From assembly GCA_002449145.1 (NCBI GenBank), contig DKCG01000026.1:82608-146607 (forward strand): a stretch of 64,000 bases of DNA, read 5' to 3'. Source of the stretch: Christensenella sp. UBA6880 (GTDB lineage Bacteria; Bacillota; Clostridia; Christensenellales; CAG-917). The notes under the pieces are model-generated. The model did not search any database. It worked only from the letters and a program-made list of their open reading frames with translations, and had not been told where the DNA came from. Positions 1 through 64,000 of this stretch are shown one piece after another. The position numbers and the translations under genes are program-made. Numbering within the stretch: the stretch's first letter is position 1; the number at the start of each line of letters is the position of its first letter.

Positions 1-1
1 C

Positions 2-478
2 TACGTCACCACCTCTTGGGAACACGGCAGATTTTCCGACCCGTATCTTCGCGACACCATTCAGGACTACGGCATCATCATCGACACTCTCGAATGTGCG
101 GTCAACTGGGACAATATGCCCAAAGTTCACGACGAGGTGAGAGCGGTTGTCAAAGCGTGGCCGAACGCAATCTGCACTTGCCATATCTCGCACAGTTATC
201 CGCAAGGCGCAAACCTTTACTTCATCTTCATCATCAAGACGACCGACCTCGACGCGTTTAAAAAGTATCATAGTTCCATTTTGGAAGCGATTATGAAGTC
301 GGGCGCGGCGCTTTCGCACCATCACGGCATCGGCAAACTCTTTGCGCCGTACCTCGAAGGCTCGATAGGCAGCGAACAACTCAAATTGTTCAAAGCACTC
401 AAAGCGTACTTCGACCCCAACAACACGCTCAATCCCGGCGGCACGCTTGCTCTCGACGAACACCCGAGCAATTTCTGA
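2..478 (+). CDS. FAD-linked oxidase family protein, C-terminal part (GlcD / alkyl-DHAP-synthase-like); 5' end outside window
   Basis: The frame is open from the window edge to TGA at 476-478. The translation ...YVTTSWEHGRFSDPYLRD...SHHHGIGKLFAPYLE...YFDPNNTLNPGG fits the FAD_oxidase_C domain pattern. Confidence 0.75.
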   Translation, partial: YVTTSWEHGRFSDPYLRDTIQDYGIIIDTLECAVNWDNMPKVHDEVRAVVKAWPNAICTCHISHSYPQGANLYFIFIIKTTDLDAFKKYHSSILEAIMKSGAALSHHHGIGKLFAPYLEGSIGSEQLKLFKALKAYFDPNNTLNPGGTLALDEHPSNF

Positions 479-502
479 TTCGACGCACAAAAAGCGTAAA
501 TG

Positions 503-585
503 CGCGTAACGAGTTAATTTGCATAACGAGCAAATCTGCACGAGTTAATTCGCGCAACGAATTAATCCGCATAACAACTAAGTGT
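503..585. repeat. degenerate ~15-18 bp tandem repeat (NNAACGAgTTAATNNGC units, about 5 copies)
   Basis: Read directly as cgcgtaacgagttaatttg / cataacgagcaaatctg / cacgagttaattcg / cgcaacgaattaatccg / cataacaactaagtg. Confidence 0.35.
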
Positions 586-654
586 CCGATTTGCCGATTG
601 CTTTTCGTCTATGCGACGAATCGGTAGGGCAGTGAATCGCAAAAATCAAAATTC

Positions 655-691
655 AAAACGACGCTTGCACAACTTTGCAAGCGTCGTTTTT
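655..691 (+). terminator. rho-independent terminator-like hairpin
   Basis: Stem ACGACGCTTGCA (658-669) pairs with TGCAAGCGTCGT (676-687) around a 6-nt loop, followed by a T-run. Confidence 0.55.
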
Positions 692-1048
692 ATAATCATT
701 AATTTTTATATGAACACTTATAATTATTTGCTTTTTGACAATTCAACCTATATGAACATATGCGAAACTGCGAATATGCACATGTTCAAATCAAACGTAT
801 GCACGATTGCCGATATGAAAATATGCGTGGGTTTTAACTCTATTTTTTCGGGGCGGTGAACATCTAAAAAATCGCTCTGCACGAGCGATTTTTCTTAAAT
901 ATACGACGCATTTTTCATCTAAAATATATTGATATTTCGCCTAAAACATAGTGTTTTTTCGCTTAAAAAGCAGTGTTTTTTCTAAAAATTATGGATTTTT
1001 TTACTATATTATAAGCGGTGCAAAAAAGACTTTTCGATGCGAAATCGA

Positions 1049-1321
1049 TTATACGGATTGTTCGGCAAGGGCTTTTTCGTATGCTTCGAGAACGGCTTCT
1101 TTGAAAAGTTCGCGAGTTTGAGTGTTGATTGGGTGGACGATGTCCTTGTAGTTGCCGTCCGGCGTTTTTCTCGACGGCATTGCGATAAACGCGCCGCCTT
1201 CGCCATCAACTATCTTTATGTCGTGGACGGCAAAACAATCGTCTATGACGAGTGACGCAACCGCTTTCAATTTGCCTGCTTCTTGGTCTATTAATCTGAT
1301 TCTGACGTCTGAAATTTTCAT
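1049..1321 (-). CDS. spoVG: septation/sporulation regulator SpoVG
   Basis: The product MKISDVRIRLIDQEAGKLKAVASLVIDDCFAVHDIKIVDGEGGAFIAMPSRK... matches the SpoVG pattern. The ATG at 1321 is preceded by GAGGTG. The track start at 1408 is an upstream in-frame extension. Confidence 0.9.
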   Translation of the reverse strand: MKISDVRIRLIDQEAGKLKAVASLVIDDCFAVHDIKIVDGEGGAFIAMPSRKTPDGNYKDIVHPINTQTRELFKEAVLEAYEKALAEQSV

Positions 1322-1511
1322 ATGCACACCTCGGTGATTTTGCTTATTGTAGCACGAAAGTAGAAAAATAACAATACAAAATCTCAAATTAGTATCAAAA
1401 CAGCACAAAAATCACACAAATGTATGAATATGATTGCAATAAATATTCTGTTCAGATGGCTTTTCTTTCAAAGACGTATGCGCAATCGGGTGCGGTTTCA
1501 TATAATGAAAT

Positions 1512-2876
1512 ATGGATTTTTCGGCGGTAAAAAGAGGATATTTCGTGGGTATAGGCGGCGTTGGGGTAAACGCGCTTGCCAAATTCGCGGCGGACTATGG
1601 AATCGACGTTTGCGGAAGCGACGCAAAAATCAACGATTTGTGCAAAGAACTTGTAAAAAACGGTGCGAAAATAAGCAAAAATCCCGACTTTTCGTTGCTT
1701 GAAAAGTCTGATTTTTTGGTGTTTTCGTCGGCGATTCCGAAGGATAATCAAGAACTCGTTTTTGCAAAAAAAGCGGGTATACCTATGTACGAGCGGCACG
1801 AATTTCTTGCGGAAGTTTCGCATTTGTTCGGCAAGGTCGTGGCGATTGCGGGCACGCACGGCAAAACCACGACTACGGCAATGCTCACTCAAATTCTTTT
1901 TGAAAACGGTGTGAAATTTGCCTCGATGATAGGCGGCGAAAGCATAGATTTTTCAAATTACGTCAATAATACGGGTGCAGAAAGAATTGCGGATTTGAAA
2001 GATTGCATATTCGTTTGCGAGGCTTGCGAGTACAAGCGCAATTTGCTTGCGCTTTCGCCCGACGTTGCGGCGGTGCTGAACGCCGAGTGCGATCATCCCG
2101 ATTGCTACGACAGCCTAAAAAGCGTGAAGGAAACTTTTGCGGCGTTTCTTGAAAAATCGAAAATCAAAATCGTAGAGCAAAGCAACCTCGATTTGATAGG
2201 CGCGAGCGTAGGAAAAAAGCGCAACGGATTTTGCGTGTGCGTGCAAAACGGCACTCAAAAAAGGATGCACGCGTTCCCGAGCGGCGCATTGGTTTGCGAC
2301 GGCAAAAAAATGTCAACGCTCAAATTGCAGGACGGCGGACGGTACAACTTCGAGAACGCAACGTTTGCGCTTGCCGTTTCTTCGGCGTGCGGTTTGGATT
2401 TTGAAAAAAGCGTGTGCGCCTTGCAAAAATACAAAGGCGTAAAACGCAGATTCGAGCGTGCACGCGACGTCGGAAAAACGAAAGTGTATTTTGATTTTGC
2501 GCATCATCCGAGCGAAATTCAATCGGTCTTATCTCGCGCCGCAAAACTCGGCAAACTGCTCGTGGTTTTTCAGCCGCATACATACTCGCGCACGAAAGCG
2601 TATCTCGACGATTTCGCAAGAGTGCTCGGCGAAAAAAACAACGGCGTGAAAACGCTTGCGATTATGCCGACGTACGCCGCGCGCGAAGTGCCTTCAAACG
2701 GCGTCGAAAGCGACGTTTTGGCAACGACGATTTTCGACAAATATCGCAAAAAAGGCGTTTATCTTGTCAAAGACAAGCTATCAACGCTCGATTTTGTCAA
2801 ATCGCACGCAAAATATCACGACGTGATTTTGATGATAGGCGCGGGCGACGTCTACGATTTGAAAGACCTTTTCTAA
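1512..2876 (+). CDS. murC: UDP-N-acetylmuramate--L-alanine ligase
   Basis: The N-terminus GIGGVGVNALA and the Mur-ligase P-loop GTHGKTTTTAM are present, and the 454-aa length is typical of MurC. Confidence 0.9.
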   Translation: MDFSAVKRGYFVGIGGVGVNALAKFAADYGIDVCGSDAKINDLCKELVKNGAKISKNPDFSLLEKSDFLVFSSAIPKDNQELVFAKKAGIPMYERHEFLAEVSHLFGKVVAIAGTHGKTTTTAMLTQILFENGVKFASMIGGESIDFSNYVNNTGAERIADLKDCIFVCEACEYKRNLLALSPDVAAVLNAECDHPDCYDSLKSVKETFAAFLEKSKIKIVEQSNLDLIGASVGKKRNGFCVCVQNGTQKRMHAFPSGALVCDGKKMSTLKLQDGGRYNFENATFALAVSSACGLDFEKSVCALQKYKGVKRRFERARDVGKTKVYFDFAHHPSEIQSVLSRAAKLGKLLVVFQPHTYSRTKAYLDDFARVLGEKNNGVKTLAIMPTYAAREVPSNGVESDVLATTIFDKYRKKGVYLVKDKLSTLDFVKSHAKYHDVILMIGAGDVYDLKDLF

Positions 2877-2903
2877 TTTGCATATATGCAAATATGCGCA
2901 TAT
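2876..2903. repeat. two overlapping perfect palindromes, ATTTGCATATATGCAAAT and ATATGCGCATAT
   Basis: Read directly. They start at the murC stop codon (TAA 2874-2876), and a related ATTTGCA half-site pair follows the rnfB stop. Confidence 0.5.
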
Positions 2904-2960
2904 GAGAATATAGAAATACAAGAACACCGATATGCAAAATCGATAAAACGAGAATAGCAA

Positions 2961-2986
2961 AAAAGCGAGTTTGCCTCGCTCTTTTA
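2961..2986. terminator. bidirectional terminator between convergent murC and the DUF4363 gene
   Basis: Stem AGCGAG (2965-2970) pairs with CTCGCT (2975-2980) around loop TTGC, with an A-run upstream and a T-run downstream. Confidence 0.6.
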
Positions 2987-3004
2987 TATTCTCTGCACCT
3001 ATAA

Positions 3005-3382
3005 TCAGATTATGTCTTCCGCATTGAAATCGAGCAGACGTTTGATGTTGTCCGCCATTACGATAAGCGAGCGACACTTTGAAAGCGCGTTCTGATAGTC
3101 CTCACATTCGAGAGACCCTTGCGTTTCGGCAAGCGCAACCGAGAAGGAACGGACGTCGGGCGAGTAGGCAAAAAGTTCCATATACGTACGCTTCTTTTCC
3201 CACCATTCGAAAATATCGTTCGCTTTGTCGAGGCAATCCTCGCTTTGATTTATTATCGAGTTTTCAAGAGACGTGAGTTTTTCGTTCAAAGCGGAAAACG
3301 TCTTGTGAATGTAGAAATCTTCGAGTATGCCGCCCGTCACGATGATTATCAGAATCACGATTGCAAGCACGACTTTTTTCAT
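3005..3382 (-). CDS. DUF4363-like small membrane-anchored protein
   Basis: N-terminal TM MKKVVLAIVILIIIVTGG is followed by a helical domain. Its stop/start overlaps the upstream DUF421 gene by 4 nt, which is the usual DUF421-DUF4363 pairing in Firmicutes. Confidence 0.65.
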   Translation of the reverse strand: MKKVVLAIVILIIIVTGGILEDFYIHKTFSALNEKLTSLENSIINQSEDCLDKANDIFEWWEKKRTYMELFAYSPDVRSFSVALAETQGSLECEDYQNALSKCRSLIVMADNIKRLLDFNAEDII

Positions 3383-4161
3383 TGTTTCTCACCCCCGCGA
3401 TAGGATAAAAACGCATTTTTAACCTCTTGCGAACGGGCTTGTTCGTCGTCTTGCGCGTCGCTTTGTTGCGGCAAAGTCGAGGTGATATAGTCGCCTTTGT
3501 AGGGTTGAATGAACACATCTTGCCCCGCGACGAGAAGCACGAGCACGTCTTGTTGTTTGAGTTTTATGTCGTCGAGATATTTGAGCACGTCCTCTTTCAC
3601 GTCGCCGTCGAGCGTCGCAAGGTTTTCGGCAACGAACTCGCCTTCCATAATAACGGTTACGGGAATTTCGGCTTCGGGCGGTTTTATATCGACGTCGGAC
3701 GGCGCAAGCGGTCTGTTTTGCGACTTTTGAAGCACGCTCATATTGCCGTTGGTTTCCAAAATCGCATACTCGACTTCGGACGGATTGAAGCAACCCGAGC
3801 CGCGCAACGCTTCCATAACGTCGTCGATGTTGAGGTTGAGTTCTTCCATAACGTCGGGCAAAATGTTGCCTTTTTGTATGATAATGATGGGTTTGCCGTT
3901 GAGAAATTTGCGGAATTTTTTGCTTTTGGTTGCGAGTTTTGTGATGATGATATGCACCAAAAACAGCGAAAATACGGGGATAATTCCGTACAAAATCGGG
4001 ATTGACGAATCCGCCATAGGTATGCAAACAAGGTCGCTCGCAACGAGAGTTATCGCAAGTTCAAAGGGTTGCAATTCGCCGAGTTGGCGTTTGCCCATCA
4101 AACGCATTGCCACAAGCAATACGAAGTATAAAATTAAACACCTTATAAACAAATTGAGCAT
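3379..4161 (-). CDS. DUF421 (YetF-like) membrane protein
   Basis: MLNLFIRCLILYFVLLVAMRLMGKRQLGELQPFELAITLVASDL... is the characteristic DUF421 N-terminus. Confidence 0.8.
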   Translation of the reverse strand: MLNLFIRCLILYFVLLVAMRLMGKRQLGELQPFELAITLVASDLVCIPMADSSIPILYGIIPVFSLFLVHIIITKLATKSKKFRKFLNGKPIIIIQKGNILPDVMEELNLNIDDVMEALRGSGCFNPSEVEYAILETNGNMSVLQKSQNRPLAPSDVDIKPPEAEIPVTVIMEGEFVAENLATLDGDVKEDVLKYLDDIKLKQQDVLVLLVAGQDVFIQPYKGDYITSTLPQQSDAQDDEQARSQEVKNAFLSYRGGEKQ

Positions 4162-4238
4162 ATGCGTAGTTTGCTTATAAGGCGTTTTTTTATGCGATTA
4201 TCGGATTTTTTTGCGGAATCTCGCCGCATTAGCCTCGT

Positions 4239-5900
4239 CTATACTCGTACTTTGGCGGTTTCGTTGTCGCAACGTTTTGAACGAAAGGCAATTCGATTTT
4301 TCGTATGCTTTTCGTGCCGATTTTGCACCGTTTTTGTGCCGTTTTCCTTCGTCTTTTTGCGCATTTTTACGTGTTTTTTATGGCGTTTACTCGTCGATTT
4401 AATTGCGGTTTTGCTCGCCTTTTTAGGCGCAAGCATTTTTATGCAAGCGGTCACGTCAACCACGTTGAACGCGGATATGATGAGGAAGAAAAAGAAAAGT
4501 ATGTACACGCCCACGACGACGATTGCCGTGATATAGTCGGCGTATCTGCAAAGTAGTTTTGCGCCGAAAAGACCCGTTACGGCAAGCGGAATCGACAGCA
4601 AAACGAGGGGAAGATTTTTCTTGTGATTCGCGAACGAGCCGACTTCTTTTTTGAGGACTATGAGATTGATGATTGCTATGAGCAAAAAGCACAATCCCGT
4701 CGATAGTGCCATTGCGTAAATGCCGATGTATTTGGGCATAAAGAGAATACAAGGTATCATAGCGATTGCGCCTACGACCGTGCCGAGCAGCGTTACGCGC
4801 TCTTTTCCGAGCGAATTGAGCATAGGCGTGGTGGATTGAGCGGTGGCGATTGGAAATAGCATAAGCGAGCAGTAGGACACGAATTTGCCCGCCTCGCTGT
4901 CTTTGAACAGCAGTTGTCCGAGGCTTTGACCGAGCGGCAGATATATTGCGAAAAACAGACTTGCGATTATGACGGAAAACAGCAGAGAAGTGGACATCTT
5001 CGAGCGCACTGCGTCCATATTGCCCTTTGCGCGCAACTCTGCAACGTCGGGAACGAGCACGACGGACAGTGCGCCTATAAACGTCACGGGCGCCATAATA
5101 AGTGGCAACGCCATACCTGCGACTCTGCCGTATTGCGCCGTGGCTTCCGCAAGCGTAAGCCCTGCTTTTACGAGCATTTTGGGAAGAATGAGGGCGGTGA
5201 GCGACGCGCCGAGGGAAGTGATTATACGCGTTGCCGAAAGGGGAATGGTTTTCAACGTCAATTCCTTAAAACCGCTCGGTTTCGTCAGTCTTCCGCCCGT
5301 TGCGAAGAACAGCACGAGAAGTATAAGCACGCACGCAAGGTCGGAAATCGTCATTGCAAGAGCGATGTTTTGCGCGCCGTTAAGACGAGAAATCAAACCG
5401 CCGGTAAACGCAACGGAAAGCGCGATTTTTACAATCTCGTCGACAAGTTCGGTTGACGAAAACGCCAAAAACTTTTTTCTGCCCCAAAACCAACTGCGCA
5501 GCGACGCATAAAGCGTTGAGGTGAGGATTGTGGGCAACATAATGAAGAATATGGGCAAGCAATCGGGATTTGAAAACAGCGGTGAGATTTTCGTTCCCAA
5601 GCCGTAAAAGAGGGCGCAAATCGCCGCAGATATGCCGAGTCCAATAATCACGGAAGCGGTAAGAAGCGAGTTTTGCTTTTTGAGATTGCCGCTCGATTCC
5701 GCAATTTTTCTCGAAAGAACGGTGGGCGCGCCTGCGGTGATTGTAAAGAGCATAAGCAGAACGCTCAACGCAATTTGGTAGAGTCCGACGACTTCCGCAC
5801 CGAGCGCGCGGGACATCCACATTTTGAAGATAAACGAAACGAGCCTTGTCACGATTGAAAACCCCGTGACTATGCCGAAAGATTTTGCGGTGTTATTCAT
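4239..5900 (-). CDS. MOP-superfamily polysaccharide/lipid-II flippase (SpoVB/MurJ-like) with a long basic C-terminal tail
   Basis: Polytopic 553-aa protein. The N-terminus FGIVTGFSIVTRLVSFIFKMWMSRALGAEVVGLYQIA is typical of SpoVB/MurJ-type flippases. The last ~75 aa are Lys/Arg/His-rich. Confidence 0.75.
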   Translation of the reverse strand: MNNTAKSFGIVTGFSIVTRLVSFIFKMWMSRALGAEVVGLYQIALSVLLMLFTITAGAPTVLSRKIAESSGNLKKQNSLLTASVIIGLGISAAICALFYGLGTKISPLFSNPDCLPIFFIMLPTILTSTLYASLRSWFWGRKKFLAFSSTELVDEIVKIALSVAFTGGLISRLNGAQNIALAMTISDLACVLILLVLFFATGGRLTKPSGFKELTLKTIPLSATRIITSLGASLTALILPKMLVKAGLTLAEATAQYGRVAGMALPLIMAPVTFIGALSVVLVPDVAELRAKGNMDAVRSKMSTSLLFSVIIASLFFAIYLPLGQSLGQLLFKDSEAGKFVSYCSLMLFPIATAQSTTPMLNSLGKERVTLLGTVVGAIAMIPCILFMPKYIGIYAMALSTGLCFLLIAIINLIVLKKEVGSFANHKKNLPLVLLSIPLAVTGLFGAKLLCRYADYITAIVVVGVYILFFFFLIISAFNVVDVTACIKMLAPKKASKTAIKSTSKRHKKHVKMRKKTKENGTKTVQNRHEKHTKNRIAFRSKRCDNETAKVRV

Positions 5901-5924
5901 ATTTAAGAATATGAAAGGGAATAG

Positions 5925-5978
5925 TAATTAATAATTAATAATGAATAATTAATAATTGCGGGCGGGACACCCGCACCC
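5925..5978 (+). repeat. repeat module A, copy 1 (AT-rich all-frame-stop tract plus GC hairpin)
   Basis: The sequence AATTAATAATTAATAATGAATAATTAATAATTGCGGGCGGGACACCCGCACCC recurs at 34943-34997 and in shorter form at 53953-53983. Confidence 0.8.
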
Positions 5979-6002
5979 GAAACGAACACTCATTCGAAGC
6001 CT

Positions 6003-6530
6003 ACTTATACACGGAATGTGCAAATTCGCAGACGGAACACGAGCCGCAAGGCGGCGAGCCTATGAGCGCCGAACTTTCGTCACGCACAAGCCCTTTTGCT
6101 TCAACCGCAACAAGTTGTAGTTGTTCGCCTTTGTGCTTTGCGTTCCTCGTCCCACACGCCAAAAACTACGCTTTCATCATATTACTCAAACATAAGTTCG
6201 CTTGTTTTTGACGTGCGGGAACCCTTGTGCGTGTAGTACAAGCGACTGCGCCGTCTGTTGGCCACTGCCTGGCGCACAAAGCGCAGTGGCATAATGAGTG
6301 AAATGTCCCTATCTATGTGAGTGCCGTAAGGAACACAGTGACGGAATAGCGATTGTTACGAAGTCAATCGCGTCCTGCCCCCTCTTGCGAACGATGTAAA
6401 GTTTTGCAGAGAACTGGCGCAAGTTTGAGCAATAGGGGAAAGCCCGAAGGGAAGGGGTGACGTGTAATTTTAGAGTTCACGCCGTCAAACTTTTGTAGAG
6501 GAAGAACATTCCCCGTGAGGAAGGGGGAAG
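6003..6530 (+). repeat. repeat module T1, expanded copy (two nested insertions plus a tail ending in GTGAGGAAGGGGGAAG)
   Basis: Near-identical to 48915-49165 over the shared blocks, and interrupted at about 6078-6234 and 6326-6377. The tail at 6465-6530 ends with the T2-type purine terminus. Confidence 0.85.
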
Positions 6531-6619
6531 CTTTAATTTTATTTTTTTGCACTCGGCGCAAAGCAACAAAAAAACGCTCGCAAGTTTTGCTTGCGAGCGT
6601 TTCGATTTGTTTAATCAAA

Positions 6620-9600
6620 TCATTCCTTGTTCTCGTCGTATTTGTCGTGTTTTGCGTCGAGAGAAGGCGTTTCGATCGGGGATGCCGCTTTCTTTTCTTT
6701 CTTCTTTGCAATCGGCTTTCTAACTTTGCGTACGACGTAGACGATTACGACCACGATGATGAGCACTGCAAGGACGATTGTCGGAACCATCCACCAAAGC
6801 GCTTCGGTGTTGAAGGTGCTGTCAGGCGTTTCGTTGCCGCCGTTGTCGTCGTCGTCATCGCCCGTTCCTGCCGTTTCGTTGGAAACTTGGCGAGTGAGAA
6901 GGGTGCTGTCCGTTGCGGAATCGGTGACCGCTTTGTCGTATGCCGCTTCGTTGACTTCCTTGATGGTCACGTCGTCGAACATTGCGTAGCCGCTGGTGAT
7001 ACCCGTAACGGTGGTTTCGCCGTCAACGGTTTCGGATTCGAACTTGCCGAGCGAGAGTTTGACGGTGACGCTCGTCACGTCGTCGTCCATAGTCTTGACG
7101 ACAAAGGTGTATTTCGTCCAGTCTTGCGTGTCTGCCGCTTTGATTGCGGTGAAGGCGAAGGGCTTGTCGGATTCGTTTGCAGAGCCGAGATAGAGTTCGA
7201 CGTTTGCGCCGCTGATGTCGTCGTCGTTGGACATACCGTAGGTCTTGACCCAAACGCTGACTTCATAGAAGGAAGCCTCTTTGAGAGTGAACGTGGAACT
7301 CGTGTAAGTGTACGCGCTCTTTTCGGTGTTGTTGATGACGAGCATTTGCTTGCCGCTCTTTGCTTCGAGAACGCTGACGGGAATCCAGTTTGCTTTCTTC
7401 AAAGCAACGACCTTTTCTTCTTTGAGGGTTGCGATGATTTCTTCATCGGTCTTGCCTTCGAATCTTGCTTCTTTCTTTGCGTTTGCGATTTCTTCGTCGG
7501 TGGGTGTTGCTTCGTCGCTGTCGACGGTGTAGTCTGCGCCGAGAATACGTGCATAGTCAACGCCGTCAACGGTTTCTACTTCGTAGAAGTTGGGATCGGC
7601 ATAAACGATACCGCTCTTGGTTGCTTTTGAACTTGTCGTTCCGCTCACGCTGCCTGTCCAACCGTTGGGAGTTGCGAGTTCTTTTCTCGACTCGACTGCC
7701 GAAGAAAGAGAATCGAAACTGTCGGTGAGGAAGGAAAGTTTGTGGATGGTTTCGTTTGCGATTTCGGAAGTTTCCGCTTTGTCGTAGGTGTCTTCGTCGA
7801 TTGTGTTGTAGGTCACGTTGTCGAAGAATACGGTGCCGTTGGATTTTGCGTTTTCCGCTTGAAGTTCGCTCGTTTCGCCCTCAACCGTTCCGTAAGTGGT
7901 GTCTTGACCGAGCCAGAGATTGAGTTTTACGGAAACGCTGGATTGACCGGTGCGGATATAGAAGGTGTATTTTGCCCATTCGGATTCGGAAGCGGTCTTC
8001 GTTTCGACGAATGCGCTTGCGCCCGACTCGTTGGTAGAGTCAACGGAAGACTCGCCCGTGAGGTAGATAGAGAACGTTGTCTTGCCGACCGTTCTTGCAT
8101 AGACGGAAAGTGCATAGTAGCCGTTTGCCGAAAGCGTAACGCTGTTTGAAGAGAAGCCTGCCGCATAACCCGTCGTGCCGTCGTTTGAACCGATTGCGAG
8201 AAGTTGAGCCTTCTTGCCGGGGAAACTTTCAAGGTCGGTGTTTACGTCATAGAAGTTGCCGTAGAAGGAATCGAACACGGACGGCGCGATGTTGGGGAAT
8301 ACTGCCGTCGTTTGATCACTGTGAGAGAAGGACTTGTTGTCCGTCGTGTTCAAAGCGAGGATACCTGCAACGAGGTTGGATTCCGTCGTGTTGGGCTTCA
8401 AGGTCTTGTCGCTGAACGTCCAGTCGGAAGGCGTTGCGGCAACGTTTTGTTCGTTGAGGCTCTTGCCTTCTTCGAGGTTTTCGTCCTTAGTGTCGTAGTC
8501 GTCGAAAGCACCGTTGGTGAAGGTGTAACTCGAAGAAGCGGAAGCAAGGTCGACGTTCTTGACGTATGTGCCCGTGCTCGTGTTGTCGTATACGGTTTGA
8601 GAAATGCTTGCGCCGTTTATGTTTGCAACGAACATAGAGCCGCTCGTAAGAGTGCTCGACGCCCAGCGGTCGCCGCTGCCGAGAGCAAACTTCAAGGATA
8701 CGGTTACGTCTTCTTTCTCGCTGCCTTTGACGAGCATAGTGAGTTCGCACCAGTCGTTGAGGTAGGGATCGAAGCCGTCTTCGTCGGAATTGGTGTTGAT
8801 TTGAGAGAACGTCGTAAGAGCGGAATCGTCCTTTACGGTGTCGCCTTTCTTGACGAGATAGACGTATGCGCCGCTCGTTTCTTTGACGTCAACGGTCTTG
8901 ACCCAAACCGAGATACGATAAAATTTGTTCTTTTCGATCGTGAATGATTGAGTTTCGATTTCGTAACGGCTGTCGCCGGTTATTTTGATTTGGTATGCGT
9001 GTTTGTCAACCGTGTCGTAGGGAAGTTCGTCCTTGGAAAGTTCCACGACGCCTTCGCTCACGAGACCCTTTGCCAAAGGTGCGTCGGAATCGGTGAGGTC
9101 GTAGTTGGAAACCCAACCTTTAGGAATACCGTTGGTGTCCGCAATCACGTCGATGCCATCTTGCGAGGGCTTGCCGGTCGTGTTTGCGAGCATTCCGTCA
9201 AACGGCGCCATATTGGTGGTGGTGAGGTCGACTTTGAGACCTTCGTACGCGCTCATACCCGCTTCCGTCAAGTCGAGAGTTTGCTTGTCGTTCGCATCTT
9301 TGACGAGGGTAGAGGGAATGTCGCTTTCGGCAATCTCTTTGAGGTTGAGTTCGTCCATAAAGAGCCAGCCGTTAGAGAATGTGCCGTTTGCCTTGTACGT
9401 GGTTTGGGTTTTATCGGAGTTCCAGTTGGTGTATTCGACCGCCGTGTTGCTCGAAGTGCCTTCGGTGCCGAGCCATACGGTCATATTGTAACTGTAGTCT
9501 TTGAATTGGTTGCCTTGAATGTAGAAGGTGTAGGTCTTCCAGCCGTCGGTGGTGACGCCTTGGTCCGTGCCTGCCGCATAACTGTTGGAGTCGATCTTGG

Positions 9601-10999
9601 TGCTGCCGATAAACACGTTGTCGGACGGTGCTGCCGAGATGCCTTTGATGACGATGTCTTTTCCGTCGCTGCCCGAAAGGATAATGGACGCGCCCGCGCC
9701 GTGTACGCCGTAGGTGTAGACGTTGAGAGAAAGCGCGTAGAGTTTGTTCTTCTCGATGGTTATGCTGCGAGAGGACTTGACGCCTTGCGCGGTCATAAGT
9801 TGTTGAGAGAGCATAAACACGTTCGTGCCGACTGAACCGTCGATGAGTTTTTGAATACGGTTGTCATTGTCCTTGTTTGCGATTGCTTCGAGGCTACCTG
9901 CGGGAACGTAAGACGATTTCTTGTCGGGGTCTGCTTCGGACTTGGTGTAGTAAGTCGTGGAATACTTGTTGTAGTTGTCCGCAAACTTGCTCACGTCGAT
10001 GATTGCGTTGTAGCCCAAAGAGGACGGTGCGGAGTCGTTGCTGCCGCTGTTGCCCGTCACGAGCGACCAACCGTTGGGGGTTGCCGAAGACGAAAGAGAA
10101 GTCGTGCCGAAATCGAAGCGTCCGTTGGACACTTTGAGAGTTGCGGTCGCGGTGGTCTTTGCGTTTTCGTTGTTCGTCCTCTCGTTAAGGACTGCTTGCG
10201 CGTATTCGTCGCCGCTTTCGAGTTTGGTCAAAGTGAGGTTGTCGAACACTGCGTAACCCGTGGTGAGACCCGTCGTGTAAGAGGCGGAATACTTGCCGAG
10301 AGCGAGCATAACGTTGAGCGTGGACGAGGATGAGGGCGAGCCTTCGATAATCACGGAATAGGTGACCCATTTTCCTTGCGTGTCGATTGCGTCGAATTCC
10401 GCATAAGTGTTGGAACTGACGTAAATGCGTGCGCCGGGCGTGCCGTTTTCAGAGCCTTTGATGTCCTTTGTCAAAACGTCAACGGAAAGTTTATAATAGC
10501 CGCCTTTTGCAATAGTGAAAGAGGAAGACGTATAGCCGTAAGCGGTCGGACCGTTGACTTTTTTGCCGTCCTTTTCGGATTGCTCGGGCATATAAATCAT
10601 AAGCGCGTTTTTGATTTTGTCGTCATCGCCGTATCTGCCGCCCGCAACGAGAGCGTCGTAGAGGGAATTGTCGTCGTCGTTCCACGTGCTCTTGTTGGCG
10701 TCGTAGAGTGCTTTGTCGAGGCTGATTGCGCCTGCCGTGACGTCGTCCTTATAGTTGCCCGACGAATAGGTCTTGCCGCCCGTCCAGTTGGTGATAGTAC
10801 GGGGATAGGTCTTGACCGACGTGTCTACAACTTTGAAGTCGCCGTTGGAAATGAGAAGCCCTTTTGTGGCTTCGATTGTCGTTGTGGTGTCGTCCGTCGT
10901 GTTGTCGTCGTTCTTGTTGCAAGCGACGAACATTGCCGAAGTGAGCACGACGAGTGCGATCATCATTAGTGCTAATACTGCAAATTTCTTCTTGTTCAT
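6620..10999 (-). CDS. giant surface protein with lipoprotein-type signal, five CBM/jelly-roll-like modules and a C-terminal TM anchor
   Basis: Signal ...LTSAMFVAC-NKND. Five modules each end in a G(Y/W)xxFD(N/D/E)(L/V) type motif (TGYAVFDNLTL, NGWLFMDELNL, SGSMFVANING, NGTVFFDNVTY, SGYAMFDDVTI). C-terminal TM WWMVPTIVLAVLIIVVVIVYVV is followed by a Lys-rich tail. Confidence 0.7.
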   Translation of the reverse strand: MNKKKFAVLALMMIALVVLTSAMFVACNKNDDNTTDDTTTTIEATKGLLISNGDFKVVDTSVKTYPRTITNWTGGKTYSSGNYKDDVTAGAISLDKALYDANKSTWNDDDNSLYDALVAGGRYGDDDKIKNALMIYMPEQSEKDGKKVNGPTAYGYTSSSFTIAKGGYYKLSVDVLTKDIKGSENGTPGARIYVSSNTYAEFDAIDTQGKWVTYSVIIEGSPSSSSTLNVMLALGKYSASYTTGLTTGYAVFDNLTLTKLESGDEYAQAVLNERTNNENAKTTATATLKVSNGRFDFGTTSLSSSATPNGWSLVTGNSGSNDSAPSSLGYNAIIDVSKFADNYNKYSTTYYTKSEADPDKKSSYVPAGSLEAIANKDNDNRIQKLIDGSVGTNVFMLSQQLMTAQGVKSSRSITIEKNKLYALSLNVYTYGVHGAGASIILSGSDGKDIVIKGISAAPSDNVFIGSTKIDSNSYAAGTDQGVTTDGWKTYTFYIQGNQFKDYSYNMTVWLGTEGTSSNTAVEYTNWNSDKTQTTYKANGTFSNGWLFMDELNLKEIAESDIPSTLVKDANDKQTLDLTEAGMSAYEGLKVDLTTTNMAPFDGMLANTTGKPSQDGIDVIADTNGIPKGWVSNYDLTDSDAPLAKGLVSEGVVELSKDELPYDTVDKHAYQIKITGDSRYEIETQSFTIEKNKFYRISVWVKTVDVKETSGAYVYLVKKGDTVKDDSALTTFSQINTNSDEDGFDPYLNDWCELTMLVKGSEKEDVTVSLKFALGSGDRWASSTLTSGSMFVANINGASISQTVYDNTSTGTYVKNVDLASASSSYTFTNGAFDDYDTKDENLEEGKSLNEQNVAATPSDWTFSDKTLKPNTTESNLVAGILALNTTDNKSFSHSDQTTAVFPNIAPSVFDSFYGNFYDVNTDLESFPGKKAQLLAIGSNDGTTGYAAGFSSNSVTLSANGYYALSVYARTVGKTTFSIYLTGESSVDSTNESGASAFVETKTASESEWAKYTFYIRTGQSSVSVKLNLWLGQDTTYGTVEGETSELQAENAKSNGTVFFDNVTYNTIDEDTYDKAETSEIANETIHKLSFLTDSFDSLSSAVESRKELATPNGWTGSVSGTTSSKATKSGIVYADPNFYEVETVDGVDYARILGADYTVDSDEATPTDEEIANAKKEARFEGKTDEEIIATLKEEKVVALKKANWIPVSVLEAKSGKQMLVINNTEKSAYTYTSSTFTLKEASFYEVSVWVKTYGMSNDDDISGANVELYLGSANESDKPFAFTAIKAADTQDWTKYTFVVKTMDDDVTSVTVKLSLGKFESETVDGETTVTGITSGYAMFDDVTIKEVNEAAYDKAVTDSATDSTLLTRQVSNETAGTGDDDDDNGGNETPDSTFNTEALWWMVPTIVLAVLIIVVVIVYVVRKVRKPIAKKKEKKAASPIETPSLDAKHDKYDENKE

Positions 11000-11177
11000 A
11001 CCAAACCTATAAAGAGATTTATTTTGCTGGGGCTTGCGCCCTTTTGATGTTTTGAGTTACACATTCACGCATATATGCGCGCATTGTATAAATCAATATG
11101 CTTTATTATCCTAATACAAAAACAATATTTTGGCAATCGAAATTCATACTTTCTCGCAAATTAATAAAACTAAAAGT

Positions 11178-11612
11178 ATGCAAAACGAAACCTATATTAA
11201 TCGAATTGTTGCAAAAAACTTCTTCAAATATAACCCGTCAAAGCAAACCGTGTCGGCAAAGCGCAAAATCGCGATATGTCTTGCCTCGCTGTTTATTGGC
11301 GCGATAAACGGACTATTCGGCGCGGGCGGCGGTATGCTCGCAGTGCCGTGCCTAACTTACGTTTGGGGACTCGACGAAAAGAGCGCGCACGCAACCGCAA
11401 TCGCCGTGATACTGCCGCTGTGCCTCGTAAGTTCAATCGTGTACGCACTCAAAGGAAACTACGAGCCGAGCGTGATTCTGCCCACCGTGATAGGCGTTAC
11501 GATAGGCGGAATCGCAGGCGCGCTTTTGCTCAAAAAGATGTCAGCAAACGCCGTGTCGTTTCTCTTTTACTCGCTTATGACTTTTGCGGGATTCAAAATG
11601 ATTTTTGACTGA
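11178..11612 (+). CDS. TSUP (TauE/SafE) family transporter, N-terminal half-size protein
   Basis: Contains the motif LFIGAINGLFGAGGGMLAVP and about 4 TM segments. The start is uncertain: TTG at 11130 in the track, the first ATG at 11178, and no clear SD for either. Confidence 0.6.
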   Translation: MQNETYINRIVAKNFFKYNPSKQTVSAKRKIAICLASLFIGAINGLFGAGGGMLAVPCLTYVWGLDEKSAHATAIAVILPLCLVSSIVYALKGNYEPSVILPTVIGVTIGGIAGALLLKKMSANAVSFLFYSLMTFAGFKMIFD

Positions 11613-11670
11613 AAAAGCGTTTTATCGATAAAATTCAAGCGATAAAGTGTCGATTTTGTATTGATATGAG

Positions 11671-12054
11671 GTGAATATGCAGTTTATATATTTCATTTTG
11701 GCAGGGGTGTTGGGGGGTATACTCGCAGGTATGGGAATGGGTGGCGGAACGCTCACTTTGCCAATACTCGTGCTCGTTATGAACGTTGCGCAACTCACCG
11801 CGCAATTCGCGAATCTAATCGCCTTTTTGCCGTCGGGAACCGCCGCGCTTTTCGTCCACGTCAAGAACGGTTTGGTGCGCAAAGAGAACTTGATTTATAT
11901 GCTCGTTCCGTCGATAGTTGCCTGCGTAGGTTGCTCGTTTTTCGCAACGGAAGCGAACGGCGATTTGCTCAAAAAACTTTTCGGCGGATTTCTGGTGCTA
12001 GTGGCTGTGGTGTCTTTCGTTTCTAAAATTGCGAAAGAGTTTAAAAAATCATAA
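11671..12054 (+). CDS. TSUP (TauE/SafE) family transporter, C-terminal half-size protein
   Basis: Contains GGILAGMGMGGGTLTLPILV and about 4 TM segments. The start is either GTG at 11671 or ATG at 11677, with GAGGTG just upstream. Confidence 0.6.
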   Translation: MNMQFIYFILAGVLGGILAGMGMGGGTLTLPILVLVMNVAQLTAQFANLIAFLPSGTAALFVHVKNGLVRKENLIYMLVPSIVACVGCSFFATEANGDLLKKLFGGFLVLVAVVSFVSKIAKEFKKS

Positions 12055-12159
12055 CAACCCCGTTTTTGATTTTTTTCGCACATAGGTTTAGTCGCTCAAA
12101 AATCTCTCGCAACACGCAAAATAGTAAGGAATTTCCTGAAAAAAATCAAAAATGGGGTA

Positions 12160-12188
12160 TTTACATTGTATGTTTTCTAATGTATAAT
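12160..12188 (+). promoter_or_regulatory. candidate sigma-A promoter of the rnf operon
   Basis: TTTACA (12160-12165), a 17-nt spacer, then TATAAT (12183-12188), 35 nt upstream of the rnfC ATG. Confidence 0.5.
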
Positions 12189-12222
12189 TATGTCAATCTT
12201 AATTTATTAAGGACTTTTGTTT

Positions 12223-13527
12223 ATGACAATTCCGCTTAGAACTTTTCGCCGAGGCATTCATCCGCCTGCGAATAAGTTTACAAAAGACGCACCTCTCGAG
12301 CAGTTTCCGACGCCCGAGAGGGTCTTCATATCTTTGTCGCAGCATATAGGCGCGCCGGCAAAGCCTGTCGTTGCGGTCGGCGACCACGTCGACGAAGGAC
12401 AGTTGATAGGCGAGGCGAACGGCTTTGTTTCGGCAAACGTTTTTTCCTCCGTTTCGGGCATCGTCAAAAGCATTTGTACGCTTCCTACGGCAAACGGCGG
12501 CGAGGCACAACACGTGGAAATCGAAAACGATTATCTCTACACCAAGCGCACGCTTCCGCCCATTAAAAATCCGACCAAAGACGACATTATCAAGCGCGTA
12601 AAAGACGCGGGTATCGTCGGTATGGGCGGCGCGACGTTCCCAACGCACGTCAAACTTATGCCGAAGGACAAAATCGACACGCTCATCATAAACGGCGCGG
12701 AATGCGAGCCTTACATCACTTGCGACTATCGCTTGTTTATGGAAGAAGCGGACACGATTCTGAAGGGTACCGAACTTTTGCTCACCGCACTCGGAATCGA
12801 TCGCGCGTATATCGGTATCGAGGCAAACAAGCCGCTTGCAATCAAGCACCTTGCCGAAATCGTACCCGAAAACGTGGCGGTTATGAGGCTCAAAGCAAAA
12901 TATCCGCAAGGGGCGGAAAAACAACTCATTTACGCAACTACGCACAGAATCGTGCCTACGGGCGAGTTGCCCGCAAAGGTCGGCTGCGTGGTTTGCAACG
13001 CGCATACGGCGTACTCTATCGCAAAAGCGGTGTACGAGGGCGAGCCTTGCTACAAGCGCGCTATGACCGTTTCGGGCGGCGGCGTGAAAAAGATAGGCAA
13101 CTTCTGGGTGCGCAACGGCGTGCAATATCAATACATCTACGACGTGTGCAGAGGCAACAAGAGCGAGGAAATTACGAGAAAGGTCGTAAGCGGCGGTCCT
13201 ATGATGGGATTTGCTCAAGCGTCTTTGACCCCCGCTTGTACGAAAGGTTCGTCTTGTCTGCTGTTCATGACGGACAAGGAATTTAATATGAATCCGACCA
13301 CGCCTTGCATAAGTTGCGGCAAGTGCATAATCAACTGCCCGATGTCGCTCGTGCCCAGAGAAATCGAAAAAGCAATCGAAAAAGACGATGTCGAAACCAC
13401 TTTCAAAATGGGCGTGCTAAACTGCATAGAGTGCGGCGCATGTTCGTATTCGTGCCCGGCAAAGAGACCGCTCGTTCAAGCGATGCGTCTTGCCAAAAAA
13501 GAAATCAAAACGAGGGGGATAAAGTGA
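12223..13527 (+). CDS. rnfC: Rnf electron-transport complex subunit C
   Basis: Carries two 4Fe-4S motifs (CISCGKCIINCP, CIECGACSYSCP) and the RnfC N-terminus FRRGIHPP. The ATG at 12223 follows AAGGA. Confidence 0.9.
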   Translation: MTIPLRTFRRGIHPPANKFTKDAPLEQFPTPERVFISLSQHIGAPAKPVVAVGDHVDEGQLIGEANGFVSANVFSSVSGIVKSICTLPTANGGEAQHVEIENDYLYTKRTLPPIKNPTKDDIIKRVKDAGIVGMGGATFPTHVKLMPKDKIDTLIINGAECEPYITCDYRLFMEEADTILKGTELLLTALGIDRAYIGIEANKPLAIKHLAEIVPENVAVMRLKAKYPQGAEKQLIYATTHRIVPTGELPAKVGCVVCNAHTAYSIAKAVYEGEPCYKRAMTVSGGGVKKIGNFWVRNGVQYQYIYDVCRGNKSEEITRKVVSGGPMMGFAQASLTPACTKGSSCLLFMTDKEFNMNPTTPCISCGKCIINCPMSLVPREIEKAIEKDDVETTFKMGVLNCIECGACSYSCPAKRPLVQAMRLAKKEIKTRGIK

Positions 13528-13528
13528 T

Positions 13529-14605
13529 ATGCCAAAATACATAGTTTCTTCGTCCCCGCATATATCCACCACGTTCACGACGAGAAAGATGATGCTCGAC
13601 GTCATCGTCGCGCTTATTCCCGCAACGATTGCAAGCGTATTGCTGTACGGGTTCTATCCGCTTTGCATGATGGTGCTTTGCGTCGGTACTTGCGTGTTTT
13701 CGGAATGGCTTTTCAACGTGATAGGCAAACGCTTCCAAAGCGTGGGCGACTTGTCGGCGGTAGTGACGGGTATGATACTCTCGCTCAACCTGCCGCCCGT
13801 CGTTCCGTTTTACGTTCCCATCGTCGGCGGATTCTTTGCGATAGTCATCGTAAAAATGCTTTTCGGCGGAATCGGCAAAAACTTTGCAAACCCCGCAATC
13901 ACGGCGCGTATATTCTTAGTCCTTTGCTGGACGGGCGTTATGACCAGTTTCGTTTCGCCCATTACGCTTGATAACGGCGCAAATCTGTTCTCGTTCTTCG
14001 GCCACGCGGTAGACATCGACATAAGCGCGATAACGAGCGCAACCCCGATGGCAGGCGTAAAAGGTTCTGTTTCGGCAGGCACGAATCCCGCGCAAGGACT
14101 CAACGCACTCGATATGTTCTTGGGAAGAATAGGCGGAAGCGCAGGCGAGGTCAGCACCCTGGCAATCCTCATCGGCGGCGTGTATCTGCTTATCCGCAGA
14201 GTTATAGACTGGCGTATTCCCGCGCTCTATATCGGCTCGGTGGTCGTGTTCACGGCGATTTTCTTCGCAAACACTGGCTACGTCGGCGAATACATCTGGA
14301 CGTACCTTCTCGGCGGCGGTCTTATGTTCGGCGCGTTCTTTATGGCAACCGACTACGCCACGTCCCCGAAATCTTGTCTCGCAGTCGTGATTTACGGCGT
14401 GGGACTGGGATTCTTGACGGTTATATTCAGAAAATACAGCACGATGAACGAGGGCGTGTCCTTTGCGATTCTGCTTATGAACATTCTCACACCGCTTCTT
14501 GACAAGATTATGCCGAGAGTGTTCGGCGCACCGAAGAAACTCAACGTCGCAACTCGCGTCAAGAGCAAAAACAAAGAAGCATTGGAAGGGGGCAAAAATG
14601 ACTGA
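13529..14605 (+). CDS. rnfD: Rnf complex subunit D
   Basis: Polytopic NqrB/RnfD-type protein. The N-terminus SSSPHISTTFTTRKMMLDV is typical, and it sits in operon position after rnfC. Confidence 0.9.
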   Translation: MPKYIVSSSPHISTTFTTRKMMLDVIVALIPATIASVLLYGFYPLCMMVLCVGTCVFSEWLFNVIGKRFQSVGDLSAVVTGMILSLNLPPVVPFYVPIVGGFFAIVIVKMLFGGIGKNFANPAITARIFLVLCWTGVMTSFVSPITLDNGANLFSFFGHAVDIDISAITSATPMAGVKGSVSAGTNPAQGLNALDMFLGRIGGSAGEVSTLAILIGGVYLLIRRVIDWRIPALYIGSVVVFTAIFFANTGYVGEYIWTYLLGGGLMFGAFFMATDYATSPKSCLAVVIYGVGLGFLTVIFRKYSTMNEGVSFAILLMNILTPLLDKIMPRVFGAPKKLNVATRVKSKNKEALEGGKND

Positions 14606-15386
14606 CGAATTGTTGAAAAATGCCTCAATTTCAGACGAGGAAACAAATAAAACCGTAGGCGAGGGTGCGGTCGAAAACGCCGCAACCGAAAATGCGGAGA
14701 ACGAAAATACCGTGACGGAAAACGCCGTAGCCGAAAATAACGCAACCGAAAAGAAAGCGGAAAGCACTCAATCGGTCGAAAATGATAGCTCGAAAGGCAA
14801 AAAGAAGTTCAAACTCGGCGACGTCGCAAAATGCACCATCGTGCTTACCGTAATCGCGCTTGTGGCGGGACTTTTGCTCGGCATAGTCAACTGGGTGACC
14901 TACGTTGACCCCGACGGCGTTATCGCGGAAAAATGCACGACGCAATTCGGCTCGGAAACGTCGGTAAAGGACGAAAAACTCGCCTCGTACGACTACGACA
15001 AAAACAACTATATCGAATCTTGCTTCGTTGCCAAAAACGGCGAGGAAATCGTCGGATATTGCTACTATGCGGTAGGCGGCGGCGCAAAAGACGGCTCAAT
15101 CGAGTTGCTCGTGTTTATTGACAAGGACGGTATAATAAAAGAAATCACCGTCTACGAGCAAGGCGAAACCGCAGGTTACTTCGATAAGGTCGAAAAAGCG
15201 AACAAGTCAAAATACGTCGGCTTGAACGCAAAAACCATAAAGAAACTCGAACTTGTCAAAAACAAATCCGAACTCGAAGAAGGCGAGATTAGCGCAGTGA
15301 GTTCGGCAACGTACACTTCGACGGGCTACCACAATGCGGTGGCGGCGGCAGTGTATGCGTACAGAACGTATATAAGCGAGGCGTGA
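14598..15386 (+). CDS. rnfG: Rnf complex subunit G (FMN-binding) with Asn/Glu-rich N-terminal extension
   Basis: FMN-attachment motif ISAVSSATYTSTGY. The ATG at 14598 overlaps the rnfD stop by 8 nt. The track start at 14499 lies inside rnfD. Confidence 0.85.
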   Translation: MTDELLKNASISDEETNKTVGEGAVENAATENAENENTVTENAVAENNATEKKAESTQSVENDSSKGKKKFKLGDVAKCTIVLTVIALVAGLLLGIVNWVTYVDPDGVIAEKCTTQFGSETSVKDEKLASYDYDKNNYIESCFVAKNGEEIVGYCYYAVGGGAKDGSIELLVFIDKDGIIKEITVYEQGETAGYFDKVEKANKSKYVGLNAKTIKKLELVKNKSELEEGEISAVSSATYTSTGYHNAVAAAVYAYRTYISEA

Positions 15387-15387
15387 T

Positions 15388-16104
15388 ATGAAAGGAAATT
15401 CGAAACTTCAAATCGTATCAAACGGCATATTCGCGCAAAACCCGACGTTCAGACTCGTTTTGGGTATGTGTCCGACGCTCGCAATCACCACAAGCGCGTT
15501 CAACGGCTTGGGTATGGGACTTGCGGCGACGCTCATTCTCATTTGCTCGAACGCTCTCGTATCCCTTTTGAGAAAGGTCATTCCCGACAAGGTGCGTATC
15601 CCCGCGTACGTTCTCATCATCGCAACGTTCGTCACCTTGCTCGAAATGATACTCAAAAAGTTCATTCCCACGCTGTATAGCGCGCTCGGCATTTACTTGC
15701 CGCTGATAGTCGTCAACTGCATCATTCTTGCAAGAGCGGAAGCGTTTGCAAGTTCCAACAAAGTGGGCGACAGCATTCTCGACGGTCTTGGAATGGGACT
15801 CGGCTTCACGCTCGCGCTGACTTGCTTGGGATTCGTGAGAGAACTCATAGGCAGCGGAACGATATTCGCAGGTTCGCTCGGCTCGCTCACGTTCGGCATT
15901 TCGCTCGGTGCGGCGAGAGATTATTCGCTTGCGTTCTTCGTTCTTCCCGCGGGCGGATTTTTGACCCTCGGTCTTGCAATGGCACTCGTCAACTGGGTGA
16001 GCGACCAAAAGAGCAAAAAGAAACAACTCGAAGCGGAAAGAGCCGCACAGAATATCGAAAACGCGAAATCCGCGCTCGAACAAAAAGAGGGGGGCGTTGA
16101 CTGA
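15388..16104 (+). CDS. rnfE: Rnf complex subunit E
   Basis: The translation shows the RnfE/NqrD pattern (NPTFRLVLGMCPTLAITT), and the operon position fits. Confidence 0.9.
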   Translation: MKGNSKLQIVSNGIFAQNPTFRLVLGMCPTLAITTSAFNGLGMGLAATLILICSNALVSLLRKVIPDKVRIPAYVLIIATFVTLLEMILKKFIPTLYSALGIYLPLIVVNCIILARAEAFASSNKVGDSILDGLGMGLGFTLALTCLGFVRELIGSGTIFAGSLGSLTFGISLGAARDYSLAFFVLPAGGFLTLGLAMALVNWVSDQKSKKKQLEAERAAQNIENAKSALEQKEGGVD

Positions 16105-16721
16105 TGGAATACTTCTTGCTTATAATCGGCGCAATGTTCGTCAACAACTTCGTGCTTAGTCAGTTTCTCGGCATATGCCCCTTCCTCGGCGTTTCCAAAA
16201 AGACGGACACGGCTCTCGGAATGGGACTTGCCGTCACGTTCGTTATGGGCGTTGCAAGCGTCATAACGTGGTGCGTGCAAAAAGCGCTCGTTGCGCTCGG
16301 CGTAGAGTATTTGCAAACGATTGCGTTCATTCTCGTCATCGCCGCGCTCGTACAACTCATCGAAATGGTGCTCAAAAAGTATATGCCTGCGCTTTACAGT
16401 GCGCTCGGCGTGTATTTGCCCCTCATAACGACCAACTGCGCCGTTCTCGGCGTTGCGATTCTCAACATAGACACGTACGGCGTTGCAAGCGGCACAAGTC
16501 TGCTTCAATCCTTCCTCAACGGCACGTTCAGCGGCGTGGGCTTCCTCATCGCGATTATGCTTCTTGCAGGCGTGCGCGAAAAAATGGATTTGGACGCCGT
16601 TCCCAAGCCGTTCAGAGGCTTCCCGATAACTCTTATATCGGCAAGCATACTCAGTATGGCGTTCGTCGCGTTCAGCGGACTCATTTCAACGTCCGGCGCG
16701 GTCAGCCTTGTGTTTCCTTGA
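16104..16721 (+). CDS. rnfA: Rnf complex subunit A
   Basis: The translation shows the RnfA/NqrE pattern (NNFVLSQFLGICPFLGVS). Its start overlaps the rnfE stop by 1 nt. Confidence 0.9.
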   Translation: MEYFLLIIGAMFVNNFVLSQFLGICPFLGVSKKTDTALGMGLAVTFVMGVASVITWCVQKALVALGVEYLQTIAFILVIAALVQLIEMVLKKYMPALYSALGVYLPLITTNCAVLGVAILNIDTYGVASGTSLLQSFLNGTFSGVGFLIAIMLLAGVREKMDLDAVPKPFRGFPITLISASILSMAFVAFSGLISTSGAVSLVFP

Positions 16722-16734
16722 GAGGTGATGAGAT

Positions 16735-17562
16735 ATGCTTAATTTGATTTCGGCTGTAAATCCGATGACGATATTATATTCGACGCTCGTATTGCTCGTG
16801 CTTGCGCTCGTATTCGGCGTGACGCTTGCGGTGCTCGGCAAAAAACTCGCCGTCCACGAGGATGAACGCATAAAACAAGTGCGCGAAAAACTTTCGGGCG
16901 CAAACTGCGGCGCTTGCGGTTATGCAGGTTGCGACGCTTTTGCAAAAGCGATTGTCGAAGGTAAGGCGGACATCAACGCTTGCGCCGCCACGTCTGCGGA
17001 AAACAAAAAAGCCATTGCGGACATTATGGGACAAAGCATAAATGCCGAAGAAACCATGATAATCGTCGCTTGCAGAGGCGGAAAATACGCCGCAGACAAG
17101 TACGAATATATGGGCTACGGAAACTGCAGAAGTATGGAACTTCTCGGCGGCGGCAGAAAGCAATGCAAATGGGGTTGCCTGGGTATGGGTTCGTGCGTGG
17201 ACGCTTGCCCGTTCAGCGCAATGAAAGTCGGCGACGACGGCTATGCGGAAGTGAACAGGGAAAAGTGCGTGGCGTGCGGAAGATGCATCAACGCTTGCCC
17301 GAAAAAACTCGTAAAGAGAGTGCCCGCAACCGCAAAATACTACGTTGCTTGCTCAAACTGCTTGCGCGGCGCAAAAGACGTTCGCGCGGTATGCACGGTG
17401 GGTTGCCTCGGTTGCGGTCTTTGCGCAAAGGTGTGTCCGAACGGCGCGATAACTCTCCAAAACAACCTTGCGGTTATCGACTACTCGAAGTGCACGGGTT
17501 GCGGAATCTGCGCTTCGAAATGTCCCTCTAAGTGCATTTTGGAAACAAACAAAGAAAAATAA
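16735..17562 (+). CDS. rnfB: Rnf complex subunit B (polyferredoxin)
   Basis: N-terminal TM, CGACGYAGC motif and several CxxCxxCxxxCP ferredoxin motifs. GAGAGGTGA lies upstream as the SD. Confidence 0.9.
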   Translation: MLNLISAVNPMTILYSTLVLLVLALVFGVTLAVLGKKLAVHEDERIKQVREKLSGANCGACGYAGCDAFAKAIVEGKADINACAATSAENKKAIADIMGQSINAEETMIIVACRGGKYAADKYEYMGYGNCRSMELLGGGRKQCKWGCLGMGSCVDACPFSAMKVGDDGYAEVNREKCVACGRCINACPKKLVKRVPATAKYYVACSNCLRGAKDVRAVCTVGCLGCGLCAKVCPNGAITLQNNLAVIDYSKCTGCGICASKCPSKCILETNKEK

Positions 17563-17707
17563 TCGATTTGCAAAATGCAAATCTCGGCAAATAAAGCGTA
17601 CTTAATTCGATTGAAAATCGAAAGACTGGAATAAGCGGGAAAACTAGAAATAAAGAATCGAACAATCGTCCTCAAAAGGGCACGGCGAAAGCCGTTAGGA
17701 GAATTAT

Positions 17708-19228
17708 ATGGAAAAAATAGCGATTATCGACATTGGCTCAAACTCTGCAAGACTCGTGCTGGTCAACGTTCTGGACGGAGGCTACTTCGTGGTTTTCGAC
17801 GAACTCAAAGAAACCGTGCGACTCGGACAAGATATGGACTGGGACGGCTTCATCAAGCCGCAGCGCATTGCGCAGACGATAAAAACGCTAACTATGTTCC
17901 GTCGTCTCTGCGACGCAAACAAGGTTGACAAAATCTTTGCGTACGCGACGGCGGCTGTCAGACGCGCCAAAAACCAAAAGAGTTTCCTTGACGAAGTCGC
18001 AATGACTTGCGGTATCAAAATCAAGGTGCTTTCCCCCGAAGAGCAGGCTATGCTCGTCTATCAGGGCGTAATCAACTCTATGGACATTCCCAAAGGCTTG
18101 ATTATGGAAATGGGCGGCGGCTCGACCAACCTCATTTATTACAACAGAAGAAATCTCGTCCACTTCGATACGTTGCCTTTCGGCGCGGTCACGCTTACGG
18201 ATCTGTTCAAAAACGACAGTTCCTCGCCGCAGGAAAGAGCGAAAAAAATCGAGGACTTCATCGGCGAACAACTCGAAAAAATCACTTGGCTCGACAGTGT
18301 AGAACCCGATACGGCGTTCGTCGGCGTGGGCGGAAGTTTCAGAAATCTCGGCAGAATCAGCAGACTTATCAAGAAATATCCGTTCAATATGACGCACAAC
18401 TACGAGTTGCCCGTCACCGAGTTCGAGGGTATCTACAACACCATAAAGAAACTCGACCTCAACAGCACTATGAAGATAAAGGGACTTTCGAGCGGTCGCG
18501 CGGATATATTCCCGAGCGCGCTTGCCGTTATGAAAGCGGTGCTTTCTCGCTTCGAGTTTTCAAAAATCACAATCAGCGGTTGCGGCTTGAGAGAAGGCGC
18601 AATGTTCCGTTATGCCGTCCCCGGTATCAACGAAAGACCGCTTTCGGACGTTTTGGGCCATTCCATTTACACGCAAATGAAGTATCACGACCTCAACATT
18701 GCGCACGCCGAACACGTCTACAACCTTTCGATACAACTCTTCAAGCAACTCAAAGTGCTTCACAAAATGCCCAGAGTTTACGTCAGAGTGCTTAAAATCG
18801 CCGCGCTTTTGCACGACAGCGGTATGAGAATCAAGTTCTACAACCATCAACTTCACTCGGCGTACATCATTCTCAACAGCAACCTCTACGGCGTACCGCA
18901 CAAGGACATCGTCGTGGCGGCGTTCGTTGCGGCGGGCCACAGAAAAGCCGAAAACGCGCGCGACGAAATCATCAAATACAAGGATATGCTCACGCAAGAG
19001 GACGTTGACGCAATCAGAAAACTCAGCGTGATATTGCGCATCGCAGAGAGTTTCGACAGAAGCCAAAGCGGCGTAGTCACCGGTATCAACTGCGACGTTC
19101 TCGGCGACAGCGTAATCGTCAAAACCGAGTGCGAAAACGGCGGCGACTGCACGCTCGAAGTCAAGGACGCTATGGGCGCGGCGGCAGAGTTCAAGGCGGC
19201 GTACGGCAAGAACCTCGAAATTCTGTAA
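17708..19228 (+). CDS. ppx: Ppx/GppA family phosphatase with C-terminal HD domain
   Basis: N-terminus IAIIDIGSNSARLVL (actin-fold) and HD region LLHDSGM. Confidence 0.85.
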   Translation: MEKIAIIDIGSNSARLVLVNVLDGGYFVVFDELKETVRLGQDMDWDGFIKPQRIAQTIKTLTMFRRLCDANKVDKIFAYATAAVRRAKNQKSFLDEVAMTCGIKIKVLSPEEQAMLVYQGVINSMDIPKGLIMEMGGGSTNLIYYNRRNLVHFDTLPFGAVTLTDLFKNDSSSPQERAKKIEDFIGEQLEKITWLDSVEPDTAFVGVGGSFRNLGRISRLIKKYPFNMTHNYELPVTEFEGIYNTIKKLDLNSTMKIKGLSSGRADIFPSALAVMKAVLSRFEFSKITISGCGLREGAMFRYAVPGINERPLSDVLGHSIYTQMKYHDLNIAHAEHVYNLSIQLFKQLKVLHKMPRVYVRVLKIAALLHDSGMRIKFYNHQLHSAYIILNSNLYGVPHKDIVVAAFVAAGHRKAENARDEIIKYKDMLTQEDVDAIRKLSVILRIAESFDRSQSGVVTGINCDVLGDSVIVKTECENGGDCTLEVKDAMGAAAEFKAAYGKNLEIL

Positions 19229-19291
19229 TCGGAATATCGATTGCAAATACCAAAGCGAACGATTAGAAAATCTAATCAAAATCGACACGAA

Positions 19292-19885
19292 ATGAACAAG
19301 TTTTCAAATAACGTGATTCTCGCCTCGTCCTCGCCTCGCCGCAAGGAAATTCTTGCGGATATGGGCGTAAAATACGAGGTTATTCCCGCAAATATAGACG
19401 AGAGCGAGATAAAATCCCGTTTTCCGTTCTTGCTCGTCAAGAAACTTGCAAAAGCAAAGGCGGAACATATCGCAAAAGAGCATAGAAGCGACACGGTCAT
19501 CGCGGCGGACACAATCGTCGTGCTTGACGGAAAAGTGTACGGCAAACCGCACGACAGAACGCACGCTTTCGATATGATAAAGCAACTCAACGGACGCACG
19601 CACACCGTGTATACGGGCGTTTGCGTGACGTGCGAGGGCAAAAAGGTCGTGGCTTGCGTCAAATCGCTCGTCACTTTCAAAACCCTCACCGACGATCGGA
19701 TTTATGCGTATATCGACGACTGCAAGCCGTTCGACAAAGCGGGTGCATACGGGATTCAGGACAAAAGAATCGTGGAAAAATACAGCGGCAGTTACTCTAA
19801 CATAATGGGGCTGCCCAAAGAAAAACTCGGCGACATTCTCGTTCGAGTCGGAGTTATCAATGGCAACAATAGAACTATCGATTGA
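19292..19885 (+). CDS. maf: Maf-like nucleoside triphosphate pyrophosphatase
   Basis: Contains VILASSSPRRKEIL and AGAYGIQD motifs. The internal ATG at 19292 is taken as the start. Confidence 0.9.
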   Translation: MNKFSNNVILASSSPRRKEILADMGVKYEVIPANIDESEIKSRFPFLLVKKLAKAKAEHIAKEHRSDTVIAADTIVVLDGKVYGKPHDRTHAFDMIKQLNGRTHTVYTGVCVTCEGKKVVACVKSLVTFKTLTDDRIYAYIDDCKPFDKAGAYGIQDKRIVEKYSGSYSNIMGLPKEKLGDILVRVGVINGNNRTID

Positions 19886-20858
19886 CCTCGGAAGCAAGTT
19901 TATCACCATCTATCAAAAGGGCATAGGTCTCGTTTTGCGCGAGCCTGCAATCGCCATTGCGACCAAATCGCGCAACCGTCTCGAAATCCGCGACGCGGGG
20001 TACAGAGCGGAAAGCGTTATGACGGGTTCGCTCGGCGGCGCAAGAGTCATCGCGCCCATCAAGGAAGGCATAATCGTAGACGAAGAAATGGCGACTATGC
20101 TTCTTCATTACTTCCTCAAAAAGATTATCCCCGAAGGCATTTTTATGCCTAGAATCAAAGCCATCGTGTCCATTTGCGAATCCTCGTCGGGTTCGGACAG
20201 ACGTGCGGTGGAAAAGTGCTGCATAAAGGCGGGCATAAAGGAAGTCACGCTCGTGGAATCGGGTTTGAGCCTTCTTGCCTACACCAACAGCATAGGCGGT
20301 CTTTTCGTTGACATCGGCGGCGGCAAAACCGAAATATCCGCAGTCACCAATCACGGCATTGCGACGGGTTGCTCGGTCAATATCGCAGGCGACGCGTTCA
20401 ACAACGCAATCATAGATAGCCTTTATATGAATTACGGCGTAAAGGTGGGCGAATTTACAATCGAGAATCTCAAAAAATCCGCGCTTTCTTTCTACGTCAA
20501 CGACGAGGGCAGTTACGCCGTCAGCGGCGGCAGTGCGGACGGTTCGCCTCGTTCGCTCTACGTCACCGCAGAGCAAATGCGCGACGCCGTGATTCCGCTT
20601 GTGGACGACATCATCGAAGTCATAATGTCCGTCCTCAACCAAACGCCGCCCGAACTTTCCGCAGAGATACTTCGAAAAGGCATTTTCGTATCCGGCGGCT
20701 CGCTTCACATTCCGGGACTTATCGACTATCTCGAACAAGCGCTTGAACTTCCCGTCACGCCGCTCAAAGACATCGAGAACGCGATTGCAATCGGCGGCGC
20801 GAGATTCTTCGACGAAAAGAATCTGCTGTCTGATATGTTGGGGGTCAAATTGTATTAA
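19860..20858 (+). CDS. mreB: MreB/Mbl-like actin-fold rod-shape protein (divergent)
   Basis: The pattern IDLGSKFITIYQKGIGLVLREP...IAPIKEGIIVDEEMATMLLHYF parallels MreB, and it follows maf as in many Firmicutes. Confidence 0.7.
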   Translation: MATIELSIDLGSKFITIYQKGIGLVLREPAIAIATKSRNRLEIRDAGYRAESVMTGSLGGARVIAPIKEGIIVDEEMATMLLHYFLKKIIPEGIFMPRIKAIVSICESSSGSDRRAVEKCCIKAGIKEVTLVESGLSLLAYTNSIGGLFVDIGGGKTEISAVTNHGIATGCSVNIAGDAFNNAIIDSLYMNYGVKVGEFTIENLKKSALSFYVNDEGSYAVSGGSADGSPRSLYVTAEQMRDAVIPLVDDIIEVIMSVLNQTPPELSAEILRKGIFVSGGSLHIPGLIDYLEQALELPVTPLKDIENAIAIGGARFFDEKNLLSDMLGVKLY

Positions 20859-20863
20859 AGCGC

Positions 20864-21068
20864 GCTATTTGGCGAATAACTTTGGACGCGATTGACGCAA
20901 GCGTAACAATCGCTATTCCGTCACTTCGTTCCTTACAACGCCCTTTTGTTCACCCGTCACGTACGATTTAGTACGTTGGGCGGGTTCGCAAAAGGGCGTT
21001 TCCTTGTTCTTCATCTCAATAGTGCGCTTTAATGCAATTTGATGTCACTCATTCAAGGCGTACTTATC
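20864..21068 (+). repeat. composite repeat locus: 17-mer, rc52 block, H-type long hairpin, TTCTTCATCTCAATA box and x-block
   Basis: 20864-20880 equals 48888-48904. 20884-20936 is the reverse complement of 6326-6375. Arms 20937-20948 and 20989-21000 form a 12-bp stem. 21044-21068 resembles 5988-6010. Confidence 0.8.
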
Positions 21069-21104
21069 AAAATCTTTTGACAAAGAAAATCCAAAATCGG
21101 CAGA

Positions 21105-21135
21105 AACAGACATCTACATACGGCGTCTGTTTTTT
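21105..21135 (+). terminator. weak terminator-like hairpin upstream of minD
   Basis: AACAGAC (21105-21111) pairs with GTCTGTT (21125-21131) around a 13-nt loop, followed by a T-run. Confidence 0.4.
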
Positions 21136-21146
21136 ATTATGGGAAT

Positions 21147-21896
21147 ATGAGAAAAATCGTTGTTACTTCGGGTAAGGGCGGCGTCGGGAAAACCACCGTA
21201 ACCGCAACTCTCGGCAGAAAACTGGCATTGTCGGGATTCAACGTCGTGCTTGTGGACGGCGACGTCGGACTCAACAATCTCGACGTCGTGACGGGTATCG
21301 AAAGGCGAGTCGTGTACGACATAAGCGACGTGTTGCAAGGGCGGTGCAGAACGTTTCAGGCTCTTGTAAGCGATGCGGAAAGTCCGATGAAAATTCTTCC
21401 GTCGTCAAGAGATTGCAACGCAATCACGGCGCAAGCGTTTCGAGGGGTTGTGGACAGTTTGAGCGAGTTCGATTTCGTGTTTGTCGATTGTCCCGCCGGC
21501 ATAGAACACGGCTTTCACAGGGCGGTTTCGGCGTGCGAGGAAGCACTCGTGGTTACAACGCCGTCCGCTTCGGCAATCAGAGACGCGGACAAAGTGATAA
21601 GTTTGCTTGCGAGTTATCGATTGAAAGATATTTCGCTCGTTGTGAACAGAGTGCGCGCGGATATGATTGCAAGAGGCGAAATGCTCGGCGCAAGCGAGAT
21701 TAGTTCCCTTCTTCACGTTGCGGCGATAGGCGTGATTCCCGACGACGATATGATAACTTTGTATCAGCAACTCGGCACGATTCCGCAACACGCAATATCC
21801 AACCGCGCATACGACGTGCTTGCCAAAAACGTGGCGCAAAACAGCAAAGTTTTCGTTGATATTGCGCCCAAAAGGCGATTGAGGTGGCTGAGATGA
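21147..21896 (+). CDS. minD: septum site-determining ATPase MinD
   Basis: Deviant Walker A SGKGGVGKTT, and a basic amphipathic C-terminus KRRLRWLR. Confidence 0.9.
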   Translation: MRKIVVTSGKGGVGKTTVTATLGRKLALSGFNVVLVDGDVGLNNLDVVTGIERRVVYDISDVLQGRCRTFQALVSDAESPMKILPSSRDCNAITAQAFRGVVDSLSEFDFVFVDCPAGIEHGFHRAVSACEEALVVTTPSASAIRDADKVISLLASYRLKDISLVVNRVRADMIARGEMLGASEISSLLHVAAIGVIPDDDMITLYQQLGTIPQHAISNRAYDVLAKNVAQNSKVFVDIAPKRRLRWLR

Positions 21897-22144
21897 AAGC
21901 GTCCAAACAGATTGCAAGCAGAATGAGGGATATGCTCACGCGCGACAAAGTGGGCATAAAAGAAGGTTTTTCAACCGCGCTCGAAAACGACTTAAACAAC
22001 GTGCTGGGCGATTATTTTTCGCTTGACGGCCGCGCCAAAATCGACGTCGCGCAAAACGAAAGAGGGGTGTACAAAATCACGATAGAGGCAAACGCAACGA
22101 GGGTGAAGCAATTTCAAACCACGCTCGATATGCCGAGATACTGA
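21893..22144 (+). CDS. minE: cell-division topological specificity factor MinE (divergent)
   Basis: ATGA overlap with the minD stop. Small protein with N-terminus KQIASRMRDMLTRDK and the C-terminal beta-pattern of MinE. Confidence 0.65.
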   Translation: MKASKQIASRMRDMLTRDKVGIKEGFSTALENDLNNVLGDYFSLDGRAKIDVAQNERGVYKITIEANATRVKQFQTTLDMPRY

Positions 22145-22220
22145 AAAATGCGGCGCAAGTTTTTTGATAAAAGTTATATTTTGCACCTTTCGAGAATAAG
22201 GTAAATGCGAGGTGGCAAAT

Positions 22221-22457
22221 ATGGAATTTGATGAAAGCAAAAAACTCGACGTAGAAATCTCTCAAAACAATTTCGTTGAAAATCGCGTCAACAAAAAGCG
22301 CAAAAAGAAAGGCGTTTTGGACGCTCTCGACGTTGCAATCATACCCGTGGCAATCGGCGTTTTCGTGTCGCTCGGCTTCTTGTTTGCAAACATTTTCAGA
22401 GCAACTTCTATCGTGGAAACGTTGTCCAACATTTCAAGCATAATTTCTTCCATTTGA
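22221..22457 (+). CDS. small membrane protein, unknown function
   Basis: GAGGTG lies 6 nt upstream of the ATG at 22221. Basic N-terminus and a single TM (AIIPVAIGVFVSLGFLFANIF). Confidence 0.5.
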   Translation: MEFDESKKLDVEISQNNFVENRVNKKRKKKGVLDALDVAIIPVAIGVFVSLGFLFANIFRATSIVETLSNISSIISSI

Positions 22458-22478
22458 CAAAACAAGAGGTTTATCCTT

Positions 22479-23318
22479 ATGAAATTCAAGGTTAATCCTC
22501 TTTTTTTCGCGCTTGCCCTTGCGCTTATCGCGTTCGGACACGCGCTTGATTTCGTATGGACTATGCTTGCTTTGCTCTTTCACGAAAGCGCACACGCGCT
22601 TATGGCGAGGGCAAGGGGATACGTCGTAAAAAAAATGGTGCTTTTGCCGTACGGGGCAATGATGAGCGCGGGCGAAAACTTCGACAAAACGTCGAGCGTG
22701 CTTATAGGTCTTGCAGGGCCTTTGTGCAATCTTTTGCTTGCGCTCGTCACGCTCGGTCTTTGGTGGTTGTTTCCGTCGGTGTACCCTTATACGATTTTTT
22801 TTCTTTACGCAAATCTGTCGCTCGGCTTGTTCAATCTCTTGCCCGTGTATCCGCTCGACGGTTCGAGGGTGGTTCTCGGTTTTTGCAAAAACAAGATTAA
22901 GGCGGTCAAGGGTTTGCAAATCGCGGGCATAGTTTGCTCTTTTTTGTTTTTGGGACTTTTCGTCGGCTCGTTCTTTTTCGGGCTCAATTTCACGTTCGGC
23001 ATAATGGCGGTGTTTCTCTTTTACGGCGCGACGTTCTTGGGCAAGGACGAAACCTATTCGAGCGTGCTTGACGTGACGTGCAAAAACTATTCTTTGGGCG
23101 TTGAACTCAAACGCGTGGAAATATCTTGCGATACGCCCATACTCAGATTGTTCCATTACGTCGGCAGACAAAGCAAAACGACGTTCGACGTCGTAGGCGA
23201 GGACGGAAAGATAATTCGCACCTTATCCGAGCAGGATTTGAAAGCGATTGCTGTGAAAAATAAACTTACTACGATGTTAGGCGAAACGTTGAAAACTAAA
23301 ACTGGCAATAATGTTTAA
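22479..23318 (+). CDS. site-2 (M50) metalloprotease, SpoIVFB-like
   Basis: HESAHAL (HExxH) and NLLPVYPLDGSRV motifs. It lies downstream of min genes, as spoIVFB does in Bacillus. Confidence 0.8.
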   Translation: MKFKVNPLFFALALALIAFGHALDFVWTMLALLFHESAHALMARARGYVVKKMVLLPYGAMMSAGENFDKTSSVLIGLAGPLCNLLLALVTLGLWWLFPSVYPYTIFFLYANLSLGLFNLLPVYPLDGSRVVLGFCKNKIKAVKGLQIAGIVCSFLFLGLFVGSFFFGLNFTFGIMAVFLFYGATFLGKDETYSSVLDVTCKNYSLGVELKRVEISCDTPILRLFHYVGRQSKTTFDVVGEDGKIIRTLSEQDLKAIAVKNKLTTMLGETLKTKTGNNV

Positions 23319-23392
23319 ATAATTTCAATTTGATCTATGTTTGTGTACACAACAAATCAATATAGGACAATTTCAAACCATTTTTAATTGAA

Positions 23393-23599
23393 TTAGTCTT
23401 TTAATCCAAGAAAATAGTCTGCTGAGATAGAAAAAGCAAGACACATTTGCCTTAATATATCATATCCGGGCTTTGCTTTTCCTTTTAACCATTCGCTAAC
23501 TTGACTTTGCTTTACGCCTACTTCTCGTGCAAAGGCGGACTGTGTCAGATTATTGCGAATGAGAAAATCTCTTAATATGTCTGAAAAGTCATTATCCAT
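23393..23599 (-). CDS. XRE-family helix-turn-helix transcriptional regulator
   Basis: The 68-aa product contains LTQSAFAREVGVKQSQVSEWLKGKAKP, a classic Cro/C1 HTH. Confidence 0.85.
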   Translation of the reverse strand: MDNDFSDILRDFLIRNNLTQSAFAREVGVKQSQVSEWLKGKAKPGYDILRQMCLAFSISADYFLGLKD

Positions 23600-23608
23600 A
23601 TTTTTAGT

Positions 23609-23667
23609 ATATAGAATTTTCTATTACTATTCTTGACATATAGAATTTTCTATACTAACATTATAAT
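23609..23667. promoter_or_regulatory. divergent promoter region with two identical 16-nt operator-like sites
   Basis: ATATAGAATTTTCTAT occurs at 23609-23624 and 23638-23653, each containing the inverted repeat ATAGAA-TT-TTCTAT. TTGACA at 23633-23638 abuts the second site. Confidence 0.5.
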
Positions 23668-23700
23668 GTATTGTTCATAAGTCATTCGGAGTGTTGAAAA

Positions 23701-24096
23701 ATGTGTTGGTATGAGTATTTAATTAATGCTTTGGTAGGACTGGTTGTTGGTGTTTTATCAACTATAATTACGAGTTTTTTGATTGGTAGACGAATAAAAA
23801 ATCACGATGAGAAAAAATCAAAATTGATGCAAATATATTTGCAATTTCAAAAATATGAGCATTTGAAAATGTCGGATGTTACATTAACAGAACTTCAAGA
23901 TTTTATTTTAGAGGCAAAATCAGTTTTGTTTAGATATAAGAATATTAGAGATTCTTTTATCAAATATGAAATCGTCTTTAATGAGAATTTGCGACTTAAT
24001 AATGGTAATAATGTGCTTATCATTAATAGCGATGATAGCAATTATGTAAAGTTAAAAGCAGAAATGGAAAAATATTTTGGGATATATGAATATTAA
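23701..24096 (+). CDS. small single-pass membrane protein, unknown function
   Basis: N-terminal TM LINALVGLVVGVLSTIITSFLIG. AT-rich codon usage as in the neighbouring genes. Confidence 0.55.
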   Translation: MCWYEYLINALVGLVVGVLSTIITSFLIGRRIKNHDEKKSKLMQIYLQFQKYEHLKMSDVTLTELQDFILEAKSVLFRYKNIRDSFIKYEIVFNENLRLNNGNNVLIINSDDSNYVKLKAEMEKYFGIYEY

Positions 24097-24108
24097 CGGG
24101 AGAAACAT

Positions 24109-26817
24109 ATGAAAAGATTTAGATTGTTGGTAGTGTTATCACTATGCATATTGATTTGTTGCATATTGTGTGCTTGCAGTCCTAGCGATTCCGATTATGA
24201 TGACAGTAGTGTACAAAAATATAGTGTAACTTGGAAAAACTACGACGGCACGGTTCTGGAAAAAGATAGTGAAGTGGTATATGGAACAGTACCCGAATAT
24301 AACGGCATAACACCGACCAAACCGTCGACGGAACGCTATTCATATGCCTTCAACGGTTGGACACCGACAATCGTTCCTGTTACGGAAGATGTTGTTTATA
24401 CAGCGCAATTTGCCGAAACTACGAACACATATAGCGTAATCTGGGAAAATTATGACGGCACAATTTTAGAAAAAGATAATGAAGTGGCGTACGGAGAAGT
24501 GCCCGAATATAACGGCATAACACCGACCAAGCCATCAACAGGGCGGTATTCATACTCGTTCAACGGTTGGACACCGACAATTGTTCCCGTTACAAAAAAT
24601 GTTGTTTATACGGCACAATTCAACGAATCGACAAATACATATAGTGTAATCTGGAAGAATTATGACGGTACAATTTTAGAAAAAGATAACGAAGTGGCGT
24701 ACGGGGAAGTGCCCGAATATAACGGCATAACACCGACCAAACCGTCGACGGAACGTTATTCTTATGCGTTCAACGGTTGGACTCCGACAATTGTTCCTGT
24801 TACGGAAGATGTCGTTTATACGGCGCAGTTCGCAGAAACGATAAATACATATAGCGTAATTTGGAAGAATTATGACGGCACGATATTAGAAACTGATAAT
24901 GAAGTAGAATATGGGCTAATGCCCGAATATAACGGTGCGATGCCGATTAAGGGCGATGACGATATTTTCCGATATTCATTTATTGGCTGGGATAAAGAGA
25001 TTGCTCCTGTTGTGTCTGATATAATATATATTGCTCAGTTTTCCAGTGCATATAAAGAAGATTTTATATTTGAAACGGTTGGCAACAAATGTTTTTTAAA
25101 GAAATATGTTGGGGTAAACGAAAGCGTCGTTATTCCAAGTACATATCAAAACCATCCGGTTGTTTCGATTTTGTCAAATGCATTTGACAAAAAAGCGTGT
25201 GTAAAATCATTATACGTTCCTACCAGCGTTATTGAAATTCAGAAAAATGCTTTGAGCGGTTGTACAAATATAGAGCGGTTGATTCTTCCTTTTGTAGGCG
25301 ACGGCGCAGATATAGGATTTATCGGATATGTATTTGGCGCTGCAAATTATGAAGAAAACGCACAATGCGTTCCTTATTCGCTGTCATCAATAAGAATATA
25401 CAATGCGAATATTATTGCAAGTAACGCATTTTACGGTTGCAAATATTTAGAATATGTGGAAATTTCGGACGATATTACAAGTATCGGTGATGGTTGTTTG
25501 GCAGGTTGCGCGTCTCTTTCTAAAATGCGCTTGCCATTTGTCGGCGAATCATATAATAGCAAGAATTCATTTGGATATATATTTGGAACAAATAATTATT
25601 CTAATTCTCAAATCGTTTCACAAAACGGACAAATATTTTATATTCCGAATAGCCTTTCAGAAGTTGAAATTACAGGTGGATGTATATTGACAGGAGCGTT
25701 TGAAAATTGTGCTATGATTCAAAAAATAAGCATTGAACAAGGTGTTTCTATAATCGAGGAAGAATCCTTTGCAAATTGCAATTCGCTAAGAGAGATTTAT
25801 GTCGATTCGGCTGTGGAAATAAAAGCGTATGCATTTGCCAAATTGTGCAACCTTGAAAAAATAAAAGTGCCTATTCAGGATTATTCGTATAGCGATTCAG
25901 AATATTTGTGGACGTTATATCACATAGGTAGAATGTTTAATAAGGAAGAATATGGCGGATGCGATGCTATTACACAATCAAGTAAAGGAAAAGGAATAGG
26001 CAGTAATGCAGGCGTAGGTTCCGGCGGCGGAGGAACTTATTATATACCGACATCGTTAAAAGAAATTGTTGTAGATTGTAAAAACGATATTTTGGGTTAT
26101 GGGGCGTTAAGCGGTATTGCAAACGTTGAATTTGTTATTAACAATTGCACGGGCATCGCAGAGTATTCGTTGTCTCGAACGAGCATCAAAACATTTATCA
26201 TTCCGAAAGGATTGACAGAAATTCCAGAAGGCGCATTCAGTGAATGCGAGTTGTTGGAAAGTATAGTCATTCCTTATGGAGTGACTACAATACAAAATAA
26301 CGCTTTTAGGGGATGTATTTCATTGAAAACAATTGTTGTCCCTAAAACGTTATCAGGAATAGGTGAGCTAAGTTTTAGTGGTTGTAAATCGTTAGAAAAT
26401 ATAGATTTTATCAGAAACTGCGCAGAAGAATTTGTTATCGGAAGAAATGCATTTATTGAATGTACTGGGTTAAAAAAGTTGATTATTCCGAGCAATGTTT
26501 GTTCGATATATTATGGTGCTTTTGGCAACTGTTCGGAAATAAGCTCTGTTACTTTTGAGGACGGTTCAACTTGCGCATATATCGGCGGAGCTGCTTTTCA
26601 CGATTGTACAAAACTTGAATATGTAGTTATTCCTTCAAGTGCATTGACATTGGGAGAAAGTGTGTTTTCTGGTGACACATCATTAATTATATATGCAGAA
26701 TTTAATGAAAAACCATCAAGATGGGGTAATTATTGGAATAAGGATAACAATGCGGTTTATTGGTTATCAGAATGGAAATACGACGAATCGGGTTTTCCTT
26801 GTCCCAATAATGATTAG
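24109..26817 (+). CDS. surface lipoprotein with four 70-aa Listeria-Bacteroides-type B repeats and BspA-type leucine-rich repeats
   Basis: Lipobox LCAC-S. Repeats have the form YSVxWxNYDGTxLE...NGWTP...VYTAQF. LRR_5-like units such as IPxGVTTIQNNAFRGCISLKTIVVP follow. Confidence 0.8.
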   Translation: MKRFRLLVVLSLCILICCILCACSPSDSDYDDSSVQKYSVTWKNYDGTVLEKDSEVVYGTVPEYNGITPTKPSTERYSYAFNGWTPTIVPVTEDVVYTAQFAETTNTYSVIWENYDGTILEKDNEVAYGEVPEYNGITPTKPSTGRYSYSFNGWTPTIVPVTKNVVYTAQFNESTNTYSVIWKNYDGTILEKDNEVAYGEVPEYNGITPTKPSTERYSYAFNGWTPTIVPVTEDVVYTAQFAETINTYSVIWKNYDGTILETDNEVEYGLMPEYNGAMPIKGDDDIFRYSFIGWDKEIAPVVSDIIYIAQFSSAYKEDFIFETVGNKCFLKKYVGVNESVVIPSTYQNHPVVSILSNAFDKKACVKSLYVPTSVIEIQKNALSGCTNIERLILPFVGDGADIGFIGYVFGAANYEENAQCVPYSLSSIRIYNANIIASNAFYGCKYLEYVEISDDITSIGDGCLAGCASLSKMRLPFVGESYNSKNSFGYIFGTNNYSNSQIVSQNGQIFYIPNSLSEVEITGGCILTGAFENCAMIQKISIEQGVSIIEEESFANCNSLREIYVDSAVEIKAYAFAKLCNLEKIKVPIQDYSYSDSEYLWTLYHIGRMFNKEEYGGCDAITQSSKGKGIGSNAGVGSGGGGTYYIPTSLKEIVVDCKNDILGYGALSGIANVEFVINNCTGIAEYSLSRTSIKTFIIPKGLTEIPEGAFSECELLESIVIPYGVTTIQNNAFRGCISLKTIVVPKTLSGIGELSFSGCKSLENIDFIRNCAEEFVIGRNAFIECTGLKKLIIPSNVCSIYYGAFGNCSEISSVTFEDGSTCAYIGGAAFHDCTKLEYVVIPSSALTLGESVFSGDTSLIIYAEFNEKPSRWGNYWNKDNNAVYWLSEWKYDESGFPCPNND
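24220..25059 (+). repeat. in-frame 210-bp tandem repeat x4 inside the lipoprotein gene
   Basis: Units lie at 24220, 24430, 24640 and 24850. Units 1 and 3 are nearly identical at the protein level, and unit 4 has diverged. Confidence 0.85.
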
Positions 26818-26883
26818 ATTTAGCAGAGTGGTTGTGTGGTTAAGCGGTCGTTGCAGATAATGGCTTGACCGTTGGAGATAAGC

Positions 26884-26939
26884 AAATCAAAGAATCCGCG
26901 CAGAAATAAACAATATTTTATGCGTGGATTCTTTGATTT
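26884..26939 (+). terminator. long hairpin, putative terminator of the island operon
   Basis: A 17-bp stem AAATCAAAGAATCCGCG / CGTGGATTCTTTGATTT contains one G-U pair and encloses a 22-nt loop. Confidence 0.45.
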
Positions 26940-26970
26940 ATGATGCACATTAGTATGGAAGTTATAAAAG

Positions 26971-26999
26971 TTGACATTTCATTTTATATATCTTAAAAT
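26971..26999 (+). promoter_or_regulatory. candidate promoter of the glucokinase gene
   Basis: TTGACA (26971-26976), a 17-nt spacer, then TAAAAT (26994-26999). Confidence 0.5.
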
Positions 27000-27030
27000 A
27001 TTTTTAATAATCTAAATTAGAGGCGTTTTT

Positions 27031-27975
27031 ATGAAATACGTTGGCATTGACATCGGCGGTATGACCATAAAGGGCGGTATCGTTGACGAAAAGGGCAATA
27101 TCCTTGCAAGAAAAGTCGTCGTTACGTCCCCCGGTAAAGAGGATTATCTCATCGTGCAAGACATCGCAAACCTCATCGAGGATTTGACGAAAGACTGCAA
27201 AGACGAAATCGAGGGCATCGGCATAGGTTGCCCCGGTTCTATTTACGACGAAAAAGGCATCGTGCGCTATGCGTGCAACATCAATTTCCGCAACACCCCT
27301 ATGGCGAAAATGATTGCCGAAAAAACGCAGATTAAAAACGTAAAACTTTCAAACGACGCAAACTGCGCCGCACTCGGCGAAACGCTTTTCGGCGCGGGCG
27401 AGGGCGCGAAAAATTCCGTTATGGTTACGCTCGGCACGGGCGTAGGCACGGGCATAATCGCCGACGGCAGACTTATCACGGGCAATCGCTCGGCAGGTGC
27501 GGAAGGCGGACATATAACGATAAATCTCGGCGGCGCGACTTGCGGTTGCGGAAAGAAAGGTTGTTTCGAGGCGTACGCTTCGGCAACCGCGCTTATGAAT
27601 CAAATTCAATCCGCTTGCGAAAAGCACCCCGACAGTTTGCTTGCAAAAGAAGTCGAGGAAAACGGCAACAGCGGCAAAATCGTGTTTGATTGTGCAAAAG
27701 AAGGGGATAAAGTGGCGATTGCGGTTGTCAAACGCTACATCAAGTACGTCGGCATAGGTCTTGTCAACTACGCCAACATCTTTGCGCCCGAAGTCATAAT
27801 CATCGGCGGCGGAATCTCGAATCAAGGCGACAACATCATCAAGCCTTTGCAAAGATACGTTTCGAGAAACAAGTACGGCGCGGAATATACGCCCAAAGTC
27901 AAGGTCGTTGCGGCAACTCTCAAAAACGACGCAGGTATAATCGGGGCGGCCGCGCTGTGCATAAACCGTTGCTAA
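27031..27975 (+). CDS. glcK: ROK-family glucokinase
   Basis: IGIDIGGMTIKGG N-terminus, and the ROK zinc motif GGHITINLGGATCGCGKKGCFE. Confidence 0.85.
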   Translation: MKYVGIDIGGMTIKGGIVDEKGNILARKVVVTSPGKEDYLIVQDIANLIEDLTKDCKDEIEGIGIGCPGSIYDEKGIVRYACNINFRNTPMAKMIAEKTQIKNVKLSNDANCAALGETLFGAGEGAKNSVMVTLGTGVGTGIIADGRLITGNRSAGAEGGHITINLGGATCGCGKKGCFEAYASATALMNQIQSACEKHPDSLLAKEVEENGNSGKIVFDCAKEGDKVAIAVVKRYIKYVGIGLVNYANIFAPEVIIIGGGISNQGDNIIKPLQRYVSRNKYGAEYTPKVKVVAATLKNDAGIIGAAALCINRC

Positions 27976-28028
27976 GGCAACGGCAACACGCAAGCGTGCG
28001 TATTGCCGAGAGCCTTGCTAGGTTTCTG

Positions 28029-28264
28029 CACTACTAACCGCGCAAGCCCTCTTTACTCTCAAAATAAGACGGACAAAAACTCAAACCGCAATTCCGTGCG
28101 AGTGCTTGCTTGGTGGGTGCGCACTTCGTGCGCAAGCGGTAAATTTGAACGGCGGTTGGGCGCGACGCGTCAAACAATACATTCGGTGAATGTGTTGTAG
28201 CCAAAGCGAACGAGGCGGATTGCCTCGCAAACGCCGAAGTCCAAACACGTGAGGAAAGGGGAAG
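28029..28264 (+). repeat. repeat module T2, copy 1
   Basis: Aligns with 37726-37958 and 54056-54292. The 3' ~125 nt are nearly identical, and it ends GTGAGGAAAGGGGAAG. Confidence 0.85.
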
Positions 28265-28302
28265 CTTTTCTTAAAAAATATACAAACTACAACGATACGA
28301 AA

Positions 28303-30066
28303 ATGCAAGATTACAAACAAAAATATTTCGCTTTGCTCGGTGAAGTGGAAAAGCCCGCAAGATATGCGGGCGGCGAGTGGAATATCCCCGATATGAACAA
28401 GGAACGCAAGGGGGATATGGTCTTTTGTTTTCCCGAACTTTACGAAATCGGTATGAGCAATCTCGGCGTGGCGATTCTGTACGACATCGTCAACAAAACC
28501 GACGGTTACGTCGCAGAACGTTGCTATGCGCCTGCGCCCGATTTTGCGCAAAAACTCAAAGAAAACGATATTCCGCTTTTATCGCTCGAAACCAAAAAAC
28601 CGCTCAAAGATTTTACCGTCGTAGGTTTTTCGGTGGGATTCGAACTTTTGTACACCAACGTTTTGTATATGCTGGACTTGGCTAAGATTCCGTTCAGAGC
28701 CAAAGACCGTGACGATTCCTATCCCATTTTGCTCGCAGGTGGACCTTGCTCGGTCAATCCCGAACCGTTTGCGGACTTTTTCGACATAATTCTCGTAGGC
28801 GAGGGCGAAAACGCCGATATTGCGATACTCAAAGTCGTTGCGGAAGGCAGAGAGCAAGGCCTTTCCAAAGCGGAAATTCTAAAAAAAGTCAAGGGTATGG
28901 AAGGTGCGTACGTTCCGTCGTTGCATAAAGACGGCGAAAAGGTCGTAAAAGCCGTCGTGCAAGACTTTGAAAACGCCGAATATCCCACTCGTCCGCTCGT
29001 TGCGAATATAGAGGCCGTTCACGACAGAGCCACGCTCGAACTTTATCGCGGTTGCGCAAGCGGTTGCAGATTCTGTCAAGCGGGATTTTGGTATCGTCCC
29101 ATGAGAGAGCGCAGCGCAAAACGTTGCGCGCAAATCGCTAAAGAGATGGTGGACAGCACCGGCTTTAACGAAATATCCCTTTGCTCGCTGTCTACGAGCG
29201 ACTATACGGGACTCGAAGAACTCGAAAACGAACTTGGCGAATACTGCAAGCAAAAGCGCATAAATCTCGCGCTTCCGAGTTTGAGAATAAGCAGTTTCAA
29301 GCCCGATATGGCAAACAATTCGAGAAGAAGTTCGCTCACGTTTGCGCCTGAAGCGGGTACGCAAAGGTTGCGTAACGTCATAAACAAGAATGTCACCGAA
29401 GAAGAAATTGACAAAATTTCCGTTGCGTTCGAGGCGGGATACGACAGCGTAAAACTCTATTTTATGATGGGTCTTCCCACCGAAACCGACGAGGACATTC
29501 AAGGCATTGCGGAAATTTGCAAGCGTCTTAAACAACTGTACTGGCAAAAACGCTCGAAAAGAGGTTTGAACATATCCGTAAGTTGCGCGGTGTTTATTCC
29601 CAAGCCCTGCACGCCTTTCCAATGGGAAGCGCAAATCTCTATGGACGAGATGAAGCGCAAGCAAAACTATCTCAGAGGACTTTTGCGCGAAATAAAAGGC
29701 GTTACGTTCTCGTGGCACGGAGCGGAAACGTCCGTACTCGAAGCGGCGTTGGCAAGAGGCGACAAAAAGCAATCCTACGTCATCGAACGCGCCTATGAAC
29801 TCGGAGCGAAATTCGACGGGTGGAGCGAGCATTTCAAGTGGGACGTCTGGCAAAAGGCGTTTGCCGATTGCGGACTCAAAATGGAAGACTACTACGGCGC
29901 GATTCCGCTCGATAGAACTTTGCCGTGGGAATTTATAGATTCGGGCGTAAGCAAAAAATATTTGCTCAAACAGCGCGAACTCGCATACGAAGCGGTGACA
30001 ACCAAAAACTGCCGCGAAGGCTGCAACGGTTGCGGCGCGAACAGACTGGGAAGGTGCACGATATGA
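28303..30066 (+). CDS. TIGR03960-type B12-binding-domain radical SAM protein
   Basis: Radical-SAM motif CASGCRFCQAG. It is followed by a DUF2344 partner and RNase G, as usual for this family. ATG at 28303 is preferred over the GTG at 28249, which lies inside repeat T2. Confidence 0.8.
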   Translation: MQDYKQKYFALLGEVEKPARYAGGEWNIPDMNKERKGDMVFCFPELYEIGMSNLGVAILYDIVNKTDGYVAERCYAPAPDFAQKLKENDIPLLSLETKKPLKDFTVVGFSVGFELLYTNVLYMLDLAKIPFRAKDRDDSYPILLAGGPCSVNPEPFADFFDIILVGEGENADIAILKVVAEGREQGLSKAEILKKVKGMEGAYVPSLHKDGEKVVKAVVQDFENAEYPTRPLVANIEAVHDRATLELYRGCASGCRFCQAGFWYRPMRERSAKRCAQIAKEMVDSTGFNEISLCSLSTSDYTGLEELENELGEYCKQKRINLALPSLRISSFKPDMANNSRRSSLTFAPEAGTQRLRNVINKNVTEEEIDKISVAFEAGYDSVKLYFMMGLPTETDEDIQGIAEICKRLKQLYWQKRSKRGLNISVSCAVFIPKPCTPFQWEAQISMDEMKRKQNYLRGLLREIKGVTFSWHGAETSVLEAALARGDKKQSYVIERAYELGAKFDGWSEHFKWDVWQKAFADCGLKMEDYYGAIPLDRTLPWEFIDSGVSKKYLLKQRELAYEAVTTKNCREGCNGCGANRLGRCTI

Positions 30067-30692
30067 TAGTGCTTAAATACCAAAAAACGGGCAGCGTATG
30101 CTTCATATCCCACATCGACCTTTTGAGGCATATGGACAGAATTATCCGTAGGGGTAAAATCGTGGTGAACTACTCGCAAGGGTTCAATCCGCACCCATTG
30201 ATGTACTTTTCGCCGCCGCTTTCTCTTGGCGTTTCGTCGAGAGCGGAATATCTTACGCTCGATTGCGATATGCAAAAGGAAGAAGTGTTTGAAAAGTTCA
30301 ACGGCGCAGTGCCCGACGACCTTAAAGCAAGCAAGGTTTTCACGGCCGAAAAAAATCCGAACTTGCAAGCGAAAGTCGTGTGTGCGGACTTTGCTTTTAA
30401 TACGCCGTACAAGCCTATCGACGTTGACGGAAAATTCGAGATAAGTTATCAAAAGAAAGGCGAAACCGTCACCGAAAACGTCGCGGACAAGATATATTCG
30501 TTTTTTGAAAAGGACGGAAAGTTGGTCGCTCGTCTTGCGTCGGGAAGCGTCAATCTTCGCCCCGACAGAATCCTCGACAAACTCAATTCCGCACTCGGCG
30601 CGGATTTGAAACTTTGCGATATAGAAAAAATCGCGCAATACGTCGACGTTGACGGCAAACTCGTCGACGTGGACGAATATTTGCAAAAATAA
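30063..30692 (+). CDS. TIGR03936/DUF2344 radical-SAM-associated protein
   Basis: ATGA overlap with the upstream stop. The translation MIVLKYQKTGSVCFISHIDLLRHMDRIIRR...GFNPHP fits DUF2344. Confidence 0.8.
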   Translation: MIVLKYQKTGSVCFISHIDLLRHMDRIIRRGKIVVNYSQGFNPHPLMYFSPPLSLGVSSRAEYLTLDCDMQKEEVFEKFNGAVPDDLKASKVFTAEKNPNLQAKVVCADFAFNTPYKPIDVDGKFEISYQKKGETVTENVADKIYSFFEKDGKLVARLASGSVNLRPDRILDKLNSALGADLKLCDIEKIAQYVDVDGKLVDVDEYLQK

Positions 30693-30779
30693 GAAAAACG
30701 GACTTGCCCGAAGCGGTTATAGTTCGTTTTTGTGTTTTTGCGCTCTAAAAAGATCACATTTTTTTAGGAATATATAGCA

Positions 30780-32249
30780 ATGAAACAACTCATTCTCGAC
30801 TACACGCCGTATTGTACGCGCGCGGCGATAGTCGAAAACGGAAAATTAGAGGACTTTTCCGTCGAGCGCGCACATTTCAGAGGTGTCGTAGGCAATATCT
30901 ACAAGGGTAAGGTCGAAAACGTCATATGCGGTATGCAGGCGGCTTTCGTCAATATCGGCGAGGAACGCAACGGATTTTTGTATACCGGCGACTCGCTCGC
31001 GGACAGCAGAGGACTCGAAAACGATATGCCGAGCGGCAAGTCGTTCAATGTATCCCCCGGCGACGTGATTATGTGCCAAGCGGTCAAAGAACCCTATGGA
31101 CAAAAGGGCGCAAGGCTCACGACGGACGTCACCATTCCCGGATATTTCCTCGTTTTGCTTCCGCTTTCGACGTTCGTGGGCGTGTCAAGAAAAATCGAGG
31201 ACGGCAAAAGACGCGATTATCTCGAACAATTCGTTTCGTCGATATGCCCCGAGGGTATGGGTTTTATCATTCGCACCGCCGCAAATAAAGCGAGCGACGA
31301 GGATTTGGTAAACGAAATGGAAACCCTCAAAGAGCGTTGGGAACAAATCCGCAAAGACTACGCAAACGCAAAAGAATCTACGTTGGTGTTTGAAGAAGCG
31401 AGTTTGTTTGAACGCGCTATGCGCGAAACTATGCACGAGGACGTCGACGAAGTCGTGGTGAACGACAGAGAAATTCAACAAAAACTCGACGGGCGCATAG
31501 GCAAACCCGTGCTGTTTTACGAGGGCGAGCGCAACATAATGAAACACTACGGCGTTACTTCGCAGATAAATCACCTTTGCGACAGAAAAGTCATTATGCA
31601 AAACGGGGCGTATCTGGTCATAGACAAGACGGAAGCGTTGACCGTCATCGACGTAAACACTGGCAGATTCGTGGGCACGAGCCACCTCGAAGACACGGTT
31701 TTCAAAACAAATCTTGCGGCGGCGGAATGTATAGCATTGCAACTGAGATTGCGCAATATAAGCGGAATCGTCATAATCGACTTTATCGATATGACGTCGG
31801 ACGAGCATCGTCAACGCGTTCTCGAAACACTCAAAGAGGCGTTGAAACGCGACAGGATGAAAACGTCGACGGTCGGTTTTACTTCGCTCGGCCTCGTCGA
31901 ACTCACGAGGAAAAAGACGCGTTTGCCGCTTGACGAATTTATGCTTCAACCGTGCAAGGATTGCGCGGGCGGTTTCGTCATCAGCGACGCGCAACTTGCG
32001 TTTATGCTTCGCGACGACCTTGAGGATTTCATCATCGAGCATAAGTGCGACACGGTCTACGTCGGTGCGCATAAAGACGTTTTCGATATGATTTTTGAAA
32101 GCGGAATTATGAATCGTCAACTCGAAAACGCGTGGAAGAATAAGCAAATATACTTTTTTGTCGATAATAGTCTTGCGCGTGAAAAGTGGTCGATTTCGCA
32201 AGAAAAACCCGACGGACTCAAAAGTTACGTAAGGGTGTTGGCAAAATAA
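30780..32249 (+). CDS. rng: Rne/Rng-family ribonuclease (RNase G-like)
   Basis: S1 domain (GNIYKGKVENVICGMQAAFVNIG) and catalytic-core pattern LTVIDVNTGRFVG. Confidence 0.85.
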   Translation: MKQLILDYTPYCTRAAIVENGKLEDFSVERAHFRGVVGNIYKGKVENVICGMQAAFVNIGEERNGFLYTGDSLADSRGLENDMPSGKSFNVSPGDVIMCQAVKEPYGQKGARLTTDVTIPGYFLVLLPLSTFVGVSRKIEDGKRRDYLEQFVSSICPEGMGFIIRTAANKASDEDLVNEMETLKERWEQIRKDYANAKESTLVFEEASLFERAMRETMHEDVDEVVVNDREIQQKLDGRIGKPVLFYEGERNIMKHYGVTSQINHLCDRKVIMQNGAYLVIDKTEALTVIDVNTGRFVGTSHLEDTVFKTNLAAAECIALQLRLRNISGIVIIDFIDMTSDEHRQRVLETLKEALKRDRMKTSTVGFTSLGLVELTRKKTRLPLDEFMLQPCKDCAGGFVISDAQLAFMLRDDLEDFIIEHKCDTVYVGAHKDVFDMIFESGIMNRQLENAWKNKQIYFFVDNSLAREKWSISQEKPDGLKSYVRVLAK

Positions 32250-32276
32250 ACCCAATATGTTATAATAATATAAGTT

Positions 32277-33254
32277 ATGAAACAATGGCATATAAACAAA
32301 GATGAAGGCGTCGCTCTCGTCGAGAACGTAAACGCCAGAGAAGAAGGACAAGTCAAACTCAAATTGTCCAAAGTTGCCGTATCCTCGCAGGATATGTCAA
32401 ATTTCGCGTCCCTTCCAAAAAACGTCGCGGTTACCCCCGGTCACTCGGCGGTCGCTTACGTGTCGGAATCCGACGAGGACAGCGGACTTAAACTCGGCGC
32501 GCGCGTGGTTATCAGTCCCTACGTCAAAGTGCAAGAGCACGGCGTTGAAGTGGTCAAAACTATGGGCGTTGACGTTGACGGCTTGCTTCGCGATTTCGTT
32601 TGCGTTCCTTACGAAAACGTTTTCGCGCTTCCCGACGGCGTAAGCGACGAAGAAGCGCTCTTTGCCGAGTACATCGCAATGGGCGACAACGTTTTTGAGG
32701 CTCTCGACCTTGAAAAAGGCGACTATATCGTGGTTTTGGGTGCAAGTACGCTCGGACTTATAATTTCGCAAATCGCAAGTTATTATCAGTTCGTGCCCAT
32801 TCTCATCGACCTCGATTCCGAAAAACTCGCCTTGGCTCAAAAATGGGGCGTATGCTACACGCTCAATCCCACCTATGACAACCTCGAACGCAGAGTTGAA
32901 GAAATCACGGGCGGCAGAATGAGCGAAGCGGCGATTTTTGCCGGCGAAAGCGTTGACATCAATTCGGCGATTCGTCTAGTCAAAAACGAAGGCGACGTCG
33001 TTATCGCCGGTTACGCAACGCGCGCAAAACACACAATCGACGCATATCCCATTCTCAAAAAGCAACTCAAAATCAAGGGTATATGCAACGGCGAGGGCTG
33101 TATGTCGTCGGCAATCAACCTGCTTGCAAACAAGGTTGTAAAAACGGACGGAATTATCAGCGCGGCGGCAAACTTCGAGGAAGTGCCGCAAGTCGTCGAA
33201 AACTGCGTCAAATACCCCTATCAATACAGCAAAATCGTCATAAATCTCGACTAA
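32277..33254 (+). CDS. MDR-superfamily (zinc-type alcohol dehydrogenase-like) oxidoreductase
   Basis: 325 aa with a GroES-like N-domain and a Rossmann segment YIVVLGASTLGLIISQIA. Confidence 0.65.
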   Translation: MKQWHINKDEGVALVENVNAREEGQVKLKLSKVAVSSQDMSNFASLPKNVAVTPGHSAVAYVSESDEDSGLKLGARVVISPYVKVQEHGVEVVKTMGVDVDGLLRDFVCVPYENVFALPDGVSDEEALFAEYIAMGDNVFEALDLEKGDYIVVLGASTLGLIISQIASYYQFVPILIDLDSEKLALAQKWGVCYTLNPTYDNLERRVEEITGGRMSEAAIFAGESVDINSAIRLVKNEGDVVIAGYATRAKHTIDAYPILKKQLKIKGICNGEGCMSSAINLLANKVVKTDGIISAAANFEEVPQVVENCVKYPYQYSKIVINLD

Positions 33255-33261
33255 CCGGAGG

Positions 33262-33300
33262 CAGCGAACGGCAAATGCCGTTCGCTGTCGTTGCATTTTT
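33262..33300 (+). terminator. rho-independent terminator
   Basis: Stem CAGCGAACGGC / GCCGTTCGCTG with loop AAAT, and a T-rich tract shortly after. Confidence 0.6.
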
Positions 33301-33426
33301 GCAATTATATTTGCCAAATAAGCAAAATCCGCAAAAAAAAAGCGGCGTTTTGCAAAAAAAAGAAGGAAAAGCCTTTTGGCGGTGCGGCTTAGAGTTTGAA
33401 ATTCGCTCTTTGCGCACAAATATTTG

Positions 33427-34965
33427 ATGAGAGAAGATTCAACAAAACTTAAACGCGCATTTTCCTTTGCGCAAGAGGGTATACGCAAATTTGCGTACAC
33501 CGATTTGTATATTTTGCTCGTTCTTGCAATAGTCGTGGCGGCGTGGATTTGGCAAAACGCAACGTTCGGTTTTGTCACGCTCATTCTCGTATCGTGTGCC
33601 GTTTTGGTGTTCTCGGACGATATTTTGCCGCTTTCGGTCAACGCTTTCGGCGCAATGCTTATGATTTTCAAAGCCGATGGCGAAGGTGCTATTGACATAA
33701 GCAGATTCTTTTATCTTTGGCCGACATTCATTCCGCTTGCCGTCGCAATTTTGATTTTCGTGGTCAGAAACACCGTCGCAAAAGTCAAAAACAAGCAGCG
33801 TTTCGTGCTCGGAAAGATGTTCTTTCCGCAAGTCGCGGTCAGCGCCGCGCTCTTGCTCGGCGGCGTGGGAACTATCGCGGCAAAGAATTATCTCACCGCG
33901 CTTCCCAACGTCATTGCGCTCGGCGTAGGCGTGCTTGCCGTGTATCTGCTCTTTGCAAACTTCATAAAAATCGACGAAAAAAGAGACTATGCAAAGTACT
34001 TTGCAAAGGTCGTTATGTGGATAGGCTTTGCCGTGTGCGTCGAAATGATTGTGCATATATCCCGCCTCGACATCAGTTCGCAAGACTGGTCTAAATGGTA
34101 CTGGGATTTAGGGTGGGGCAACCGCAACAATATCGCAACGTTCCTGCTCTTTTCCGCGCCTATGGCGATGTATTTGTCGACGAGGACGAGAAAAGGCTGG
34201 GCATACATCGTTATGGCGTTGTTCCAATACGCTTGCCTCGTTATGACCTTGTCGAGAGGCGGCATACTGTTCGGCGCGATTGCGGCGGTATTCGGCGTAG
34301 TTTTCTCGATTTTGAAAGCACCCAACCGCAAAACGCAAGCAACGATATGGGGCGTTGCAATCCTTGCCGCGCTTGTGATTTGCCTCGTAAAACTCGACCT
34401 CGTCAAAGGCATTATTTCGAGCCTTGCTGACAGAATAGACGCAGGCGGAAACGGCGACGTAACGTCGGGCAGATTCGCTCTTTACAAAGAGGCGTGGGAA
34501 CAGTTCGTAAAGCACCCGATTTTCGGCGCGGGTATGGGCTTTATCGGCACTCGCGACGGTCAGTTCCATTCGGAAAATATGAGCCAGTACTGGTTCCACT
34601 CGACGCTTTTCCAAGTGCTCGGCTGTATGGGTATCGTCGGTATAGCCGCTTACGTTTACTACTACGTCGTCCGCTTCGGAATCGTGTTCAAGGGTATGAA
34701 AAAGAATTGCAAATTCGCCTTTTTCGTGTTCGTTGCGTGGCTTGGATTCGAGGGCTATTCTATGATAGACACCGGTACTATGATTCCGTTCCCGAATATG
34801 ATGTTGGTTGCGGTTATGTCCTATATAGCGCAACTTGCCAACTTGCAAAGAAGCGAGAGCGAAATCGACGGCGTTCCGAACTCTCTACTCAACGAGGTAT
34901 ACGTGCGAGATACCGGAATCGACGTAGTGAGAGTTGATGCTAAATTAATAATTAATAATGAATAA
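33427..34965 (+). CDS. O-antigen ligase/polymerase (Wzy_C) family membrane protein
   Basis: Polytopic protein. The LSRGGILFGAIAA loop region and the periplasmic-type loop with FHSENMSQYWFHS are typical of this family. The last codons lie inside repeat module A. Confidence 0.75.
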   Translation: MREDSTKLKRAFSFAQEGIRKFAYTDLYILLVLAIVVAAWIWQNATFGFVTLILVSCAVLVFSDDILPLSVNAFGAMLMIFKADGEGAIDISRFFYLWPTFIPLAVAILIFVVRNTVAKVKNKQRFVLGKMFFPQVAVSAALLLGGVGTIAAKNYLTALPNVIALGVGVLAVYLLFANFIKIDEKRDYAKYFAKVVMWIGFAVCVEMIVHISRLDISSQDWSKWYWDLGWGNRNNIATFLLFSAPMAMYLSTRTRKGWAYIVMALFQYACLVMTLSRGGILFGAIAAVFGVVFSILKAPNRKTQATIWGVAILAALVICLVKLDLVKGIISSLADRIDAGGNGDVTSGRFALYKEAWEQFVKHPIFGAGMGFIGTRDGQFHSENMSQYWFHSTLFQVLGCMGIVGIAAYVYYYVVRFGIVFKGMKKNCKFAFFVFVAWLGFEGYSMIDTGTMIPFPNMMLVAVMSYIAQLANLQRSESEIDGVPNSLLNEVYVRDTGIDVVRVDAKLIINNE

Positions 34966-34997
34966 TTAATAATTGCGGGTGGGGTAAACCCCACACC
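34943..34997 (+). repeat. repeat module A, copy 2
   Basis: The sequence is AATTAATAATTAATAATGAATAATTAATAATTGCGGGTGGGGTAAACCCCACACC. It supplies the C-terminal ...LIINNE and the stop of the upstream CDS. Confidence 0.8.
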
Positions 34998-35023
34998 TCA
35001 ATCTAATTACAACACAAGATATG

Positions 35024-35056
35024 CAAAAAAAAGACGCAAAATCGCGTCTTTTTTTA
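35024..35056. terminator. bidirectional terminator
   Basis: A-run, stem GACGC (35033-35037) paired with GCGTC (35044-35048), then a T-run. It lies between convergent genes. Confidence 0.6.
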
Positions 35057-35083
35057 ATGCTTTTTATATGTTTTTTCAACGTT

Positions 35084-35947
35084 TTATTTTGACAAACCTT
35101 TCACGAAATCGAGGATATATTCAATCGTTTGAGTGCGTTGAGATTGCTTTTGTTCTTCGGTTATGCCGTCGCCGTCGTTGTTGAATGATTTGAGAATTTC
35201 GTCGCTGTCCATAGTGCTGAAACTCATATGCGCGGCAGGGGATATGACTTTGTGGACGTAACCTTCTTTGAGTCTCGTTTTTGCGTCGGCTTTCATCTCG
35301 TCTGACAAAACGCGGTCTTGTTCCGCTTCGACGAGCAAAGTCGCAACGTCAACGTTTTTGAGATTGTCGATTATATATTTGTCAACGCCGCTTTCCTCAT
35401 CCTTGACGGGATTGCCGTCGGCATCGAGAAGTTTGTGTCTGTAACAAAGTGGCGAAAGCAATATCGCGCCTGCGACGGTATCTGCGTTCTCGCTTGCTCT
35501 GCGCAATGCCGCGCCACCGCCTTGCGAGTGTCCCGCAACGTAGAATTTTACGTTCGGATACGCCGAAAACGCTTCTTCTTGCTCCTTGTAGTAGGCATAC
35601 GTCATATTGAGCGTAACTTTTGGCATAACTACGAGATAACCTTGTTTTGCGAGCGCATTGCCGAGATATTCGTAATATTTAGGCTCGATTGCCGTGCCGA
35701 CGTAAAAGATTACGCCGAAGCGATAATCGACGGGCTTGTAGGTCAATCCGCTTTCGCTGTACACGGGGTCGAGAATAGGCTCGAAAGTGAGGGCGGTTTC
35801 CGATTCGGCGGTTTTGACAAAATATGAATTGTCCGATTGATAATCGACTTTTGCAGGCGAATCGTCGACATCGTTGCACGCAAAAAGACAGCACGCCGTC
35901 AGAGCGACGATTAATATTGCGGATAAGATTGTAAATTTGCGTTTCAT
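35084..35947 (-). CDS. alpha/beta hydrolase lipoprotein (dienelactone-hydrolase/chlorophyllase-like)
   Basis: Signal MKRKFTILSAILIVALTACCLFAC and nucleophile elbow GHSQGG. The ATG at 35947 follows GAGGT. Confidence 0.75.
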   Translation of the reverse strand: MKRKFTILSAILIVALTACCLFACNDVDDSPAKVDYQSDNSYFVKTAESETALTFEPILDPVYSESGLTYKPVDYRFGVIFYVGTAIEPKYYEYLGNALAKQGYLVVMPKVTLNMTYAYYKEQEEAFSAYPNVKFYVAGHSQGGGAALRRASENADTVAGAILLSPLCYRHKLLDADGNPVKDEESGVDKYIIDNLKNVDVATLLVEAEQDRVLSDEMKADAKTRLKEGYVHKVISPAAHMSFSTMDSDEILKSFNNDGDGITEEQKQSQRTQTIEYILDFVKGLSK

Positions 35948-36069
35948 ACCGACCTCGTTGCGCCGTTTTTTTTGCAAAGCGTTCGCATTTTTTTCAAACG
36001 CACACATTATAACATATATATAAAATAATTTCCATAGCAATTTTTTTTCTATGATGATATAATCGAATT

Positions 36070-37677
36070 ATGAAAGACAAAAAGACGGAAAAAAGAGGCA
36101 TATTTTCGGGTTTACGCAAAGAGTTTTGCGCTTCCGATACGAAAAAGCACGACGAGGCGAGCCTCGCCGAGTTGCTTTGCGAGCACGACAAAAACAAAAT
36201 CGTGCCTTTTCATATGCCGGGGCATAAACGCGAGGATTTCGATTTTCTAAACGGCGCGCAAAAAATCGACATAACCGAGATAGAGGGCTTCGACAATCTC
36301 AACGACGCAAACGGAATCATATTGCAATCCGAAAAACTTGCGGCAGAGGTGTTCGGCGCAAAGCACGCAAGATTTTTGGTGAACGGAAGCACGGGCGGCG
36401 TTCTGGCGGCGATTCGTACGGTTTGCAATGCGGGCGACAAGGTTTTGATTGCTCGCAACTGTCATAAGTCCGTGTACAATGCGGTGGAAGTGTTCGGCTT
36501 GGTTCCCGTCTACGTTATGCCGTCCTATTTCGAGGAATACGGCTTTTACGGCTCGGTTTTCCCTTGTGACGTAAAAAGAGCGTTCGAGCAAAATCCCGAC
36601 ATAAAACTCGTGGTGATAACTTCGCCCACGTACGAGGGAATCGTCAGCGACGTAAAATCAATCGCGGATATATGCCGCAAAAACGGCGCGATTTTGTTCG
36701 TCGACGAGGCGCACGGCGCACATACCGGACTTTACAAAAAGTTCGGCGAAAGCGCGAGAAGTCTCGGCGCGGACATGGTTGTGAACAGTTTGCACAAGAC
36801 GTTGCCGTCGCTTACGCAAACCGCGCTTTTGTGCGTTTGCTCGGATAGAGTGGACACAACCGAACTCGACCGCAATCTTGCGATATTCCAAACCAGTTCG
36901 CCCTCGTACGTCCTTATGGCTTCCATCGACGGTTGCGTGAGAATGCTCAAAAACGACGGCGCGAAATTGCTGTCCGAGTGGAACAAGAATATCGACGATT
37001 GCAAAAAGTCGCTTGAAAGACTAAACAAACTTTCGATTTTCCAACCGAAAAAAGATTCGCGAGTTTTTGCCTACGACAAGTCGAAATTCGTCGTGCTATG
37101 CACGGGCGGCGCAATAAGCGGCATTGAACTCAAAAAGGTTTTGCGAAACGCATACGACATAGAACTCGAAATGGCAAGCGTAAACTACGCAATCGCAATG
37201 AGCGGCGCAGGGGATACCAAAGAGAATTTTTCCGCCCTCGAAAGCGCGTTGTTTGCAATCGACGACACGCTTGCTTCACGCAACGGTTTGACTACGACGG
37301 TTTTGCCGTCATTGCCGAAAAAGGCGTTTGAACCCTATCAAACACGCACTTTAAGTGGCGAATACGTCGATTTCGACAAATCGTCGGGCAGAGTAAGTCT
37401 TGAAAACGTATGGGTATATCCGCCCGGCTCGCCCGTCATCGTCAAAGGCGAAGAAGTGTGTCAGGAAGATATAAAAAATCTTACTTTGATGTACGAAAGC
37501 GGCGTAAGCGTATCGAGCGAAAAGCGAGAATTTCCGACATACCTTTATGTCGCAAAAGCCTGTAACGAAGACGGAACACGAGCCGCAACGGCGGCGAGCC
37601 ATTGCTCAAACAGCGTTGCGGCAAAGTCAATCGCCCAAGTCGTCATTCCGAGCGAAGCGTGGGAATCCCCTAAATAG
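36070..37677 (+). CDS. PLP-dependent Orn/Lys/Arg decarboxylase family protein, with the last ~36 aa encoded by repeat DNA
   Basis: FHMPGHK and SLHKTLPS (PLP-Lys) motifs. From about nt 37569 onward the frame runs through the T1-type repeat sequence. Confidence 0.8.
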   Translation: MKDKKTEKRGIFSGLRKEFCASDTKKHDEASLAELLCEHDKNKIVPFHMPGHKREDFDFLNGAQKIDITEIEGFDNLNDANGIILQSEKLAAEVFGAKHARFLVNGSTGGVLAAIRTVCNAGDKVLIARNCHKSVYNAVEVFGLVPVYVMPSYFEEYGFYGSVFPCDVKRAFEQNPDIKLVVITSPTYEGIVSDVKSIADICRKNGAILFVDEAHGAHTGLYKKFGESARSLGADMVVNSLHKTLPSLTQTALLCVCSDRVDTTELDRNLAIFQTSSPSYVLMASIDGCVRMLKNDGAKLLSEWNKNIDDCKKSLERLNKLSIFQPKKDSRVFAYDKSKFVVLCTGGAISGIELKKVLRNAYDIELEMASVNYAIAMSGAGDTKENFSALESALFAIDDTLASRNGLTTTVLPSLPKKAFEPYQTRTLSGEYVDFDKSSGRVSLENVWVYPPGSPVIVKGEEVCQEDIKNLTLMYESGVSVSSEKREFPTYLYVAKACNEDGTRAATAASHCSNSVAAKSIAQVVIPSEAWESPK

Positions 37678-37958
37678 AAACGAAAACTTTTTGGCGATTG
37701 ATAACAACCGCACTTGTTTTCGCAAGCACTAACCGCGCAGAGAATTTGAGCTATCAGTTCAAGCACGGATAAGAACTCAAACCGCAATTTCGCCAAATTA
37801 TCTGCTTGGTGCAGCGCACTTCGTGCGAAAGCGGTAAATTTGAACGGCGGTAGGGCGCGACGCGTTAAACAACACATCCAGTGAATGTGTTGTAGCCAAA
37901 GCGAACGAGGCGGATTGCCTTGCAAACGCCGAAGTCCAAACACGTGAGGAAGGGGGAA
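37569..37958 (+). repeat. composite repeat: T1 5' fragment, hairpin block (GTCATTCCGAGCGAAGCGTGGGAATC) and T2 copy 2 (37726-37958)
   Basis: 37570-37600 matches the T1 5' block, and 37726-37958 aligns with the other T2 copies. Confidence 0.85.
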
Positions 37959-37971
37959 ATGTGTTAAGTTC

Positions 37972-38000
37972 TTGACAAAGCCGATACAAAACAATATAAT
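37972..38000 (+). promoter_or_regulatory. candidate promoter of the SCIFF operon
   Basis: TTGACA (37972-37977), a 17-nt spacer, then TATAAT (37995-38000). GAAGGAG is the SD before the ATG at 38031. Confidence 0.6.
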
Positions 38001-38030
38001 AGTATATATTAACAGAAGGAGTCGTAAACA

Positions 38031-38177
38031 ATGAAAAGAATCACAACTTTGAAAACACGCGATCTCAACGAGAGCAAAAAGAACGGCGGCTGTGGCGAAT
38101 GCCAAACCTCTTGCCAATCTGCTTGCAAAACTTCCTGCGGCGTTGCAAACCAAAAGTGCGAAAAGGCTGCAAAGTAA
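38031..38177 (+). CDS. SCIFF (six-cysteine) ranthipeptide precursor, 48 aa
   Basis: MKRITTLKTRDLNESKKNGGCGECQTSCQSACKTSCGVANQKCEKAAK. It is not in the ORF track because it is shorter than 60 aa. It has a strong SD and lies directly upstream of the maturase. Confidence 0.9.
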   Translation: MKRITTLKTRDLNESKKNGGCGECQTSCQSACKTSCGVANQKCEKAAK

Positions 38178-38210
38178 TTTTTGGCAAAATCACAACTTAT
38201 TCGCAAAGAT

Positions 38211-38236
38211 CGCATAGGCTGTCCTATGCGTTTTTT
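38211..38236 (+). terminator. intra-operon attenuator/terminator hairpin after the precursor gene
   Basis: Stem CGCATAGG / CCTATGCG with loop CTGT, followed by TTTTTT. Confidence 0.65.
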
Positions 38237-38302
38237 GTGTAAAAACGCAAGCGTTGCGACGTTTCGATTTTATAGCGAGCGGCAACGCGAGAGATAAGAC
38301 AA

Positions 38303-39682
38303 ATGATTCATTCTTTCAAACTTAACGGATACAATATCGTGCTCGATACGGCAAGCGGAAGCGTGCATAGCGTGGACGACGTAGCGTACGACGTCATAAA
38401 CTCGTACGAGGACAAAAGCAAAGAGCAAATCGTCAAAGACGTGGTTGCAAAGTACGAAAACCAAGGCGTTTGCGAGCAGGACGTAATCGAGTGCATAGAC
38501 GATGTAGAGGAATTGAAGGCGCAAGGCAAACTCTTTTCCGAAGACACGTTCAAGCCCGACGTCGACGTTCTTGCAAAACGCAATACCGTGCTTAAAGCGA
38601 TGTGCTTGCACGTTGCGCACACTTGCAACCTCAACTGCGAATATTGTTTCGCATCGCAAGGCAAATATCACGGCGAGCGCGCGCTTATGTCGTACGAAGT
38701 GGGCAAACGCGCTCTCGATTTCCTCGTCGAAAACAGCGGAACGCGCCGCAATCTCGAAGTGGACTTCTTCGGCGGCGAACCGCTTATGAACTGGCAGGTT
38801 GTCAAAGACCTCGTGGCATACGCTCGTTCGATAGAGAAAGAGCACGGCAAAAACTTCCGCTTTACGCTCACGACCAACGGTATGCTCGTTGACGACGACG
38901 TAATCGAATTTGCCAACAAGGAAATGGACAACGTCGTTTTGTCTCTCGACGGCAGAAAAGAGATAAACGACCATTTCAGACACACCATAGGCGGCGTGGG
39001 AAGTTACGATATAATCGTGCCGAAATTCCAAAAATTCGTCAAAGCGAGAGGCGGAAAAAACTACTATATGCGCGGCACGTTTACGCACAGAAATCCCGAC
39101 TTCACGAAGGATATTCAAACTATGCTCGACCTCGGCTTCGACGAGTTGAGTATGGAACCCGTCGTATGTCCGCCCACCGACAAGTACGCGCTCGACGAGG
39201 ACGACAAAAAGGTCATCTTCAAAGAGTACGAAAAACTTGCCGATATGATGATTGAAAGAAGAAAGCAGGGCAAACCCTTCACGTTCTATCACTATATGCT
39301 CAACCTCGAAGGCGGTCCGTGCATATACAAGCGTATATCTGGCTGCGGAAGCGGCACGGAATATCTCGCCGTAACGCCCACCGGCGAACTCTATCCTTGC
39401 CATCAGTTCGTCGGCAACAAAGAGTATCTTATGGGCGATATATGGAAGGGCGTCACGAACACGGAAATTCAATCCAAGTTCAAAAAGTGCAACGCATATT
39501 CGAGAAAAGAGTGCGACGAGTGCTGGGCAAGGCTGTATTGCTCGGGCGGTTGCGCGGCGAACGCATACAACGCCACGGGCGACGTGAACGGCGTTTACAA
39601 GTACGGTTGCGACCTTTTCAAAAAGCGTATCGAATGTGCGATAATGCTCAAAGTGGACGAGCAACTCGGTGAGGAAGAATAA
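38303..39682 (+). CDS. SCIFF radical SAM/SPASM thioether-forming maturase
   Basis: CNLNCEYCF radical-SAM motif and C-terminal SPASM cysteines (CDECWARLYCSGGCAANA). It is adjacent to the SCIFF precursor. Confidence 0.9.
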   Translation: MIHSFKLNGYNIVLDTASGSVHSVDDVAYDVINSYEDKSKEQIVKDVVAKYENQGVCEQDVIECIDDVEELKAQGKLFSEDTFKPDVDVLAKRNTVLKAMCLHVAHTCNLNCEYCFASQGKYHGERALMSYEVGKRALDFLVENSGTRRNLEVDFFGGEPLMNWQVVKDLVAYARSIEKEHGKNFRFTLTTNGMLVDDDVIEFANKEMDNVVLSLDGRKEINDHFRHTIGGVGSYDIIVPKFQKFVKARGGKNYYMRGTFTHRNPDFTKDIQTMLDLGFDELSMEPVVCPPTDKYALDEDDKKVIFKEYEKLADMMIERRKQGKPFTFYHYMLNLEGGPCIYKRISGCGSGTEYLAVTPTGELYPCHQFVGNKEYLMGDIWKGVTNTEIQSKFKKCNAYSRKECDECWARLYCSGGCAANAYNATGDVNGVYKYGCDLFKKRIECAIMLKVDEQLGEEE

Positions 39683-39688
39683 GAAAAT

Positions 39689-40177
39689 ATGGCAAAAGAA
39701 AAACTTGAAAAAACCAACGCTATGCGCATACTTGACCAAAAGAAAGTCGCCTACAAAGAGCATATACTCGGCATAACCGAAGCGGTGAGCGGCGTTGAAG
39801 CGGCAACCCTTTTGGGCGTGGATGAAAACCTCGTTTTCAAGACTCTCGTGACCGTCGGCAAAAGCCTCGAACATTACGTTTTCGTAGTGCCGGTCGCAAG
39901 CGAACTCGACTTGAAAAAGGCGGCGGCGTGCGTAAACGAAAAGAGCGTGGAAATGGTCAAATCGAAAGACTTGCTTCCGCTTACGGGTTACGTTCACGGC
40001 GGCTGTTCGCCCCTGGGTATGAAAAAGTTTTTCAAGACCACGTTTGACGAAAGTGCGCAGAATGTCGACAGGATTTTCTTTTCGGGCGGACGTATAGGCT
40101 TTCAAATAGAAACCACTCTTTCCGAACTTAAAAAGGCGATAACCTTTCAAGTGAAAGATATAACGGTTAAGCAATAA
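39689..40177 (+). CDS. ybaK: Cys-tRNA(Pro)/Cys-tRNA(Cys) deacylase YbaK/EbsC
   Basis: 162 aa. The N-terminus TNAMRILDQKKVAYKEH and the motif GYVHGGCSPLG are typical of YbaK. Confidence 0.8.
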   Translation: MAKEKLEKTNAMRILDQKKVAYKEHILGITEAVSGVEAATLLGVDENLVFKTLVTVGKSLEHYVFVVPVASELDLKKAAACVNEKSVEMVKSKDLLPLTGYVHGGCSPLGMKKFFKTTFDESAQNVDRIFFSGGRIGFQIETTLSELKKAITFQVKDITVKQ

Positions 40178-40227
40178 TCGTAGACAATAACGGTAAACGA
40201 AATAATTGCGCAAAATCGCAAAACGCG

Positions 40228-41865
40228 ATGTTTACGAAACTAAAAACGAGGGTTAAAAGTGCGAATATGAAAAAACGAGTTGATTCTGTTTTCAAAAACG
40301 CAACGATTGCAACGCTTGTTTCGGCGGTGATTTTTGTCGCCGTGTTTTGTTTCTTTGCTCTTTTGCCGACTTCCGTTTGCGAGGCAAATTCCGCATTGCG
40401 CTACTATAAAGGGCGCAACTCGTTCGGCGTTATCCTCACCACGAAAGACAGCCCCGTCATCGTCGAAAAAGAGGACTTGACGTTCGATATTCAATTTGAC
40501 GAACATTATCTCAACGGACTTCAAATAGGGTCGGTCAGCGCAAAGTATACTTTCAAAAATACGAGCGATGCCGAGGCAAAAACGAACGTCGTTTTTCCTA
40601 TCGATTTTTTAAGCGTTATTAATTATCAAAACAACGACGATTTTTCAAAATACGGCGTCAAAGTGAACGAAGAAACCGTAACGAGCAATCTTCGCTATTC
40701 CTACAAAATTCAAGGCAGCACGTTTTCGGTCGAGGATGATTTGGAATACCTCAAAGACGAGATTATCACCGACGAGTTTTACACGCCCGAAACGGTGGTG
40801 TACAAGTACGTTTACGCTTGCACGGCGGGCGATTCCTTTTGCAAAATGTATTTCGGCGGAATCGACGCTCGCAAAGTCGTTTGCGACAACGTGTACACCT
40901 CGTACTGGCAAAACCTCGACGGCGCGGAAAGCATAGGTTTTTGGGTGGACAAAAACGAGTATATTTTCTATTCGATAGGCGAGGAAATCGATTTTGCCGA
41001 AAGAGCGGAATTTTTCTCGGACTCCGAGAGAACGAGCAGAGTCAACGGCTCGTTCAAACTTTTGAGCAAGCAAGATATTACGTTCGGCGACCTTGCGTAT
41101 CAATACTATGACGAAAATTACGGCGTGAGCAAAACAGACTGGTACAACGCAGTCTATGCAAGCCTTAAAGAAGTCTATCCCAAAATCGCGCAAGGATATT
41201 GTTTCAACGTTTACAGAAACTTGTATTGTTGGTTTGAATACGATATGACGTTCGCGCCGCAAGAAACGCTTGTAAACGAGGTCGTCGCACCCCTTTATCC
41301 CGACATAAACGAGATGTATTCGCCTTCTGTTTACGTCTTCAATTATCTCGTGTCGCCCGCTTCCACTTGGAAAAGTTTTGCGAATCTCAACGTCACGATA
41401 AACACGAATTACTATCTCATCGACGATTCCGTGGGCTTCGAGCAAATCGAGGGCGGCTACGCTTGGCACAGCGATACGCTTCCGAGCAGCGAACTTCAAT
41501 TCTCGCTCTGCAAGAGCCAGTATCCGAGCAGAACTTCGAGCGGTATAAGTGTGAACACGATAATAAATATAATTCTGCTTACCGTGCTCGAACCGCTTTT
41601 CATAGTCATCGTCGGACTGGTCATTGTGATTGTCGTCATAAAGAAAAAGGAAAAGAACGCGAGGTACGGCGAGTCGAGAAACAAGTCGAAACGCGCCCGC
41701 AAAAGCAAGAATAAAAACGTGAATAAGGCGGATTCCGACTCAAACAACGGCGAGCAATGCGGCAATATTTTCGGCGAAGAAAACAAAAACGAAAACGAGC
41801 CGAAAAATATCGATTTATCAAACGATAAAGAAGAAAACGGCGCAAACGACGATACGTCGAAATAA
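40228..41865 (+). CDS. hypothetical bitopic protein with N-terminal signal-anchor, large ectodomain, C-terminal TM and a Lys/Asn/Glu-rich tail
   Basis: N-terminal TM ATLVSAVIFVAVFCFFALL and C-terminal TM IINIILLTVLEPLFIVIVGLVIVIVVI. I recognise no motif. The start is either 40228 or 40267. Confidence 0.55.
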   Translation: MFTKLKTRVKSANMKKRVDSVFKNATIATLVSAVIFVAVFCFFALLPTSVCEANSALRYYKGRNSFGVILTTKDSPVIVEKEDLTFDIQFDEHYLNGLQIGSVSAKYTFKNTSDAEAKTNVVFPIDFLSVINYQNNDDFSKYGVKVNEETVTSNLRYSYKIQGSTFSVEDDLEYLKDEIITDEFYTPETVVYKYVYACTAGDSFCKMYFGGIDARKVVCDNVYTSYWQNLDGAESIGFWVDKNEYIFYSIGEEIDFAERAEFFSDSERTSRVNGSFKLLSKQDITFGDLAYQYYDENYGVSKTDWYNAVYASLKEVYPKIAQGYCFNVYRNLYCWFEYDMTFAPQETLVNEVVAPLYPDINEMYSPSVYVFNYLVSPASTWKSFANLNVTINTNYYLIDDSVGFEQIEGGYAWHSDTLPSSELQFSLCKSQYPSRTSSGISVNTIINIILLTVLEPLFIVIVGLVIVIVVIKKKEKNARYGESRNKSKRARKSKNKNVNKADSDSNNGEQCGNIFGEENKNENEPKNIDLSNDKEENGANDDTSK

Positions 41866-41888
41866 CGCGAGTAACAACGTTGCAAGTG

Positions 41889-41921
41889 TGCAATCGAGAA
41901 TTATCGATTGCATATTTTTTT
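41889..41921 (+). terminator. rho-independent terminator
   Basis: Stem TGCAATCGA / TCGATTGCA with a 6-nt loop, followed by TATTTTTTT. Confidence 0.65.
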
Positions 41922-42033
41922 GCCCGTTTTCCATTAAAAATTATCGATAGACGGCGAAATATCGATATATTCTTGACAATTCGATATAATAAGAAGTATA
42001 TTTTTATCGATAAAAACCGAAGAGGTGCGCTGT

Positions 42034-42678
42034 ATGACCAAAGATAATAAAGAAATCTCGAAGGCGACTCTCAACAGATTGCCGTCTTACCTCAAATATT
42101 TGTATCAACTCGACAAACTCAACGTCGCAACGGTTTCGAGCACCACGATTGCAAACGGACTCAATCTCAATCCCGTGCAGGTGCGAAAGGACATCGCACT
42201 CGTATCGTCGGTGGCGGGCAAACCCAAAATGGGTTACGTCACGAAGGAAATCATCGCCGACCTTGAAAGTTTCCTCGGCTACAACAACACTCACGACGCG
42301 GTTTTGGTGGGCGTGGGCGGACTCGGCAAAGCGTTTTTGGGTTACGGTGGTTTTGAAAACTACGGCTTGAACATAGTGGCGGCGTTCGACAACAACGACA
42401 GAATAATAAACACCAAAATCAACGGCAAACCCGTGTACGACGTTGCAAAACTCAAAGAAATCGTCGAAAGATTCAACATCCAAATCGGTATCATAACCGT
42501 GCCGTCTTATGCGGCGCAAGAAGTTGCCGACAGAATGGTGAGCGCGGGCATAAAGGCGATATGGAACTTTGCTTCGGTGCACCTAAACATTCCCTCGAAC
42601 ATCGCGCTTAAAAACGAAGACCTTGCGTCCTCGCTCGCGCTGTTGTCCTTGCAAATCCAACAAAACCGCAACGACTAA
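42034..42678 (+). CDS. rex: redox-sensing transcriptional repressor Rex
   Basis: ISKATLNRLPSYLKYL winged helix and the Rossmann motif LVGVGGLGKAF. GAGGTG lies 6 nt before the ATG at 42034. Confidence 0.9.
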   Translation: MTKDNKEISKATLNRLPSYLKYLYQLDKLNVATVSSTTIANGLNLNPVQVRKDIALVSSVAGKPKMGYVTKEIIADLESFLGYNNTHDAVLVGVGGLGKAFLGYGGFENYGLNIVAAFDNNDRIINTKINGKPVYDVAKLKEIVERFNIQIGIITVPSYAAQEVADRMVSAGIKAIWNFASVHLNIPSNIALKNEDLASSLALLSLQIQQNRND

Positions 42679-42701
42679 ATAAAGGGAAACGAATCGATTG
42701 T

Positions 42702-42738
42702 AAAACCAGAGGTAAGCAAAACGCTTGCCTCTGTTTTT
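42702..42738 (+). terminator. rho-independent terminator of rex
   Basis: Stem CAGAGGTAAGC / GCTTGCCTCTG with one G-U pair, followed by TTTTT. Confidence 0.65.
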
Positions 42739-42859
42739 ACAATGTTTTTTCGCGTTTTTATGAGCCGTTCGCGCAGGGTTAATGTTCGACGATTTGAAAA
42801 AAACATTGCTATATTTATTATATTATGTTAATATTTTAGGAAGAATAAGGAGATTGATT

Positions 42860-43297
42860 ATGCTCTCACTCGAATGTCAAACAGTGTACGACATCATTCG
42901 CCAAATCGCCGGCGAGGAAGAAGTGTACAAAATCATAGAAGCGGACGAAATTTTGGAAAGAATACCAAAAGCAATACCCCTTTCCAAAATACAGTTGTCG
43001 GCAATCATAAGAGAACTCAAAGACAGAGAGTACATACTCGTGAAATACTTTACGCCCGACGAGTACTGTCTCAGCGTGGCTAAGAGGCTCGAAGAAGTCC
43101 CCAAAGCCGCCGCGCAAGCACCTGCCGTTGAGGAGGAAAAGCAGCAAGAGCGCACTCTTTATCAAAACAAACAAGTCAAGGCAAAACCCGAAAAGACGGT
43201 CGGCAAAGGCGTATTGTTTTTGATGTCCCTTCTCGGAAGCCTTGTTGGCAGTGCTATAGTGGCAGTCATAACAGTTTTGCTTATAAAATTTTTATGA
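42860..43297 (+). CDS. membrane-anchored winged-helix-like protein, paralog 1
   Basis: AGGAG SD. The N-terminal ~75 aa form a helical domain (..ILERIP..LSKIQLSAIIRELKDREYILVKY..), followed by a linker and the C-terminal TM GVLFLMSLLGSLVGSAIVAVITVLLI. Confidence 0.6.
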   Translation: MLSLECQTVYDIIRQIAGEEEVYKIIEADEILERIPKAIPLSKIQLSAIIRELKDREYILVKYFTPDEYCLSVAKRLEEVPKAAAQAPAVEEEKQQERTLYQNKQVKAKPEKTVGKGVLFLMSLLGSLVGSAIVAVITVLLIKFL

Positions 43298-43310
43298 GCA
43301 AAACTGTGAA

Positions 43311-43570
43311 ACTTATAAACGGAATGTGCTAATTCGCAGACGGAACGCGAGCCGCAAGGCGGCGAGGAAGCGAGCGTCGAGCTTGACGGATAGTACAAGT
43401 GAACGGGCGAGTGTGGATTTTTTCGCCCGTGAACGAGTGGCATAACAAGAGAACGATACTTTTCTATGCGAGCACCGAGTGTTGCCCCACGCAGAGCGGA
43501 CGCCGTGGGTTCCCTCAAAGTATGCAGAGGGGGAACGGCGGTAGGGGAAACACGTGAGGAAGGGGGAAAG
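43311..43570 (+). repeat. repeat module T1, diverged copy ending in the T2-type terminus
   Basis: It shares ACTTATAAACGGAATGTGC..GCAGACGGAAC.CGAGCCGCAAGGCGGCGAG and GAGAACGATACTTTTCTATG with the other T1 copies, and ends CACGTGAGGAAGGGGGAAAG. Confidence 0.8.
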
Positions 43571-43614
43571 TTCAAATTCAAGTATCTTATTAAAGTAAAG
43601 GAATAGCGTATAAA

Positions 43615-44019
43615 ATGCAAGTGCAAGTTGACAGACAGCACGTCTTGACAAAAAAAGAAAAAGCGGTGATGAGAGTTATCTATCAAGAGGCGGAAAAACA
43701 AAACGGCTCTTGTTTGCTCACGCCTATCGAGATTTTCGAGAAACTTCCGCTTGACTTGCCTTTTGAAGAAGACGAACTCGACACCACTTTGCGCAATCTC
43801 GAAATCGACGATTATTTCGACATAACACGCTCTGACAAGAAAGGCGAGTTGGTGTATTGCATCAATATGCAAAAGAAAGGACTTCAATTCGCAAGGGTCG
43901 AGCGCGCTTTTAAGAGCAATCTCGTGTTCAAGATACTTTTGACGCTCGGACTCAGCGTCGTGACTGCGCTCATAGGCGTCGGCATAAGGCAGTTGGTTGC
44001 GCTTTTACTCGGACAATGA
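43615..44019 (+). CDS. membrane-anchored winged-helix-like protein, paralog 2 (translationally coupled to uvrB)
   Basis: Same architecture as 42860-43297 (..[27 protein letters not shown].., with C-terminal TM segments). ATGA overlap with the uvrB start. Confidence 0.6.
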
Positions 44020-45971
44020 AATTTGAACTGGTCAGTAAATACAAGCCTACGGGCGACCAACCCGAGGCTATAAACAAAATCGTTGAGGGTCTGAAAGACG
44101 GATTCAACACCGAAGTTTTGCTGGGCGTTACGGGCTCGGGCAAAACTTTTACTATGGCGAACATTATCGAGCGTATGCAAAAACCGACGCTCGTCATCGC
44201 GCACAACAAGACTCTTGCGGCGCAACTTTGCAACGAACTTCGCGAGTTCTTCCCGAAAAACAGAGTTGAGTTTTTCGTTTCCTATTACGACTATTATCAG
44301 CCCGAAGCGTACATTCCTCGCACGGACACGTACATCGAAAAAGACTTGCAAGTCAACGAGGAAATCGACAAACTGCGCAACTCCGCCACCGCCTCGCTTT
44401 GCGAGAGAGAGGACACTATCGTCGTTGCGAGCGTATCCTGCATTTACGGCTTGGGTGCGCCGACCGACTATTTTGAAAATTCAATATCCTTGCGTGAAGG
44501 CGATGAAATCGACCGCGACGAACTTGCTCGCCGCCTCGTAGACATTCAGTACAAGAGGGCGGATTTGGATTTCGTACGTTCAACGTTCCGTATGCGCGGC
44601 GATACGGTGGACATTTTCCCGTCCACGAGTTCGGAAGTGGCGGTCAGAATCGAGATGTTCGGCGACACCGTCGAGCGCATTTGCGAGATTGACGGCACGA
44701 CGTCCAAAGTGCTTAACGAACTCAAGCACACCTTGATTTTCCCTGCGACGCAGTACGTCATAAGCGGCGATAAAGAGGCGATTTTGCGCCGCATTATGCT
44801 CGACAAAGCCGAGCGTGTAAAATATTTCGAGGAAAGGGGAAAACTCATAGAGGCGCAACGCATAGACGAGAGAGTCAACTACGACGTCGAGATGATTCGA
44901 GAAGTCGGATATTGCAGCGGAATCGAAAACTATTCGCGCTACTTCGACGGCAGACAACCCGGGCAAGCACCGTACACGCTTCTCGACTTTTTCGGCAAGG
45001 ACTTCATCACGTTTATAGACGAAAGTCATATGACCATTCCGCAAATCCGCGCTATGTACAACGGCGACAGAGCGAGAAAGGATAACCTTGTCGAGTACGG
45101 CTTCCGACTTCCGTCGGCGTACGACAACAGACCTTTGCGATTTGAGGAATTTGACGCACGCATACGCCAACTCGTGTGTATGTCCGCAACGCCCGCGCAG
45201 TACGAACTCGACAGAGCCGACCTCGTTGCCGAGCAGATTATAAGGCCGACGGGACTTTTGGATCCCGAAATTGAAATAAAGCCCATCGACGGACAAATCG
45301 ACGACCTCATAGGCGAGATAAACGCCGTCGTGAAGAACAAGGGCAGAGTGCTCGTTACGACCCTCACCAAAAAGATGGCGGAAAACCTTACGGACTATCT
45401 CAAAGAATCCGGAATCAAAGTGCGCTATATGCACTCGGACATCGACACGCTCGAACGTATCGACATAGTGAAAGGACTGCGCGAGGGCGAGTTCGACGTG
45501 CTTGTGGGCATCAATCTTTTGCGTGAAGGTCTCGACCTTCCCGAAGTGCAACTCGTCGCCATACTCGACGCGGACAAGGAAGGCTTTTTGAGAAGCGAGA
45601 GCGCGCTCATTCAAACCATAGGCAGAGCGGCGAGAAACGACAAGGGCAAAGTGATTATGTACGCCGACACTATCACGCAAAGCATGCAAAAGGCGTATGA
45701 CGAAACTATGCGCCGAAGAAAGATTCAAGACGAGTACAACAAGGCGCACGGCATAGTGCCAAAGACGGTCGTAAGCGCAATCAAAAATTCGCTTGAAATC
45801 ACCAAAAAGGCAGTTAATAGCGAGAAATTGAGCGTTAAAGATATGATTAAGGAAGTTGAACGACTTAAAGGTCTTATGCAAGTCGCCGCCGAAAGACTGG
45901 ATTTTGAAAAGGCGATTCTCATTCGCGACGAACTGAACGACCTTAAAAAGCAAATCAAAAAACTGAGTTGA
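44016..45971 (+). CDS. uvrB: excinuclease ABC subunit B
   Basis: Walker [10 protein letters not shown], helicase motifs, and the C-terminal UVR domain [16 protein letters not shown]. Confidence 0.95.
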
Positions 45972-46086
45972 CAAAGGAAAATCGAAAGAAAAAACAAGGC
46001 AAAATAGGACAAAATAACAACGATAAAAAGGAGCGTAAAAAGTGTAAAAACGGACTTTTTGCGCAAGGCATATTTAGAAAAAAACT

Positions 46087-48903
46087 ATGAGTATCGACAA
46101 AATTTACATCAAAGGCGCGAGGGAAAACAACCTCAAAAACATCGACCTAGAAATACCGCGCGACAAACTCGTCGTGTTCACGGGATTGAGCGGAAGCGGC
46201 AAATCGTCGCTTGCGTTCGACACCATTTTTGCGGAAGGACAAAGACGTTACGTCGAAAGCCTTTCCAGTTACGCGCGTATGTTCCTCGGTCAAATGCAAA
46301 AACCCGACGTGGACTACATCGAAGGTCTTTCCCCCGCCGTTTCAATCGACCAAAAAACGACCTCGCACAACCCTCGCTCGACCGTGGGTACGGTGACGGA
46401 AATTTACGACTATTTTCGCTTGCTGTTTGCAAGAATCGGCACGCCGCATTGCCCCAAGTGCGGACGTGAAATCGAACGTCAAACGGTTGACCAAATCTGC
46501 GACAAGATTATGGAAAGAGAGGGCTCAAAACTTCAACTTCTCGCACCCGTCGTGAGAGGTAGAAAGGGCGAGTACCGCAAGGAACTCGAACAATTCAAGC
46601 GCGCGGGCTACGTCCGCGTAAGGGTGGACGGGGTGAACTACACCCTCGACGAGGAAATAAAACTCGACAAAAACGTCAAGCACAACATAAGCGTGGTTAT
46701 CGACAGAATCGTGGTTAAGGACGGTTCGCAACGCCGCATATCCGATGCAATCGAAAACGCGATAAAACTGTCCGAAGGGCTTGTGATTGCCGACTTCGAC
46801 GGCGAAGAAGTGCTTTATTCCACGAAGTACGCTTGCCCCGATTGCGATTTGAGTTTCGAGGAACTCACGCCGAGGTTGTTCTCGTTCAACAATCCGTACG
46901 GCGCGTGTCCCGAATGCGGCGGACTCGGATTCCGCAACGAAATCGACGTAAATCTGCTCGTCACCGACTGGAACAAATCCCTCAGAGAGGGCGCGATAAA
47001 GGTAAGCGGCTGGGACGCGGGACATATGTCGCAAATGCAGTTCAGGGCGCTTTCGCAAGCGTACGGATTTTCTCTCGATACGCCGATTAAAGACTTGCCG
47101 CAAAATATCCTCGACATCATCTTTTACGGCAACGACGGCGACCGTATTCCTATGGAATACAACTCGCGCACGTTCAGTGGTTTCTACAAGGCGAGTTACG
47201 AGGGCGTTGCGAGAAACCTTATGCGCCGATTCAACGAAACGGACAGCGAACTCATAAAGAACGAGATTTCCAAGTATATGAAAGAAGTGCCTTGCTCCAA
47301 GTGCGGCGGAAAGAGGCTCAAACCCGAAGCCCTCGCAGTCACGATTGCGGGCAAGAATATATACGAACTCACCGAGATGTCCATATCGAAACTCAAAGAC
47401 TTTATGCAGTCTCTTACGCTCACCGACACGCAACATCTTATTGCGGACAGAATTATCAAAGAGATTTGCGCAAGGCTCGACTTTTTGATTAACGTAGGAC
47501 TGGATTATCTAACTCTTTCGCGTTCGGCAACCACTTTGAGCGGCGGCGAGTCGCAACGAATCCGCCTTGCAACCCAAATCGGAAGCGGACTTACGGGCGT
47601 TTTGTACATTCTCGACGAGCCGAGCATAGGCTTGCACCAAAAGGATAATCAACGCCTTTTGCAATCCCTCAAAAATTTGCGCGATATAGGCAACACTCTC
47701 ATCGTCGTCGAACACGACGAGGAAACCATACGCAGTGCGGATTATATCGTCGATATAGGCCCGGGCGCGGGCGTACACGGCGGCAACGTCGTTGCGCGCG
47801 GTAGCGTCGAGGACGTCATAAAGAGCAAGGACAGCATAACGGGCAAGTATCTGAGCGGCGAACTCTCGATACCCGTTCCCATTGCAAGACGCTCGTCAAA
47901 CGGCAAGTCAATCGTCATAAAGGGCGCAAGACAAAACAACCTCAAAAACGTTGACGTCGAGATTCCGCTCGGCGTATTCAACTGCGTAACGGGCGTGTCG
48001 GGCAGCGGCAAATCCTCGCTCGTCAACGAAGTGCTTTATCCCGCGCTTTCAAACGCGCTTATGCGCTCGAACGTCAAACAAGGCAACTACGACAGTATCG
48101 AGGGCATCGAAAACGTGGACAAGGTCATTTGCATAGACCAAAGCCCGATAGGCAAAACGCCTCGCTCGAACCCCGCAACGTATACGGGCGTTTTCGGCGA
48201 TATTAGGGAACTGTTCGCAACCCTTCCCGATTCCAAAGCGAGAGGCTACACCGCGGGCAGATTTTCCTTCAACGTCAACGGCGGCAGATGCGAGCATTGC
48301 GGCGGCGACGGCATAATCAAAATCGAAATGCACTTCCTTCCCGACGTGTACGTTCCTTGCGAAGTCTGCAAGGGTGCAAGATACAACCGCGAAACCCTCG
48401 AAGTGCGCTACAAAGGCAAAAATATCAGCGACGTGCTCGATATGACAATCGAGGAAGCCACCGAGTTCTTTGCCAACATACCCAAAATCAAAAACAAAAT
48501 CAAAACCCTCAACGACGTCGGTCTCGGCTACGTCAAACTCGGTCAGTCCTCAACCACTTTGAGCGGCGGCGAAGCGCAACGCGTCAAACTCGCAACCGAA
48601 CTTTCTCGCCGTTCCACCGGCAAAACCGTCTATATCCTCGACGAACCGACGACCGGACTTCACACCCACGACGTTGCCAAACTCATCACCATTCTCGACC
48701 GTCTCGTCGAGCAAGGCAACACCGTCGTCGTTATCGAGCATAATCTCGACGTCGTCAAAGTTGCCGACAACATCATCGACCTCGGACCCGACGGCGGCGA
48801 CCGCGGCGGAACGATAGTCGCGCAAGGAACACCGGAAGAGGTTGCACTTGTGGCTCGTTCATACACCGGTCAATTCCTTAAAACCGTGCTATTTGGCGAA
48901 TAA
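46087..48903 (+). CDS. uvrA: excinuclease ABC subunit A
   Basis: [23 protein letters not shown], two ABC modules ([16 protein letters not shown]) and zinc-finger cysteines. Confidence 0.95.
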
Positions 48904-49165
48904 CTGCGTCAATAAATGTGCGTATTAGCAGACGGAACACGAGCCGCAAGGCGGCGAGCCTATGAGCGCCGAACTTGACGGACAGTACAAGCGACTGCGC
49001 CGTCTGTTGGCCACTGCCTGGCGCACAAAGCGCAGTGGCATAATGAGAGAACGATACTTTTCTATGTGAGTGCCGACTTCCCCTCTTGCGAACGATGTGC
49101 AATATTGTAGAAAATTGGCGTAGGTTTGAGCAATAGGGGAAAGCCCGAAGGGAAGGGGTGATGTG
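48888..49165 (+). repeat. 17-mer left block (48888-48904, containing the uvrA stop) plus compact repeat module T1 (48915-49165)
   Basis: GCTATTTGGCGAATAAC is identical to 20864-20880. The T1 body is near-identical to the shared blocks of 6003-6464. Confidence 0.85.
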
Positions 49166-49229
49166 TTTTTTTTGGGTACACGATGAACACTCGTGTATAA
49201 AAAGAAACGAATATGAAGAGGGTAACTCT

Positions 49230-50069
49230 ATGATAAAACTTGTAGACTTCTTGAATATCGAAGATTGCGACTTGGCAAAGTATAAAATCCATTTCGCTAT
49301 CGGAACAAAAGATAAAAACGAACCCTATCAAATCTTCTTGACGGGCGGTTTCGACGAGTGGCAAAGCATACAAACCAACAAGAATTTCAATTTGGATTAT
49401 GTCGTTTCTCTCGTCTATTACAAGAAAAATATTTGGATGTTTGCGGGCGTATTCAAAGTAAACGGCGAACCGTGCGAAATAGAGTATAAAGGCAAGCGAC
49501 ATTGGAAGTATGCTTTGGAAAAAACCGACGTTCAAAGCGATATGATAGGCAAGTGCTTTTTCGAGTACAAGAAAGAATTTCGCGCGTCCTATCCGACAAT
49601 GACGTTAAAGCCGAAAAACGGCGCAGCGTTGAGCGATATTCAAATTGCTTTTATAAACGAAAAGCGCGCGACGATAAACGATTTCGACGGTTTCGACAAA
49701 ATCAATATTCCGTATTCGACATTAAAATATATCGTTGACAACAACTTGCCGTCTTGGAAAACCGCTCTTTCAAACGTGAAAGGCGTGTACATAATCGTCG
49801 ATACCAAAAACGGAAAACAATATGTCGGAAGCGCATACGGCAACGAGTGCATTTGGCAACGCTGGCAAGCGTATGCAAAAACGGGACACGGCGGAAACGC
49901 CGAACTGAAAAAGATTCTCGAACAGCACGGCGAGGATTACAAAAACAATTTCAAATATTCGATTTTGGAAGTGTGCAACTTAAATCTCGGCAACGATTAC
50001 GTCATAGCGCGAGAGTCGTACTGGAAAGAAGTTTTGATGACAAGAGAGTACGGATTAAACAAAAACTAA
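49230..50069 (+). CDS. GIY-YIG nuclease-domain protein with an uncharacterised ~190-aa N-terminal domain
   Basis: The C-terminal KGVYIIVDTKNGKQYVGSAYG...RWQAY...NFKYSILEV...RESYWKEVL fits GIY-YIG (GIY, YIG, Arg, Glu positions). GAAGAGGG is the SD before the ATG at 49230. The gene is visibly AT-rich. Confidence 0.75.
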   Translation: MIKLVDFLNIEDCDLAKYKIHFAIGTKDKNEPYQIFLTGGFDEWQSIQTNKNFNLDYVVSLVYYKKNIWMFAGVFKVNGEPCEIEYKGKRHWKYALEKTDVQSDMIGKCFFEYKKEFRASYPTMTLKPKNGAALSDIQIAFINEKRATINDFDGFDKINIPYSTLKYIVDNNLPSWKTALSNVKGVYIIVDTKNGKQYVGSAYGNECIWQRWQAYAKTGHGGNAELKKILEQHGEDYKNNFKYSILEVCNLNLGNDYVIARESYWKEVLMTREYGLNKN

Positions 50070-50074
50070 TAAAT

Positions 50075-50108
50075 AAAAAATCGAGCAATGCGCTCGATTT
50101 TTTTGTTC
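50075..50108. terminator. bidirectional terminator
   Basis: A-run, stem TCGAGC (50081-50086) paired with GCTCGA (50092-50097), then a T-run. Confidence 0.65.
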
Positions 50109-50120
50109 GTTTTTTATTGG

Positions 50121-50933
50121 TTATTTCTCGATTCCGAATGAGTTTTTGAGCATAAAGCGGATTAATGATTCGACGGAAGGGATTTCGCGAGCGGACGTTT
50201 GCACGAATCCGTACATCGCAAGAGTGGTGTCGCACACGTACGAGATTGAGGGCGTTTCGTCCAAGCAACTCTTTGCGGTTTGTGTGAGTATATCGCCGAA
50301 AAGGGCGGTTGTGACGACAACGTCGAGCGAGGTCGGATTCGAGATTATCGCGTCTACGGTTGCCGAAACGTCTTGCATATCCACCGACACGAAAGGATAA
50401 TCTTCGTTGACGTCGGCAACGATTTTGCGCCACAGTTTGGAAGTGGTGAGTTTGTCCGCTTTGTCGGCAAGCGTAAGCGTGCGGCGAGAGTCGTTTGCAA
50501 GTTCGTACGCAACGCGTGCGGTGCGCTCGATTTCAAGTTCGCTGTACCTTTCGACGTCGTATGCTTCGCGACCGAAAGCGGCGTTGTTGGCAAAGCCTTT
50601 TTCGCCCTCGTATATTCCGCCGTTTTTGTCTTGAACGATACAAAAACCGTGGTTTACGTCGTCGTTTCGACGTGAAAAAGCCGTGATTTGCGCATATAAG
50701 CCGAGTTGTTTGCGTACGGAATCGACGGCGAGTTCTTCTTGCTTATTGCTTGCAAAAAACAAGATTGCGTTTGCCGATTTCGCCTTTTCGATTACGTTTT
50801 CGTCGGACAAATTCATCGTTTGAAAATCAAACTTGACGTACTCGTTTTCGTATGCGGAAACGGTCTTTTTCGCTTTCTCGAAAAAGTCGGTTGCAAAGTC
50901 GTTGTTCGTGTTTATCAAAAGTATGTCGTTCAT
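50121..50933 (-). CDS. isocitrate/isopropylmalate dehydrogenase-family protein, short divergent form
   Basis: The central and C-terminal regions parallel LeuB/Icd (..IVQDKNGGIYEGE.., ..ADKADKLTTSKLWRK.., ..TTALFGDILTQ..). The N-terminal GDGIGPE-type loop is absent, and the protein is only 270 aa. Confidence 0.6.
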   Translation of the reverse strand: MNDILLINTNNDFATDFFEKAKKTVSAYENEYVKFDFQTMNLSDENVIEKAKSANAILFFASNKQEELAVDSVRKQLGLYAQITAFSRRNDDVNHGFCIVQDKNGGIYEGEKGFANNAAFGREAYDVERYSELEIERTARVAYELANDSRRTLTLADKADKLTTSKLWRKIVADVNEDYPFVSVDMQDVSATVDAIISNPTSLDVVVTTALFGDILTQTAKSCLDETPSISYVCDTTLAMYGFVQTSAREIPSVESLIRFMLKNSFGIEK

Positions 50934-51195
50934 ATGCGCGCGTTTATTATATTTGTTAGAATAAGGATATATTAAACCAAATAAAAAAGCGGGTCAAACG
51001 GTATTTTGTGCGCGATTATGCGTATAATCTGTCAAAAATGTATAAATATACCGAATAATTATAAATTTATTCATAAAATTCAAAAAAATATAAAAATTTT
51101 GATAAATTTTATGCAAAAACGGTTGCAAAAATAAATGTTGCTTGCTATTATATGTCGGTACGTTAAAAATATAAGTTTTTCGGAGATATAAAACT

Positions 51196-52074
51196 ATGAA
51201 AAAAATGGCAAAAATCGTTGTTTCGTTTATGCTCGTCGCAGTGGTTATCGGCGCGAGTTTCGCGCTCGTTGCGTGCAATGGCGACGATAAAAATTACGTT
51301 GCCGTCGCGGCAATCGACCTTCTTCAAGAGGACTTCGGCATTGCCGTCAAAAAGGGCAACACGGCTCTTTTGAACGCTGTCAACGTCGTTGTCGACGAGT
51401 GGCTCGCAAACGGCAAAATGAATCAATATATGGATTACTATTCCGCGCTTGCAAACGAGGAAAAGGGCGGCGAGAGCGCAGTTGCGCCAGACGGATTGCA
51501 AACGAGTTGGGATTTCGGTTCGGCAACCGAAGTCGTGACTATGTACACCGAATCGGGTTTTGCGCCGTACGAGTTCTACAAGGGCGAAAACATCGTCGGA
51601 CTCGACGTTGCGATTATGTCGCAAGTTGCCGTCAGTCTCGGCAAAAAACTCGAAGTGAAAGACGTGGTGTTTGACGTCGTTGCGACGAACGTTGCAAATT
51701 CGACGGGCGACGCTGTCGGCGCGGCGGGAATCACAATCAACGACGAGCGTAAGCAAATCGTTGATTTCAGCAACGTGTATTCGAGTTCCACTCTCGTCAT
51801 CGTGTCAGAAAACGGTCAGTATTCGAGCGTCAAGGACCTTGCGGGCAAAACCGTAGGTGTGCAAGAAGGCACGAGCGGCGACCTCATAATCAGCGCGGCA
51901 AAGGGTGCGGGATATACCTATGAAAACGAGGACGGACAAGACGTCACCGTCACGGCGGCGGGCGCGACCGTCAAGCAATACAAGCAATACGCGCTCGCTT
52001 TGCAAGACCTCAAAAACGGACGCATCGACGCAATTCTTATGGACAAAATCCCTGCCGAATTGATGCTCAAATAA
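51196..52074 (+). CDS. amino-acid ABC transporter substrate-binding lipoprotein
   Basis: Lipobox LVAC-N, and PBP type-2 patterns (GLDVAIM.., ..VDFSNVY.., GRIDAILMD). Confidence 0.8.
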   Translation: MKKMAKIVVSFMLVAVVIGASFALVACNGDDKNYVAVAAIDLLQEDFGIAVKKGNTALLNAVNVVVDEWLANGKMNQYMDYYSALANEEKGGESAVAPDGLQTSWDFGSATEVVTMYTESGFAPYEFYKGENIVGLDVAIMSQVAVSLGKKLEVKDVVFDVVATNVANSTGDAVGAAGITINDERKQIVDFSNVYSSSTLVIVSENGQYSSVKDLAGKTVGVQEGTSGDLIISAAKGAGYTYENEDGQDVTVTAAGATVKQYKQYALALQDLKNGRIDAILMDKIPAELMLK

Positions 52075-52093
52075 TGCCGAAACGGGTGATATA

Positions 52094-52843
52094 ATGATTC
52101 TTTCAGCAACGATTTCCGAGCGGCTTTACCGCGCGTTCATATACGACGACAGATACAAACTGTATTTTCAAGGACTTGGAAACACACTGCTCATCGCTTT
52201 GCTTGCCACGCTCATAGGCGTGGCTATCGGCGTAGTTTTGGCAATGATAAACTACGTCAGCAAAAAAACGGGCAAACTCAAAGTGCTTTCGACGATATCC
52301 AAAACGTACATAATGATTATTCGCGGCACGCCCGTAGTGCTTCAACTGTTCATAATGTACTTCGTGGTGCTTGCCTCGTCCGACAACGGCATTTTCATAG
52401 GCGCGTTGACGTTCGGACTCAATTCGGGCGCATACGTTGCCGAGATAGTAAGGGCGGGCTTTGAAAGCGTTGATTACGGACAAATGGAAGCGGGCAGGTC
52501 GCTCGGTATGTCCACGTCGCAAACTATGATAAAGGTCGTCACGCCGCAAGCGGTGCGCAACGTGTTGCCCCCACTTTTCAACGAGTTTATAACACTCGTC
52601 AAGGAAACGGCAATCGTCGGCTACGTCGGCATACTCGACCTCGGCAAAGTCCCCGGGATTATCCAATCGAGGACGTTCGATTATCTTTTCCCGCTCTTGA
52701 TTGCGGCGTGTATGTATCTGATAATCGTTATGGGGCTTACGGGCATACTCAAACTCGTGGAAAAGCAGATGGCAAAGACCGACCGCAACTATACGCGCAT
52801 TAAAGTGCGCGGCAAGAAAAAAGAATTTATCGAGGAGGCGTAA
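52094..52843 (+). CDS. amino-acid ABC transporter permease (HisMQ family)
   Basis: TM protein with the EAA-loop region EAGRSLGMSTSQTMIKVVTPQAVRNVLPPL. Confidence 0.85.
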   Translation: MILSATISERLYRAFIYDDRYKLYFQGLGNTLLIALLATLIGVAIGVVLAMINYVSKKTGKLKVLSTISKTYIMIIRGTPVVLQLFIMYFVVLASSDNGIFIGALTFGLNSGAYVAEIVRAGFESVDYGQMEAGRSLGMSTSQTMIKVVTPQAVRNVLPPLFNEFITLVKETAIVGYVGILDLGKVPGIIQSRTFDYLFPLLIAACMYLIIVMGLTGILKLVEKQMAKTDRNYTRIKVRGKKKEFIEEA

Positions 52844-52846
52844 GGT

Positions 52847-53914
52847 ATGTTGAGCGCAATAAATCTGACAAAAAAATTCGGCGATTTGCTCGTGCTCGAC
52901 GACATCACCGAAACGATAAACGAGGGTGAAAGGGTCGTAATCGTAGGTCCGAGCGGCGGAGGCAAATCAACGTTTTTGCGTTGCCTAAACTGCCTCGAAG
53001 ACCCGACCGCGGGCAAGATTATGTTCGACGGCGTGGACCTTGCCGACCTAAAAGTTGACATCAACGAACAGCGTGAAAAAATGGGTATGGTTTTTCAACA
53101 ATTCAACCTGTTTAACAATATGACTGTCAAGAAAAACATCACGCTCGCACCCGTTCAAATCGGCGTAAAAAATATGCGCAAAGCAAAGCGCAAAAACGCC
53201 TTCGTACCCGTGTACAACAAGTGGTATTCGCTTTTCGGCGCGGCGTACAACAAGAAAGTGGACAAAAAGGTCGAAACGCTCAAATCCAAACTTGAAACAT
53301 TAAATTCGCAACTTAAACCTATCGTTTCTGCGTGGGAAAGCACTAAATCGACGAAGGAAATAAGCGGCAAAACGTACGCCGTTTACGACCCTAAACTTAC
53401 CAAACAAAAACTCGGCTTGACTGAAAAAATCGAGCAGACCGAGCGCAAAATAACTCACGCTACTCACGCCGAGCCAAAGAGCGTTCAGCCTCTCGTTTAC
53501 ACTTCGAAAAAGCAAATCAAAGAGGATGCCGAAAAGCGTGCGGACGAACTTTTGAAACGCATAGGACTCGAAAGCAAAGCGGACGTTTATCCCTCGACTT
53601 TGAGCGGCGGACAGAAACAGCGCGTTGCAATCGCGCGTGCGCTTGCAATGAATCCCAAAGTTATGCTTTTCGACGAGCCTACGTCGGCGCTTGACCCCGA
53701 AATGGTGGGCGAGGTTCTCGACCTCATAAAGCAAGTTGCAAACGAGGGTATGACGATGGTTATCGTCACGCACGAAATGGCGTTTGCAAGAGAGGTCGGC
53801 ACGAGAATTTTGTTTATGGCGCAAGGCAAGATTTTGGAACAAGCCTCGCCCGAAGAATTCTTCACGAATCCGAAATGCGACAGACTTAAAGAGTTTTTGA
53901 GAAAGGTCTTATAA
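52847..53914 (+). CDS. amino-acid ABC transporter ATP-binding protein with a ~105-aa insertion
   Basis: Walker [10 protein letters not shown], signature LSGGQKQR and Walker [12 protein letters not shown]. There is extra sequence between ..ITLAPVQI.. and ..[16 protein letters not shown].. Confidence 0.85.
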
Positions 53915-53947
53915 AAAAATCCTCGCAAACTTGCGAGGATTTTTTTT
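53913..53947 (+). terminator. rho-independent terminator of the ABC operon
   Basis: Stem TCCTCGCAA / TTGCGAGGA followed by TTTTTTTT. Confidence 0.75.
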
Positions 53948-53952
53948 CAGTG

Positions 53953-54292
53953 AATTAATAATTAATAATTTAGGGCGGGGCACAAGCAAAAATCATCGCA
54001 GAGGTGATGACAATGCACATAAATGTGAATTGTCAAAACCTCGCTTGATTTATTGCTCTACTAACCGCGCAGAGAATTTGTGCTATCAATTCAAGTACGG
54101 ATAAAAACTCACGCCACAATTTCGCCAAATTATCTGCTTGGTAAAAGCGTGCTATGCACGCAAGCGGTAAATTTGAACGGCGGTTGGGCGCGACGCGTTA
54201 AACAACACATTCGGTGAATGTGTTGTAGCCAAAGCGAACGAGGCGGATTGCCTCGCAAACGCCGAAGTCCAAACACGTGAGGAAGGGGGAAG
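53953..54292 (+). repeat. repeat module A (short copy, 53953-53983), spacer, and repeat module T2 copy 3 (54056-54292)
   Basis: AATTAATAATTAATAATTTAGGGCGGGGCAC, then a T2 body aligning with 28029-28264 and 37726-37958. Confidence 0.85.
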
Positions 54293-54411
54293 TTTTATTT
54301 AAGATTTTAGTTAGAATGCAAACTTTAAGGCAAAGATATAAGACTTTACAAATATTTATAAAAATGTTAATATATAATATCATAAAATAATTGTGGGCGC
54401 GCGTTGCGCAT

Positions 54412-55398
54412 ATGAGTATGAAATTCGGCGAATTCAAACAACATTTTCAAGCGGTAAAAGACGGTCAGGCAAAATTTGCACCCGTCTATATCGTATGCGG
54501 CGACGACGAGTATCTCAAAGACGAGGTGCTGTCCTCTTTCAAGAGCGTCGTCGACCCCGAATACGCCGACTTCAACTATTCGCGCTTGTCTGGCGACAAC
54601 GGTATGAGCGAGGCGGTGGACTCGGCGTACACGTTCCCGATGTTCGACGAGCGCAAAGTGGTCGTTTTGAGTTTGGAAAACGCACCGACCGAAAGCGACA
54701 AGGCGACTTTTGAAAAGTACGTTTCCGACCCTTGCGAAACGAGCGTACTCGTGATAGATTGCGACGACGACGCTCAAAAGGCGTTCAAGAGCAAAAAAGC
54801 GCAAGTCGTAAACTGTTCCCGCCTCGACGATAACGAACTTATCGAAGAAATAAACGCTATCGCTGCAAGGCCGCCGCAAAAGAGAATAGAGCGCGACGCC
54901 GCTTTGGAACTCATATCGAGAACGCAAGGCAGTATGGCTCGCATAGCAATCGAAATCGAGAAACTCAAATCGTACAGCGAGGGCGCAATCACCAAAGTGG
55001 ACGTGTGCGAAATGGTGAGCGCAGACATCGATTTTCAAATCTACGAACTCGCAAACGCCGTCAGCGAAAAGAATGCCGCAAAAGCACTTGAAGTGCTTGA
55101 CGTATTCTTCAAAAACGGCATACGCGGCGTCACGATAATCAACAGACTTTACGACAAGTATCGCAATATGTTGCACGCCGAACTCAACAAGGGTATGTCC
55201 AACGACGACCTTGCCAAACTGCTCGGAATGAAAAGCGGCGCGGTTTACTTTTTGAGAAAGACGTCGGCAAACTATTCGCAAATGCGCTTAAAGCGTTGCG
55301 TGGACTATCTACACTCTCTGCAATTCGACGTACTCACGGGCAAGAGAGGGGATTTGAGCGCGATACACGAAGCGATATTGCAACTGCTTGTGATTTAA
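54412..55398 (+). CDS. holA: DNA polymerase III delta subunit
   Basis: About 330 aa, with N-terminus ..FAPVYIVCGDDEYLKDEV.. and the helical C-domain pattern of HolA. The start is either 54412 or 54418. Confidence 0.7.
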   Translation: MSMKFGEFKQHFQAVKDGQAKFAPVYIVCGDDEYLKDEVLSSFKSVVDPEYADFNYSRLSGDNGMSEAVDSAYTFPMFDERKVVVLSLENAPTESDKATFEKYVSDPCETSVLVIDCDDDAQKAFKSKKAQVVNCSRLDDNELIEEINAIAARPPQKRIERDAALELISRTQGSMARIAIEIEKLKSYSEGAITKVDVCEMVSADIDFQIYELANAVSEKNAAKALEVLDVFFKNGIRGVTIINRLYDKYRNMLHAELNKGMSNDDLAKLLGMKSGAVYFLRKTSANYSQMRLKRCVDYLHSLQFDVLTGKRGDLSAIHEAILQLLVI

Positions 55399-55408
55399 GG
55401 AGAAGAAA

Positions 55409-56320
55409 ATGCAAAACAAAATCGAAAAAAAATATTACGTTTGGATATGGCTCGGGCTTATATTTGCGACGTTCGTGCGCAATATTTATCCCATTTATCT
55501 CGACATCGAATCTATGCTTGCGGAAGCGTCGAGGCTCAGCACTTTGAGCGGCGTATTCTCGATTATTTTCAGTTACGGACTCGTGCCTGCGGTCGTGACG
55601 TTCCTTCTTGCGCTCATACTTTACTACATCGTGGCGCGCCGTCACGCAAACTACGTTTCCCGCAACGATTTTTGCTACTGGACGATGATTTTCACCGCCG
55701 CGCCGAGATTGATTGTGGGCGTAATCGAGAGTTTCGCGATTTTGAACGCAAACGTGTATATCGTCACGTCAACCGTGCTCGACACGCTGCTTTTGCCCGC
55801 GTCCTATCTCGTGATGTTCCTTTGGATTTTCGCAAAGAAATACAAACTCAACCCCGTTGAAAAGCGCAACTTATTTGCGATTTTGGCAACGATTTATATG
55901 GTGCTTTTCGGCATAGGCGTGCTGGGCGAGAATCTTGCGATTGTATCCATCGGCGCGGACAAGGAACTTGCAAGCGAAATTGCGGACACTTTGGCGCAAC
56001 TCGGTTATATCGTGGGCGAAATTACGACCCCGATTCAAACGGTTTCGAGCGCGATTGCGATATGCGTGTTCCTTGCGTATCTCGTTGCGGTTATCGTGCT
56101 TTCCGTTCTGTTCAGAAAGCAAGCGGACGAGTTCAGAGATACTGACACGAGAGAACAGTATTTCGAGAAACACCCGAGCGGTAACGGCTACGACCGTCGC
56201 GACGACGTTTCCGACACTTTCGACGAGTTTGAAAGACGTCACGTCCACAAAAAGGACGATTCCGACGACGATTCGCACACTTCGGGCGGCGGAAACGTAT
56301 TCGACGAGTTCGACATCTGA
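55409..56320 (+). CDS. polytopic membrane protein, unknown function, acidic C-terminal tail
   Basis: About 6 predicted hydrophobic segments. The C-terminus is DDSDDDSHTSGGGNVFDEFDI. Confidence 0.5.
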   Translation: MQNKIEKKYYVWIWLGLIFATFVRNIYPIYLDIESMLAEASRLSTLSGVFSIIFSYGLVPAVVTFLLALILYYIVARRHANYVSRNDFCYWTMIFTAAPRLIVGVIESFAILNANVYIVTSTVLDTLLLPASYLVMFLWIFAKKYKLNPVEKRNLFAILATIYMVLFGIGVLGENLAIVSIGADKELASEIADTLAQLGYIVGEITTPIQTVSSAIAICVFLAYLVAVIVLSVLFRKQADEFRDTDTREQYFEKHPSGNGYDRRDDVSDTFDEFERRHVHKKDDSDDDSHTSGGGNVFDEFDI

Positions 56321-56391
56321 TAATACGATATAAATTCACCAAAGAAAAACAGACTTAAACTTCCGCAAAAACTGCGGATTGCGAGGGATAT

Positions 56392-57261
56392 ATGTCATAC
56401 AATTTTGCTCAATACGCAAAAGGGGTCAACTTGTACTTCATAATCGATATGGTCATTTTGGTGACCGTGTTTGCGATTATGCTGAGTTTCTTCATTTACA
56501 AGCGCAATATGAAAGTGTTTTTCCTCTTGCTGCTCGGCGCGGTGCTTGACGTGCTCGTCAACGTACTGTCCGAACTGCTCGGCGGAAACATTTTGGCAAT
56601 CGCCAAATACGTTATGCACTTCGTGGTGGTGTTCGACATAGTCGCCGCTTGCGTGGTGTATCAGAACGACTTGAAAAACCTATTCCAAAAGGTTTCGACG
56701 TCCAAAGGTTTTGAAACGCACAACAGCGACGACGAACTTCGCGACGCAACCGCAGAAATACTGACCGCTTGCCAAGATATGGCAAAGCAAGACGTCGGCG
56801 CGATTATCATCATCGACAGCGCGGGGGATATTCACGACAACATACTCGACACGGGTACGCGCCTCAACGCAACGCTCAGCGCGCCGCTTTTCGAGAGTAT
56901 TTTCAACACCAAAGCACCCCTTCACGACGGCGCGGTCATCGTCAGAGGCAACAAGATTATAGCGGCAGGCTGTTTCTTGACCCTCACTCAACGCAACGTC
57001 AACAAAGAGATGGGTACAAGACACCGCGCGGCTATCGGCATAACCGAGGACACCGACGTGCTTTCAATCGTCGTCAGCGAGGAAACGGGCATTATATCCG
57101 TCGTCAAACACGGCGAGATTAAGCGTTATATGACTATGGACAAACTCAAAGACGAAATCGAAGACGCATACGGCATTTCGCCGACGGCAATCGCTTTGAG
57201 AGAGGCCCACGCATCGAGAAAACTCGGCGGTAAAATCCGCAGAAACGGAAGGTTCAAATGA
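56392..57261 (+). CDS. cdaA: diadenylate cyclase CdaA
   Basis: N-terminal TMs and a DAC domain (..APLHDGAVIVRGNKIIAAGCFL.., GTRHRAAIGITEDTDVLSIVVSEETG). Confidence 0.9.
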   Translation: MSYNFAQYAKGVNLYFIIDMVILVTVFAIMLSFFIYKRNMKVFFLLLLGAVLDVLVNVLSELLGGNILAIAKYVMHFVVVFDIVAACVVYQNDLKNLFQKVSTSKGFETHNSDDELRDATAEILTACQDMAKQDVGAIIIIDSAGDIHDNILDTGTRLNATLSAPLFESIFNTKAPLHDGAVIVRGNKIIAAGCFLTLTQRNVNKEMGTRHRAAIGITEDTDVLSIVVSEETGIISVVKHGEIKRYMTMDKLKDEIEDAYGISPTAIALREAHASRKLGGKIRRNGRFK

Positions 57262-58475
57262 AAACTATAAGAAGTTGCGACATACTCGTACCCGATAATT
57301 GCGACCATCAAAAATGGTCGGTCGTCGCTTGTGATCAGTTCACGTCCGAGCGCGGCTACTGGAAAAAACTCGAAGACTTCGTCGGCGACGCGAACAGTAC
57401 GCTCAAACTCATTTTCCCCGAAGCGTACCTCGAAGACAGCGACAAGGACGAGAGAATAGACAACATAAACCGTACGATGAAAGAGTATCTCGACGGCGGC
57501 GTTTTCAAAACTTTGAAAGACAGTTTCATCGTATGCAAACGCACGACGGCAAGCGGAATTTCGAGGCTCGGAATCGTGCTTGCGGTGGATTTGGAAGACT
57601 ATTGCTTCACTCATCCGTCAAACGCATACATACGCTCAACGGAAGGCGTGGTTCTCGACAGAATACCGCCTCGCCTCAAAATCAGACAAGACGCGCCCGT
57701 CGAACTTCCGCACATTATGCTTCTCATCGACGACAGAAAACACTCGGTTATCGAGCCTATCTGGGCGGCAAGGGAAGGACTTGAAAAGGTGTACGATTTC
57801 GATTTGAATATGGACGGCGGACATCTCGAGGGTTACAGAATAGACTCGCAAATCGTTATCGACGCGTTTGAAAAATACGTCGATTCCGTGCAAAATCTTT
57901 ACGGCACGGGCAAGAACGATTTTATATTTGCAGTCGGCGACGGCAACCACTCTCTTGCAACGGCGCAAGCGCACTGGAATCGCATAAAAGAGGGGTTAAC
58001 CGATGCACAAAAGGCAGCTCATCCCGCAAGATTCGCACTTTGCGAGGTTGAGAACCTTCACGACGACGGCATAGTTTTCGAGCCGATTCACCGTTTCGTT
58101 TTCGGCGTAGGCGAGGACTTTATCCGCTATATGCAAGCAAATCTTTCGGGCGAGAAAGAGGTCAAGGCGTTCGACAAAAATGGCGAGTACGTCTTGAGGG
58201 TAGACCGCATAGGCGCAAAGGCAATAAAGGATATTCAAAGCGCAATCGACGAGTATCTGAAAGCGCACGGCGGCACGGTTGACTACATTCACGGCATCGA
58301 ACATCTCAAAGACGTCGCTTCCCGCAACGACGGCGTTGCAATCGCTATGCCCAAAATCGAAAAGGAAGAATTGTTCGATTACGTTCTCAAAAACGGCACT
58401 CTCTGCCGCAAGGCGTTCTCTATGGGCGAAGCGGAAGAAAAAAGATATTATTTCGAAGCCAAAAAGATAAAATAA
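57258..58475 (+). CDS. DUF1015 family protein
   Basis: ATGA overlap with the cdaA stop. The ..FIFAVGDGNHSLATAQAHW.. region is typical of DUF1015. Confidence 0.7.
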   Translation: MKTIRSCDILVPDNCDHQKWSVVACDQFTSERGYWKKLEDFVGDANSTLKLIFPEAYLEDSDKDERIDNINRTMKEYLDGGVFKTLKDSFIVCKRTTASGISRLGIVLAVDLEDYCFTHPSNAYIRSTEGVVLDRIPPRLKIRQDAPVELPHIMLLIDDRKHSVIEPIWAAREGLEKVYDFDLNMDGGHLEGYRIDSQIVIDAFEKYVDSVQNLYGTGKNDFIFAVGDGNHSLATAQAHWNRIKEGLTDAQKAAHPARFALCEVENLHDDGIVFEPIHRFVFGVGEDFIRYMQANLSGEKEVKAFDKNGEYVLRVDRIGAKAIKDIQSAIDEYLKAHGGTVDYIHGIEHLKDVASRNDGVAIAMPKIEKEELFDYVLKNGTLCRKAFSMGEAEEKRYYFEAKKIK

Positions 58476-58534
58476 TTGCCCTTTGCCGATGTCTAACGAA
58501 AGATTCGGCGCATAACATAATATAGGGACTCGAT

Positions 58535-59848
58535 ATGAAAGTTTGCAAATTCGGCGGCACTTCTATGGCGAACGGCGAAACAATTTCCCGCGTGATAGAC
58601 GTCATAAAAAGCGACCCGCAAAGAAAATATATCGTCGTTTCCGCACCGGGGAAACGCAACAAAGCAGACGTCAAAGTGACGGACGCGCTTTATGCGTGCT
58701 TCAACGAAAAAAAAGAAAAAGGCAACTGCACGCAATCTTTCGAGGTTATAAGAAAACGCTTCAAGGACATCGTGTCCGCTCTCGATCTCGACTTCGACAT
58801 AGACCCCGTTCTCGACGAGGTAAAGGCAGGCATAGACAACAGCGTATCAAGCGACTACGCCGCTTCGAGAGGGGAATACCTCAACGCGCTGATTTTGGCA
58901 AAAAAGTTGGGATTCGAGTTTATCGACACCCAAAATATCGTGAAATTCAACGGCGAAAAACTGCAAATGCACTATTCGCTCGACCTCATAAAACAGAAAC
59001 TCGACGGGGTGGAATACGCCGTTATCCCCGGCTTTTACGGCTCGAATCAAGACGGCAGAATCACCACTTTTTCGCGCGGCGGCTCGGATATTACGGGCGC
59101 GCTCGTCGCACGCGCCGTCGGGGCGGACGTCTACGAAAACTGGACGGACGTCGACGGCTTTTTGACCGCCGATCCGCGTATCGTGGACGATCCCGAAATC
59201 ATCGATTATTTGAGTTATCGCGAACTTCGCGAACTTGCGTATATGGGCGCGGAAGTCTTGCACCCCGAATCCATTTTCCCCGTCAGAAGCGTGGGAATCC
59301 CCATCAATATCAAAAACACGTTCAATCCGTCCCACAAAGGCACTATGATAGTGGCGGAAAAGAATCTGCCCAAAGAAAAGAAGGTCATAACGGGTATCGC
59401 CGGCAAAAAGGGATTTACGATTATCAATATCGAAAAAGATATGATGAATTCCGAAATCGGCTTCGGCAGAAAGGTTTTGTCCGTTCTCGAATTTGAGGGT
59501 ATCTCGTTTGAACACGTTCCGTCGGGCATAGACACGCTTTCCGTCGTAATCCGTGACGAGTACATCGCGGGCAAAATGCAAAAAGTGCTTGCCGCGCTTC
59601 AAGAATCCATCAACGCCGACAATATCGAGATACACAGCGGACTTTCGCTCATCGCCACCGTCGGACACAATATGACCTCGCGACAAGGCACTGCCGCAAT
59701 GCTTTTCACCGCGCTTGCCGACGCCAACGTTAACATTCGTATGATTGACCAAGGATCTTCGGAACTTAACATTATCGTGGGGGTGGATACTTTTGATTAT
59801 GAGCGTGCCGTCAACGCCATTTACCAAACCTCACTAAATCGCGCCTAA
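58535..59848 (+). CDS. lysC: aspartate kinase
   Basis: N-terminus KVCKFGGTSMANGE, kinase core, and C-terminal ACT domains. Confidence 0.9.
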   Translation: MKVCKFGGTSMANGETISRVIDVIKSDPQRKYIVVSAPGKRNKADVKVTDALYACFNEKKEKGNCTQSFEVIRKRFKDIVSALDLDFDIDPVLDEVKAGIDNSVSSDYAASRGEYLNALILAKKLGFEFIDTQNIVKFNGEKLQMHYSLDLIKQKLDGVEYAVIPGFYGSNQDGRITTFSRGGSDITGALVARAVGADVYENWTDVDGFLTADPRIVDDPEIIDYLSYRELRELAYMGAEVLHPESIFPVRSVGIPINIKNTFNPSHKGTMIVAEKNLPKEKKVITGIAGKKGFTIINIEKDMMNSEIGFGRKVLSVLEFEGISFEHVPSGIDTLSVVIRDEYIAGKMQKVLAALQESINADNIEIHSGLSLIATVGHNMTSRQGTAAMLFTALADANVNIRMIDQGSSELNIIVGVDTFDYERAVNAIYQTSLNRA

Positions 59849-59990
59849 CTTTGTCAGAGACACCCGCCTGTCAACTCATTTACGATTAGTAAATTAGGGT
59901 TGCCATTCGGGTGTCTCTTTCGCGTTATGCATCGATTTAGAGAGGTTTGGGACGTTAAAAAATTTCGCGTTCTTCATCTCAATATCGAGG
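59824..59990 (+). repeat. H-type repeat: ~127-nt nested hairpin plus a GCGTTCTTCATCTCAATA box, overlapping the lysC 3' end
   Basis: Outer arms CCAAACCTCACTAAATCG (59824-59841) and CGATTTAGAGAGGTTTGG (59933-59950). Inner arms AGAGACACCCG / CGGGTGTCTCT. The box at 59967-59984 matches 21004-21021. Confidence 0.75.
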
Positions 59991-60044
59991 TTTTGTTAAA
60001 CATATATTTTATAAATAAAACACATATAAAACGGAATAAAACAA

Positions 60045-60075
60045 CAAAAAAAAGCACTCGACGAGTGCTTTTTTC
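60045..60075. terminator. bidirectional terminator
   Basis: A-run, AAGCACTCG-A-CGAGTGCTT, then a T-run. Confidence 0.7.
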
Positions 60076-60280
60076 AATACGAATCTGCTATGCCGAGCAA
60101 ATAATCGGTCGTTACGCCGAAATACTTTGCAAGCGCAATTATCTCGCTTATAGACGGTTCGCTTCTGCCGTTTTCCCAAAATCCTATGCAGTCCGAAGTC
60201 GTGCCTATCGCCGCCGCAAGAGTCTTTTGAGTTACGCCGTCCTCTTTTCTTAATTCTTTTAGTCTGGTTTGAAAATTCAT
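60074..60280 (-). CDS. XRE-family HTH regulator
   Basis: The 68-aa product contains VTQKTLAAAIGTTSDCIGFWENGRSEP. Confidence 0.85.
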   Translation of the reverse strand: MNFQTRLKELRKEDGVTQKTLAAAIGTTSDCIGFWENGRSEPSISEIIALAKYFGVTTDYLLGIADSY

Positions 60281-60294
60281 ATCTTATCTCTATT

Positions 60295-60318
60295 AAAAAA
60301 GCACTCGTCGAGTGCTTA
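60295..60318 (-). terminator. terminator between the two XRE genes, near-duplicate of the hairpin at 60052-60070
   Basis: GCACTCGTCGAGTGC with a T-run on the minus strand. Confidence 0.6.
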
Positions 60319-60325
60319 ATTCTTT

Positions 60326-60538
60326 TTAGTAGTTTCTTCTGCCTATCAGATAGTCTACGGATACGCCGAAGAATATGCTCAGTTCAATCAACGTGTCGTA
60401 ACTCGGCTGATTGCGACCGACTTCCCATCCCGATATTGTGGATTTCGACACTTTGAGATGTTCGGCAAGGTCTTGTTGTAGCATATTTTTCTCTTGTCTG
60501 AGGGATTTTAACCTTTCGGGAAAACAACTGTGCAGCAT
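60326..60538 (-). CDS. XRE-family HTH regulator
   Basis: The 70-aa product contains MLQQDLAEHLKVSKSTISGWEVGRNQP. Confidence 0.85.
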   Translation of the reverse strand: MLHSCFPERLKSLRQEKNMLQQDLAEHLKVSKSTISGWEVGRNQPSYDTLIELSIFFGVSVDYLIGRRNY

Positions 60539-60751
60539 ATCTTCGTCCTTGATTTGTTGTAGTTATATAATAATACACAATAAGTGTTGCTGTCAATTAT
60601 TGTTTGCGTTTTTGCGATTATTTATGTAGGACGAATCAGTTGTCGTAATTTTGAAAATTTGCGGCGATTTTAGCGTTAAACGCAAAGGCGAAAGGCATTG
60701 CGCGGTTGATTTATCCGTTCTTTTGATGTACAATAAATGAGAGGTGAGTTT

Positions 60752-61240
60752 ATGAAAGCAGCGAATGTTTTGAAAAGCGTTTTGTACTGGTGCGTTCAAT
60801 GCACTTGGGGACTTTTGCAAACGGTTATGGGGCTCGTTTTGTTCGTCCGCTACGCACACTGCAAGCACGAGTTTTATCACGGCGCGATTCTCACCTATCA
60901 CGACGGAAACTGGGGCGGCGTGTCGCTCGGCTCGTTCATATTCGTCAATGGCAATCGCCCCGAGGTATGGACGAAAGACGCTCGCGTTCACGAGTACGGA
61001 CACACGATACAGTCGCTGATTTTCGGACCGCTGTATCTCGTTGTAATTGCGCTTCCGTCTATCGTGTGGTGCGGTTCAAAATCCTTGCACGAAAAGCGTA
61101 TGAGAGGCGAACTCAACTACTACGACCTCTATTGCGAGAGCAGTGCAAACACCCTCGGCGCACTCGTAACCAAAGAAGAAAAACCCAAGCGCGAGAATAC
61201 CGGCGAGGAGTTGAGAAGACGAGGCGTAATAAAGGACTGA
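60752..61240 (+). CDS. small membrane protein with an HExxH (HEYGH) motif, putative zincin-like
   Basis: GAGAGGTGAG SD before the ATG at 60752. Hydrophobic segments flank ..ARVHEYGHTIQSLIFGPLY.. Confidence 0.5.
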   Translation: MKAANVLKSVLYWCVQCTWGLLQTVMGLVLFVRYAHCKHEFYHGAILTYHDGNWGGVSLGSFIFVNGNRPEVWTKDARVHEYGHTIQSLIFGPLYLVVIALPSIVWCGSKSLHEKRMRGELNYYDLYCESSANTLGALVTKEEKPKRENTGEELRRRGVIKD

Positions 61241-61244
61241 AATT

Positions 61245-61943
61245 ATGGAAGATATGTATTCACGCACTAAAATGCTTATAGGCGACAAAATCGAATCGCT
61301 CAAATCCGCGCGCGTTCTTGTATGCGGCGTGGGCGGCGTGGGCGGCTATGTCGTCGAAGCGTTGGCAAGAGTCGGGGTGGGAAATATTGCCGTTTTGGAC
61401 AATGACGTGTTTTCCGAAAGCAACCTCAATCGTCAGATTCTGGCAACCACGAACACGGTGGGCAGACGAAAAACGGAAGTCGCGGCGGAAAGGATAAAAT
61501 CCATAAATCCCGACTGTAAAGTCACGACGTACGACCTTTTTTATATGCCCGACACGGCGGACGAAGTGCCGCTTGAAAACTACGATTATATCGTTGACGC
61601 AATCGACACCGTGAGTGCGAAACTCGCGCTCATTCAGCGCGCGAAAGAAGCGAATGTAAAGATAATTTCGTGTATGGGCACCGGCAACAAACTCGGCACG
61701 AATTTTGAAGTCGCCGACGTCTACAAGACGAGCGTTTGTCCGCTTGCAAAGGTTATGCGCAAGGAACTTAAAGCAAGGGGGGTAAAATCCCTCAAAGTCG
61801 TTTACTCGAAGGAAACGCCGCTCATCCCCAAGGATACGCCCGAAGAAAAAGGACGGCATATCCCCGGCAGTATTTGCTTTGCCCCTGCCATTGCCGCAAT
61901 GACTATGGCAAGCGAAGTCATCAAAGACATAGCAAGCCTATAA
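61245..61943 (+). CDS. tcdA: tRNA threonylcarbamoyladenosine dehydratase (ThiF/E1-like)
   Basis: VLVCGVGGVGGYVVEALARVGVGNIAVLDNDVFSESNLNRQ is the E1-like nucleotide-binding pattern, and the length fits TcdA. Confidence 0.8.
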   Translation: MEDMYSRTKMLIGDKIESLKSARVLVCGVGGVGGYVVEALARVGVGNIAVLDNDVFSESNLNRQILATTNTVGRRKTEVAAERIKSINPDCKVTTYDLFYMPDTADEVPLENYDYIVDAIDTVSAKLALIQRAKEANVKIISCMGTGNKLGTNFEVADVYKTSVCPLAKVMRKELKARGVKSLKVVYSKETPLIPKDTPEEKGRHIPGSICFAPAIAAMTMASEVIKDIASL

Positions 61944-62050
61944 ATCACACGATACGATGTTTATATCGTTAAAACGGCAATATAAAACGCCGAATCGTGC
62001 AACAAATCGATAAATTTGCAATCGCAATTTGACGCTGCAAAACCCTAAGA

Positions 62051-63226
62051 ATGGACAGTATTTTTGACGGAAAACTTAATATAGAAGTGGCGGTCGCAAG
62101 CGGAATCGAAGCCGTATGCAAGCGCGAGTTGTTGCGGCTCGGTTACAATCCGAGCGGCGCAAATTTCGGGCGCATAGAGTTCGAGGGCGACTACAAGGAC
62201 GTGCTTCGGGCAAACGTGTTTTTGCGCACGGCAAACCGAGTGCGAATCGTCCTTGCCAAGTTCAAAGCGGAAACTTTTGATGAACTTTTCGACGGCATAT
62301 TCGCTATGCGTTGGCAAGATGTCGTGACGCGCGACGGGCGCATAATCGTCAACGCAAAATCGCAAAGCAGCAAATTGTTTGCGTTGCGCTCGATTCAAAG
62401 CATAACCAAGAAAGCGATTATATCCAAACTTGCAAGCACGCTCGGCGGCTCGTTTGACGAGAGCGGCGCGGTTTACGACGTAGAAGTGTCCTTGTGCGGC
62501 GACGTTGCAACCGTAACTCTCGACACTTCCGGCGAGGGATTGCACAAAAGAGGATACAGAACCTATCTCGGCGACGCGCCCATACGCGAAACGCTCGCCG
62601 CCGCTATGATTGAATTGTCCGTATGGAATCCCGACAGAGCGTTTATCGACCCGTTTTGCGGCTCGGGAACGATACCTATAGAGGCGGCGTTGATAGGACT
62701 CAACATTGCGCCGTGTATGAACCGTAATTTTGCGTGCGAAAGTTTCAAAAACGCGCCGAACGTCAGAGAACTCGTACAGCAAGAGGCGCAAGACTCGATA
62801 CGCGACAGAGTTTTGTATATAAGCGGATTCGACATCAACAAAGACGCTATAAAACTTGCGCAAAAACACGCCGAAAGAGCGGGCGTTAAAGACAAAATTC
62901 ATTTGCAAGTCGGGGATATGAGAGACATTTCGTCGCGCTTTTCGCACGGCGTTATCGTCACCAATCCGCCGTACGGCGAACGTCTTATGGACGAGGCGGA
63001 ATTGAAAGTTTTGTACAGGGATTTCGGCGCAATGACGAGAAAACTCGACGAGTGGTGCGTGTATGCAATCACTTCATACAGAGCCTTTGAAAAGTATTTC
63101 GGCGCGCGCGCCGACAAGGTGAGAAAACTGTATAACAGCGAACTCGAATGTAATTTCTATCAATATCTTGCCGCGCCGCCGAAGAAGAACGACAAGCCGA
63201 AAGAGCCTTGCGACAAACGGATTTGA
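62051..63226 (+). CDS. THUMP-domain class I SAM-dependent RNA methyltransferase (RlmL/YpsC-like)
   Basis: DPFCGSGTIPIEAA and NPPYGERL motifs, plus an N-terminal THUMP-like region. Confidence 0.85.
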   Translation: MDSIFDGKLNIEVAVASGIEAVCKRELLRLGYNPSGANFGRIEFEGDYKDVLRANVFLRTANRVRIVLAKFKAETFDELFDGIFAMRWQDVVTRDGRIIVNAKSQSSKLFALRSIQSITKKAIISKLASTLGGSFDESGAVYDVEVSLCGDVATVTLDTSGEGLHKRGYRTYLGDAPIRETLAAAMIELSVWNPDRAFIDPFCGSGTIPIEAALIGLNIAPCMNRNFACESFKNAPNVRELVQQEAQDSIRDRVLYISGFDINKDAIKLAQKHAERAGVKDKIHLQVGDMRDISSRFSHGVIVTNPPYGERLMDEAELKVLYRDFGAMTRKLDEWCVYAITSYRAFEKYFGARADKVRKLYNSELECNFYQYLAAPPKKNDKPKEPCDKRI

Positions 63227-63434
63227 AAGCGCGAAAACGTTGTGCAATCGAGTCTAAACTCACGATAAGGTCTTGCTATAAACAAGATAAAAAAGGATTA
63301 AACTATCTTTGACAAACATAACTCAATAGTCTTAAACGGTCTTGCGATAAAAGAACTTAATTTTTATTAAAATAGCGGTATCGGCAGTTTATACCTGCAT
63401 AAACGCACGATAAAATGCGGATTAGAGGAATTAT

Positions 63435-63878
63435 ATGAGAGCACTCATTCAACGAACGTTCAAATCGAGATTGTCGGTTGACGGACAACTCATAAGCGAA
63501 ATCCCGTCGGGTCTTACCATATTTTTGGGCATTGAGAAAGGCGACACCGACGAGCAAGCGGACTACTTCGCTCGCAAGGTTTCAAAACTTCGAGTCTTTC
63601 GCGACGAGAACGACAAAATGAATCTCGACATAAAACAAGCGGGCGGCGAGATATTGCTCGTATCGCAATTTTCGCTTGCAGGAACCCTTGGCAAAGGCAC
63701 GGGCAATCGCCCCGATTTCGGTCACGCCGAACTTCCGGACCGAGCGAGATATTTGTACGAAAGAGTAACGGAGAAAATCCGCGAAGAAGGAATCGTTGTA
63801 AAGAACGGCGTCTTCGGCGCGCATATGTTTATCGAGCAAGAACAAGACGGCCCGCTGTCGTTTGTGTTCGAGTGCTGA
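63435..63878 (+). CDS. dtd: D-aminoacyl-tRNA deacylase
   Basis: MRALIQR..., SQFSL and GNRPDF motifs in a 147-aa product. Confidence 0.9.
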   Translation: MRALIQRTFKSRLSVDGQLISEIPSGLTIFLGIEKGDTDEQADYFARKVSKLRVFRDENDKMNLDIKQAGGEILLVSQFSLAGTLGKGTGNRPDFGHAELPDRARYLYERVTEKIREEGIVVKNGVFGAHMFIEQEQDGPLSFVFEC

Positions 63879-63888
63879 AAGATTGCTT

Positions 63889-64000
63889 ATGATAAAAGTT
63901 ATGTTCGTATGTTTGGGCAACATTTGCCGCTCGCCTATGGCAGAATGCGTTGCAAGCCAAATGATAAAAGAAAGAGGACTTCAAGACAAAATCGAGGTCG
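63889..64000 (+). CDS. low-molecular-weight protein-tyrosine phosphatase, 3' end outside window
   Basis: MIKVMFVCLGNICRSPMAE contains the CX5R(S) active-site loop. Confidence 0.8.
   Translation, partial: MIKVMFVCLGNICRSPMAECVASQMIKERGLQDKIEV

Follow-up and report, generated by a model that had tools for sequence, protein, structure and literature searches.

The T1 repeat is probably one variant of a lineage-specific family of non-coding, non-autonomous, recombining and putatively mobile mosaic repeats, here called T elements, whose folded strand is predicted to be under selection and to be transcribed from gene 3' ends. With copies at only ~70% identity, compensatory and G.U-type changes have preserved its helices. 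The family is best filed as an uncatalogued and unusually elaborate kind of bacterial interspersed mosaic repeat that is widespread in its clade.

Copies of T1 and T2 in the window

The window, the whole stretch of 64,000 nucleotides that was analysed, carries T1 at four places. In a self-BLAST of the window, the compact copy T1c (48915-49182) matches 6015-6076 (95%, E 4e-23) and, with an insert, 6235-6481 (72% over 247 nt, E 1e-41) in the extended copy T1a, 43323-43478 (76%, E 8e-25) in T1b, and 37569-37600 (97%, E 2e-8) in a T1/T2 hybrid. Each T1 copy listed in an earlier note on this DNA, all on the + strand, is thereby recovered, and an nhmmer search with a profile built from 68 copies adds no place to these four.

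T1c extends over 48915-49186 (+), with its start block (ACGGAAC..GGCGAG) at 48932-48958 and a variant terminus, GAAGGGAAGGGGTGA, at 49147-49161, after which come T8 and part of a tail that runs to ~49186. It abuts a fragment of the 5' arm of the palindromic T3 module (GTGCTATTTGGCGAATAACT) at 48885-48905 (+). T1b (43310-43592, +), which has the commonest architecture within the T family, begins with a truncated head at 43310 and contains a start block at 43340-43366, a terminus at 43554-43568 and a tail stump to 43592. T1a (5987-6548, +) is antisense to both adjoining genes and is preceded by an A-module (5926-5986, +), in which an AT-rich AATTAATAATT run (5926-5957) and then a GC hairpin (5958-5979) lead to the linker AAACGAA. 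Its 5' side comprises the head (5987-6030), the start block (6032-6058), an optional 158-nt block (6077-6234) and the core to 6326, whereas its 3' side comprises a 48-nt mini-insert (6327-6374), the 3' domain (6375-6464), a tail unit (6465-6507) and a terminator-like hairpin, TTCCCC/GGGGGA (6509-6528), which includes a T2-type terminus (6515-6529) and is followed by a T-run to 6548. The extra blocks reported earlier for the copy at 6003-6464 resolve into these two discrete pieces: the 158-nt block stands for the 7 nt GACGGAC of T1c, and the 48-nt block has an inverted occurrence at 20884-20936.

Three T2 copies (28013-28274, 37728-37959 and 54039-54302) have only the ~22-nt terminus in common with T1 at the sequence level. 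T2a with its short pre-T2 segment (27966-28265, +) starts inside the last codons of a ROK gene and has its terminus at 28249-28263, and T2c (54039-54292, +; terminus 54277-54291) has an A-module-like run upstream at 53953-53985. T2b is a T1-start/T2 hybrid of 394 nt (37566-37959, +), in which a T1 start block (37566-37600) is followed by a pre-T2 segment (37601-37727), the T2 body (37728-37943) and the terminus (37944-37958). The profile and the terminus positions also bear out the two kinds of 3' end described earlier, with GAAGGGAAGGGGTGA at 49147-49161 and 6446-6460, and GTGAGGAAGGGGGAA at 43554-43568, at 6515-6529 and at the three T2 ends starting at 28249, 37944 and 54277.

Modular architecture of the T family

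The AATGTGC block had been taken for the conserved 5' end of T1, but alignment of 68 cores and of the 140 nt upstream of them places the beginning of the family further upstream. Most copies carry a head of ~48 nt (CACTyATTCGAAGnnTACTTATwAACGGAATGTGCnnATTCGmAG, then ACGGAAC), while some are without the 36-nt head loop and have two ATTCGAAG repeats merged there. The start block, ACGGAAC-GAGCC-GCAA-GGCGGCGAG, is invariant, an invariance forced by retrieval with an exact 27-nt pattern. On its 3' side follow helices H1-H5, the conserved strings AGTGGCATAA and TCTATGyGAGyrCCGA, and a 3' domain that exists in at least three versions: the commonest, of T1b type, ends ..GGGGAAACACGTGAGGAAGGGGGAA ~215 nt after ACGGAAC, the T1c type ends GAAGGGAAGGGGTGA, and a third type ends GGAAAGAGGGGG. 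The body is either the multi-helix body of T1 or that of T2, the terminus is purine-rich (GTGAGGAAGGGGGAA or GAAGGGAAGGGGTGA), and a tail unit of ~68 nt (..TTGCATTTAGAGT-hairpin-ACTCTTGTAGAGGAAGAAC), which can be repeated in tandem, often lies 3' of the terminus. Four modules recur upstream of T1: the A-module (AT-rich run and GC hairpin), the T2 5' half, the palindromic T3 and a hairpin unit of the form CCGTCCGC..GCGGAC.

The T family is a mosaic of exchangeable modules, and its members did not arise by deletion from one master copy. The single longest, "parental" form envisaged earlier did not emerge: T elements reach a maximum length of ~570 nt, and no ORF lies inside any copy in the listed loci or the window. 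A coding function is excluded by single-nucleotide indels that fall within the best-conserved stretch (GCAA versus GCAAC). An autonomous, ORF-bearing parent was considered and rejected, since a search of the 109 listed loci found no recurrent ORFs, no ORF starting at the terminus and no T start lacking a nearby terminus; the idea that the terminus is the Shine-Dalgarno sequence and start codon of a lost ORF is not supported either. Terminal inverted repeats are absent, the 5' end (CACTCATTCGAAGC.. or ACGGAAC..) not being complementary to the 3' end (..GTGAGGAAGGGGGAA).

The suggestion that one larger element has T1 and T2 as its parts or variants is supported by four independent observations: hybrids, fusions and nesting, allelic replacement and the shared terminus. 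What had been called a 5' fragment of T1 at 37566-37600 is a T1 start block (GACGGAAC..GGCGAGCC) that a segment of ~130 nt connects to T2b. At the locus orthologous to T1a, L041 has this hybrid too, behind an A-module and a T1 head. The T2 5' half is fused directly to the T1 head in L017, L028, L037, L075 and other loci, and in L055 a T2 3' module is nested within the T1 3' domain. The spacer between the ROK and radical-SAM genes holds T2 in the window and L062 and T1 in L039; the left junction (..GCACGCAAGCGG) and right end (GTGAGGAAGGGGGAAG|CTCTTCTTAAAAAATATAC) of the latter are identical to those of the T2-bearing spacers. The same spacer contains only an A-module in L079 and L085 and is empty in L018. 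These observations support T1 and T2 as variants of one modular family.

Distribution and database searches

In an exact scan that took a single genome from each species (pattern ACGGAACNCGAGCCGCN{3,4}GCGGCGAG), T1 appears among the matches listed at no fewer than 109 places, which are spread over 19 species-level MAGs of uncultured gut Clostridia; several genomes have at least 9-12 loci each. Copies beyond the window, on which the earlier idea of a repeat family depended, are represented by these loci. With nhmmer, 136 matches are found in the listed loci and the window, and the core is complete in 68. The T1-bearing assemblies include UMGS1042, UMGS1043, UMGS1170, UMGS1331 and CAG:238 as well as a complete MAG of 1.65 Mb labelled "Christensenella sp."; a few of the bins are evidently misnamed.

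Rfam 15 yields no match at the gathering score anywhere in the window, and at E<=10 on T1c, T1a and T2a it returns only noise or an adjoining terminator. Known RNA families were rejected on this silence of Rfam, namely riboswitches, ribozymes, HEARO and IS605-orfB RNAs, group I and II introns, and OLE, ROOL and GOLLD. Phage, plasmid and viral-contig collections are likewise without a match, and an origin from phages, plasmids or viruses was discarded. Sequence homology to a described repeat family was found neither in Rfam nor among phages and plasmids, and literature word searches on T elements returned nothing relevant. Within the 8-kb loci around the 136 copies, no recurrent ORF lies beside the element. 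T1c has a GIY-YIG nuclease gene downstream of it, but a link between the two was dropped, tblastn finding this gene at no other T1 locus.

A conserved fold on the sense strand

Single-sequence folding gives z-scores of only -1.8 for T1c and -2.4 for T1b and is uninformative by itself. Comparative evidence comes from an alignment (A3) of 28 full T1b-type copies from 14 assemblies and the window, in which RNAalifold predicts 46 pairs in 10 helices, with compensatory double changes in 12 pairs; these copies are related, were retrieved by exact pattern and were filtered for full length, and the set is therefore enriched in intact copies. Canonical pairing amounts to 95.9% on A3, compared with 37-54% in controls whose pairing partners are displaced by 1-3 columns. 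Double-change cells number 78, as against 27 +/- 6 after shuffling, and none of 500 shuffles reaches the observed values. G.U wobbles outnumber A.C mismatches by 114 to 16, an asymmetry that assigns the fold to the sense strand, although G.T pairs are tolerated by single-stranded DNA too. Helices supported by covariation on one strand, as expected of a structured functional RNA, are present in T1.

In T1c, H1 pairs 48938-48940 with 49035-49037, H2 pairs 48943-48945 with 48950-48952 under a GCAA loop, H3 pairs 48953-48956 with 48967-48970, H4 pairs 48976-48979 with 48985-48989, and H5 pairs 48996-49002 with 49019-49025; the hairpin of the 3' domain (49077-49088/49129-49140) and a small hairpin (49142-49145/49155-49158) follow. 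All ten helices map onto T1b (for example, 43346-43348/43437-43439 and 43501-43506/43535-43540). H5 is a variable hairpin with at least four unrelated sequence versions whose arms match, and the 158-nt block of T1a is an extension of H4, domains of variable length being placed within hairpin loops of the T1 fold.

The covariation-backed helices differ from those proposed earlier for the compact copy. Of the three earlier pairings, GCCGC/GCGGC is compatible with the family, but its invariance in 68 copies is uninformative because these bases are fixed by the retrieval pattern, and the RNAalifold prediction favours GCC-GCAA-GGC with GGCG/CGCC after it. Neither of the remaining pairings is conserved: CAGACGG/CCGTCTG pairs in 69% of cells only and is a subfamily feature, and GCCACTGC/GCAGTGGC is confined to one subfamily. 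A head hairpin, CAC-TC-ATTC/GAAT-GTG, was also set aside, showing no covariation by eye and belonging to a head whose 36-nt loop is absent in some copies. A hammerhead-like CUGANGA in one terminus variant was likewise discounted: it reads GUGAGGA in most copies, and the Rfam ribozyme models are silent.

The invariant single-stranded junctions, the GNRA loop and helices preserved at ~70% identity exceed what is usual for simple palindromic repeats such as REP or BOX, and they fit a functional RNA at least as well as a mosaic repeat. T1 and T2 could be multi-copy functional RNA genes (a trans-acting sRNA, an RNP scaffold, a guide-like RNA or a ribozyme) kept by selection, with mobility and mosaicism secondary, a reading that we consider rather unlikely. 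It would account for the compensated helices and the unchanging junction nucleotides, for the GCAA tetraloop, for variable-length domains carried by hairpin loops, a feature also of RNase P and introns, for the strand specificity of the fold and for the lack of a match among Rfam families, and T1a, antisense to its neighbours, has promoter-like and terminator-like signals of its own. Against it, T1b and T1c have no such signals, no conserved partner gene is found nearby, and no guide-like segment tracks the flanks; the behaviour of the copies at orthologous sites counts against it as well.

Turnover at orthologous sites

Copies of T1 are polymorphic within the species, being present or absent and having blocks swapped. 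The gene after T1b occurs with its exact protein sequence on 23 contigs, of which 10 places were compared; among these 10, T1b is present only in L111, which matches the window, while the other nine assemblies have an A-module and a head stump. The T1c locus, with identical flanks, holds the compact form in the window and L120, and the 158-nt block in place of GACGGAC in L122, L123 and L125; conversely, both extra blocks are absent from the T1a of L019. T1a and T1c do not differ in the sequences that border the block, so the simplest reading would be gene conversion from one copy to another. The spacer between an mreB-like gene and minD contains a full T1 in L069 and L018 and a solo head stump of 22 nt (CACTCATTCAAGGCGTACTTAT; 21045-21068, +) in the window, and even this stump is lost in L039.

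The spacer between the decarboxylase and SCIFF genes is 100 nt long and empty in more distant relatives. It is filled by the sense hybrid in the window, by an antisense full T1 in L133 and L136, and by two antisense T2-5' units in L132. Since both content and orientation differ at this site, independent gains are the simplest reading. Five orthologous-site comparisons reveal only replacements and deletions, with no target-site duplication and no clean pair of empty and filled sites. A MITE was rejected on the lack of such duplications in these comparisons and of terminal inverted repeats.

This turnover counts against RNA genes maintained for their function, because single copies are dispensable, are swapped within one species and can occupy one spacer in either orientation, and truncated stumps are numerous. 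Copies within a genome are on average 73.5% identical (49-99%), and 33 of 68 copies have their nearest relative in another species; low identity within genomes and relatives across species indicate that the family is old and diverse and not the product of a recent burst.

Position relative to genes and signals

T elements occupy the short spacers between stop codon and promoter, often starting within a few nucleotides of the stop codon or over it, and sometimes overwriting it. The decarboxylase ORF (36070-37677) has lost its own stop and reads 38 codons into T2b, the last codons and TAA stop of uvrA are supplied by the T3 fragment at 48885-48905, and the ROK gene reads three codons into T2a. 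With crude gene calls (longest ORFs), the upstream gene has the same orientation as the element in 78 of 110 cases and the opposite one in 32 (p=1.4e-5), whereas the downstream gene is divided evenly (44 the same, 43 opposed, of 87). The sense bias relative to the upstream gene lends indirect support to a predicted co-transcription with flanking genes.

The even split for the downstream gene bears on the proposal that T1 controls this gene in cis, as a leader of riboswitch or attenuator type. A predicted structured RNA does lie upstream of + strand genes at 5 of 6 sites in the window, and G-rich and C-rich segments near its 3' end could pair alternatively. However, the downstream genes in the window are unrelated (the uvrB operon, a GIY-YIG protein, a radical SAM enzyme, SCIFF and holA), promoter-like boxes of the next gene lie 3' of the element (for example, TTGACA-17-TATAAT at 37968-37996), copies vary within the species, and T1a faces away from both neighbours. 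Orientation and gene content effectively refute this proposal, which we regard as scarcely credible.

Transcription signals differ between copies. The A-module of T1a has a promoter-like match (TTAATA-17-AATAAT, 5928-5956), and a terminator-like hairpin with a T-run is formed from its terminus, whereas the same scan finds no promoter-like or terminator-like signal in T1b and T1c. A solo A-module also stands at a gene 3' end before a normal terminator (34943-34995), and the existence of such solo modules weakens the case for the A-module as a dedicated promoter of T RNA. A role as terminator was rejected, the T-run being on the wrong side for the genes concerned.

A different origin for T elements would be as non-autonomous derivatives of single-stranded-DNA transposons, either PATEs of IS200/IS605 type with an omega-RNA-like scaffold or elements cut by HUH/RAYT enzymes, with the enzyme encoded elsewhere. 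Elements of this kind would lack inverted terminal repeats and target duplications, as T elements do, and the strand-specific fold and conserved 3' terminus agree with them. Three breakpoints (21068, 43310 and the L110 stump; n=3) cluster in the head at TA|CTTAT|, but upstream contexts are heterogeneous, and no fixed short target is evident before the 5' end. All six copies in the window lie on the leading, G-rich strand; over 119 copies, however, orientation is independent of local GC skew (sense strand G-rich in 62, C-rich in 57), so the replication-strand bias that marks single-stranded-DNA transposons is absent, and the uniform + orientation in the window mirrors gene orientation there, not a replication rule. 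Moreover, a TnpA- or TnpB-sized ORF adjoins none of the 136 copies, the HEARO and IS605-orfB RNA models are silent even at E<=10, and the conserved part is a ~200-nt multi-helix core instead of two subterminal hairpins. An IS200/IS605-type element was rejected on the joint absence of a partner ORF in the 8-kb loci, strand bias and an Rfam omega-RNA match, and the wider derivation from single-stranded-DNA transposons is very improbable.

Comparison with known mosaic repeats

The T family has many dispersed intergenic copies, combinations of modules and variable orthologous loci, the three features of repeats of the BIME, BOX and NIME kind. To our knowledge, the closest in behaviour are the BIME/REP mosaics, the pneumococcal BOX, the NIMEs of Neisseria and the bcr repeats of B. 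cereus. The BIMEs/REP of enterobacteria (Gilson, Bachellier, Hofnung) are multi-copy intergenic mosaics of recurring motifs that lie mostly just after genes inside transcription units. T elements resemble them as multi-copy intergenic mosaics with folding hairpin units, but T1 has a non-palindromic multi-helix core of ~200 nt with invariant junctions and no sequence similarity to REP. REP units are palindromes of ~35 nt with a GTAG/CTAC head, are tied to a RAYT gene and often form inverted pairs.

BOX elements of Streptococcus pneumoniae (Martin 1992; Croucher 2011) consist of boxA, a variable number of boxB and boxC, in about 100+ copies. They share with T elements a Firmicute host, modularity, a non-coding nature, a predicted RNA fold and the lack of an encoded transposase, whereas the T family is set apart by its two alternative bodies, T1 and T2, by the nesting of modules, by tail units and by a complex fold. 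BOX modules are ~45-60 nt long and form one long hairpin. The NIMEs/dRS3 and Correia elements of Neisseria (Parkhill 2000) are cassettes between short conserved repeats, exchanged between strains and located near gene ends. Same-locus cassette exchange near gene ends is common to them and to T elements, which have neither repeats nor a duplication of the Neisseria types. In Neisseria, dRS3 provides 20-nt inverted repeats used by a phage integrase, and Correia elements are bounded by inverted terminal repeats with a duplicated TA. The bcr1 repeats of the Bacillus cereus group (Okstad, Tourasse, Kolsto) are interspersed sequences of ~150 nt that are transcribed, predicted to be structured and variable between strains. 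Like T1, they are lineage-specific Firmicute repeats, but a signature of the TTTAT type was not seen for T1. They are MITE-like, with a TTTAT target duplication.

Among mobile RNAs, HEARO, the omega-RNAs of IscB and TnpB, and PATEs are also multi-copy structured RNAs of ~200-300 nt on mobile elements without inverted repeats, and orphan copies are known. T elements differ from HEARO and the omega-RNAs in having no Rfam match, adjoining IscB or TnpB, flank-derived guide or replication-strand bias. Class C group II introns are structured mobile RNAs that land just after genes or terminators, usually in the sense orientation. T1 has neither domain V/VI nor GUGYG..AY ends, the Rfam intron models are silent, and its length is about 250 nt, compared with about 700 or more for these introns.

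Proposed mechanism and significance

For the T elements as mosaic repeats, the fold and the gene context suggest that selection acts on the folded strand and that an element is mostly transcribed as a 3' extension of the upstream gene, while some copies may be transcribed from their own A-module and end at the terminus hairpin and U-run. The RNA may then serve at the 3' end as a structural module that affects stability, processing or termination; alternatively, it may be the substrate that a putative trans-acting enzyme, encoded away from the copies, recognises for the spread of the element. Internal blocks are swapped between copies through common sequence blocks, in a manner resembling gene conversion, and elements are lost through deletion. 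There is also a small but appreciable chance that T1 belongs to an undescribed class of mobile structured RNA, in which the ~200-nt core would be a ribozyme, or the RNA substrate or guide of a trans-acting enzyme such as a reverse transcriptase or recombinase, and would drive its own insertion at gene ends; if so, it would amount to a bacterial counterpart of SINEs or retrozymes, or else to an RNA-guided mobile element of a new kind that has orphan RNAs.

If the mosaic-repeat reading is right, the T family is a new repeat family shaping gene ends in widespread uncultured Clostridia of human and animal guts. Its members rewrite stop codons and C-termini, as in the extended decarboxylase, the uvrA stop and the ROK run-on, separate genes from promoters and may supply terminators. 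The compensated fold at ~70% identity, together with the invariant junctions and the absence of an Rfam match, makes T1 a candidate for a new class of structured RNA, for which the alignment and helix map provide a basis for direct RNA tests. The block swaps within species offer a natural system for gene conversion among dispersed repeats. In the annotation of MAGs from this group, T elements should be masked. Many T1 copies lie at contig ends, which suggests that short-read assemblies are probably broken by these elements.

Gene ends at T elements

In the window, the T elements, a non-coding mosaic repeat family with variants T1 and T2, reach into the 3' ends of adjacent genes. The Orn/Lys/Arg decarboxylase gene (36070-37677) encodes 535 aa, compared with 494-497 aa in relatives; the TAA stop codon (..GCAAAAGTATAA in L136, a locus from another assembly) is missing at the element junction, and the reading frame extends 38 codons into T1-start/pre-T2 sequence. 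At 27031-27975, the reading frame of the ROK-family kinase gene continues three codons past the end of the L018 ortholog, and a hairpin at the start of T2a holds its stop codon in the loop (3' end region, 27962-27975).

Stop codons are also the setting of the A-module (5926-5979, 34943-34995 and 53953-53985), which lies directly at them or overlaps them. It consists of AATTAATAATT motifs in tandem, which put stop codons into every reading frame, and then a GC hairpin (GGGCGGG..CCCGCACCC). A 513-aa ORF (33424-34965) terminates within the second of these copies, and in other strains the A-module is allelic with T1b.

T3 and small modules

T3 (20858-21042, +) is a long, imperfect palindrome of ~185 nt, with outer arms AAGCGCGCTATTTGG / CTCAATAGTGCGCTT, an inner hairpin around CACGTAC..GTACGTTGGG and a predicted folding energy of -77 kcal/mol (z = -7.8). 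A back-to-back arrangement of T3 and T1 heads (5' parts of T1) recurs at many loci, and a fragment of the T3 5' arm lies at 48885-48905 (+). The uvrA stop codon is contributed by the T3 5' arm.

A mini-element of 48-52 nt, GTAAGGAAC..GCGATTG..CAATCGC..GTC with a 7-bp hairpin, sits inside T1a (6327-6374, +), with a second, inverted copy inside T3 (20884-20936, -). Orthologous copies in L019 and L069 are without it, and T1 elements from other species (L020, L034, L055) contain it too. The small hairpin unit GTCATTCCGAGCG.AGCGTGGGAATC (37642-37668; also L033, L055, L095 and L096) is a further REP-like mini-module, and it and its reverse complement occur in both orientations within and next to T elements.

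Neighboring genes

A perfect TTGACA-17-TATAAT promoter sequence (37968-37996) lies upstream of the genes for a SCIFF peptide (38031-38177; 48 aa, six Cys) and its radical SAM maturase (38303-39682). In look-up tables, Pfam SCIFF is assigned to a protein identical to this peptide, whose sequence recurs unchanged in many gut assemblies (191 blocks of the indexed collection). Another gene (49230-50069) starts 44 nt past T1c; its 279-aa product has a GIY-YIG nuclease domain at the C-terminus and an unrecognised N-terminal part. This gene was not found near other T1 loci, and strains differ downstream of it (HTH genes in L120 and L122).

Two large ORFs contain internal repeats. The 1459-aa ORF (6620-10999, -), which has no Pfam match at E<=0.001, carries a ~69-nt repeat (6928-6996 / 7774-7842) and has a strong bidirectional terminator at its end (6571-6603). 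Three 210-nt tandem repeats, 84% identical (24219-24935), lie within a 902-aa ORF (24109-26817) and amount to a repeated protein domain of 70 aa.

What the first reader, a model, noticed from the sequence alone, without database searches (positions are those of the whole stretch)
49166..50110. Lone AT-rich GIY-YIG nuclease gene inserted between uvrA and a terminator, directly downstream of a T1 repeat
The gene at 49230-50069 encodes an ~190-aa N-terminal domain I cannot assign, followed by a C-terminal GIY-YIG nuclease domain. Its codon usage is visibly more AT-rich than the flanking uvrA and dehydrogenase-like genes (judged by eye, not computed), which suggests horizontal acquisition. It is bounded by repeat T1 (48915-49165) on one side and a strong bidirectional terminator (50075-50108) on the other. 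An in-frame ATG at 49161 sits right after the T1 purine block, so the repeat might also supply an alternative start. Candidate roles are a free-standing homing endonuclease, a single-gene anti-phage nuclease, or a nuclease linked to the repeat family.
Basis: partly seen in the sequence, partly recalled or inferred. Interest (0 to 1): 0.6.

Follow-up and report, generated by a model that had tools for sequence, protein, structure and literature searches.

The report
Uzume-type single-gene anti-phage nuclease (UzuA)
The lone AT-rich gene after uvrA belongs to UzuA, the one-protein "Uzume" anti-phage defence family, so it is an ordinary new member of a known kind whose mechanism is still unknown.

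Summary
The gene at 49230-50069 (+) is real and encodes 279 aa. It matches the PADLOC UzuA model (Uzume, Millman et al. 2022) end to end, with E = 2e-63. The N-terminal domain on its own matches the same profile region as the N-domains of the two UzuA proteins tested in that study.

The C-terminal domain is an I-TevI-like GIY-YIG nuclease with its Tyr, Tyr, Glu and Asn catalytic residues intact. The N-terminal ~150 aa model with high confidence but match no Pfam family, no PDB chain and no BFVD model.

Total GC is low (0.41; window ORF mean 0.49, z = -2.8). GC3 is nearly native (z = -1.2).

The gene is not a recent insertion:
- It sits at the same uvrA 3' flank in every sampled relative down to ~95% UvrA identity.
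- It co-diverges with its flanks and is under purifying selection (dN/dS about 0.11).

The T1 repeat is real but unrelated to the gene. It is missing from the same spacer in close relatives and from all other UzuA loci. The upstream in-frame ATG is not the start. The bidirectional terminator is confirmed.

Verdict: a new member of a known defence family, of low to moderate interest.

The parts
49230..50069 (+). uzuA gene, 279 aa plus stop codon; the whole Uzume-type system
   Evidence: ORF. PADLOC PDLC03973 UzuA E = 2.3e-63, residues 2-279 against profile 3-278 of 278. phrog_26160 E = 3.6e-51. AF2 model with mean pLDDT 96.6. dN/dS 0.11-0.12 against orthologues.
49230..49679 (+). N-terminal domain (about residues 1-150), UzuA-specific, fold unassigned; presumed sensor or DNA-recognition module (inferred)
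   Evidence: Alone it matches PDLC03973 positions 3-126 with E = 3.4e-9. The N-domains of Millman's tested UzuA proteins SG175 and SG174 match the same profile region. No Pfam family. No PDB sequence hit. No Foldseek hit in PDB or BFVD. The domain-only model has pLDDT 92.9. Conserved residues are K19, H21, A23, W69, F71, G73, G107 and R118.
49680..49778 (+). Conserved linker (about residues 151-183), motif F-(P/D)-G-(Y/F)...L(K)xI...W..ALS, with two helices leading into the nuclease domain
   Evidence: This segment is shared with the verified UzuA SG175 by BLASTP (the alignment starts at residue 152) and by hhalign. F152, L165, W176 and L180 are conserved. Helices at 162-170 and 174-181.
49779..50066 (+). 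C-terminal GIY-YIG nuclease domain (residues 184-279), I-TevI-like
   Evidence: Pfam PF01541. Family profile against PDB 1ln0 (I-TevI catalytic domain) E = 5.6e-13. Foldseek 1mk0/1ln0 E = 8e-5, target TM 0.72. The residue alignment gives G185-V-Y187 for GIY, Y198-V-G200 for YIG, R261-E262 for R74-E75, and N277 for N90. Y187, G200, E262 and N277 are invariant in 101 homologues.
49215..49222 (+). Shine-Dalgarno-like GAAGAGGG, 7 nt upstream of ATG 49230
   Evidence: Read from the sequence. The sister-species orthologue also has a purine-rich GGGGGA just before its MIKL start.
50075..50103 (.). Bidirectional intrinsic terminator shared by the convergent uzuA and Iso_dh-like genes
   Evidence: The terminator scan finds it on both strands, with 12-13 pairs followed by T-runs.
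48915..49205 (+). T1 repeat copy. It is adjacent to the system but not part of it. In this strain lineage it has replaced the native uvrA-uzuA spacer.
   Evidence: Three copies in the window. Absent from the orthologous spacer in L100, L101, L097 and L102-105. Long and short forms occur among same-species strains. No Rfam family.
49158..49229 (+). In-frame upstream extension (GTG 49158, ATG 49161); judged non-coding
   Evidence: Homologues of 278-281 aa align from residue 1. The sister orthologue has no upstream extension. The region lies inside or next to T1 and is not conserved in relatives.

Best explanation
The gene encodes a UzuA protein, the sole component of the Uzume anti-phage defence system. 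It is a two-module enzyme. A C-terminal I-TevI-like GIY-YIG nuclease cuts DNA. It is joined through a conserved helical linker to a family-specific N-terminal domain of about 150 aa.

My inference is that the N-terminal domain recognises the target or trigger and so restricts or activates the nuclease. The trigger could be a feature of phage DNA or a phage-induced state. No methyltransferase or partner gene is conserved beside the gene, so self-DNA cannot be spared by methylation as in a type II R-M system. It must be spared through target specificity or auto-inhibition.

Shown here: family membership of both domains, intact catalytic residues, purifying selection, single-gene organisation, and mobility of the family across plasmids, phage-plasmids and varied chromosomal sites.

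Inferred here: anti-phage activity of this particular protein, DNA as its substrate, and the sensor role of the N-domain.

In this lineage of uncultured gut Clostridia the gene is a long-term resident of the uvrA 3' flank, not a recent insertion.
For: - PADLOC UzuA PDLC03973 matches at full length with E = 2.3e-63.
- The N-domain alone matches with E = 3.4e-9, in the same profile region as the N-domains of Millman's SG175 (marked verified) and SG174 (sequences and labels from supplement file 11 of 10.1101/2022.05.11.491447).
- BLASTP gives 36% identity to SG175 over residues 152-279 (E = 7e-24) and 29% to SG174 over residues 17-279 (E = 2e-31).
- The GIY-YIG domain matches I-TevI by sequence profile (E = 5.6e-13) and by fold, and the catalytic Tyr, Tyr, Glu and Asn are invariant.
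- The ~280-aa two-domain architecture is conserved in about 160 clusters at 50% identity with E <= 1e-30.
- Homologues occur in 430 plasmid records, in Klebsiella phage-plasmids and in 9 IMG/VR contigs.
- One homologue lies beside a Fic-domain gene and a strain-variable cluster containing a DEAD-helicase gene and an IS21 fragment.
- dN/dS is 0.11-0.12 and dS is similar to that of the flanking genes.
- There is no adjacent methyltransferase or conserved partner gene.
- Papers list Uzume as a GIY-YIG single-gene system of unknown mechanism.
Against: - No experiment exists on this protein.
- It resembles the tested-but-not-protective SG174 more than the verified SG175. Its N-domain is linked to SG175's only through the family profile, not by BLASTP or hhalign.
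- The locus is not a defence island; its neighbours are uvrA and an Iso_dh-like gene.
- The gene is fixed at one site in every sampled relative, which is unusual for a defence gene.
- No consensus sigma-70 promoter was found upstream.
- The conserved Arg (R211) aligns with I-TevI R30 rather than the catalytic R27.
- The N-domain has no structural relative, so its sensor role is conjecture.
Confidence: 0.75

Rival explanations
1. It is a free-standing GIY-YIG homing endonuclease, a selfish gene that cuts alleles lacking it and copies itself into the uvrA 3' flank.
For: The catalytic domain is closest to I-TevI. There are weak hits to PADLOC HEase (E = 7e-8), TIGR01453 group I intron endonuclease (E = 3e-8) and the homing-endonuclease families phrog_314 and phrog_7168. 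It is a lone intergenic gene next to a highly conserved gene. A second, distant UzuA subtype sits downstream of uvrA in L013.
Against: - The TIGR01453 score of 33.9 bits is below the 56.05 cutoff.
- The domain order is the reverse of I-TevI and Seg proteins, and no NUMOD or HTH DNA-binding module is present.
- No empty site was seen. Every sampled relative from 100% down to ~94% UvrA identity carries the gene.
- dS matches the flanks, which indicates vertical descent.
- Homologues sit in unrelated contexts rather than at one cognate site.
Confidence: 0.08
2. It is a lineage-specific DNA-repair accessory nuclease that works with UvrA and UvrB, a Cho/UvrC-like GIY-YIG incision enzyme, and that is why it stays next to uvrBA.
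For: uvrB-uvrA-uzuA synteny is stable across relatives with 94-100% UvrA identity. A distant UzuA subtype also lies downstream of uvrA in L013, whose UvrA is 75% identical. GC3 is nearly native. The gene is under purifying selection. UvrC and Cho use a GIY-YIG domain (established knowledge).
Against: - The domain is I-TevI-like, not UvrC-like (E = 5.6e-13 against 0.028 for 1yd6).
- No UvrC-type UVR, RNase H-like or HhH domains are present.
- Outside this clade, none of the long UzuA-bearing metagenome or viral loci had UvrA nearby.
- Family members sit on plasmids and phage-plasmids.
- L014-L018, other relatives with 68-73% UvrA identity, lack the gene.
Confidence: 0.07
3. It is a modification-dependent (type IV-like) restriction enzyme in the manner of CMoRE/PD-T4-3, with the N-domain reading modified bases in phage DNA. 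This is a specific sub-mechanism of the defence reading.
For: It is a single-protein GIY-YIG defence enzyme with no methyltransferase nearby. There is a precedent: PD-T4-3/CMoRE is a GIY-YIG enzyme that cleaves 5hmC and 5ghmC DNA (PMC12923530). 9u75_A appears as a weak match to the GIY-YIG domain (probability 0.69).
Against: - The CMoRE-defining GIYxY motif is absent (the sequence is G-V-Y-I-I).
- The domain order is reversed.
- There is no PADLOC PD-T4-3 hit.
- The N-domain shows no similarity to SRA, EVE, YTH or other reader folds in the libraries available.
Confidence: 0.1
4. It is a nuclease functionally tied to the T1 repeat family, for example one that mobilises or processes T1.
For: A T1 copy lies immediately upstream of the gene.
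Against: - Orthologues in L100, L101, L097 and L102-105 lack T1 in the spacer.
- The T1 core was found in none of the loci fetched from other organisms.
- The two other T1 copies in the window have no such gene beside them.
- T1 is polymorphic between strains whose UzuA proteins are 100% identical.
Confidence: 0.02

Closest known systems
Uzume defence system, UzuA (Millman et al. 2022; PADLOC PDLC03973; verified representative SG175 from Bacillus sp. FJAT-27231)
   Same: Size of about 280 aa. Single-gene organisation. The same N-domain profile region, conserved linker and C-terminal GIY-YIG domain. Full-length HMM match.
   Different: Pairwise similarity to the verified protein covers only the C-terminal 128 residues (36% identity). 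The N-domain is very divergent and closer to the SG174 type, which did not protect in that screen. The host is an uncultured gut Clostridia lineage. The gene lies on the chromosome beside uvrA, not on a plasmid or in a defence island.
I-TevI catalytic domain (PDB 1LN0, 1MK0) and Seg-type GIY-YIG homing endonucleases
   Same: GIY-YIG fold and catalytic residues. It is the best solved-structure match.
   Different: In UzuA the nuclease domain is C-terminal. There is no zinc finger, NUMOD or HTH DNA-binding module. The gene is not intron- or phage-embedded, and no presence/absence polymorphism is seen at its site.
CMoRE / PD-T4-3 (GIY-YIG type IV restriction enzyme, PDB 9U75; PMC12923530)
   Same: A single-polypeptide defence enzyme that combines a GIY-YIG nuclease with a separate sensing domain, without a methyltransferase.
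   Different: Opposite domain order. No GIYxY motif. No PADLOC PD-T4-3 hit. The sensing domain is not detectably related.
GIY-YIG type II restriction endonucleases (Eco29kI, Cfr42I, Hpy188I; from my own knowledge)
   Same: They use a GIY-YIG domain for defence against foreign DNA.
   Different: Those enzymes have a cognate methyltransferase gene next to them. None is present here.

Membership tests
Uzume / UzuA | Full-length match to the UzuA family HMM | tested here: met
   PDLC03973 E = 2.3e-63, 212 bits, residues 2-279 against profile 3-278 of 278. The two UzuA proteins tested by Millman et al. hit the same model with E = 1e-76 and 2e-73.
Uzume / UzuA | UzuA-type N-terminal domain, not just any GIY-YIG protein | tested here: met
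   Residues 1-147 alone match PDLC03973 positions 3-126 with E = 3.4e-9. The SG175 and SG174 N-domains match positions 3-143 with E about 6e-21. Caveat: BLASTP and hhalign against the SG175 N-domain detect nothing before residue 149.
Uzume / UzuA | C-terminal GIY-YIG nuclease domain with catalytic residues intact | tested here: met
   Pfam PF01541. Y187, Y198, E262 and N277 are conserved. The identity of the catalytic Arg is uncertain, because R211 aligns to I-TevI R30.
Uzume / UzuA | Single-gene system with no conserved partner gene | tested here: met
   Neighbouring genes differ completely between homologues: uvrA and Iso_dh here, a methyltransferase and DUF308 in L093, Fic and DegV in L189.
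Uzume / UzuA | Confers resistance to phage infection | not testable with these tools
   Only SG175 is marked as verified in the source study. Nothing is known for this orthologue.
GIY-YIG homing endonucleases (I-TevI / Seg; TIGR01453) | Score above the curated family cutoff | tested here: not met
   TIGR01453 scores 33.9 bits against a cutoff of 56.05, covering the catalytic domain only. Pfam SegE_GIY-YIG scores 17.4 against 25.
GIY-YIG homing endonucleases (I-TevI / Seg; TIGR01453) | N-terminal catalytic domain followed by a C-terminal DNA-binding module | tested here: not met
   The catalytic domain spans residues 184-279. Residues 1-178 match no DNA-binding family.
GIY-YIG homing endonucleases (I-TevI / Seg; TIGR01453) | Presence/absence polymorphism at the insertion site (homing) | tested here: not met
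   Every contig long enough to show the site carries the gene, across relatives with 100%, 98-99% and ~94-95% UvrA identity. Sampling is limited to metagenome contigs.
CMoRE / PD-T4-3 | GIYxY-YIG motif, and an N-terminal nuclease followed by a C-terminal sensor | tested here: not met
   The motif here is G-V-Y-I-I. The domain order is reversed. There is no PADLOC PD-T4-3 hit.
Type II GIY-YIG restriction-modification | Adjacent cognate DNA methyltransferase | tested here: not met
   The flanking genes are uvrA and an Iso_dh-like gene.
UvrC / Cho | UvrC-type GIY-YIG domain together with UVR, RNase H-like and HhH domains | tested here: not met
   Only a marginal profile hit to UvrC 1yd6 (E = 0.028) against 5.6e-13 for I-TevI. 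No other Pfam domains.

The most novel reading that the evidence does not exclude
Two things remain open. First, the UzuA N-terminal domain may be a new sensor fold. Second, this lineage keeps a UzuA gene at the uvrA 3' flank in the same orientation as uvrBA, and L013 carries a second, very different UzuA subtype at that flank. This could reflect a functional or regulatory coupling between Uzume and the UvrAB damage-recognition machinery, for example read-through or DNA-damage-linked expression, or UvrAB-assisted target recognition. The alternative is chance or an integration hotspot.
Probability: 0.07. Interest if true: 0.6.

Novelty: new member of a known kind. Interest (0 to 1): 0.25.

Why it matters
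The finding explains an odd-looking AT-rich orphan gene as a standard hit that a defence-system annotator would report. That removes it from the list of unknowns.

Its modest value lies elsewhere. Uzume has no known mechanism. This locus supplies a well-behaved orthologue series from gut Clostridia with a high-confidence structure model (pLDDT 96.6). It shows that the N-terminal domain has no solved structural relative. It also shows that a defence gene can be inherited vertically for a long time, under purifying selection, at a housekeeping locus. These are useful starting points for biochemical work on UzuA, but none of them is a surprise to a specialist.

Tried and rejected
- **N-domain, sequence searches.** Pfam on this protein and on 40 homologues, NCBIfam and PDB profile searches found nothing.
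- **N-domain, fold searches.** Foldseek against PDB with the full model and with the domain alone, and against BFVD, gave no hit with E < 0.05. The top rows had probability of 0.2 or less and TM below 0.2.
- **Rfam on T1.** Nothing reached the gathering thresholds across the window. Only chance-level hits appeared at E <= 10 in 48880-49240.
- **Promoter scan.** No sigma-70-like site lies upstream of uzuA on the + strand. My by-eye TTGGGT-18-TATAAA candidate fails the scan's criteria.
- **Locus search with the 101-sequence alignment.** It was too diverse for pattern search. I repeated it with a 25-sequence alignment.
- **Published Millman et al. 2022 paper.** It is not held. The preprint text does not name Uzume, but its supplement does. 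The phage spectrum of the verified system is only in figures that are not held.
- **Extra genes in other strains.** PADLOC and Pfam on the genes between uzuA and Iso_dh gave only a generic XRE HTH.
- **Rejected readings.** These are the T1-linked nuclease, the alternative start at 49161, recent horizontal insertion, and a CMoRE-type enzyme.
Full report
**Observation**

The region holds an ORF from ATG 49230 to the stop at 50067-50069, encoding 279 aa. It is flanked upstream by uvrA (46087-48903, +). Downstream lies a convergent, truncated isocitrate/isopropylmalate-dehydrogenase-like gene (50121-50933, -; Pfam Iso_dh).

Between the two convergent genes is an inverted repeat at 50075-50103 with T-runs on both strands. 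The scan calls it a terminator in both orientations.

GC falls to 0.38-0.42 across the gene, from about 0.52-0.57 in uvrA. Among 43 non-overlapping ORFs of 150 aa or more in the window, this ORF has the second-lowest GC: 0.406 against a mean of 0.492 (sd 0.031, z = -2.8). Its GC3 is 0.523 against a mean of 0.593 (sd 0.060, z = -1.2). The AT-richness is therefore real. It reflects a K/N/I/Y/F-rich protein more than foreign synonymous codon usage.

The T1 repeat is also real. A 31-nt core occurs three times on the + strand, at 6028, 43336 and 48928, with none expected by chance.

**What the protein is**

PADLOC's UzuA model PDLC03973 matches from residue 2 to 279, covering profile positions 3-278 of 278, with E = 2.3e-63. 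The only strong PHROG hit is phrog_26160, of unknown function (E = 3.6e-51). Pfam sees only GIY-YIG at residues 184-269.

UzuA is the single protein of the Uzume system from Millman et al. 2022. Later papers list Uzume among single-gene GIY-YIG systems of unknown mechanism.

The preprint's supplementary table gives the two UzuA proteins that were tested:
- SG175, from Bacillus sp. FJAT-27231, 280 aa, marked "v" and "verified".
- SG174, from B. cereus B4080, 286 aa, marked "x".

The window protein compares with them as follows:
- Against SG174, BLASTP aligns residues 17-279 at 29% identity (E = 2e-31).
- Against SG175, BLASTP aligns only residues 152-279 at 36% identity (E = 7e-24).
- A profile of the N-domain aligned by hhalign to the SG175 N-terminus finds only the linker.
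- The window N-domain alone (residues 1-147) still hits PDLC03973 positions 3-126 with E = 3.4e-9. Both tested N-domains hit the same part of the profile, positions 3-143, with E about 6e-21.

Both domains therefore belong to the family. The N-domain is, however, a divergent version of the one in the verified protein.

**Structure**

AlphaFold2 with a 101-sequence alignment gives mean pLDDT 96.6 and pTM 0.83.

The C-terminal domain superposes on the I-TevI catalytic domain (1mk0/1ln0; Foldseek E = 8e-5; target TM 0.72). The family profile finds I-TevI in the PDB with E = 5.6e-13, far better than UvrC at 0.028.

The residue alignment maps the catalytic positions as follows:

| UzuA (this protein) | I-TevI |
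|---|---|
| G185-V-Y187 | G4-I-Y6 |
| Y198-V-G200 | Y17-V-G19 |
| R261-E262 | R74-E75 |
| N277 | N90 |

Y187, G200, E262 and N277 are invariant, and Y198 and R211 nearly invariant, in 101 homologues. One caveat applies. R211 aligns to I-TevI R30, one helical turn away from the catalytic R27, so the identity of the catalytic Arg is not settled.

**Start codon**

The ORF can be extended upstream to GTG 49158 or ATG 49161. Three points argue against that:
- Homologues of 278-281 aa align from residue 1.
- The sister-species orthologue has no upstream extension.
- The upstream sequence is unrelated in relatives that lack T1.

GAAGAGGG lies 7 nt before ATG 49230. ATG 49230 is the start.

**Comparative genomics**

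Contigs encoding the identical protein all show uvrB-uvrA-uzuA-Iso_dh-ABC transporter. So do contigs found through the identical Iso_dh and UvrA proteins. Several of those contigs simply break just after uvrA, where the T1 repeat begins in this strain.

Human-gut metagenome contigs from progressively more distant relatives keep the same synteny:

| Loci | UvrA identity | UzuA identity | Iso_dh identity |
|---|---|---|---|
| L100, L101 | 98-99% | 92-95% | 89-91% |
| L097, L102-L105 | 94-95% | 74% | 66-70% |

Against L100 and L101, uzuA has dS of 0.21-0.30, like its flanking genes (0.13-0.30), and dN/dS of 0.11-0.12. The gene has therefore co-diverged with its neighbours under purifying selection. 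It is not a recent insertion, and I found no empty site.

The nearest GTDB species representative is L013 (UvrA 75%). It carries a different UzuA-type gene of 294 aa, 35% identical to this one (PDLC03973 E = 1e-51), about 720 bp downstream of uvrA and on the same strand. L014-L018, with UvrA identities of 68-73%, have no UzuA within 6 kb.

Many homologues from other organisms are much closer to the window protein (57-69% identity) than the L013 copy is. One example is P0003, at 69%, which sits between a methyltransferase and a DUF308 gene. The L013 gene is therefore more likely an independent acquisition or a replacement than a vertical orthologue. This suggests the uvrA flank may be a preferred site, but it rests on two cases only.

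**Family distribution**

About 160 clusters at 50% identity match with E <= 1e-30, nearly all of them 265-295 aa and aligned end to end. tblastn finds full-length homologues in 430 plasmid records, including Klebsiella, Enterobacter, Bacillus, Lactiplantibacillus and Alteromonas. It also finds them in two Klebsiella phage-plasmids and in 9 IMG/VR contigs.

One homologue (P0022) sits beside a Fic-domain gene. Next to that is a gene cluster, including a DEAD-helicase gene, that is present in one strain and replaced by an IS21 fragment in another. That is a typical defence-island setting.

Outside the window's own clade, none of the long UzuA-bearing loci had UvrA nearby. In every host examined the gene is more AT-rich than its surroundings.

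**T1 is unrelated to the gene**

- The orthologous uvrA-uzuA spacer in L100, L101, L097 and L102-L105 is a different 160-200 bp sequence with no T1. In the window lineage T1 has replaced that spacer to within roughly 10-25 nt of the start codon.
- Same-species strains with 100% identical UzuA carry either a short or a long T1. The long form has an internal insertion of about 150 nt, like the copy at 6015-6481.
- The copy near 43.3 kb is missing in some relatives.
- The T1 core occurs in none of the loci fetched from other organisms.
- T1 has no Rfam match, and its + strand folds only moderately better than shuffled sequence (z = -2.25).

**Mechanism**

What is shown here:
- The protein is a two-domain UzuA with an intact I-TevI-type active site.
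- It has no partner gene and no methyltransferase.
- It is under purifying selection.

What is inferred:
- It cleaves DNA, because GIY-YIG enzymes are DNA endonucleases (established knowledge).
- The N-domain supplies target or trigger recognition and keeps the nuclease away from host DNA.

The nearest mechanistic precedent is CMoRE/PD-T4-3, a GIY-YIG enzyme with a separate sensor for modified cytosine (PMC12923530). The window protein fails CMoRE's defining features. It has no GIYxY motif, its domain order is reversed, and it gives no PADLOC hit to that family. The analogy is therefore one of logic, not of membership. The evidence cannot distinguish direct degradation of phage DNA from abortive infection.

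**Rivals**

- **Homing endonuclease.** The catalytic domain fits, but the architecture, the sub-threshold family scores and the absence of empty sites argue against it.
- **Nucleotide-excision-repair accessory nuclease.** The persistent uvrA adjacency and the near-native GC3 suggest it. Against it are the I-TevI-like rather than UvrC-like domain, the plasmid and phage distribution of the family, and the lack of uvrA linkage outside this clade.
- **T1-associated nuclease.** This is refuted by the comparative data.

**Verdict**

Its interpretation is partly right: the correct option was among its three proposals. Recent horizontal insertion, the T1 link and the alternative start are not supported.

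The gene is a new member of a known defence family, one that standard tools (PADLOC, DefenseFinder) would flag. Interest is low to moderate. The residual value lies in the uncharacterised N-domain and in the unusually stable, housekeeping-adjacent location of a defence gene.

Noticed in passing
window 6015-6481, 43323-43560, 48915-49205 (all + strand): The T1 intergenic repeat family has a conserved core, GCAGACGGAACRCGAGCCGCAAGGCGGCGAG. It varies between near-identical strains: long and short forms differ by an internal insertion of about 150 nt, and some sites have it in one strain and lack it in another. It has no Rfam match. Its + strand folds modestly better than shuffles (z = -2.25). Assemblies tend to break at it. 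It behaves like a small mobile element or a mobile structured RNA.
   Followed up: partly
L003 6846-7917, L005 6740-7811, L097 8880-9768, L098 2946-3836 (the site equivalent to window 50070-50120): The short gap between uzuA and the Iso_dh-like gene is a variable spot. Some same-species strains carry an XRE-type HTH gene plus two small, apparently related proteins (128 and 118 aa) with signal-peptide-like N-termini. The sister species carries an HTH gene or remnant plus a 170-aa protein. PADLOC and Pfam give only the generic HTH.
   Followed up: partly
L013 9546-10430: The nearest GTDB representative (UvrA 75% identical) has a different UzuA subtype (294 aa, 35% identity) downstream of uvrA on the same strand. 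This suggests the uvrA 3' flank may be a recurrent site for this gene family.
   Followed up: partly
window 24109-26817 (+), with tandem repeats at 24219-24935: This is the strongest compositional outlier in the window (GC 0.374, GC3 0.31). It encodes a 902-aa BspA-type leucine-rich-repeat protein (Pfam LRR_5, E = 7e-64) and contains 210-nt tandem repeats.
   Followed up: partly
window 28069-28274, 37764-37969, 54097-54302; also 5926-5966, 34943-34983, 53939-53979: Two further dispersed repeat families are present. One is a 206-nt family at 75-86% identity. The other is an AT-rich 41-nt element, AATTAATAATTAATAATGAATAATTAATAATTGCGGGCGGG. Two of the 41-nt copies lie just upstream of other repeats: the 5926 copy before T1 at 6015, and the 53939 copy before the 206-nt repeat at 54097.
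   Followed up: no
window 50121-50933 (-): The Iso_dh-like gene is short. Its 270 aa match only positions 57-250 of the 348-position Pfam profile. It evolves faster than its neighbours (dN/dS about 0.2; 68% identity where UvrA is 95%). It may be a degenerate or repurposed dehydrogenase.
   Followed up: no
L189 875-6841, L190 1445-3333: A 62%-identical UzuA homologue (P0022) lies next to a Fic-domain gene. Beside that, a four-gene cluster including a DEAD-helicase gene is present in one strain and replaced by an IS21 fragment in another. This looks like a small defence island.
   Followed up: no

Follow-up and report, generated by a model that had tools for sequence, protein, structure and literature searches.

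A candidate family of modular, structured interspersed repeats in gut Clostridia

The repeat T2, present in a 64,000-nt stretch of DNA (hereafter the window), is on balance probably one form of a high-copy, non-autonomous and modular family of interspersed repeats, which would fold on the + strand and would mostly be co-transcribed as part of 3' UTRs. T2 itself is a composite, made of module A (about 110 nt) followed by module B (about 120 nt) and a purine tail. In the DNA sampled, copies of the family exchange modules, show covarying helices and a biased orientation and are turned over between relatives, and neither a promoter nor a partner gene was found with them.

Modular composition of T2 and related elements

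T2 had been described, in a sequence-only reading of the window, as a three-copy repeat confined to the + strand. This was confirmed by nhmmer and alignment, which placed the copies at 28030-28264, 37727-37958 and 54057-54292 (E values 1e-80 to 1e-84), with pairwise identities of 83-91%. The 20-mer GCGGTAAATTTGAACGGCGG, invariant in T2, occurs three times in the window versus zero expected occurrences. At the 3' side the boundary is sharp, similarity stopping at ...GGGGAA, so that the proposed end in a purine block holds, apart from one mismatch to the quoted block in copy 1 (GTGAGGAAAGGGGAA). The 5' boundary, which had been set at ACTAACC (T2 starts with CTAACCGCGCA), was misplaced, since 25-60 nt farther upstream are common to other copies.

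The alignment of the three copies alone hid two separable modules. Module A extends from CTAACCGCGCAG to GCAAGCGG, and module B from GAACGGCGG up to the tail. Searches with nhmmer recovered A without B, B without A, and AB, and tandem arrays of two or three A units were found in the loci L135, L128, L111, L041 and L071. The view of T2 as a discrete unit of about 235 nt has thus to be abandoned, its modules also occurring alone, in tandem and in other combinations. Module B corresponds to the usual 3' end of the family, GAACGGCGGTAGGGG followed by AAACACGTGAGGAAGGGGGAA, with a core of about 92 nt inserted at the junction of these two sequences.

The canonical unit of the family measures about 260 nt and consists of a conserved head and the invariant tail CACGTGAGGAAGGGGGAA. 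The T2 tail is also the end of the repeats at 6003-6529 and 43311-43569. The head, AATGTGCnAATTCGCAGACGGAACACGAGCCGCAAGGCGGCGAG, is common to the 6-kb, 43-kb and 48.9-kb members of the window and is also found at 37566, 160 nt upstream of T2 copy 2. Distances from head to tail peak at 220-250 nt and reach at most 707 nt within an element. Head-only canonical elements (H) were the most numerous with 58 instances, followed by A (15), HAB (9), AA (8), B (7), AB (6) and AH (6), besides rarer architectures. In the window and the sampled loci, no protein-coding version of the element was seen and no head-to-tail pair encloses a gene. The alternative offered by the earlier reading, a multi-copy ncRNA or the end of an element, is retained in part: T2 is multi-copy and structured and its 3' part (B and tail) is the end of a larger family, while the ncRNA gene is not upheld. 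The members found in the window are listed in Table 1.

Further sequences accompany these elements. A conserved hairpin module, TTTAGAGTWCACGCCGTYCAACTCTTGTAGAGGAMGAAC, follows many canonical tails and is also present at 6466-6510 of the window, which indicates that the family comprises more modules than the four named. The AT-rich block AATTAATAATTAATAATGAATAATTAATAATT with its GC hairpin resembles a terminator when read on the - strand.

Table 1. Family members and associated modules in the window.
Feature	Position	Strand	Description
Hairpin module and linker	27974..28033	+	GGCAACGGCAACACGCAAGCGTGCGTATTGCC and linker; 5' of A at this site, as in the L135 tandem A arrays
Module A, T2 copy 1	28034..28142	+	Long covarying stem, conserved CTGCTTGGTG, small hairpin (nhmmer, alignment A3 and pair counts)
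Module B, T2 copy 1	28143..28264	+	Junction closed by CGGCG/CGCCG, three hairpins, purine tail GTGAGGAAAGGGGAA
Head and spacer stem module	37566..37728	+	Head GACGGAACACGAGCCGCAACGGCGGCGAG; spacer ATTGCTCAAAC..GCGTTGCGG ... CCGCACTTGTTTTCGCAAG; upstream of T2 copy 2
Module A, T2 copy 2	37729..37837	+	
Module B and tail, T2 copy 2	37838..37958	+	
Common 5' linker and module A, T2 copy 3	54037-54060 (linker), 54061-54170 (A)	+	Kept in syntenic L105
Module B and tail, T2 copy 3	54171..54292	+	Missing from the syntenic L105 site, which has unrelated AT-rich DNA instead
Canonical unit, about 260 nt	43311..43569	+	Head ... tail without A and B; GAACGGCGGTAGGGG and tail in common with T2
Enlarged member	5975..6529	+	Leader, head, inserted extra modules, alternative then canonical tail; between two - strand genes; inverted family unit at the same site in L028
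Member with alternative tail	48903..49182	+	Head and alternative tail GGGAAGGGGTGATGTG; begins at the uvrA stop codon
AT-rich block and GC hairpin module	5926..5979; also 34943-34998, 53939-53990	+	AATTAATAATTAATAATGAATAATTAATAATT-GCGGGCGGGACACCCGCACCC; often 5' of family members

Covariation within the fold

The fold was studied on an alignment of 54 copies of module A (A3) and on one of 37 distinct copies of the canonical unit (A5). In A3, the long stem of module A comprises 14 pairs, 9 of them with double changes, and 87% of the cells are paired. Sliding the partners lowered this proportion to 29-45%. The covariation score of 0.287 was reached by none of 500 shuffles, shuffled alignments scoring 0.14 and slid ones at most 0.10. 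At least five sequences of the stem were distinguished: AGAATTTGTGC/GCCAAATTATC, AGAATCTTTGC/GCAAGATTATC, GCCCTCTTTAC/GTGCGAGTGCT, CCACTCTTCTC/GAGCGAGTGCT and CGTGCGTGTGC/GCACGCACGAT. The small hairpin of A covaries as well, and the stretches CTATCA, ACGGA and CTGCTTGGTG, lying between the A helices, are invariant. The exchange of the hairpin TGCGCAC..GTGCGCA for GCGTGC..GCACGC, reported earlier among the T2 copies, is real and lies in their 5' half. A helix P0 (ACCGC/GCGGT) enclosing module A was dropped, only 63% of its cells being paired, with 0 compensatory changes.

At least six helices of the canonical unit include pairs with covariation in 95-100% of the copies (columns 42-53, 66-177, 69-175, 99-132, 102-127, 186-250, 203-242 and 217-230). 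Two of these helices are long-range, joining columns 66-70 with 173-177 and columns 186-189 with 247-250. An RNAalifold pairing of the tail with columns 66-80 was discarded, since covariation pairs columns 66-70 with 173-177.

Module B contains the two hairpins that had been noticed in the 3' half of T2, CAACACATTC/GAATGTGTTG and CGAGGC/GCCTCG. Its four helices are 93% paired and its sequence is nearly invariant across unrelated loci, so that covariation is uninformative in B. Only one variation is systematic: in CGAGGC/GCCTCG, one strand changes from C to U, so that pairing persists as G-U. The compensatory changes announced from three copies are borne out by further copies in module A, which carries all the double compensatory changes of T2, B having none. 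Taken together, compensatory double substitutions beyond the controls, a generic criterion for structured RNA, are present in module A and in the canonical unit.

An A-N-GGA motif is invariant in every module (alignments A3, A4 and A5), outside the helices or in a hairpin loop. Its instances are GACGGAAC and GACGGATAG in the head unit, ACGGAYAAAA in A, the GGATT loop in B and GAGGAAGG in the tail. These motifs resemble CsrA-type binding sites.

Strand, transcription and gene context

Consensus folding energies were equal for both strands and were therefore uninformative for the choice of the strand. Wobble cells are likewise symmetric in module A (50 G-U versus 52 A-C), and these two results together leave room for a structure formed by single-stranded DNA. 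In module B, G21-U31 is present in 29/29 copies, two pairs of helix 4 show G-U in 16/29 and 11/29 copies, and A-C is almost absent. The canonical unit has an invariant U-G within the UUCCCUC/GAGGGGGAA helix. The C-to-T changes T28178 and T37921 both give G-U pairs on the + strand, as had been pointed out. The argument drawn from them in favour of the + strand extends to B and to the canonical unit and fails for A.

Among the A copies without B, about 8 of 45 end in a + strand GC hairpin followed by a U-run and may represent terminators. A hairpin followed by a U tract is absent from the three T2 copies and from the canonical units. According to simple gene calls made in this analysis, 86 elements point the same way as the gene 5' of them and 35 do not (about 71% co-oriented), the ratio being 45:12 for A and 23:4 for B; about 29% of the elements are anti-oriented to the upstream gene. 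Many elements begin 0-60 nt from the upstream stop codon, and a terminator-like hairpin separates stop codon and element in only 24 of 86 cases. No sigma-70-like promoter was seen upstream of the T2 copies or of the 43-kb unit. Taken together, the G-U pairs, the terminators, the orientation bias and the promoter search favour a + strand RNA that would be produced by read-through.

The neighbours of the elements in the window are housekeeping genes (uvrA, uvrB, holA, a ROK kinase, mreB, the SCIFF peptide and its maturase). Downstream of T2 come unrelated genes, for a radical SAM enzyme, SCIFF and HolA respectively. SCIFF and holA have good promoters in the interval that separates the T2 tail from the gene; that of SCIFF is a perfect TTGACA-17-TATAAT (37972-38000). 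The SCIFF gene encodes a six-cysteine peptide of 48 amino acids, an identical peptide being present in many gut metagenomes, and it is accompanied by a radical SAM/SPASM maturase, the two genes lying within 38031-39682.

Two other features of the window were recorded. An ORF of 1459 amino acids with a strong coding signal (6620-10999, - strand) had no Pfam match at E<=1e-5, and a short intergenic array of units of about 31 nt (ACGAGTTAATTTGCATAACGAGCAAATCTGC), with spacings of 17 and 31 nt, lies at 492-587.

Abundance and host range

Self-comparison of the window revealed at least 6 family members in 64 kb, all on the + strand, that is roughly one element per 10 kb. More than 150 elements were counted in 135 gut-metagenome and genome loci, and profile searches of 1.16 Mb collected 54 distinct copies of the 5' half of T2 (A) and 29 of the 3' half (B). 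By extrapolation, each genome would contain hundreds of copies. Many metagenome contigs end inside an element, as expected of a high-copy repeat.

When 185,579 species-representative genomes were scanned for the exact core 20-mer of T2, true T2 copies were found in only two uncultured Clostridia-type genomes, at three loci; two other matches were the bare 20-mer. A metagenome scan using the tail as query gave at least 120 loci, nearly all gut-derived as judged by contig names. Viral contigs, a plasmid collection and a phage collection contained no match to the family. In the proposed explanation, the host range is limited to one narrow lineage of uncultured gut Clostridia.

No match to Rfam 15 was obtained at gathering thresholds over the whole window, in agreement with the earlier reading, which could not assign T2 to a familiar RNA family. 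At E<=10, copy 3 and the 6-kb and 43-kb members gave only chance-level snoRNA and miRNA matches, plus generic terminator-like matches outside the elements. A literature search with exact family sequences retrieved no match. As far as checked, the family is previously undescribed.

Turnover between relatives and search for an insertion signature

At orthologous sites of genomes that are 90-96% identical, elements were replaced, lost or inverted. The SCIFF intergenic site, which is about 100 nt long and family-free in seven more distant relatives, holds a forward head-spacer-A-B element in the window; in L010 and L013 it is occupied by a canonical unit and in L009 by a composite, all of them reversed. 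Next to it, the stop codon of the decarboxylase (Orn/Lys/Arg) ORF at 36070-37677 has been replaced by the element, whose head and spacer module add 38 codons; the protein has 535 amino acids in the window versus 494-497 in relatives, that of L013 ending in ...VAKV before its stop codon.

Locus L105 is syntenic to the 41-56 kb region of the window and 94-96% identical to it. At the site of copy 3 it contains A without B, with unrelated DNA replacing B and 50 nt; at 43.3 kb the head unit gives way to B with two tails, and at 48.9 kb the sequence is a different one. In L028, the whole unit at the 6-kb site, from the AT-rich block to beyond the tail, is in the opposite orientation to the enlarged member of the window, and AT-rich inverted repeats are found at its flanks. 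Two inverted copies of the AT-rich block flank this inverted element. Opposite orientations between relatives were found at three orthologous sites in all.

Signatures of insertion were looked for at several levels. The head (ACTTATAAACGGAATGTGC...GACGGAAC) shows no reverse complementarity to the tail CACGTGAGGAAGGGGGAA, so the two do not form terminal inverted repeats, and no direct repeats indicative of a target-site duplication were detected at the flanks of the 37 canonical units. Among the sampled loci no clean filled-versus-empty pair was found for the family, the differences being replacements. Chaining of indels was tried as a way to filled and empty sites and gave only another MITE family and indels outside the family. 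Clustering of 937 proteins from the window and the loci revealed no neighbour protein recurring in differing contexts. The turnover between relatives suggests that the family may be mobile.

The second, unrelated MITE-like family has terminal inverted repeats (GCGCTATTGAGCGAATAAC ... CATCTCAATAGCGC) and is represented in the window at 20866-21050. Its filled and empty sites are clean between metagenomes (L022 597-737 versus L081; L023 4112-4208 versus L099). Within its window copy, 20884-20936 is an inverted copy of 6326-6375, inside the 6-kb element, and the 3'-terminal codons of uvrA together with its stop (GTGCTATTTGGCGAATAA, 48886-48910) match the terminal repeat of this MITE-like family, the same string being present after mreB (20862-20880). 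A segment of 3.7 kb (23284-26971) contains an ORF of 131 amino acids and a BspA-type leucine-rich-repeat protein of 902 amino acids with three 210-nt tandem repeats (24219-24935). This segment is missing in the 97%-identical L005 (1337-1738), which has a canonical repeat unit there.

Proposed explanation and alternatives

We propose that each module is a self-contained stem-loop domain; the modules are joined in many orders. The fold would be selected on one strand, most likely as + strand RNA. Since the elements are without a promoter of their own, their transcription would come mostly from read-through of the upstream gene with which they are co-oriented, making them a structured 3' UTR; some A copies probably end in an intrinsic terminator. 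The effect on the host would be incidental: a folded mRNA 3' end could impede exonucleases or reduce read-through. The invariant head and tail might act as handles for a trans-acting machinery or for ectopic recombination, leading to spread and reshuffling of the modules. Against this explanation speak the anti-orientation of about 29% of the elements to their upstream gene and the conservation of B, head and tail, which goes far beyond the need of a neutral parasite and may reflect a specific function or partner.

It seems rather unlikely to us that the elements are independent genes for small or medium ncRNAs acting in trans, such as protein sponges or RNAs that base-pair through the tail or the ACGGA/GGA motifs. 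Such genes would account for the complex covarying fold, for the invariance of the single-stranded CTGCTTGGTG, ACGGA and tail, and for the terminators after some A copies. The tail was also found to pair with a typical anti-Shine-Dalgarno at -15 kcal/mol; however, 6% of shuffles reach this energy, and Shine-Dalgarno-like pairing was rejected as not significant. The hundreds of copies extrapolated per genome and the turnover and inversion of copies at orthologous loci argue against this interpretation, as does the lack of a promoter-like site upstream of the copies checked, for which reason T2 does not appear to be the stand-alone ncRNA gene suggested at first.

The modular repeat is unlikely to represent a mobile structured RNA of a new, autonomous-looking class, for instance a retroelement resembling SINEs, a ribozyme or an orphan guide-RNA scaffold. 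A nuclease or reverse transcriptase encoded at an unlinked site would act on the scaffold in trans, and the invariant head and the purine tail would be recognition or catalytic parts.

A function at the DNA level is decidedly unlikely in our opinion. The elements would then be sites of recombination or inversion, or sites for nucleoid or topoisomerase-type proteins as in the case of BIMEs, with the hairpins extruded as cruciforms or formed by single-stranded DNA. Both strands fold equally well, elements stand in opposite orientation at orthologous sites, AT-rich inverted repeats surround the L028 unit and the palindromes CACGTG and ACGCGT are invariant; known BIMEs bind IHF and gyrase (PMC3184786). 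Against this, the orientation bias, the strand-specific G-U pairs and the terminators are hard to explain for a double-stranded site, and covarying helices 100 nt apart are unlikely as cruciforms.

We consider it very improbable that the elements are PATE-like miniatures of an HUH/RNA-guided transposon of the IS200/IS605 type, the head being the left end and the tail the right end, the 3' part an omega-RNA-like scaffold and the flanking DNA the guide. The asymmetric ends devoid of TIR or TSD, the sharp 3' boundary at GGGGAA, the unit size of about 260 nt and the multi-helix fold agree with this model. There is also the precedent of HEARO and IS605-orfB, multi-copy structured RNAs which were once orphans and later proved to be guide RNAs. 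However, the models of both in Rfam had no match, no conserved TAM-like motif precedes the elements on their 5' side, and the 3' flank is semi-conserved or runs into further modules. No tnpA, tnpB, iscB-like or other recurrent gene stands beside the more than 150 elements. The link to tnpB, iscB, tnpA or a reverse transcriptase gene, which the earlier reading had suggested looking for, was not found in the 135 loci, where no such neighbour recurs; a master copy may lie elsewhere in the genome. IS200/IS605 elements have a lagging-strand bias, whereas the heads are on the majority gene strand of their contig in 42 cases and opposite to it in 35, hence bear no relation to it. An element of this type had come into consideration because the six copies of the window lie exclusively on the + strand, and was dropped as the leading idea when the larger sample gave neither a link to the majority strand nor a partner gene.

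A cis-regulatory leader (riboswitch or attenuator) of the downstream gene is close to refuted. In its favour, each T2 copy precedes a + strand gene and B points the same way as the gene that follows in 35 of 47 cases, but these genes are unrelated, the SCIFF and holA promoters intervene, and the SCIFF site in relatives holds other elements, reversed elements or nothing.

Significance and comparison with known systems

To our knowledge, small interspersed repeats are described from a few well-studied pathogens and hardly from the uncultured Clostridia that are dominant in gut metagenomes. The family considered here breaks assemblies and extends or caps ORFs, and since it differs between 90-96%-identical genomes, it both marks and drives rearrangement at the strain level. 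For a passive repeat, such an elaborate fold and such invariant ends are unusual.

The BOX elements of Streptococcus pneumoniae, organised as boxA-boxB(n)-boxC, have been treated together with RUP and SPRITE, and RNA-seq showed their co-transcription with neighbouring genes (Croucher et al. 2011, PMC3049150). BOX and the modular repeat are alike in that modules may be absent, repeated or recombined, with sizes from less than 100 to about 700 nt. Both are high-copy, restricted to a narrow clade, intergenic, extensively folded, enriched downstream of genes and subject to turnover at orthologous sites. The co-transcription seen by RNA-seq for BOX would only be expected of the modular repeat. SPRITE and some A copies share a terminator-like character. 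In contrast, BOX and RUP have TIR, TSD and a link to an IS transposase, whereas the modular repeat has an unrelated head and tail and no TSD or transposase was seen with it. There is no sequence similarity to BOX, and the canonical fold is far more elaborate, with long-range covarying helices.

The bcr1 repeats of the Bacillus cereus group give rise to transcripts, and it is in the RNA that their structure is maintained (Delihas 2011, PMC3184786). The bcr repeats and the modular repeat are both interspersed Firmicute sequences of 150-300 nt in which compensatory changes keep the structure, and, as for bcr1, positions are not kept between close relatives. Maintenance at the RNA level is known for bcr1 and would be presumed for the modular repeat. 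The bcr1 repeat is a single cruciform-like unit with 5-bp direct repeats, whereas the modular repeat is a mosaic with invariant asymmetric ends and no detectable direct repeats.

Roles in mRNA stabilisation, attenuation and recombination have been proposed for BIMEs (PMC3184786). REP/BIME and the modular repeat are both mosaics of motifs, extragenic, without TIR or TSD and often located at gene 3' ends. REP units are simple palindromes of 20-40 bp mobilised by RAYT transposases, whereas the present modules are multi-helix structures of 100-260 nt beside which no RAYT-like gene was seen. Given the lack of sequence similarity, TIR and TSD, the elaborate fold and the invariant, asymmetric head and tail, the modular repeat belongs to none of BOX, bcr1 and BIME.

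The HEARO and IS605-orfB motifs, which are the omega RNAs of IscB and TnpB, adjoin or overlap their nuclease gene. They have in common with the modular repeat a multi-copy structured nature, sharp boundaries and a position at the end of a mobile element, but the modular repeat has no associated gene. Repeats of this general type are known, but in view of the structural complexity, the invariant ends and the lack of a partner there is a small probability that the family is a new kind of mobile RNA. In view of the HEARO and IS605-orfB precedent, the alignment and the model of the family constitute a starting point for a partner search.
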